From positions 1 through 28,005 of the forward strand of contig JAYQLI010000001.1 in assembly GCA_038143065.1 (NCBI GenBank): 28,005 nucleotides of DNA, written 5' to 3'. Origin of the DNA: Rhodospirillales bacterium. GTDB lineage: Bacteria; Pseudomonadota; Alphaproteobacteria; Bin95. Made by a program: the position numbers and the translations under genes. A model generated the notes under the pieces. It worked only from the letters and a program-made list of their open reading frames with translations, was not told the origin of the DNA and made no database searches. Positions 1 to 28,005 of this stretch are shown here, in pieces (position 1 is the stretch's first letter; the number at the start of each line of letters is the position of its first letter).

Positions 1-253
1 GCAGCGAATGACTGCTTAGGAGCCCAAAGTGACCTTAAATACGCATTTTCCGAATGTCCATTTACTGAAACACTGAAACTGTTAAGCCGCTTAAACTTGC
101 AGTGCAGATTTCGGAAAACCTTACTATTTGGCGTGGGTTTCAGGGGGGTAAGATACTTACAGGCGACCGACATAACACGCTTCCATACACCTTCACTCTT
201 TACAGGAAAATTAAAAAAAATGACTGCGTTTTCTGCGTAGCGTACTCATCGTC

Positions 254-1499
254 TTACGAACGTAGCAATCGCTCGATCCCAGAAATTACGCCGGAACCAT
301 TTGCATCGTGTACTTGCCGGTGCGCTATTTTTGCCAAATAAACCGAATTTTTGGCAAATGGACCATCTATATAGATTGGCCCACTCGCGCCAATGGCATC
401 CATCGCTTCAGATGTTGCCTGTGCAAGAAAACCAGAAAGCAAGTCCATTCTTCTGTGTTTAGGTATTAGCGACGGATCAACAGCTGCTCCATTTTCATCC
501 GACAACCATGCGTTTTGGGCGTCGAAAATATCTTCGATTTTTTGTGGGTTCGGTTCCAGCCCACTCTTTTCAGGAAGGCCGCTAAAACGAGCAAGAATTT
601 CTCCGCCCATAAATCGAATGTTTGGAACAAAGTTTCCAAAAGGATCCAATGAGATCATCTGTCCAAACGCCAAATCTAGCGGCAGCTGATCAACATTCAG
701 AGCAAAAACACATATCCAAGTACCTGTCGATAACACCGTGACCGGCTCCACGTGGTCTAGGATAGAGGGCACCAATGCCAATGTGCTGTCATGACCGCCT
801 CCCAAAATCATCGGTGGGTTTGATTGCCTGAGGTATTGGCACAATTCGTCTCTTAGCGGTCCAATATTTGTTCCTGACTGTGAAAACGGCGGCATCAGCT
901 TCGGAAGGTTGAGATCAAGCGTTGGCAGATCAAGATAGTCTCCTGTTTGGAAGTTCCACAAATCTGTGTGGCAACTTGCGTAAGCAATTTCGCTGGTCGC
1001 AACACCTGACAACCAATGTGTCCAATATTGCGGCAGGAACAGTAATTGATCTACATCCCTCATTTTGCTGCGATGCGTATTCATTAGCCAATGTAATTGC
1101 GCACCCAAATGTAACCCTCGCGGCATCCTATGCGAACCTGTGATTGTAACATCGGACCTGATCGCGTCTATAAGCCGCCGCAGATTGATCTAAACCAGAA
1201 AAATCATAATCCATAATCGGCATAGCAAGATTACCATCCGACATGCAGGCAATTCCTGCACCATGGGTGGAAACCATGATAGCATCAATCGGCCCAGATT
1301 CCGAGAATTCAACCAAGGCTCCTATAATAAAGTCCATCAAGCCGGTAATGTCGTAATGCGGGTAAGGCCCGTTCGTTAATACTGTATTGGGCCTTGATCG
1401 AGTGTTGACTGTCAGATCATTGAGCGGTTCACGCAAAATCATTTTTGCATTGGTCTTGCCAAGGTCAAATATAACCAAACGTTGGACGGAAAACGACAT
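254..1499 (-). CDS. FGGY-family carbohydrate kinase (rhamnulo/fuculokinase-like), split by a frameshift near 1130-1165
   Basis: N-terminal ATP-binding motif VIFDLGKTNAK and STHGAG in ORF 1128..1499; PQYW..WLSG, SCHTDLW, GGHDS, VLSTGTW and DGPFA in ORF 254..1126. Confidence 0.8.
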
Positions 1500-2528
1500 C
1501 TAAGCACTCTGTTCATTTAAGGCTTGGCGGTATTTTTCAGAATCCCAATTGAGCAATTCAAACTGTTCTTTCTCGTTGAAATAGGCAATGTCACTGTCTT
1601 CTGGTAAAACTGACAGTACATCACGCGCACAACGCAATAACGCCTCACTGCCTAAGTATGCGTCATCTCGCAGCGCCACCCCGACCCCGCGAACGATAAC
1701 AGCACAGTTAAAAGGTAACGGCGATTTGGCAAGTTGCGCTAAATCTTCCAGAACCGTGTCCTGCAGTTCTAAAACGGGTAACGCAGGCCCAAGAAAGACC
1801 AATATATCAGGGGTAAAACTTCCCTTTGACAGGATATTTATCCAAGTTTCATCATGGGCAATCTGATGGCTGATTGGGTCTTTCGCCCACGAGAAACCGG
1901 AACCTTTAAGGGCCAACTGGGGGCTTTTGGCACAGGCATGGTCGCCACAGTATTTTTTGCTAAACGACGTAAGACTCTTTGTGTGACGCTATCTATTTCT
2001 TCCGGTATTATAGCGACAATCGGTGAAAGTGATTTCTGAAAAAAAATCATGCGTCTGAGCGGCCTTGCTGACTACACGACTTAGTGGAACTCCAGGCTTC
2101 ACACCAAGGGACAAAGGCCCAGTCGAGCCCTTCCAAGCATTTTTAGACGCTGCTCTACATCTTGTTGGATAAGAATTGCGATAACATCCACGCAGTGGCT
2201 ATTACACAACAAAACGGTAAGGGATGGCAGCATGCATGGGCGCCTCAACCGAAGGACGCACCGCTACACTTTCGTTACAAACACATGCGCGCATGTCGGC
2301 ATCTGTTGCCTCAGGGTTTTCTAATACGACAGTATCCGGCTCAATCCATAAGACAAAAAACTGCTCTTATCATCGACATCACTCAACCAGCGGCCGATGC
2401 TTTGATCACATCACACCATCTGATTTTACCGAGGTGTTTCCGCCAGCGACTTGGATCATTTGCGGTTGGGTGCCAAGAAAACGTGAATAAGCAATCAACC
2501 GGTCCAAATCTGTTGATAAATTCTGCAT
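1500..2528 (-). CDS. Class II aldolase/adducin-family protein (RhaD-like), several frameshifts
   Basis: Manual translation from ATG at 2528 (AGGAAG upstream) gives MQNLSTDLDRLIAYSRFLGTQPQMIQVAGGNTSVK...IKAS; further on it gives RPSVE..HA and H-x-H; the C-terminal ORF has TPDILVFLG and ELLNWDSEKYRQ. It abuts the kinase. Confidence 0.75.
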
Positions 2529-2838
2529 GGTTTCTTCCTAGGTTTTGCAAGTAGATGCGTTCTTTAACAAACTAGTCTTACGTCGGTGTTTTCCTTTAAC
2601 AAGGAACTTTTATAATCAAAGAGTCGTCGGCGTGATCACAAGTCAACTACACAATAGAAAAGAACAGATGGGTAGACAAATTCGACACACCCATCGCATT
2701 TAAACCTTCAGCCGTTAACGACTGGATTGTCTCATAGCGGTTGATTTATGTCTTCAGTTTCGAAGGTCCGCTTTGCTCTCTGGGTTTTGAAGTGAGACAT
2801 TGGGCCTCAAACCTACAGGATGATATTACCTTCCAGGT

Positions 2839-3428
2839 TTAGAACGTAAAGTCATCATCTTGATGATTGGTGTGATGAACAGATCTCTTACCTGTATCTG
2901 TACGATGCCCATCTCTGTAGTCCACTGCTCAGTAAAGAAATCATATCAAACCCAGTCATGCTGATAGCTGGCCATGTACTCATTGAAGATAGCGCTGCGT
3001 CCTTTCTTAGGACCACTTGCTGTTAGTAAGGCGTTTATGACTTGAGTTGGTAGATGCCATTGGTGGGTTAGGGTATCAAGCAACACATGCAGATGCTTCT
3101 TTTCTGTTAAGACAAGCACATGGGCATTATCAGCAGTGGCATTGATATCCCCCTTAAGGTGCATCCTGTAGATGAGGCTGTTGGGGTGTTCAGCCAGTAG
3201 CTCTTCTATTAACTGGTAATGCTCGGGCTTAGTTAAAGCACTACGATCATACTGCCTTTTATAAGCTTCTCGGGAGCGCTTAGGCTTTACTGCATAGTAC
3301 TCTACTCTGTCTTTATGGCTCTTATGAAAGCTCAGCTTAATGCGCCCTGAGGTAAACACCTGAAGGCTATAGCCTTGGTAGGTTTCTAGGGTCTCTTGGG
3401 AGAGCTTTGGATCAATATACTTGGTCAT
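2839..3428 (-). CDS. Hypothetical protein of the small integrase element (C-terminus extended past an indel to ...HQDDDFTF*)
   Basis: 160-aa ORF 2946..3428; an alternative frame continues to TAA at 2839-2841. Co-oriented with and downstream of the integrase. Confidence 0.6.
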
Positions 3429-3493
3429 TCTAAATTATCTTTCTGTTCTTAATACAAAAATAAAAAACACCTCAGGAAAGGCTCCTAAGGCAG

Positions 3494-3600
3494 GGTTAAA
3501 GGGTAAGCTGTAAGGGGTAATTCGTAAGACGTAATATGTAAGTCGTAATACTTAATTCGTAATATATAATACATAAGGGTTTGGGTGTTCCCAACACCCT
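3494..3600. repeat. 12 tandem heptamers NNNTAA(G/T/A) followed by a hairpin (AGGGTTTGGG-TGTT-CCCAACACCCT); putative origin or protein-binding array
   Basis: ggttaaa gggtaag ctgtaag gggtaat tcgtaag acgtaat atgtaag tcgtaat acttaat tcgtaat atataat acataag (3494-3577), with TAA in exact 7-bp phase; stem-loop 3576-3600 has one mismatch. Confidence 0.75.
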
Positions 3601-3810
3601 GTCAGCTTAGAACAAACTACACTACAATTTATTCTTTATCGTCTGCTATTAGAGCTGTCTTTATTTCCATAGCTTTGGGATATTTTTTCTATGTCTTTAG
3701 GGTTGCTCTCTGATGCTCTCTTTAAGCACTTCCTTTTTTGATACCCCTCTTATGCTTAGCCCTTAAAGCTGTCTCCTCGTGCCACTCTGGGGCACTCTGG
3801 TATAGCTCCC

Positions 3811-4530
3811 TTAACTCCACACCTTTTCCATATGCTCCCTCATGACGTCTAGGGCATAGCCTGAGCCATAGTTGGCAGCGACTGTGTTAGAGCCATGCCC
3901 TAGGATGGCCATGGAGATGGCCTCCGGGCAGCCTGTATTCCTCAGCTTGTCCTTCATGCGGTGGCGTAGTGAATGCATGGTAAGCTTCTTATCTGTGATT
4001 ATGGTTCTGAGGCGCTTCATCAGCATGGCTGAGGCAGCATCATTGCCACGAGGACGAGCGTAGTTGGGGAATATAGACTCCCCATCCTCTTTGCCTTTCC
4101 TGTGCTCCTGCAGTGTCTCTGCTGCTCTGTGGCTCAGTGGGAGTGTTCTATGTGACCCCTTGGTCTTGAGACCTCTAATGTTGTTGGGGCGTATGGTTAC
4201 TGAGCGCTCCTGCAGGTCCACGTCTTGGACTTCTAGCCCTACAATCTCCGACAGCCTTGCACCTGTATCTATCAAGGTGATGAAGAGTGCCCAGGCAAGT
4301 GGGTCATTCTGATAGCAGGGAGTTGCTATGGCAATATGCTCGTCCGTCAGTGGATGCCTGTCCTCGACGCTGGCCCCTGCCCCTTTTATCTTCAGCCCGT
4401 TGAATACGTTTGGAATGGTAAGGCTATGCTCTGTTATCACGTAGTTCACGGCTGCCTTTACAACGGCCACATTCCTCAGCACCGAGTTGGGCTTCATTCG
4501 CTCCAGCTCGTAGTCTTGTCTTAGCCGCTT
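3811..4530 (-). CDS. Tyrosine recombinase/phage integrase, catalytic C-terminal part (N-terminus missing)
   Basis: Catalytic motifs TGARLSE (R), LKT (K), HSLRH (HxxR), LGH and NYG (Y). Homology is lost at the IS3 remnant just upstream. Confidence 0.88.
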   Translation of the reverse strand, partial: KRLRQDYELERMKPNSVLRNVAVVKAAVNYVITEHSLTIPNVFNGLKIKGAGASVEDRHPLTDEHIAIATPCYQNDPLAWALFITLIDTGARLSEIVGLEVQDVDLQERSVTIRPNNIRGLKTKGSHRTLPLSHRAAETLQEHRKGKEDGESIFPNYARPRGNDAASAMLMKRLRTIITDKKLTMHSLRHRMKDKLRNTGCPEAISMAILGHGSNTVAANYGSGYALDVMREHMEKVWS

Positions 4531-4535
4531 AGAAC

Positions 4536-4697
4536 TGTACCAGTATTTTTTGGCATAGGAGAATTTTAGGATAACTCGGAAGTGTTATTCTGATGAAGAT
4601 GTGTTGAAGTTATTGCGCGAAATTGATGTTCGTTTGGACGTTGTGAGTGCGTGTCGCAAAGCTGGGATCTCAGACAAAGTCATTATTACTGGCGTAA
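4536..4697 (+). mobile_element. IS3-family remnant: probable left end (TG...) plus degenerate OrfA HTH fragment
   Basis: Translation YSDEDVLKLLREIDVRLDVVSACRKAGISDK-(fs)-YYW is typical of IS3 OrfA. It begins with TGTACCAGTATTTTTTGGCA. No OrfB. Confidence 0.65.
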
Positions 4698-4733
4698 TCC
4701 GGCTGCGCGCGGCCTCAATCTAAGCGATACCGA

Positions 4734-5908
4734 TCATTCCGCGGCCTTTGATGCAGGCGCGGGCACTGGCACTAGCATTCGCGCCAGATAGCGTTGGAAT
4801 TCCCAAATGGTCTGCTCTTTTGGTGATAGACGCCCCGGTTGCGCCGACAACGCTGCCGCATTGCGCGCAATGGCCGCCGTGATTGGTTTGTCCTCATCGT
4901 TTATCGCGTGAAAGCTGGCCTTCAGTTCGTCCACACGCTCGTCAAATTCCGCGCCCTGGGGCATAGCGTCGGGGTGAACATCAACGCCCCAAAAAACACG
5001 CACTTTGTCCGTTTCAATTGGCATAAGGGACATCCAGAACGTCCGCTCGGCCGACACGGACGCCATCTGCGCCGGAAACGCGCCAAAGAGCGGCACGCTA
5101 TTGACCTCATCCTCCGTCAGCTTCGGGTTCGGGTTTGCCATGGCTTCGCTGTATTCAAATGCGACACCAGAATTGCGCCCTTGTGTATACAGGCAATAGC
5201 CCGGACCACCGGTAACGACATGGGCGTGTTGTGTGGGCAAAACTGGCTCAACGGTTCTGCTGTGGACGGCAAACAGGTGATAAGGCTCCATGAAATTCTG
5301 AAAGAGAATTTTCCAGTTGGTGTCCCAGATCTCATCTACCCGAAACAAGGTGCGATAGCTGGCAACATCGTAGTTGGCCAGAAGCTCTGTCAGAGGCGCC
5401 AAACGCGGCGTCAAGGGCTGTGCTGAAGGATCGAGATTAACGTACACCCACCCGAGCCATTCTTCGACGGCGAATTGCGGCAGGTGACAATCCCGTTTGT
5501 CAAAATTGTCTCGCATATAGGGGCCCCGATCAGCTGACCATTCAGTGTGTAGGTCCAGGCATGATAGGGACAGGTGATTTTGCCGCCAATCGTGCCCTCG
5601 CCTTCCAGAAGGCTCATCATCCGGTGGCGGCAAATGTTGGACATCGCACGCAACACACCGTCATGGTCGCGTAAGACAACAACCTCGTCGCGACTTATGG
5701 TCATGACCCGGTAATCACCGGGCTTTTCAAACTCATCCGAACGACCCACGCAAATCCATTCCCGATTGAAAATCGCATCGCGCTCCAGTTCGAGAAACGT
5801 CTGAGATGTATAGACCTGAGGTGGTGTGGCCTCGGACTGATCTTCAGGCAAAGCGGCGTTCGCAGTCAGTGCGTCAAGCAATTCGGAAAGTGGCATATTG
5901 GGCTGCAT
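4734..5908 (-). CDS. Rieske non-heme iron oxygenase alpha subunit (choline monooxygenase/N-demethylase-like group), frameshift near 5520
   Basis: Rieske ligands NICRHR and CPYHAWTY in 5411..5908; mononuclear Fe motif NWK..QNFMEPYHLFAVH and a distal ED in 4734..5633. The junction lies in a GGGGCCCC run. Confidence 0.9.
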
Positions 5909-5924
5909 GATAGGACCTCAATCG

Positions 5925-7100
5925 CTAGGTTTGGCGCTCTCGCGCCAAGCGCTGTGTAAGTTTGCGCAGAAAATCCAACCCCTGCGCCAGTTCTTCGACT
6001 TCGATGTATTCATCGGCCTTGTGGGCCCGACTGATGTCGCCAGGACCAAAGACTACGGTCGAATAATCAGCATCACTGAAATACCCCGCATCCGTCCCGA
6101 AAGAGACCACATCCGTATCGTTCAACCCTGTGATCGCGCTCACGAATTCAGTCGCCTTTGCCGCGTTTCGATCATCAAGCGGTGGGACGGCCACTTCTGT
6201 GATGATGCATATATTCGCTTCATCGCTGACCGCGCGCATCGCGGGCAGGATTTCGGAATTTGCAAAGGCCTGGATTTCCGCGATAGCCAAGGCGCCATCC
6301 TCACCTGGGATCGGACGATACTCCCAATCGAAATTGCACCAACCAGCCGTCGCATTTCGCGCTGCACCTCCCTCAATCATGCCGACATTGAAGGTGGAAT
6401 AAGGCGGGCTGTAGGCTGACCCTTTGATAGGATTGGTCCTGCGCTGTGCATTCATATCCTCAATCTTCGCGATAAACTTCATCGCCGCCGTGATTGCGTT
6501 TGCGCCACAGCTGGGATCGCAGGAATGCATCTCTTTGCCTATGATTTCTGTGCGCATTTCATAGCCGCCCTTGTGGCCGGTCACAATTTTCATCTGCGTT
6601 GGCTCGCCCACGATGACGACCTCCGGGCGATAGACAAGCCCGGATAAGCTTTCGAGCAGGACGGGCATCCCAAACCCGCCTATTTCCTCGTCAAACGTAA
6701 ATGCGATATGAATAGGCTTTGTTAGGTGCGCAGCTTTGAACAAAGGCACTGAGGCCAGAACACAGGCCAAAAACCCCTTCATGTCAACCGATCCGCGGCC
6801 ATAAAGCTTGTCCCCTTTGCGGGTTAGCTTGAAGGGGTCGCTCGACCAGGTCTGACCCTCAACCGGGACGACATCTGTGTGTCCATTAAGGACGACCCCA
6901 CCATCAATCTCTGGCCCTATTGTGGCAAAGATATTCGCACGTTCTTTGACACCGTCAAAACTAAGATTGGATGGGATGCCATGCTGTTCCAGGTAATCCT
7001 GAATATACCCGACAATGCCATGGGTCGGGCGACCCGAAACGCTTTCAAACCCGACAAGTGCTTCGAGGATTTCTATAGTGGTGTCCAGCGTCCTAAGCAT
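5925..7100 (-). CDS. argE: M20A acetylornithine deacetylase (ArgE-like) amidohydrolase
   Basis: NGHTDVVP, GRGSVDMKGF, DEEIG, GEPT and AHKADE motifs. Start at 7100 chosen because of the AGAGGA RBS; the ORF extends to 7124. Confidence 0.88.
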   Translation of the reverse strand: MLRTLDTTIEILEALVGFESVSGRPTHGIVGYIQDYLEQHGIPSNLSFDGVKERANIFATIGPEIDGGVVLNGHTDVVPVEGQTWSSDPFKLTRKGDKLYGRGSVDMKGFLACVLASVPLFKAAHLTKPIHIAFTFDEEIGGFGMPVLLESLSGLVYRPEVVIVGEPTQMKIVTGHKGGYEMRTEIIGKEMHSCDPSCGANAITAAMKFIAKIEDMNAQRRTNPIKGSAYSPPYSTFNVGMIEGGAARNATAGWCNFDWEYRPIPGEDGALAIAEIQAFANSEILPAMRAVSDEANICIITEVAVPPLDDRNAAKATEFVSAITGLNDTDVVSFGTDAGYFSDADYSTVVFGPGDISRAHKADEYIEVEELAQGLDFLRKLTQRLARERQT

Positions 7101-7120
7101 AACTATGTCCTCTGATGGTT

Positions 7121-7819
7121 TCATGGCTCTGCCAGAAATCGTCCGAGAAGCGTGAGCATGCGCTGAAGATCAATACTCCGGTAATGACCCACACTGCGAA
7201 TGTCATTATCCACCATAGCGGCGCGGATGTTCTCGAGCTCATTGAGCTGACCGGCATGCGCCCGTTCCCACCCAAACTGAGGAAGAAACGTGTACCAGAT
7301 ACGAGCCACGCGGTAGTACATCAACTCTGTGATCTCACAGAGCGGGGCGTTGCCAGTCAGATCAGACAATAACTGTTGCAGGTCATTCGCGATGAGCGCC
7401 AGTTCATCGAAGGCCCCTGTTTTATCGGCCAGATTTCGGGTGCGATCCACCAACACGTCGATCTTTGTAATATAATCTGGTGTGATCTCGACCGGCGACA
7501 ACTCTCCCATTAACTCGGCCAGACGTTTGCGCAGATCATAAATCTGTTTGAATGTCTTAAGATCAATGTCGGTCACAATTGTTCCAACGCCATTTTTGAT
7601 CGTCACCAGCCCCATGAACTCAAGCCGGTGAAAAACCCGACGGATCGGTGTGCGGCTGATGCCGAGCTCTTTGGCCAGTGCCCCCTCGCTCAGCACGGTT
7701 CCAGGTGGATAGGTCAAAAGGCAAATGCGATCACGCAATTCGCAATAGATCCGCTCAAACCGCTCAGCGCCAGTTTCATTTTCGGATACAGTGGTGATTT
7801 TGTCGGCCACTTTGACCAT
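7121..7819 (-). CDS. GntR-family (FadR/FCD) transcriptional regulator
   Basis: wHTH YPPGTVLSEGALAKELGISRTPIR...LEFMGLV...GVGTIV and a helical FCD-like C-domain. AGGAG RBS before ATG at 7819. Confidence 0.88.
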   Translation of the reverse strand: MVKVADKITTVSENETGAERFERIYCELRDRICLLTYPPGTVLSEGALAKELGISRTPIRRVFHRLEFMGLVTIKNGVGTIVTDIDLKTFKQIYDLRKRLAELMGELSPVEITPDYITKIDVLVDRTRNLADKTGAFDELALIANDLQQLLSDLTGNAPLCEITELMYYRVARIWYTFLPQFGWERAHAGQLNELENIRAAMVDNDIRSVGHYRSIDLQRMLTLLGRFLAEP

Positions 7820-7924
7820 GCGCGTCTCCTGACTGATAGTTTCGTGAGGCGCGATTGCCCAGTGCGCCGTTTCATCTTCCATTGACACGACTCAGCATTA
7901 GGGATGAACATAGCTAAAATCAAG

Positions 7925-7934
7925 TTGTATACAG
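7925..7934. promoter_or_regulatory. Candidate GntR operator palindrome TGTATACA in the divergent promoter region
   Basis: TTGTATACAG lies between the divergent gntR and racemase starts and fits the GT-N-AC GntR consensus. A TTGACA is at 7882-7887. Confidence 0.45.
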
Positions 7935-7942
7935 GTCGCGCC

Positions 7943-8734
7943 ATGGCAGATGTTTTTCAAGCAGAGGAAACGAGACGGTTTCAAAGCACATCGGTTTACG
8001 AAGACATTGCGCTCGACAATGGTCCTGGGAGACATCGTATCGGGCTGATTGTACTCAGCAATGATTACACGGTCGAACGTGACTTCATGAAGATGCGACC
8101 AAATGATGAGGTCGCGATCTTCACCACACGAATTGCTAATACTCCAGATTGCACCGTGAGTTCCTTGCGTGAAATGGCTCCAAAGATTGCAGATGCGGCG
8201 GACCTTTTGATCCCTGACGGACGGCTTGACACGGTGGCTTATGCCTGCACGTCGGGCTCAGTAGTTATCGGTTATGACACCATAAAGAGCCACATTCATT
8301 CCGTTCGCCCCGATGCCGCCTGCATCACCCCGATCACCGCATCCTTGGCCGCACTTGACTCCTTTGGCGTAGATAAACTGGCGGTCCTGACGCCCTATGT
8401 TGATGAAGTGAATGCCGCCATTGCCGACCACCTGCGAGCTGCAGGCAAGACAATCGGCGCTTTTTCCTCCTTCCGTATAGAGGACAATGAAGAGATGGCT
8501 GCCCTCACTGGTGAGGCGATTTTCAAGGCTGCCAAAAAAGCCGACACAGCAGCTGCAGACGCCCTGTTCATTTCTTGTACCGCGATCCGCGCTGTCGAGG
8601 TCATCGACCGCCTAGAACAGGCTCTGGGTAAGCCGGTGATCACCGCTAATCAGGCAATGTTCTGGCAGGCCCTGCGCGTTGCGGGCTGTAATGCAAAGAT
8701 CGAAGGCTATGGCGCGCTGCTGAGAAAATTTTGA
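7943..8734 (+). CDS. Asp/Glu/hydantoin racemase - maleate isomerase family protein (EutA-like)
   Basis: RIGLIVLSND, two catalytic-type cysteines (YACTSGS, ISCTAIR), VLTPY and GKPVITANQA. The ORF can start at 7904. Confidence 0.85.
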   Translation: MADVFQAEETRRFQSTSVYEDIALDNGPGRHRIGLIVLSNDYTVERDFMKMRPNDEVAIFTTRIANTPDCTVSSLREMAPKIADAADLLIPDGRLDTVAYACTSGSVVIGYDTIKSHIHSVRPDAACITPITASLAALDSFGVDKLAVLTPYVDEVNAAIADHLRAAGKTIGAFSSFRIEDNEEMAALTGEAIFKAAKKADTAAADALFISCTAIRAVEVIDRLEQALGKPVITANQAMFWQALRVAGCNAKIEGYGALLRKF

Positions 8735-8756
8735 TCGGACGATAAGGAAATATGCG

Positions 8757-9638
8757 ATGAACCACATGGAGATCATGTCCAACCCTCCAAGAGTGCTAAA
8801 CCAGGACGAGCGGGCCTTCTATTTTGATCAAGGCTACATCGTTAAGGAGCGTGCGATTGGGTCGGATTGGCTAGGTCGGCTGAATACGGCAACGGCGGCA
8901 CTTGTTGAGACCACGCGCAGCATGAAGTGTTCCACCCAAACCTATGATCTGGATGCCGGCCACACTGCCGAAAACCCAAGGTTGCGCAGGATTGCCTATC
9001 TGGATGACCTAGATCCGGTGTTCTGGGAATTTTGTAAGGAATCCCCACTGACTGATCTGGCCGCTGATCTGCTTGGCCCGAATGTCCGTTTTCGCGAATG
9101 CATGATCAACTTCAAATGGGCCGGAGGTGGCCAGGAGGTAAAATGGCATCAGGATTTTCCCTTCTACCCTCTGACCAACACCACAGTGGCCCAGTTTCTG
9201 GTTTGCCTTAACGATGTCGGCCCGGAGCAAGGCCCATTGCAGGTTGTGCCCAAAAGCCATGAGGGGCCGTTCTATGATCACTATGACAAGGACGACAATT
9301 GGCTGGGCTACATTCAGGACGACAAGCTGGCTGAGGCGGGCCTGGACACGGCAGTGGACTTGACTGGACCAGCAGGTACGATCACCGTACACCACTGCGC
9401 CACATTGCATGCCTCGCGCGCAAACGTAAGCAAACTGGGTCGCCCAGTCCTGATTGTAACCTACTGCGCCTGTGATGCGGTCGGATACACAGCCGTGACA
9501 TATCCCACGTCGAACTGCCTCAAGGTGGTGCGTGGCGAGGAGACGAAGTTCGCTCGGCTGGAGCCAATGAACATGCGCATGCCGCCGGATTGGTCCGATG
9601 GCTACACATCCATTTTTGAGCATCAGGAAAAGGTCTAG
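8757..9638 (+). CDS. PhyH-family Fe(II)/2-oxoglutarate dioxygenase (#1)
   Basis: WHQD (HxD), GPLQVVPKSH, distal His in TLHASRAN, and 2OG-binding Arg in GRP. Confidence 0.88.
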   Translation: MNHMEIMSNPPRVLNQDERAFYFDQGYIVKERAIGSDWLGRLNTATAALVETTRSMKCSTQTYDLDAGHTAENPRLRRIAYLDDLDPVFWEFCKESPLTDLAADLLGPNVRFRECMINFKWAGGGQEVKWHQDFPFYPLTNTTVAQFLVCLNDVGPEQGPLQVVPKSHEGPFYDHYDKDDNWLGYIQDDKLAEAGLDTAVDLTGPAGTITVHHCATLHASRANVSKLGRPVLIVTYCACDAVGYTAVTYPTSNCLKVVRGEETKFARLEPMNMRMPPDWSDGYTSIFEHQEKV

Positions 9639-9641
9639 ACC

Positions 9642-10817
9642 ATGGCGCCACCGTTTTCACGCGAAGAATATGCGACTCGTCTGATACGTGTCCGAAACGC
9701 CATGCAGTCCAAAGAGCTGGACGTGCTTGTGATCGGCGATCCAGCCAACATAAACTGGTTGACCGGATATGATGCCTGGTCATTTTATACGCCGCAAATC
9801 ATGGTCGTCGGGCTTGAGCTGGATCCGACCTGGTTAGGCCGTGAAATGGATGCCGGAGCTGCAGATTTCACAACCTATTTACCGCCCGAACAGATTGTCC
9901 CCTTCCCTGAAACGCATGTGCAACAGGCGACGTTCCACGCAGCCCAGTACATGGGCGACTGGATGAAAGTGAAGGGATTGAATGGCAAACGGATCGGCTA
10001 TGAAAGCGACGTCTATTTCCTGACGCCTGCGGCGGTCAGCCATCTGATGGACCGCACGCCAAACAGCGAGTGGACGGATTGTGGGCTGCTGGTGAACTGG
10101 CAACGTCTGACCAAAAGCCCGGCGGAAATCAGGATGTTGCAACAGGCCTCTGTCATTGCGGGCAAGGCCATGCAAACGGCTTATGATGGCGTGCGGCCAG
10201 GCGTGCGGCAATGTGATCTGATGGCCGATGTGGTCGCTGCGCAAATTCGGGGGACGCCAGAGTTCGGCGGTGAGCAAACCGCACTGCATCCACTGGTACT
10301 GGCAGGGGAGGCCGCTTCAACCGCCCATCCTATGTGGACCGACGCACCGTTTGAAAAGGACCAGACCATTGCATTTGAACTGGGCGGATGCCGTAAACGT
10401 TACAATGTAGGTCTAGCACGAACCGTGCACCTAGGTGATCCGCCACAGATCCTTATGAACACCGCCAAAGCCGTTGGCGAAGGCATGGACGAAGTTCTGT
10501 CCGCGATGAAGGCCGGTGCCCTGTGTTGCGATGTGCATGCCGCCTGGCAGGCGGTGCTAGACCAATACGGGCTCGAGAAGAAAAGCCGTATCGGCTATTC
10601 CATCGGGGCCGGTTATTCGCCCGACTGGGGTGAACACACGATCAGCTTCCGCCCCGATGACGGTACCGCACTGCCGGAAAACGCCGTGGTACACATCATT
10701 CTGGGCATGTGGATGGACGGCTGGGGCATGGAATTGAGCGAAACAATTCATGTGCGCGCCAATGATGCGGCGTGCCTCACCCAATTCCCGCGCAACGTTC
10801 ATGTCATAGACATTTGA
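9642..10817 (+). CDS. doeA: M24-family ectoine hydrolase-like protein (DoeA/EutD homolog)
   Basis: DPANINWLTGYDAWSFY, LVNWQRLTKS.AEI, AHPMW, FELGGC..RY and RIGYSIG..Y.PDWGEHT match EutD/DoeA signatures as I recall them. The substrate is not established. Confidence 0.82.
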   Translation: MAPPFSREEYATRLIRVRNAMQSKELDVLVIGDPANINWLTGYDAWSFYTPQIMVVGLELDPTWLGREMDAGAADFTTYLPPEQIVPFPETHVQQATFHAAQYMGDWMKVKGLNGKRIGYESDVYFLTPAAVSHLMDRTPNSEWTDCGLLVNWQRLTKSPAEIRMLQQASVIAGKAMQTAYDGVRPGVRQCDLMADVVAAQIRGTPEFGGEQTALHPLVLAGEAASTAHPMWTDAPFEKDQTIAFELGGCRKRYNVGLARTVHLGDPPQILMNTAKAVGEGMDEVLSAMKAGALCCDVHAAWQAVLDQYGLEKKSRIGYSIGAGYSPDWGEHTISFRPDDGTALPENAVVHIILGMWMDGWGMELSETIHVRANDAACLTQFPRNVHVIDI

Positions 10818-10830
10818 AAGGACAAAAGAT

Positions 10831-11658
10831 ATGGGAAAAAAGCTTACCCAAGCTCAGATTGACGCCTTCCACCGTGATGGATTTGTTTCGCCCATAGATG
10901 TGTTTTCTGAGGCTGAGGCACTGCGCCTACGCGTGGAACTTGAAGCCGCTGAAGCTAAGTGGCCCGAAGCTTTTCAGGGCGCTGCACGTAACAACGCGCA
11001 TCTGAATCTGATGTGCCTAGATGGGATCGTACACAATCCGGTCCTTTTGGACGCGATTGAGGATCTCATCGGCCCTGACATCCTGAGCTATGGAACTGTC
11101 TTGTTCATCAAAGAACCCAAGGACCCTGGTTTTGTCAGCTGGCATCAGGACGCGCGCTACATGGGGCTTGAGCCGCATATCGGCATCACCGCCTGGGTCG
11201 CTTTGACAGAGGCCAATGATGAAAATGGATGCATGCAGATGATCCCTGGAAGCCACGGAGAGATCAGAGACCACAACGACACGTTTGGCGAAGAAAACAT
11301 TCTGACGCGCGGCCAAGAGGTAGAGAATGTGGATGCAAGCACGGCCGTGTCCACCGCCTTGCGTCCCGGTCAAATGTCGATTCACAGTGCCCAGGTCATT
11401 CACAGTTCGCAACCCAACCGCAGCAATGACCGTCGCATAGGCTTTGTCATTCAGCCGTATATGCCCCCTCACGTGCAACAGACGATCACGCCGACAGGCG
11501 CACAACTTGTCAGGGGCAGCGATCCGTTTGGAAACTTTGAACACCTGCCCCGTCCGACTTCCGATATGGATCCTGATGATATCAAAAAGCGCGATTGGGT
11601 GAATGAAACCTGGTCAGACATTCTGTACCACGGTGCCAAGATGCGGCGAGATTATTAG
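10831..11658 (+). CDS. PhyH-family Fe(II)/2-oxoglutarate dioxygenase (#2)
   Basis: LFIKEP...VSWHQD, AWVAL..A..ENGCM..IPGSH, IHSSQPNRSNDRRIG. Confidence 0.88.
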   Translation: MGKKLTQAQIDAFHRDGFVSPIDVFSEAEALRLRVELEAAEAKWPEAFQGAARNNAHLNLMCLDGIVHNPVLLDAIEDLIGPDILSYGTVLFIKEPKDPGFVSWHQDARYMGLEPHIGITAWVALTEANDENGCMQMIPGSHGEIRDHNDTFGEENILTRGQEVENVDASTAVSTALRPGQMSIHSAQVIHSSQPNRSNDRRIGFVIQPYMPPHVQQTITPTGAQLVRGSDPFGNFEHLPRPTSDMDPDDIKKRDWVNETWSDILYHGAKMRRDY

Positions 11659-11819
11659 CAAGATTGATGAAGCGCGCGGCTTGATTCGCAAAAGTTAGCA
11701 GTGTCTGCAAAGCCCCAGTTCAGTCAGTCTTCAACTTCTCAAACGCTGCGAACTTCTGGTATGCGGGCGCGATTACGCCGTCTAAAGTGATCCAAAGTTT
11801 ACATGCGGTCGTAATCGAT

Positions 11820-12569
11820 ATGTGTCGCGACTAAACACGCGCGTGGAAACAAAGCTTCCCCACACTCCAGCAGATAACTTTTACCTTTTGCGCCCTCATA
11901 TTCTTCTTCGTTCGTGATGAAGTTCAAGACTTTATCATTGAGCAGCAACTTGAAACTCAAAGTGACGCTGAAAATGCAGGGCTGACTTGCATACAAAAAC
12001 TCGAAAAGAAAGGCGTGGAGTTTGTTGAGTTACAGAAATTTGGAAAGCCTAAATGCATAGTCAAAGAGCCGGTCCGAATTGAAAATTATCCCACAACCAA
12101 ACTTTCTAGTCCGGTTACATTAAATTGTTCAACAGCACTCAACCTAGCAAATTGGTTAGAGGAAATCGGCGCTAGTGAAGTTGAACATTTTGGATCTTAC
12201 AATTGTCGTACCATTCGAGGCAGCTCAATCATGAGTCAGCATAGCTATGGGTCGGGAATCGATATCGCCAGAATTAACGGGGCCTCTGTTTTATTTGATT
12301 GGACAAATTCGGCTGAAAAGTCGGAGTTTCTAAAACATGCCGGAAAAACAGCCTGCAACCATTTTTCCAATATCCTTACGCCGGATTACAATCAGGCGCA
12401 TAAAGATCATTTCCATCTTGATGACGGGTATTTCTCAGCATGTGAAAAGCCAACTGATACTAAATTAACAACCGCATTAAAGAAATTAGTCCGGCATATT
12501 TTTCACACATCATATTTCTCCCAAACCTTGCAGGCGGAATTTCGCATCATGAACAGACCAAAGTCCTGA
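11820..12569 (+). CDS. Extensin-like C-terminal domain protein with an N-terminal hydrophobic anchor (start uncertain)
   Basis: GSYNCR, SQHSYGSGIDI and LTPDYNQAHKDHFHLD motifs. The frame stays open upstream of 12015 through CALIFFFV. Confidence 0.75.
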
Positions 12570-12935
12570 CCCCCAACAATACAATATCCGACTAACCGGT
12601 CATAAGTTTTTGCTCCCGTAAGTTCACACGTTGCCTCTGCCCATAAAAAATTCTGAGCAACTTCATTAGCACTCTCACCTTCGCGGGTACACTCAGGGCA
12701 ATCCAACGCTGAAAGCCTAATAGCTATTCCATTTACTTCGATTGTATCCGTCCCTGACGTGCGTTACCCTGCCCTTGAGTAGCGTTCCAGGTTTTGGTAG
12801 CTCTGACTTATTAATCTTTTTGTGGCAGTGGTACTTTTGAGCACCTGAATGACAACCATTTCTATCAAGTCCGCCGCTATGAGCGGGTAAAAGTTCTAAA
12901 AGGAGAATAAAGATTAAAGCTAAGACGTATTTCAT
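12503..12935 (-). CDS. Secreted YHYH-domain plus thermonuclease (SNase-like) protein, frameshift near 12745
   Basis: Signal peptide, HSGGLDRNGCH...YHCH, then GRVTHVRDG-(fs)-TIEVNGIAIRLSALDCPE and TYDRLVGYC. Confidence 0.75.
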
Positions 12936-13742
12936 TCAAACTTTATCCAAACCCTCAAAAAAACGATCTAACTCATCATTATCCATATGCACCAAATGGG
13001 ATGTTTCAGGAAAAACCCCGGTATCGACGTCGTTTACAAATTCTTTAAATGCAGAAATGCGTTCTAGCTGAAGTCGATCATACTCCGCTCTGAAGTCACG
13101 ATAAACTTTTGAATGGCGAGGGATATGACCTTCTGTGTATCCAAGAATATCATTCGAAAGAGATATTGCGCATCGCAGCCGGCGCCCGCACCCATCGACC
13201 AGACAAGCAAACTTGTGCGTTTCGAAAGTTCTGTTGCTACCTCAACTGGTACAACTTCTAATTCAACAGCAATTGCGCCTGCATCTTCATAGGATTTTAT
13301 CTGCTCGAAAAGCTGAAGCGCTTCTGCCGCTGTTTTCCCTACTGCCTTAAAACCACCCGTCAAGTCGCTCTTGAAGGTACAAGACCAACATGGCCAACAA
13401 CAGGTATGAATTCTTTCGCTAGCATTTCCACTGTAGAAAAAGAACCAGAGCAATAAACTGCATCAGCACCGCATTCTACAGCAGAGTTACACCATTTTAA
13501 ATATTCATGAGGTGTTCCACATTCAGTATGCGTTTGTCCCGCCATAGAAAAAATACTTGGCGCAACTTCACGGTATCGCGGATGAAACAAAACCTCTGCT
13601 GGAACTGAAGCGATATCAATGCCCGCCGCCTCTGCTGCTGCCGCCTCATCAAGAGAAAAGTACCTTAACATTGTAAGCTGCTTTTGCCCTTTTAAGGCTC
13701 GTAAATCCGATACTGTTGAAGCTTACGTTGTTCTTTGGTCAT
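12936..13742 (-). CDS. panB: Divergent 3-methyl-2-oxobutanoate hydroxymethyltransferase (PanB-like), several frameshifts
   Basis: LRALKGQKQLTML, PVVGHVGLVPS, GGFKAVGKT, EDAGA.AVELEVVP and MGAGAGCDAQYL, spread across ORFs 13360..13671 and 13064..13453. Confidence 0.75.
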
Positions 13743-13747
13743 GAAAA

Positions 13748-14935
13748 TTACTCCTCTCGTCTCACCTCGTCAAACTTTGCAGCCATAGTTGGATTTTTTC
13801 GAGTCAACCTTTTAACAGAGACATCTTGCGCTTTGTCGTTGGCAAGCCGAAGATTTCTGTCAGTACTTAACAATGCTTCTTTAGTCTTTTGCAGATGAGA
13901 AATTGATTTATCAATTTCAGCTATTGCCGTGGTAAATTTCTTCGAAGCTAGTTCATAATTACGTCCGAAAGCTGTTTTGAATGCGTCTAATTCTGTTTCA
14001 AAATTCGTGATATCTATGTTTTGCTCTCTTACAAGAGCCAACTCTGTTTTTGTATTTTTAATGAATTCAAAGCAGCGTTTCTTAGCAAAGTGATCATCGG
14101 AATGAAAAATTGCGGCCTGATGACATACATTTTTGGATATCGATAAAACACATCCACTATCCCAGTGTTATAGAGCTCACTTTCCGGCTCCAGTAAAGAA
14201 ACCAACACTGCATATTCGCATCCCTTTTCGTTTCGATCTTTATCCAACTCTTGTAGAAAATCTTCGTTCTTTCTTTTAGTTGCGGTCGTATCCATTTCAT
14301 TTTTCATCTAAAACATAATTGAAATGATTTCAGTTCCATTTTCATCGTGATCTTTAAAGATATAGTCACCTTTGCTGCCCGATCTGGCATCATTATCTTT
14401 CTCAAAAAAAGCGGATTGAAAGGCTGTAGACCGTAATTTGTTAAATTCGGTCTCACAATGCTGCTCCAAAGTTTCTCCAACCATCTTTGTTGAGAGTTTA
14501 GCCTTCATGTCTTTCAGACGCTCAATGGCTTCATCACGATCATTTGCGTTTTTTATATTTGTCTTTGAGCAGGTTTTCTGAATTCTCTTTCTCTAATTTT
14601 GAATTTTTAAGATCGTTTTTTAAATTGTCTCGCTCTTTTTCCATTTCGCGAACAGCCTTATCAACCGTTGCTTGGACTGAACTTTCCTTTTCTCGTATCG
14701 TTGATCTTAAGCGTTCAATTTCCACCTCTTTTTCTGCCTTTAGGTTTTGAATAGCGCTATCGGCATCCATTTTGGCCAGCTTAAGCTCAGACGCCTGTTC
14801 TCTTTCTTTTTGGGTCAACCGCTCGTTGAGCTGGTTTTCGAACTCATGATCATAAACCTGCTTGAGAATATTTGCATATCCGGTTTCATCAACTTTGAAC
14901 GCTTTACTACAGTGTGGGCACTTAATTTCATTCAT
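13748..14935 (-). CDS. DUF2130 domain-containing coiled-coil protein (four ORF fragments)
   Basis: MNEIKCPHC, coiled coil, [57 protein letters not shown] and [10 protein letters not shown]. Confidence 0.82.
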
Positions 14936-14990
14936 ATTGAACCGCCTTTTTTACAAAAAGTTGTTACTTTCTTTTGGTTTGATAATTACT

Positions 14991-15494
14991 TTAAATGAAT
15001 GATCGAGATCTTCTATAAGCTGCCTCGATAAAACGCTCTGATTTTGCAGAAGCAGTGCAGAGTTTATGATAAGACGGCCTTATTCCAACTCGTCCCAAAT
15101 CTAATCGATCTGCGTCCCAGCAAACTTGCACTGTAATATCAGCATCAACATACCCATCAGAATGATAACGCAAAGCTTCATCAAGAAGCTCCATTTCTTC
15201 TTCGTTTAATTCAAATAGTGTCCCACGAATGGCCTGTGCGTAATCAGCCGCTCTAGAACCGTGTTCTGGATCTCTGTCCTCGTTTCGGCGCTGGGTGTCA
15301 TGGAGAAGACAGAAAAGTTCGACGACCTTAAGATTGGCATTCTCCGTGTCAGCCAAAAGTCTTCCATTATGAAGCACCCGCATCCAATGGGCATACCCAT
15401 GAAACCCATCGTGATCCATTTGATAGGCTCGACAGCAATGCTCAACAAACGGCTGCGTCACTATCTCGGATGTAATTGGTTTGAGTAGCTCCAT
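14991..15494 (-). CDS. HD-domain phosphohydrolase
   Basis: HGYAHWMRV, LLHDTQR, HGSRAA and CWDADRLDLGRVG. Confidence 0.82.
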   Translation of the reverse strand: MELLKPITSEIVTQPFVEHCCRAYQMDHDGFHGYAHWMRVLHNGRLLADTENANLKVVELFCLLHDTQRRNEDRDPEHGSRAADYAQAIRGTLFELNEEEMELLDEALRYHSDGYVDADITVQVCWDADRLDLGRVGIRPSYHKLCTASAKSERFIEAAYRRSRSFI

Positions 15495-15534
15495 CTGGCA
15501 ATCTTGGAGTGAGAAGGGCTCAATTTCAAGTCAA

Positions 15535-15787
15535 CTACGATCTTCCAAAAATAATCCATCCATTCACCCTCCCTAGCGTCCAGCTTTTTTTCAAAGCAAT
15601 CAAGGACTCCGGAGAGCCACGACGACGCAGCCGGGACACGCGTGGATTATATCGGCCGTAAAATTCCATCTGTTCGTCTTCTGGAATATTGCCTTCAATG
15701 TATCTAAACCGTTCGGGTAAAGCCACTCTTCCCAATCGCCGTGATTTACGATTTTTTGATATCACCATTATACCAAATTTTTGGCAT
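15535..15787 (-). CDS. Small hypothetical protein (frameshifted; start MPKIWYNG at 15787)
   Basis: ATG lies 9 nt after the GCGGAG of the 44-bp repeat; partial ORF 15535..15768. Confidence 0.4.
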
Positions 15788-15796
15788 GAGATTTAT

Positions 15797-15840
15797 CTCC
15801 GCTTTAGTGCTTTAGGCTGGATGCCAGGGCGCACAAGTTG
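15797..15840 (-). repeat. 44-bp leader repeat, copy 1
   Basis: 40/44 identical to 16234-16277; ends in GGAG just upstream of an ATG. Confidence 0.85.
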
Positions 15841-15883
15841 GTGGTTAAATGCCCGTTAGTTACTCAAGAAAAGCTATCAAATT

Positions 15884-16223
15884 TCAGTGAAATTTCTGCT
15901 TCTTGTAAAATTCTGACACTACTTTTTCCTGCCATAAAGGCGAGACATACTCCGTGATCATTTCATATTGCCCAAGAATTTCAGCATCTGTAATTTCAAA
16001 TATAGTTTTCTTTCGCAACAACAGCTCCAGAGCGTTATTCAAAAGGTTTTTGCCTTTCAGACAAGGCCTCAATTTTAGCACGCCCTAAGGCATGCCAAAC
16101 TACCACCAATGAAATATCGTCTCTGTTTTCAAGCCAATTGAAATATGTATCAGGATCGTTTGTTTCACCATTCTCATCAGGCCACGCCTTAATGAGGTCT
16201 TCAAGTTCTTGTTTAGTAAGCAT
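15884..16223 (-). CDS. Small acidic hypothetical protein (two fragments, one frameshift)
   Basis: Overlapping ORFs 16035..16223 and 15884..16081; GGAG RBS supplied by repeat copy 2. Confidence 0.5.
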
Positions 16224-16233
16224 AGGTTTCTGG

Positions 16234-16277
16234 CTCCGCTTTAGAGCTTTAGGCAGGATGCCAAGGCGCTCAAGTTG
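16234..16277 (-). repeat. 44-bp leader repeat, copy 2
   Basis: 40/44 identical to 15797-15840. Confidence 0.85.
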
Positions 16278-16615
16278 AAGAATTAAATCAGCCTAGTTTA
16301 GTTATCAGAAATTCATTTATTGGTTCCAGAGTCGTTCCTCTATTGAGTCACACGCCAGTGTAGGACATGATGTGAGACCAATCGGCCAACCTTCTAAGTT
16401 ATTTTCACCCTCGCTAACTTTGATTCCAAAAACCACCACAAAACCCAATATGATCGCATAATCAACGTATTTTTCATAGAAAAACTCTCCAAACAAGAGG
16501 GGAAATCTAATGACTTCATACACTTCTTATTATCATACTTTTCTTAATATAAATATATCAAAATAATTCTAAAAAAATATTAAATCAGGTAACTTTTACC
16601 AACTACAAAATCACC

Positions 16616-17423
16616 TCAAGCGTTGAACAATGATCTCTGTTTTGCATAAGCGCAGTTTTTGCAACTTCATGACCTTCTGGAATTGAGGAGTTATTCATGA
16701 CCTCGATCATTTCCTCCACTTTTGATGGTATCAATCTGTATTCCAATCATAGGGAATTAAAGTTTCGCTGAACTTCATTTCACCAAAAAATCCGTCTGCA
16801 TCACGATCGGCATTACACACCAAAAAATATGCTGTTTTCGAAACAGAAAACTCCCATTTCTTGAAGTAAAAAAGAGTAAAAATCCATCTGGATTTTGTAT
16901 CCCTCATGATAAACGTCAGAGAGATAGCTTGTTGGATCGAGCGGCTTTCTGTTTGCTTGAGACTTATAGTCTACGACGACCAATTCTTTGGTGTTTGTAT
17001 CTTGCCAAATATCATCCACGCCCCGGGTGAGGATGATATTGGTGCCCTTAAACCTTTTCATTAATCCATGCCTCAAAGAGTCTCGCCACTTATCCATATC
17101 CGGATGCTGAAACGGAACCAGATGATCCAGACTATTCTTTGAAAACAGACGGTGCGGAGTTTGCGTTGTCCTACATTGATCAAACTCTTTTAAGCAGCAA
17201 ATCCGTTGTCTCGTTTAACGTCCATCCCGGTGTGCCAGGCGCATCCAAACCTCATAACGCGGTCCAAGTAGAAACATCGCTTACAAGTCAAAAAATTTGA
17301 AAACCGGCCACGACTGATTTTAAAATCATCCGTTTGACCTGGTCTGTAGATAGAGGATTTTCTGCTGCGTACTCCCGTTGCGGGTACTAGGTCTTTTTTG
17401 AGTTTTCGTTTTAAATCAATCAT
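16616..17423 (-). CDS. PD-(D/E)XK nuclease (RecB/Cas4-like), frameshifted
   Basis: ISRGRFSNFLTCKRCFYLD, GVDDIW, VVVDYKS and Y.IQMDFY (QxxxY); C-terminal CKNCAY reconstructed manually. Confidence 0.78.
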
Positions 17424-17583
17424 GAAGATACCCTACCCGTTTCATTCCAAAATAGCTCTCCAATAAGCAGGAATCTGCCCATGAAAATGGAATCGTTGTT
17501 TTTATTTATTTTATGTATCAAATTAACTGTTTTCATAACGATAAGCTCGAAAAAATTGGGCACAGCAGGTTGAGCATAACAAT

Positions 17584-18364
17584 ATGAAAAATTTATACCG
17601 GCGGCTCTTTGGCCGTCTTTACTGGGTGCAGTATTCAAAAAAGCTTTCTTATAAAGGCGAGTGGAAACACGGAAGTTTTCACGGCGAAGGTCATTTGAAA
17701 TATGCAAATGGCAATATGTTCACAGGATCATTCAAATCTGGCACTAAGAATGGCTATTGGCCACTATAAAACTTCTAACGGTTTTGAATATATCGGCGAT
17801 TGGCTGAACGGCTATCAAACTGGCTTTGGAGCTATCTGCTATAAAAATGGCGACCTCTATGAAGGTGATGTTCAAAATGGTCTTCGAAATGGAGAGGGTC
17901 GTTTTTTTTCAGTCGTCTGATTGCGTCTGGTACAAAGGTGCCTGGATACAAGGCATTTTATATGGACACGTTGAAATCTCATGCTCGGAATGGATATTTG
18001 AGGGACAGCTTCCCGAAAAAAGACATCATTTCACTGGGCAAATTAACATATCCAGATGGGTCAAAATATGAGGGGCAAATTCTAAACTTTAAAAAGGCAT
18101 GGTAAAGGTACGTTAACTGCCGCCTCCGGTGAACAGACATGCGGAGTTTGGAAAGATCAGCTGCATGTGACCAATGCCATTAGGACGGATGCAGAGGGAA
18201 TAATCTGGAAGGGGAGCTTTAAAAACTCACAACCAGATGGCTTCATGCGTATCCGGATGCCTAATGGACATGGATATGATGGTGTTTGGGAAAAAGGAGA
18301 CATGGTCAGGGTTTTAAGCGTTATCAACAAAACCAAGTCTCCTAACCATTATGTGGTGCACTGA
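17584..18364 (+). CDS. MORN-repeat protein (several frameshifts)
   Basis: Repeats YKGEWKHGSFHGEG, FTGSFKSG, YIGDWLNGYQTGFG, YEGDVQNGLRNGEG and YDGVWEKG. Confidence 0.78.
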
Positions 18365-18524
18365 AGATGCAAGTATTTTAACCTGATCAATCATAACCAG
18401 TTTTTGAATGTTCTGAGGCTTGCAATCACCGTGCTAATAGCCAATAGTTCTAACCTTTTATGCAGATTGCGGCGAGGGTTCATCTTCAGGGCCTAAAAAG
18501 AAGTTTTTCCAATTTTAGCAAGCT

Positions 18525-18992
18525 TTGGTGAGTGGAATGTTTCCAAAGACCCTTCAGATGGCGCATGTTGGGCATCCTCCAAGCCACTTAACACTGCAAC
18601 CATCCAACCCCATCAAGCGGGTGAGCTGTAAAAGCAGAGACCAGCCTCGGATTTCAGTATTATTCGTCGACAATAACAACGTGGGGCAATTTGCTTTTGA
18701 CGCTGGTACGAATTTGTCCGCACAGCATGCGGCTTCTCTACAGACAAGCATAAACACTTTACCTCTTAAGCTTATTCAACAGCATTGGGCTTGGGGTTTT
18801 TCAACAGAAGACGATCAAAGAGTGATTTCGAGCTTAGCAAAAAGTAGCTTTGCTGAAGTAACCTTTCAGACCACAAATGGGATCAAAGCTACCGACATGT
18901 TTTCACTAAGGGGATTCAATGAGGCCCCTAACCCAAGCAAAAGTCACGTGTGGGTTATTGAACCTGACATCATAATATTAAGGCGTGGTTAG
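18525..18992 (+). CDS. Hypothetical protein with an IalB-like C-terminal motif
   Basis: 155-aa ORF; ATDMFSLRGFNEA resembles the IalB-type DxxSLxGFxxA motif. The 5' end is uncertain. Confidence 0.35.
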   Translation: MVSGMFPKTLQMAHVGHPPSHLTLQPSNPIKRVSCKSRDQPRISVLFVDNNNVGQFAFDAGTNLSAQHAASLQTSINTLPLKLIQQHWAWGFSTEDDQRVISSLAKSSFAEVTFQTTNGIKATDMFSLRGFNEAPNPSKSHVWVIEPDIIILRRG

Positions 18993-19323
18993 TTTCGCCT
19001 TATAACTGCCTCTTGGTGGTCAAACATTGCCTGCCAAACATGCATAAGAGGCTTTTTTTTGTCTTTCTTTATCTTTAACGCTATTTTTAAAGTTCGTGTA
19101 GGTCAGACCCTCAACTTGTTTCGTAAAAAGCATTTGAAACAGCTTGGCGGTCTATCCACGCTCTATAGCGATAATCTGCCAGCGGCGTTTCCATTACCTC
19201 AGCATCAGGAAAAAGCTGATCAATATCGCCCTTAATACGTGCCCTGACCAATAAACGAGAGCTTTGAGTGTCGTCCCTATCTGCAACAACAGACACAAAA
19301 GAATTAGATGTAAATAACCACAT
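18989..19323 (-). CDS. Conserved-looking small hypothetical protein (MWLFT...LLVRAR...ADYRYRA...YTNFK), frameshifted
   Basis: AAGGAG RBS before ATG at 19323; frames join to a TAA at 18989-18991. Confidence 0.65.
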
Positions 19324-19363
19324 AGGGTTCTCCTTTATAATTTTGAAACTCAACAGAAGAGAA

Positions 19364-19391
19364 CTGCCTCCCCAATTTTTTGGAGAGGCAG
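19364..19391 (-). terminator. Stem-loop between vWA and the downstream ORF
   Basis: CTGCCTCCCCAA-TTTT-TTGGAGAGGCAG with one mismatch; followed on the minus strand by TTCTCTTCTGTT. Confidence 0.5.
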
Positions 19392-19440
19392 CCATTTCTG
19401 TTTTTAAAATTTTTTAGTTAGATTTTTCTTAACGCCAAAA

Positions 19441-20759
19441 CTAAAGTTCGCGCTTACCTTGCTCAGTTTTGCGTCGCAAATAGATGGCTTCATCGACTCA
19501 GAGGCGATACTGAAACGTGCCTCGTTCTTAGCGACGCGTCTTTGTTTCATGCGGCGCGATTTATACAGAGTTTCTTTTGAAAATGACTCTTGTTCACGCG
19601 CTTCCGAATACGACCTCAAGCGTTCTACAGACACCTTAATCCACTCATTATCTTTGCCTAAGGCATCCAACTCGACCATGATTTTATCTACTTCGGACCA
19701 ATTACCGGCGCGAGCTGCGACTTGAGCATTCTCTTGTAGGGTCGCAGCTCTTACTTCGGCTGTACGCAACTGAACGGTTTCATCAGCTTCCAAAACTGCA
19801 AATTGTTCCTGGGTACATAAATCAATCGTCATTTTTGAAGTATCGCTCCGCTGATCAGCGCCATCCTGATCAAGGTAATCGACGTAAGCCGAAAGAAGTT
19901 TGAGTTTTACTTCCCTGACGTTTTAGAGCAGAGATCGGCGTTAACTTTAATCCTTAGCAAGGCCCAAACATCTGCGCCAAAGGCAAGATCAGGCATAATA
20001 AAGCGACCCTCTTTATCCTGAGAATAACCGTTTAACACTTCGAAACTCACGCCCTTTTCTGGCATCATGCGTAACCGCATACGCCTTGCTAAAAGAGCCT
20101 CAAGAAGATCAAACTCTTCCTGAAACGGATCCATGAGGTCTTCAGCTGTTTGCCCATAATGCGCCTGCCCCTGCTCCGCAGAAGCCATTCCAGCCATTAA
20201 ATTTTCATTAAAGTGCTCACTCAACCCGTATGTAGATGTTGTAACGCCAGCTTCAGCCATTGTCCGGCAATGAGACGCAATCACATCATCATCAGTGAGG
20301 CCTCGATTGGCTTGGCCATCTGATAACAATAGGACACGCGATATAAAGTTATCATTTGAATTCTTAGCAACTTCCTCAGCACCTAACGACCAACCATCAT
20401 AGAGTGCTGTCATACCGCCAGTAGTAATGGCGCTTATCTGTGATTTTCAGACGGCTTTATGAGAAACCGGCTGCGATTTCAACCAGTACTTCTGCACGAC
20501 TTTCATACGTCACAACGGAGAGCCTGTCCTTCTCGCTCATGCGATCGACGAGCATTGACGCACATTTTTTTGCCTCTTCCAGAGGTTCCCCGTTCATGGA
20601 ACCTGAGCGATCAATCACTAACGATAAATTTAACGGTAAACGCTCGATTTCTTTCGGGCTATCTTCCACTTCTGAAGAAATCTTAAGAAGAACATCAAAT
20701 GTGTTTTCCTGATTAAGCAAAATACCATTTTTTTCAGGTGTAAATTTAATATCGATCAT
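19441..20759 (-). CDS. vWA-domain protein (YfbK/CLCA-like MIDAS), frameshifted
   Basis: PLNLSLVIDRSGSM (DxSxS), GGMTALYDG, VLLLSDGQAN and STYGL..HFNE.LM; C-terminus reconstructed as YLRRKTEQGKREL*. Confidence 0.85.
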
Positions 20760-21412
20760 TTTCGCTCTCCTCTTTTTAAAATTAATTGCGTTAGACTTGC
20801 TGTCACTGCTTTCCCAAGGTCTTCTGCATCCTCTCGCGATAACGACTTGATACGGTCCTTATCCATCAAAACCTGAAACCACGGTGCTATTGCTAAAAGA
20901 GTGACATCCTCTGTCGCAGGGCCATCCTCTGGTAATCCAAGTTTTCTAAGCGCCTGTCTCATTTCCTGTTGTATGGAGGTCCGTCTTGCCAAATTCTTAG
21001 AAATACCAAACCTCGGCCTAGGCTCAGACATACTCATTCTCATCTCATTCGGTTCTTCAACCGAGGATCTTAGCCTTCTAATTGTGCTTAGCGCTGGGTT
21101 ATCGCTATTAGGAAAAAGATCTTCTAACTCTTCCAAATCCGAAAAATCAAAGTGCTCCGCAATTTTACGCAGTGACCAACCATCTCTTAATAGAACGCGC
21201 GAAAGAACCAATTTAAGCAAATGCTCATAGGTAAATTCCAGCTCCCTGCCCGCTCGATCTACATCGCCTAAGATACCACGCTGAATGTAGTCGCGCACCA
21301 TTCTGACAGTGATTTCGCCGTCATCACTTAAGTCGAAATCGTCAAAGACCTGGCCAGCTGTTGTTACCAGCCTTTCAAGATTTCCCTGCCAATCAATGTA
21401 TCTTTCAAGCAT
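20756..21412 (-). CDS. MerR-like HTH protein, translationally coupled to vWA
   Basis: ITVRMVRDYIQRGIL...FTYEHLLKL...LLRDGWSLRKIAE; AAGGAG RBS before ATG at 21412; ATGA overlap with vWA. Confidence 0.75.
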   Translation of the reverse strand: MLERYIDWQGNLERLVTTAGQVFDDFDLSDDGEITVRMVRDYIQRGILGDVDRAGRELEFTYEHLLKLVLSRVLLRDGWSLRKIAEHFDFSDLEELEDLFPNSDNPALSTIRRLRSSVEEPNEMRMSMSEPRPRFGISKNLARRTSIQQEMRQALRKLGLPEDGPATEDVTLLAIAPWFQVLMDKDRIKSLSREDAEDLGKAVTASLTQLILKRGERK

Positions 21413-21434
21413 CTCGTTTCTCCTTGGGGAGCAC

Positions 21435-21480
21435 TTAATGACACTTACATTGATTGATGTCAATAACAAATTTTGATGTA
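21435..21480 (-). promoter_or_regulatory. Promoter/operator of the MerR-vWA operon: TTGACA inside an inverted repeat
   Basis: TTAATGACA-N14-TGTCAATAA (8/9 match) with inner TTACAT..ATGTCA and an extra TTGATGTAA half-site; minus-strand TTGACA at 21463-21458. Confidence 0.55.
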
Positions 21481-21559
21481 ATTTATATTCTCTGCTTAAT
21501 TTGGAAATAAATTTCTTGATTTTTTTGATATTTGTTTGTAGTGTAGAAGCCTAGATTTT

Positions 21560-21588
21560 CGATGTGACGAGTCGCATCGTTTTTTTTT
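21560..21588 (+). terminator. Intrinsic terminator-like hairpin upstream of ORF 21674
   Basis: CGATGTGAC-GA-GTCGCATCG (one G-U pair) followed by 9 T. Confidence 0.6.
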
Positions 21589-21597
21589 GAGATATTA

Positions 21598-21671
21598 CTA
21601 TCTCCTCTTCTCCAATTTTTTGTCGGCCGAGCTCTGGTGAGACCAACAAAAAATTGGAGAAGAGGAGATAG
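21598..21671 (+). repeat. Perfect 26-bp inverted repeat (22-nt loop) whose right arm contains the RBS of ORF 21674
   Basis: CTATCTCCTCTTCTCCAATTTTTTGT (21598-21623) pairs with ACAAAAAATTGGAGAAGAGGAGATAG (21646-21671); ATG is at 21674. Confidence 0.9.
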
Positions 21672-21673
21672 AT

Positions 21674-22184
21674 ATGATATCCCAATTTAATTTTTCGCAA
21701 ACCGACAACACACAATTCACAGTTTCACCAAATCGATTAGACGAAGCCCGACAGGCAATTCAAACCTTAGGGTTCGAGCTGATGGAGATTTGGCATGAAG
21801 ATAATGTCCATTCTTACGAAATCTGGACACATGCTACCTCTGCGCAATCAATCAGATTAAATATTTCTGAACTAGATCCATCCGAGACATCCGAAAACGA
21901 CGCATCGCGCCAGGAAGTGGTCGATGAGCTTATAGATCTTTGGCATATGCTTAGTTCTATACGCGATCATTTAAAACCATCCGATGATTATGAATTTGAC
22001 ACTGGAGGTTTCAACTCAACCAGTCACATCCTGGGAAAGGTTTTGGCAAAATGTTGAAGAATTTAGATCTGAAAAAACTGCCTATCCAGAAAACTGGCGA
22101 TTTATATTTCGCCCGGAAGTAGATGAATATGTAGCTGCATATCAAGAATTATCGGCAGCAGACCGTGCCGCAATTACACAGTAA
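21674..22184 (+). CDS. Acidic hypothetical protein (probably one gene with a frameshift near 22040)
   Basis: Strong GAGGAG RBS; overlapping ORFs 21674..22057 and 21984..22184. Confidence 0.55.
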
Positions 22185-22210
22185 TCAGATATAAAACGAG
22201 GAAATTTGTC

Positions 22211-22589
22211 ATGTTCAAGCTTTTCAATTCTAAGAAAAATGAAGCCAATCTTCAGAACTTTGATCCAGATAAAGTCACAGTCCATTATGAGGGTGGAGTT
22301 GTTTCTCCAGAGTATGCTGCAGAAACTTTAAATCGAACAAAAATCAATAACCAAAATTACCCTTGGCATAATTTGTTTCCCCCATGGTCACGGCAAAATC
22401 ACCTATAAGCTCAATAACGAAATAATAGAACAATACACGGGTGAATTCGAAGCCGGTCAGTATCACGGGAAAGGTACTCTAGTGGATTCAAACGGCGAAG
22501 TTTTTGAAGGAGAGTTCCGAGAAAACAAATTTTTAAGTAAACAGCAAAAAAGGCAACATTCTTGGTTGTCTCAAAGTATCATTAAATAA
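22211..22589 (+). CDS. Short MORN-repeat protein (frameshifted)
   Basis: GAGG RBS; second frame reads HGKITY...YTGEFEAGQYHGKGTLVDSNGEVFEGEFRENKF. Confidence 0.6.
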
Positions 22590-22621
22590 ATAGTTCAACC
22601 TATAGGTCATGAGGCATTAAA

Positions 22622-24728
22622 ATGGACACAGAAAACAAACCAATCAATCTAGGGTTTTTCTATCAAATGGATGGAACAAGAACACTTTTAAAATGCTCGA
22701 AATCTAACTCAGTTATAGCAAACAATTTCTCTAAAGACGGATGGTATGTCTACTCATATGACAGTGCAGCAACAAAACCTCCAGAAGACACTCCATACAC
22801 TTTATATTTTAACCACCCCCTTTGAGTGGCCTTAAAACTTATCTTTCCAGCTATCTTTTCTCAGGTTGGACCAAAGACAGTCAACCATTTAAGCGCGACC
22901 TATGGCATGGATATTATTTCATATATGTTAAAAGGAAGTTTAGCTGAGCGTTTAAAAAAAACAGAGAATATCAAAACCATCAAAGCTCTAGAAGCAGGCT
23001 GAAAGATAGTAAAGATAATGCTCTAAGTACTATTTTTTTAAATGAGCTAGGTTTCAAAGCCGCGCAAAAGCGTTTTATTAGAGAACAGTTTGGTTCAACT
23101 TTCATAACGAGATTGAACAAAGCCCCTTAGAAACACTCATTAAAATTCCTCGCATTACATTCTCGGATATGACCGGCATTTTAGAGCGGGTATACATAAA
23201 GGTCTCAGAAGAGCAGACGATGCTTGCGGCCACTAGCTTCAGACTTCAGCAATCTGAACAAAACTACGGGAATACCTGTGCTCCCTTAGGGTCTTTAATC
23301 AGTGCAGTTTCAAATTTAACCAATCTAGACGAAGATAAAATTTTAAAAACACTAAAAAGATAATCATAAGAGGTTCGATTGGTTTGAAATTGGATCAAAA
23401 AAGCTGTTCCAGAGTCATTCTTCCAAAGAGCGCGATCAGAAAATCCAATCCGAGCTTGAACGCATTAAACAAGAGTTCCAAAGGCTAGGTTCAAGCAAAA
23501 AATTTGTCCGCTCAGAGCTAAAACCTGGGACGATATTGAACTATCTGATGAACAGCTAATTGCAGTCAATTCATCGGTAAACGAACCCGTTTCTATCATT
23601 ACAGGGGGACCAGGAGCTGGCAAAACCACGATGGTACTGGGGTTAGTCAGCGCCTTCCAGAGGCCCTTGAGCAATCTGTCAAAATCTGTGCTCCAACAGG
23701 CCGTGCTGCAAAAAGAATTGAAGACAACCCAACATTAAAGAAATTCAATCCATCAACAATTCATCGTTACTTGGCGATGCAAAAGGGTCCCAAAAAAAGA
23801 AGACTTTGATGTAATGATTGTTGATGAAGCCTCAATGATCGATGTCGACTTATTAGTATTGCTTTTAGAGAGCATTCCAGATGGCGCAAGTTTGGTATTC
23901 ATAGGAGATCCAGTTCAGTTACCACCGGTCGGGCCAGGTCAAGTTTTCAGAGATATAATAGATTCTGACGCCATAGCTGTAAGCAGATTTGACAGGAAAT
24001 TTTCGGCAAGCAGAATTCAGTGACATAATCAAAGCAGCGCGCGGCGTCATTAAAGGCAAATTACTCGATTTTGCGAACTCTCTCGAAGCCAGCGATTTTA
24101 CATTTATTGAAACACAGGAAGATAAGGTTGCCGAAAAAGTAATAACCAACTTCTTTGAAGACCTTCCTGCTAAGCTGCCCTACACCAACAGAGTGAATTT
24201 CAAATACTATCTCCCATGCGCAACCATTCTGCTGGAATTGATAATCTAAACAACGTTATTCAAGCTAAACTTAGCTCTGAGAAAAAGCCAATTTATGAAA
24301 GACAAAGTAAAAAATATCATAAGAGATTTTTTCAGGTGATAGGGTAATTGTGACCCAAAACAATTACGAATTACAGGTAATGAACGGTGATGTCGGACAA
24401 ATTTTAGAAAACAAGGTTCGACATTTATAGTAGAGTTTGAAGGTGAAGAGGTACCATTCTCTGAAGTTGATGTAAAAAGTTTGGAACTCGCATATGCCGT
24501 TAGCATTCATAAAAGTCAGGGCTCAGAATATCCAGCTGTCATTATACCGATAACATCTGAACATTCGTTTATGCTTTCCAGAAACTTAATCTACACCGCG
24601 ATAACAATAGAGGAGGCAGCAGGTTATTTTTAATCGGCCAAATTAGCACATTAGAAAAAGCAGTTGCTAGAGTTATGAAAGATCGCCGTTATACTGGACT
24701 CAAAAGAAGAACAAAAATTCTAAAATGA
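22622..24728 (+). CDS. recD2: RecD2/TraA-like SF1B DNA helicase, many frameshifts
   Basis: Ordered SF1 motifs across frames: ITGGPGAGKTT, APTGRAAKR, STIHR, IVDEASMID, GDPVQLPPVGPG, FRQA, MNGDVG, ELAYAVSIHKSQGSEY and RNLIYTAIT. Confidence 0.85.
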
Positions 24729-25089
24729 TAAAATTTCATACTTGCTCTGGCCTATATAAGATGAAGTGAAATCAAGATCTGGAGGTTGCTGAGTAGCTCT
24801 ATGCTCATCAGAGTATACCAATCAGGTATTTCCAACTCAGGAAAAGGAAAGCCATAAGCTACAATTAGCCTATTTGGAACACGATCGGTCACCTTAGAAT
24901 GATCATGCCATTAAATCGATGTATATCTTGGATTTCTCCTCTTCGGTAACAATTCGCCGGTTTCCCCACAACATTTATCATCCCCCTGTGCAATCAAAAC
25001 CGTCAACTTGACGATTATCAAATCCCAATCGCAGGTCAGGCTTATGCACGGTATCCCTAGGGGCCTGGCACTTGCAGAGGTATTCTGAT

Positions 25090-25288
25090 CGTAGACCAAA
25101 CCGTAGACCAATTACGCCTGTTGTAGGAACTAAATCAAACAGTAGCCTTGTTTTTGTGGGGTTAATGCGTTGGGTCGTTTCCTGCCGGAGGAACCATCAC
25201 CTCCCGGTGCGCCACCTACTCACATAACGCATTGTAATACCTCACTATTTTGACTTTGATAGTGAACCGTAGACCATGCTGGCAACCA
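25090..25288. mobile_element. attP-like/tandem att junction: arm-type repeats flanking tRNA-3'-end-like cores
   Basis: CGTAGACCA at 25090, 25102 and 25268 (AACCGTAGACCA exact at 25099 and 25265); inverted AATGCGTT/AACGCATT at 25164/25226; CCA-ending segments at 25181-25196 and 25200-25214; an integrase start follows. Confidence 0.55.
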
Positions 25289-25455
25289 AATCTAATAGCT
25301 ATACCTTCAAAGGCGGCGTCTGGTATTTCTCCCGTCGAGTTTCGGAGACTTACGACGGCACTATAAAACGGGTAGGATTGCTTACTCGTTAAGAACCAAA
25401 TCCTTCAGGGATGCTCGGGTTAGGGCAATGAGCGATGCTGCTAAATTGGATCCGG
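25276..25455 (+). pseudogene. Integrase N-terminal (DUF6538-like) remnant
   Basis: MLATKSNSYTFKGGVWYFSRRV-(fs)-DLRRHYKTGRIAYSLRTKSFRDARVRAMSDAAKLD, then homology stops. Confidence 0.75.
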
Positions 25456-25476
25456 CAATTATTGGGGGGACGTCTG

Positions 25477-26182
25477 ATGACTATGATTGCCTTTGCAGTA
25501 CCAATACTTGATGGAAAACTTGAGGATTGGAAGCATATGATCCTCGACACCATGCACGGAGACAATAAACAGTCGACGGACCAAAGCAGAGAAAATGCAG
25601 GGGTGCATGAACGCTCTTATTTACAAAAAATGGAAAGTGGTCATGCTTGTATTCTTACGTGGGAAGGAGAGCATCCCCTGCCATTTTGGTTAGATTTGAT
25701 GGATGTTGCTCTGCCAGAATTTACTCGAAATTCTTGCCGGTTTGTGATGGCGAAGGTGTCTTTAACGAAGAAAATCCACAAAAATGTTAGCTGAAATGGT
25801 TTACGATAGTTTTGACAAAGACCATCCTGTGGCAGAGACTGACACACAAACATCCATGATCGCTCTTGCGCTACCAATTTTACCCGGCAAACTAGATGCG
25901 TGGAAAAAGACTATCTTAAATAAAATGCTTATCAAAAATAAAAAAGAGTCAGACGCCATTCGGAACGCTGCCAAGGTACGAGAACGTTCTTTTCTGCAAG
26001 AACTGCCAGACGGACATATCGTCGTTTTAACGTTTGAAGGTATCGATCCGGTCGCTGGCTATGAGCAAGTCATGCGGAATTTGCCACCAGAACTTGCAGC
26101 AGCTGCGATGGAATGTCATGGATTAGACGAAAATGCACTTCCGCCGCCTTTACCTGAATTAGTTTACGATAGCCGTCAGTGA
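25477..26182 (+). CDS. Hypothetical protein made of two tandem homologous domains (probably one frameshifted gene)
   Basis: MIAFAVPILDGKLEDWK...ERSYLQ...ILTWEG versus MIALALPILPGKLDAWK...ERSFLQ...VLTFEG; the halves end EMVYDS and ELVYDS. Confidence 0.65.
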
Positions 26183-26199
26183 ATAAAGTATAAAAATTC

Positions 26200-26592
26200 A
26201 TGATTAAGTCCATCGATCACATAGTTTTAACGGCACAAAATATTGAACAAACCATCACATTTTACTGTGATGTCTTGGGAATGCAGCTTGAGTCATTCAC
26301 TCCTCCGGATGGCAGTCCGGCGAGGAAAGCGTTAAAGTTTGGTGATCAGAAAATTAACCTTCACGATGCAAAAGCACCGTATATTCCTCATGCTGAAAAC
26401 CCCACTACAGGCGCTATCGATATTTGTTTCTTGAGTGACCTACCTATCCAAGAGTGGATTGAAAGGTTCGATTTGCACAACATTCCAATAGAAAATGGCC
26501 CAGTGCAAAAAACGGGAGCAACAGGCCCTCTAATGTCAATATATGTTCGAGATCCAGACGGTAGCCTCATAGAGATTTCAAACCAAATTTAA
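26200..26592 (+). CDS. VOC/glyoxalase-family protein
   Basis: IDHIVLT, FYCDVLG, QKINLH, DICF and GATGPLMSIYVRDPDGSLIEIS. Confidence 0.9.
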   Translation: MIKSIDHIVLTAQNIEQTITFYCDVLGMQLESFTPPDGSPARKALKFGDQKINLHDAKAPYIPHAENPTTGAIDICFLSDLPIQEWIERFDLHNIPIENGPVQKTGATGPLMSIYVRDPDGSLIEISNQI

Positions 26593-26602
26593 CACGCTGC
26601 CA

Positions 26603-26838
26603 TCAACAGAGTTTTCGAAGCCATTGTAACAAAATGGATTCCGGATATCCGTTGCCATAGCTGTTCCTAACGCCGTGCGTTAGCCAGCCACCAATCTGGT
26701 CGATAATCTCGCTGGGACATTCTACCGCCCTCAACCTATCACGCATTGAATGCCTAAAACTGTGAATTATGTAACCTTGCCCAATCTTGGATTTTAGCCA
26801 TTTATTCAAAGCAGCGCTGGCTGAGTTGGCATTGGTGC
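26603..26838 (-). pseudogene. Tyrosine integrase extreme C-terminal remnant
   Basis: NANSASAALNKWLK...IHSFRHSMRDRLRAVECPSEIIDQIGGW...SYGNGY. Confidence 0.8.
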
Positions 26839-27035
26839 ATGGGCCTGTGCCTCCTTTACGAGGTTCGTGAATGTTTGATTAAGCTCTGCCACTCTGGCTT
26901 TTGCCTGTTTGGCATCTGCTGTTCTCAGGGATTGCTTAAGGCTTGAGCCAAGGATGGGTTGCAGAGCCTTGGGATAGGTTCTGCGATAGACCCAGGTGTT
27001 ATGCAGTTATAGGCGTATTTTATGTCTGCAGACAT
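26836..27035 (-). pseudogene. Second integrase N-terminal (DUF6538-like) remnant
   Basis: TAAGGAG RBS; MSADIKYAY-(fs)-LHNTWVYRRTYPKALQPILGSSLKQSLRTADAKQAKARVAELN. Confidence 0.7.
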
Positions 27036-27103
27036 ACTGTCTCCTTACTGGGGCAATTGCTACGGTTTTGATGTTGGGTTGGGATTTTGTGAGTAAGAAC
27101 AAC

Positions 27104-27126
27104 GAAGGGCTGGGTTTAAGCCCTTC
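27104..27126 (-). terminator. Hairpin downstream of ORF 27142..27348
   Basis: GAAGGGCT-7nt-AGCCCTTC, perfect 8-bp stem. Confidence 0.45.
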
Positions 27127-27141
27127 CCTGAAGCAATAAGC

Positions 27142-27348
27142 TTATCTCTGTGCTGTTGTTCCTTGAGAGATGAGTTTCACAATCATCTCTTTGTCTGGCT
27201 CTCCGTATTCCCCAGCAAAGGGACCGGAGAGAGCCATACCTGTGACGAACTCCTCATAGATTTCTTCTATGCGGAATTCATGCTCTGGGATGTCATCAAA
27301 GCCTGCTATCAGCACGATGCATCCAGGTTTAATATCCAGCTGCCCCAT
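27142..27348 (-). CDS. Small acidic hypothetical protein
   Basis: 68-aa ORF with AGAGG RBS and globular-looking sequence (FDDIPEHEF...VTG.AL.GP.AGEYGEP). Confidence 0.6.
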   Translation of the reverse strand: MGQLDIKPGCIVLIAGFDDIPEHEFRIEEIYEEFVTGMALSGPFAGEYGEPDKEMIVKLISQGTTAQR

Positions 27349-27584
27349 ATCAGCCTCTTCTCAGCAGAAGATCTGGAAGCAGCAGGCCAATGGTCAGGCC
27401 CAAGAGGCACTGGAAAGGGAATGGGCTTAATGAACTCAGGCAGTCCTGCCAGCACCACTAGCGCAGCGGCTAAAAGAAACGAGGGACGCCAATAGACACC
27501 GCCCCAGCGCTGTTTTAACAGCCAGGCCAGGGCAAGCCGAAGGATACCGCCCGCAGCAGCGAGCAGCATGAATAAGGTAAGCAT
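27309..27584 (-). CDS. Small membrane protein
   Basis: AAGGAG RBS; two hydrophobic segments. The 3' end is uncertain. Confidence 0.5.
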   Translation of the reverse strand: MLTLFMLLAAAGGILRLALAWLLKQRWGGVYWRPSFLLAAALVVLAGLPEFIKPIPFPVPLGPDHWPAASRSSAEKRLIWGSWILNLDASC

Positions 27585-27660
27585 GATGGTAATCTCCTTT
27601 TCTTGTTACCATCATAGATGCTCAAAAATGCTCAGTTTTACGGGGGCATAAGGAACAAGC

Positions 27661-27763
27661 TTTCCAACAGCTTTCCAATACATTTCCAAAGATATTTCTT
27701 TTTTGGAAAGCACTTCTACAATCTAAAACAACACCTTAGATGCAAACTATCCAACTTTCCAAC
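27661..27763. repeat. TTTCCAA iteron-like repeats
   Basis: TTTCCAA at 27661, 27672 and 27683 (11-bp period), inverted TTGGAAA at about 27703, and further copies at about 27748-27763. Confidence 0.6.
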
Positions 27764-28005
27764 CTACTTTCACTTACTGAAGGTTTGACTTTTTTAGATG
27801 CGCTGGTGCGTAGGGCCATTCCACGCTTGGGTGGATTTAATCACCCGAGGGTGAGTAATGATCACGCTCAAAGCACAGCTATACTGGGCTCGGGTGAAAA
27901 GGTGGGTTACTTCAGGCACTTTTGCATGAGGTTTCAATTTTACTAAATACACGGCGAGACAACGTAAACTCTCTTTACTCATGCGCACCATACCCGACGC
28001 AAAGC

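Follow-up and report, generated by a model that had tools for sequence, protein, structure and literature searches.

A divergent cluster of ectoine-type enzymes and oxygenases

What would a compact gene cluster act on when it combines relatives of ectoine-degrading enzymes with three oxygenases, and how did it come to lie where it does? We examined this question for seven genes within a 28,005-nucleotide stretch of a Rhodospirillales genome (hereafter "the window"). The seven open reading frames were confirmed at the positions given in Table 1, in two divergent arms with internal gaps of 16, −4 (an overlap), 22, 3 and 13 nt. The compact layout described in a first-pass annotation of this DNA was thus borne out, as were, by Pfam and NCBIfam profiles, the families that it had proposed: a GntR regulator, an ArgE-type M20 deacylase, a GbcA/CntA-like Rieske oxygenase, a EutA-like protein, a DoeA-like M24 hydrolase and two PhyH dioxygenases. 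A full-text literature search returned no paper describing this gene set, consistent with the earlier remark that no operon of this composition had been described.

Table 1. Features of the window, numbered from its first nucleotide
Feature	Position	Strand	Evidence
Truncated tyrosine recombinase, 228 aa, left edge of segment	3811..4497	-	Pfam Phage_integrase 62.9 bits
Possible IS3-type transposase OrfA remnant (tentative), ending where Roseovarius-like homology begins	4562..4699	+	HTH_Tnp_1 14.9 bits, E 0.032, below cut-off
Transferred GC-rich segment (putative)	4689..11774		blastn and composition
Rieske non-haem iron oxygenase alpha subunit, GbcA/CntA/Stc2 type	4734..5908	-	Pfam Rieske 77 bits, Ring_hydroxyl_A 76.9 bits
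ArgE-type M20 deacylase, 399 aa, proposed N-acyl-diamino-acid deacylase	5925..7124	-	PRK07522 448.2 bits (cut-off 412); TIGR01892 356.2 bits (cut-off 297.7)
GntR-family regulator	7121..7888	-	GntR 58.5 bits; probable true start ~7819 (MVKVADK...) from orthologue starts
Conserved block in the divergent region; candidate promoter plus GntR operator	7882..7933	+	TTGACA 7882-7887; palindrome TGTATACA 7926-7933
EutA-like protein, Asp/Glu/hydantoin racemase superfamily	7904..8734	+	TIGR02990 242.1 bits (cut-off 318)
PhyH1, Fe(II)/2-oxoglutarate dioxygenase, distantly EctD-like	8757..9638	+	PhyH 99.6 bits
DoeA/EutD-like M24 hydrolase, "window-type" clade, proposed ring-opening amidine hydrolase	9642..10817	+	M24 and Creatinase_N; TIGR02993 388.3 bits
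PhyH2, Fe(II)/2-oxoglutarate dioxygenase	10831..11658	+	PhyH 97.2 bits; 6zyk 130.6 bits

Contrary to the earlier description, the window holds the Rieske gene as two open reading frames (5411–5908 and 4734–5633), which connect through a −1 shift within a GGGGCCCC run near 5519–5526. The break is a 1-nt homopolymer deletion, one C being missing behind 5522, and the extra C is present in all four metagenome runs. Restoring it yields an open frame of 391 aa that is 89.7% identical, without gaps, to the Rieske protein of locus L074 and contains the CxH..CxxH and ExxHxxxxH motifs. Since rpoB and one tuf copy in the same assembly are also frameshifted, we consider this frameshift to be probably an assembly error.

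As called, the start codons of the GntR and EutA-like genes lie only 15 nt apart; orthologue starts instead place the EutA-like start possibly at 7943, which together with the revised GntR start would give an intergenic distance of 84–123 nt. The columns of the block in this region are invariant in five of five orthologous loci, including the one in Roseovarius albus (73% overall DNA identity), and the TGTATACA pattern is found two times in the window, where 0.23 occurrences would be expected. Alternatively, this conservation may reflect coding sequence, i.e., a longer EutA-like N-terminus. The regulator had been described as an FCD-GntR: the GntR helix-turn-helix is present, but resemblance of the C-terminal domain to FCD is weak, at 22.5 bits against a Pfam cut-off of 24.3.

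A conserved hydrolase–deacylase core

The seven genes occur together beyond chance, and their order recurs in other loci: among 80 examined, it is complete in L004, L005, L006 (R. albus) and L009, and lacks one or two pieces in L048, L074, L011 and L053. All six partners stand beside the M24 gene in four of 72 loci, whereas the commonest neighbour, the ArgE-type M20 gene, is found there in 39 of these 72 loci, and in 17 of the 31 that are flanked on each side by 6.5 kb or more. Co-conservation of the full set therefore holds for a small group only; the conserved core is M24 and ArgE, with the oxygenases, EutA-like protein and GntR regulator as accessory genes. The frequency of the M20 neighbour also upholds the suggestion that an ArgE-type enzyme takes the place of EutE/DoeB.

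The M24 protein is not a bona fide EutD. Its TIGR02993 score (388 bits) lies below the EutD cut-off of 613 bits, and none of the three matches to this profile in its own genome exceeds that value; this genome encodes no bona fide EutD elsewhere. In a phylogeny, window-type M24 proteins form their own clade (76 rows, SH-aLRT 99), separate from EutD-type proteins (6 rows) and from an M24b paralogue clade (10 rows); branches 0.79 and 0.35 changes per column long set this clade apart from EutD. Among solved structures, the window protein is far closer to DoeA (6twk, 298 bits) than to prolidases (55 bits), and like DoeA it carries substitutions at every one of the five canonical M24 metal-ligand positions.

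Pairing of an ArgE-type enzyme with a EutD-type hydrolase is directly visible in a relative of the host, G014, where a bona fide EutD gene (616 bits) is located between an ArgE-type M20 gene (461.6 bits) and a gene for the ectoine-binding protein EhuB (214 bits, cut-off 190.9). Shared with the window cluster is the combination of a DoeA-type hydrolase with a PRK07522-type M20 enzyme, whose gene comes directly after in G014; unlike in the window, the hydrolase is a true EutD, an ectoine-binding gene adjoins, and no oxygenase is seen within 4.2 kb.

Ectoine or an ectoine relative as substrate

Canonical eutABCDE/doeAB systems (Ruegeria pomeroyi, Sinorhizobium meliloti, Halomonas elongata) share with the window cluster a ring hydrolase of the DoeA/EutD fold, a deacylase and a EutA-type protein, as well as the loss of metal ligands in the hydrolase. 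They differ in that the M24 and EutA-like proteins of the window score below the equivalog cut-offs, with the M24 protein in a separate clade, that an ArgE-type M20 enzyme stands for EutE/DoeB and GntR for EnuR/AsnC, and that three oxygenases are added while an Ehu/Ueh transporter and ssd/atf are lacking. The window cluster does not show the juxtaposition of eutD and eutE that has been published as a criterion (PMC8739950). No eutE/doeB or enuR was found among the genes of the window, and the seven-gene unit includes no transporter, Rieske reductase, eutB or eutC; in the host genome, tblastn returned no EutC-like match above 60 bits and a single EutB-like match, elsewhere and 41% identical. 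The absence of eutB and eutC noted earlier is nevertheless a feature of the window copy and not a general trait: in the nearest relatives of the cluster (L004, L005 and L074), a bona fide eutB (529 bits, cut-off 413) and a eutC-like gene (PRK08291, 463 bits, cut-off 408) directly follow the Rieske gene. A threonine-aldolase/GntG-like gene is present in four loci.

The cluster probably serves to degrade ectoine or a marine solute that resembles ectoine and is so far uncharacterised. We lean, tentatively, towards a paralogous, oxygenase-equipped ectoine/hydroxyectoine catabolic module from a Roseovarius-like donor, with a substituted ectoine relative as its likeliest substrate; a hydroxylated and/or N-methylated relative is most likely, ahead of ectoine itself. 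Each catalytic step in the following scheme is drawn from family membership and gene context; the order of steps and the methylated ectoine-like substrate proposed earlier are likewise inferences. The divergent GntR-type repressor would control the operon through the conserved palindrome as candidate operator. The DoeA-like M24 enzyme, its metal ligands lost, would open the ring of an amino acid that is a cyclic amidine of the tetrahydropyrimidine type, giving an N-alpha-acyl diamino acid from which the ArgE-type enzyme would remove the acyl group in the EutE/DoeB role, and the EutA-like two-cysteine enzyme may epimerise the ring compound or its product. The two PhyH dioxygenases would hydroxylate C–H bonds, PhyH2 probably as a beta-hydroxylase of the ring-opened acid; in one protein (P0113, 672 aa), PhyH2 is fused to M24. 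The Rieske enzyme may remove an N-methyl group or cleave a C–N bond beside a charged nitrogen, with its reductase encoded elsewhere. In the fuller clusters, the resulting beta-hydroxy amino acid would pass to EutB and EutC, or to the threonine-aldolase-like enzyme; in the window host, the pathway would rely on host enzymes or be incomplete. Against this scheme stand the lack of a transporter and a Rieske reductase in the unit and the rarity of the full set; in the family of R. albus, the M24 type itself was found in only 3 of 301 sampled genomes, and the oxygenases may serve a side reaction.

A possible, somewhat less probable reading is that the substrates are the known ones, M24–ArgE being a non-orthologous hydrolase–deacetylase pair for ectoine and 5-hydroxyectoine and the EutA-like protein (with EutB/EutC in fuller copies) serving the hydroxylated branch, into which the oxygenases would channel ectoine, e.g., through hydroxylation of ectoine or of N-acetyl-diaminobutyrate. 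In 10 of the 15 genomes carrying a window-type M24 (5/5 SAR116, 4/5 of a second set, and G045), the search turned up no further EutD-type gene, so M24 and ArgE could simply be the ectoine hydrolase and deacetylase of those organisms. The EutD–ArgE–EhuB arrangement of G014, the bona fide EutB after the cluster in three loci, and the weak proximity of PhyH1 to ectoine hydroxylase among solved structures also fit this reading, and N-acetylornithine differs from N-acetyl-diaminobutyrate by only one CH2 group. R. albus, however, already encodes two canonical clusters elsewhere in its genome, eutB-eutC-eutD(785 bits)-eutE(600 bits) and eutB-eutC-eutD(792 bits)-lrp-ssadh, and the seven-gene cluster is therefore an extra system there. 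Further, no Ehu- or Ueh-type ectoine transporter was seen among about 160 annotated proteins neighbouring window-type M24 genes, where the transporters are instead of the EamA, TAXI-TRAP, BCCT and MFS types. A GntR regulator in place of EnuR or AsnC, a GbcA/CntA-type Rieske enzyme with no obvious role on ectoine, and the long branches separating the M24 clade from EutD also speak against unchanged substrates.

A segment probably acquired from a Roseovarius-like donor

The preferred module appears to have been acquired horizontally, from a Roseovarius-like donor into a different alphaproteobacterial host. By blastn, the segment is 81.6% and 83.8% identical to uncultured Roseovarius loci (L004 and L005, respectively), its GC content is 0.51–0.57 against 0.37–0.47 in the remaining window, and its M24 nests within a Roseovarius clade (SH-aLRT 99), while the nearest relatives of the host EF-Tu come from Rhodospirillales and unclassified alphaproteobacterial MAGs. 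None of the 40 relatives searched, among which 9 share the genus and 15 the family, has a window-type M24; one of them, G014, carries only a EutD that is 39% identical. The segment measures about 7.1–7.3 kb, and in four of four metagenome runs it is recovered as a single contig of 7.26–7.36 kb spanning 4584/4639 to 11850/11927. At its left edge, metagenome contigs break and depth rises over the possible IS3-type remnant, and paralogues of the adjacent truncated recombinase (34–77% identity, tblastn) are found on at least 10 other contigs of the genome. Gene fragments are also present among the segment's neighbours.

These edges raise the question of whether the segment is, in this genome, a non-functional, truncated fragment of a larger cluster, brought in by a mobile element and not usefully expressed. 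Homology to the donor-type loci runs out 27–45 nt after the stop codon of the Rieske gene, just within the beginning of their eutB, leaving a unit with no transporter, reductase, eutB or eutC, flanked by recombinase, possible IS and gene remnants and missing from every relative searched. We regard this as unlikely: apart from the probable assembly error, all seven frames are intact, R. albus holds the same unit likewise without adjoining eutB or eutC, and the 7.3 kb sequence was found with only 4–5 substitutions in 20 runs from 8 studies, and is therefore maintained in nature.

Oxygenases and the nature of the substrate

The two PhyH proteins, the Rieske enzyme and the EutA-like protein all retain intact catalytic motifs. 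In the latter, cysteines C115 and C225 are invariant in 8 of 8 sequences, with maleate isomerase (68 bits) and arylmalonate decarboxylase (58 bits) as matches in the PDB. Both dioxygenases share the fold and HxD...H triad of PhyH-type amino-acid hydroxylases (ThoJ/TsaJ, EctD, GriE and proline hydroxylase H11), with H131, D133, H218 and R229 of PhyH1 invariant in 14/14 sequences and H105, D107 and H191 of PhyH2 in 19/19, but neither reaches the EctD equivalog cut-off (TIGR02408, 336.5 bits), at 46.7 and 23.4 bits. PhyH1 matches EctD itself (4mhr) at 52 bits. The closest solved relative of PhyH2 is ThoJ, a histidine beta-hydroxylase, and its predicted model (pLDDT 94.3) superposes on 6zyl with Z 33.3 and an rmsd of 2.1 over 252 residues at 34% identity. 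According to PMC8153245, ThoJ acts on peptide-bound dimethylhistidinium; that this is a methylated histidine in a peptide and not a diamino acid counts against the ectoine-relative reading. The Rieske protein shares its domain pair and motifs with GbcA, CntA and Stc2 (best PDB matches CntA, 137 bits, and Stc2, 3vca, 104 bits), but scores 136 bits against the GbcA equivalog cut-off of 670 and has no adjoining reductase gene.

Such relatives could point to a substrate that is not an amidine, namely an N-methylated amino acid or betaine (of the proline-betaine or hydroxyproline type, the carnitine type, or a methylhistidine derivative), on which the Rieske and PhyH enzymes would do the main work, an N-acyl or peptide-like linkage being the target of M24 and M20. 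CntA and the stachydrine demethylase Stc2 are the nearest solved relatives of the Rieske protein, and the PhyH2 model resembles, besides the methylated-histidine hydroxylase ThoJ, proline and leucine hydroxylases. Genes for BetI, an SMR pump and a BCCT transporter adjoin M24 in L014, L051 and L056. Members of a more distant M24 clade (51–57% identity) have Ldh_2 and enolase-superfamily genes beside them, as hydroxyproline routes typically do, and formaldehyde-handling genes nearby (in SAR116 loci a frmA-type gene, 602.8 bits, with an esterase gene; in L010, GFA) are consistent with a demethylation step, here as in the preferred scheme. Yet the M24 protein is much closer to DoeA than to prolidases and has none of the five metal ligands on which M24 peptidases depend, and EutA-like, EutB and EutC form the hydroxyectoine-utilisation trio, which makes a non-amidine substrate rather improbable.

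A biosynthetic cluster making a hydroxylated or otherwise modified amino-acid derivative is very improbable: the unit has no transporter and the PhyH relatives ThoJ, SyrB2, GriE and MysH are mostly biosynthetic, but neither a synthetase nor a methyltransferase, carrier protein or exporter is encoded, the mix of hydrolase, deacylase, dehydratase and aldolase functions is that of a catabolic system, and a divergent GntR-type repressor is usual for catabolic operons. Outside ectoine catabolism, the hydantoinase/N-carbamoyl-amino-acid amidohydrolase/hydantoin racemase system likewise opens a ring with a hydrolase and adds an M20-family deacylase and a racemase from the Asp/Glu/hydantoin racemase superfamily, but its ring hydrolase has the amidohydrolase and not the pita-bread fold, its substrate is a hydantoin and not an amidine, and it includes no oxygenases.

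Gene content and integrity of the unit

ORF calls recovered the seven reading frames of the first-pass annotation at the same coordinates and in two divergent arms. Family scores and the short gaps within the arms (16, −4, i.e. an overlap, 22, 3 and 13 nt) bear out both the gene families it had listed and the compact divergent layout. Its "FCD-GntR" label for the regulator holds for the GntR helix-turn-helix, whereas the FCD part is tentative, scoring below its cut-off.

Positions, strands and family scores of the seven genes
Gene	Position	Strand	Family scores
Rieske oxygenase alpha subunit	4734-5908	-	Rieske 77 bits; Ring_hydroxyl_A 76.9 bits
ArgE-type M20	5925-7124	-	PRK07522 448.2 bits (cut-off 412); TIGR01892 356.2 bits (cut-off 297.7)
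GntR-family regulator	7121-7888	-	GntR HTH 58.5 bits (cut-off 27); FCD 22.5 bits (cut-off 24.3)
EutA-like	7904-8734	+	TIGR02990 242.1 bits (cut-off 318)
PhyH1	8757-9638	+	PhyH (PF05721) 99.6 bits, above cut-off
DoeA-like M24	9642-10817	+	TIGR02993 388.3 bits (cut-off 613)
PhyH2	10831-11658	+	PhyH (PF05721) 97.2 bits, above cut-off

In the window, the Rieske gene appears as two overlapping ORFs (5411-5908 and 4734-5633), with an intact 391-aa orthologue from locus L074 matching one of their frames over its residues 1-129 and the second over 131-391. The break sits within the homopolymer-containing run GGGGCCCC (about 5519-5526). Metagenome contigs from four runs of four studies each span the whole unit with 4-5 substitutions relative to the window, and all four carry an extra C behind 5522. 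With this base the frame is open over 391 aa, aligns gap-free to the L074 orthologue at 89.7% identity, and keeps the CxH...CxxH motif together with the mononuclear-iron motif ExxHxxxxH. Elsewhere in the host genome, rpoB (G000:C35:2660058-2664196) lies in two frames split at an A-run by a homopolymer frameshift, and a second tuf copy (G000:C35:2655137-2656322) is likewise split; the assembly therefore carries homopolymer indel errors. Because of the extra C in all four contigs and the rpoB and tuf frameshifts, we dropped a first reading of the Rieske gene as a pseudogene, and the break is probably an assembly error. Frameshifts anywhere in this genome should not be taken as pseudogenes without reads. 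At 5424, 7205, 7925 and 10412, the contigs of all four runs agree on a base other than that of the window, and they have one more C behind 11686; the window has either additional assembly errors or a strain-specific allele at these sites.

A DoeA-like hydrolase outside the EutD clade

Like the other members of its clade (376-415 bits), the M24 protein scores under the TIGR02993 cut-off for the EutD equivalog, and it matches DoeA (6twk) at 298 bits versus 55 bits for prolidases. When aligned to prolidase 1pv9, the five positions that we take to be metal ligands read E, G, A, I and S, and DoeA is substituted at the same five positions. Because the protein is closer to DoeA and all five ligand positions are substituted, it is predicted to be a pita-bread-fold, metal-free hydrolase of the DoeA type and not a peptidase. 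In a quick LG+G4 search without bootstrap, the tree of 92 M24 proteins fell into three groups, namely EutD-type proteins (6 rows), a second DoeA-like paralogue clade designated M24b (10 rows, on a long branch), and a "window-type" clade (76 rows, SH-aLRT 99) separated from the six EutD-type rows by a branch of support 100. The phylogeny against EutD/DoeA that the first-pass annotation had proposed as a check thus places the window M24 outside EutD, in a clade of its own.

The M20 protein passes both of its ArgE-type cut-offs, and its gene context argues for an N-acyl amino acid other than acetylornithine as its putative substrate. It stands where ectoine catabolic clusters are expected to hold eutE: no EutE-family gene occurs in the unit, which thereby departs from the eutD-eutE adjacency used as a criterion in the accessible part of PMC8739950.

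Conservation and gene partners

Scanning one genome per species yielded 80 loci. By tblastn, all eight query pieces were detected in L004, L005, L006 (Roseovarius albus) and L009, with L048 missing the C-terminal Rieske piece only, L011 missing ArgE, and L053 missing EutA and PhyH1; the L074 contig breaks off inside the M24 gene (match below 50% coverage), and M24 and PhyH2 were left uncounted there. R. albus holds exactly the seven-gene unit, with no eutB or eutC alongside, and L009 and L048 represent a larger form in which M24b and a threonine-aldolase/GntG-like gene are placed between the Rieske, ArgE and GntR genes. In L004, L005 and L074, hereafter donor-type loci, two more genes lie behind the Rieske gene: a bona fide eutB (TIGR02991 529 bits, cut-off 413) and a eutC-like gene (PRK08291 463 bits, cut-off 408; TIGR02992 454 bits, cut-off 472). 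Window homology to these loci stops 27-45 nt past the Rieske stop codon, within the start of eutB. The absence of eutB and eutC noted in the first-pass annotation therefore describes the truncated copy in the window and not the cluster type.

Partner genes identified by ORF clustering within 7 kb of a window-type M24, for every locus in which a window-type M24 was called (n=72) and for those with 6.5 kb or more on each side (n=31)
Partner	All loci	Loci with both flanks
ArgE	39/72	17/31
PhyH2	16/72	11/31
PhyH1	13/72	8/31
GntR	9/72	6/31
Rieske	8/72	4/31
EutA-like	8/72	6/31
M24b	7/72	4/31
All six partners	4/72	3/31
No partner	22/72	7/31

The conserved core consists of M24 and ArgE, and the oxygenases, the EutA-like protein and GntR are accessory. 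Synteny of the seven genes, another check proposed at first pass, does recur with all six partners, but in 4 of the 72 loci only. The M24 family itself is large, the best 120 of 2958 matching clusters being all at least 70% identical, and its window-type carriers include SAR116, Roseobacteraceae, Oceanospirillaceae, Granulosicoccaceae and others. Window-type M24 is rare in cultured lineages, being found in 3 of 301 sampled genomes from the family of R. albus (E <= 1e-130). A 672-aa database protein (P0113) is a natural fusion of a window-type M24 (75% identity) with a PhyH domain, which supports a direct functional link between putative ring opening and one hydroxylation.

Oxygenases and EutA-like protein

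The HxD...H triad is invariant in both dioxygenase families: H131, D133 and H218 of PhyH1, together with R229, in 14 of 14 sequences, and H105, D107 and H191 of PhyH2 in 19 of 19. Because both carry HxD, the two proteins are predicted to be hydroxylases and not halogenases. The best solved relative of PhyH1 is EctD, at a weak 52 bits, and both proteins fall far below the EctD equivalog model TIGR02408 (46.7 bits for PhyH1 and 23.4 for PhyH2; cut-off 336.5). A model of PhyH2 built from the 19-row alignment (pLDDT 94.3) matched 6ZYL, identified through this fold search as ThoJ (Z 33.3, rmsd 2.1 over 252 residues, 34% identity), followed by SyrB2, GriE, proline hydroxylase H11 and EctD. ThoJ and TsaJ hydroxylate methylated histidine in thioamitides, according to the accessible part of PMC8153245.

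For the Rieske protein, the best solved relatives are CntA and Stc2, and the best NCBIfam model is GbcA (NF058607), to which even the intact L074 orthologue scores far under the cut-off (136.2 against 670 bits); no reductase gene adjoins the Rieske gene. The EutA-like protein and its R. albus orthologue (233.7 bits) both remain under the TIGR02990 cut-off. C115 and C225, invariant in 8 of 8 sequences, are presumably catalytic, as in the Asp/Glu/hydantoin racemase superfamily.

Proposed pathway and substrate

The cluster is real: a variant of ectoine-type catabolism that is uncharacterised and patchy in its distribution. Its best-supported interpretation is that of a paralogous ectoine-type catabolic module. 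The first-pass description of a rewired ectoine-type cluster with three oxygenases was correct in outline and over-interpreted in detail. From families, motifs, synteny and phylogeny we infer every catalytic step, as well as the substrate: M24 would open the ring, after which the ArgE-type M20 would deacylate the product, the EutA-like protein would epimerise, the two PhyH enzymes would hydroxylate, and the Rieske enzyme would perform N-demethylation or C-N cleavage. A resulting beta-hydroxy amino acid could be disposed of by EutB and EutC, or by the aldolase, where these are present. The host copy, with no transporter, reductase, eutB or eutC, may be incomplete.

We tentatively favor a substituted ectoine-like compound as substrate. 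Genomes with the full cluster mostly also carry EutD-type genes: R. albus, which has a true eutD-eutE pair elsewhere, encodes EutD-type proteins of 792 bits (eutB-eutC-eutD-lrp-ssadh) and 785 bits (eutB-eutC-eutD-eutE), G044 encodes one of 678 bits, and the copies in G042 and G043 fall near the cut-off (584 and 581 bits) and adjoin a class-III aminotransferase, with no EutD-type gene found in a further full-cluster genome, G045. This co-occurrence argues for a distinct role of the window-type M24, and weighs against the rather unlikely alternative that the unit acts on ectoine or hydroxyectoine themselves. That alternative draws on the wider set of M24 carriers, in which 5 of 5 SAR116 genomes and 4 of 5 additional carriers yielded no EutD-type gene over the cut-off; in total, 10 of the 15 carriers showed no other gene of EutD type. 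It also draws on locus L085 of G014, a genome from the host's family (G014:C1:3409760-3413917), where a bona fide eutD (616 bits) faces an ehuB gene and is followed by an ArgE-type M20 gene, not eutE. This arrangement, for which we found no description, resembles a case in which a non-orthologous enzyme has replaced the ectoine deacetylase. With EutD flanked by an ArgE-type M20 and EhuB, ArgE-type deacylases would therefore serve EutD-type hydrolases, and the M24-ArgE pair could thus be an ectoine system of its own. An unrelated N-methylated amino-acid derivative is an improbable substrate.

Returning to a substituted ectoine-like compound, a more speculative and doubtful extension is that the M24 family and ArgE form an unrecognised, widespread marine pathway for an ectoine-like cyclic solute undescribed as a bacterial nutrient, with the Rieske enzyme, the two PhyH, EutA and EutB/EutC as a new oxidative branch. 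One candidate for this solute is a tetrahydropyrimidine that is N-methylated or substituted in another way; the oxidative branch would strip methyl groups from it and remove the side chain through a beta-hydroxy intermediate.

Ectoines are abundant, nitrogen-rich marine solutes. If the M24 family acts on ectoine, estimates of ectoine-consuming bacteria need revision; if it acts on a different compound, the cluster would reveal an unknown marine solute along with new specificities of the metal-free M24, of both PhyH hydroxylases and of the Rieske oxygenase. The gene set was not found described in the full-text literature, a corpus mostly without subscription journals, and the accessible part of the EutD phylogeny of Boas Lichty et al. 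2026 makes no mention of ArgE, Rieske, dioxygenase, M24 or GntR. EutABC activities are stated to be unknown in the accessible part of PMC8739950, where surveys demand eutD-eutE juxtaposition; counting only such pairs, they therefore miss every locus of the present kind. Roseovarius albus CECT 7450, a cultured carrier of the intact seven-gene unit, makes the proposal directly testable.

Regulation and gene neighbourhood

The starts of orthologues tentatively place that of GntR at about 7819, and possibly that of the EutA-like gene at 7943. Between the divergent genes, 5 of 5 loci share an invariant block (7882-7933) that includes TTGACA and, at 7926-7933, the palindrome TGTATACA. The palindrome has a GT-N-AC form that we take to be usual for GntR operators; alternatively, the block may owe its conservation to a coding role, and a sigma-70 scan of the intergenic region returned one weak site only, inside gntR.

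Beyond the core, neighbours vary and include EamA, TAXI-TRAP, BCCT and MFS transporters, sulfatases, a class-III aminotransferase, and BetI with an SMR pump, along with formaldehyde-handling genes, i.e. a frmA-type dehydrogenase (602.8 bits) and an esterase in SAR116 loci and GFA in L010. No Ehu- or Ueh-type ectoine transporter was found among roughly 160 annotated neighbours. An agmatinase-family neighbour was considered as a sign of a guanidino substrate and rejected: it probably belongs to polyamine synthesis, unrelated to the cluster, because in R. albus it adjoins carboxynorspermidine decarboxylase.

Synteny around the window-type M24 is conserved in SAR116/Puniceispirillum (L063-L067, L071-L073, L083), in the order AcrB-type pump, amidase, (GMC oxidoreductase), frmA-type dehydrogenase, (esterase), (agmatinase family), M24, ArgE, EamA and acyl-CoA dehydrogenase; this M24 is the sole DoeA-like gene found in the 5 SAR116 genomes checked. 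Six loci with M24 proteins of 51-57% identity (L054, L057, L058, L060, L061, L068) form a basal branch of the M24 clade and adjoin either genes for an Ldh_2-type reductase and enolase-superfamily proteins or genes for RidA and an MFS transporter. By analogy with hydroxyproline or imino-acid catabolism, these proteins may have a different specificity.

Horizontal acquisition and flanking sequence

GC content is 0.51-0.57 in 1-kb windows across 4001-12000, against 0.37-0.47 in the remaining window and 0.473 in the genome (52 contigs, 97.6% complete, 5.5% contamination), of which the window is the entire 28,005-bp contig C1. The segment aligns by blastn to loci from uncultured Roseovarius, with 81.6% DNA identity to L004 (4689-11774) and 83.8% to L005 (4707-11662), and the window M24 nests within the Roseovarius group (SH-aLRT 99). 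The host class was inferred from named EF-Tu matches, the nearest of which are Rhodospirillales or Alphaproteobacteria MAG proteins (97-93% identity). Window-type M24 was absent from 40 of 40 relatives searched, including 9 same-genus and 15 same-family genomes; a 39%-identical protein in one of them, G014, is the bona fide EutD. Left of the segment, the contig carries a truncated tyrosine recombinase (3811-4497) together with a weak transposase-like remnant; no flanking direct repeats or tRNA gene were found. The unit is, on this sequence evidence, a horizontally acquired segment: it combines a shift in composition, a neighbouring mobile element, absence from the relatives searched and a position nested within a foreign clade.

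Positions 4600-7200 occur near-verbatim (at least 95% of sampled words) in 20 runs of 8 studies, all seawater, marine, aquatic or estuary metagenomes. In four runs, the metagenome contigs stop at 4584-4639 and 11850-11927, where depth rises sharply; the segment flanks are therefore repeated sequence. The tyrosine recombinase has paralogues (34-77% identity) on C2, C4, C12, C13, C14, C16, C34, C36, C41 and C50, scattered across small contigs of the host genome, and C2 also holds a 94% copy of an Extensin-like_C gene (12015-12569). Such repeats are the probable cause of the breaks in the assembly. Many short flank ORFs and the recombinase paralogues suggested an integron or cassette array, which was rejected, as a repeat scan returned two weak direct-repeat families and one inverted repeat, with no repeated attC-like element and no tRNA genes.

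Both flanks (1-3500 and 12000-28005) are short of long ORFs, with none of at least 100 aa at about 15500-18500 or 22060-25430 of the window. They contain gene fragments, namely a 290-aa FGGY kinase piece (254-1126), panB as two ORFs (13064-13671) and a VWA fragment (20457-20759), which may reflect assembly indels or decayed genes. Just upstream of an ORF at 21674-22057 lies a 29-nt inverted repeat (21598-21671), 97% complementary, with 16 nt between its arms.
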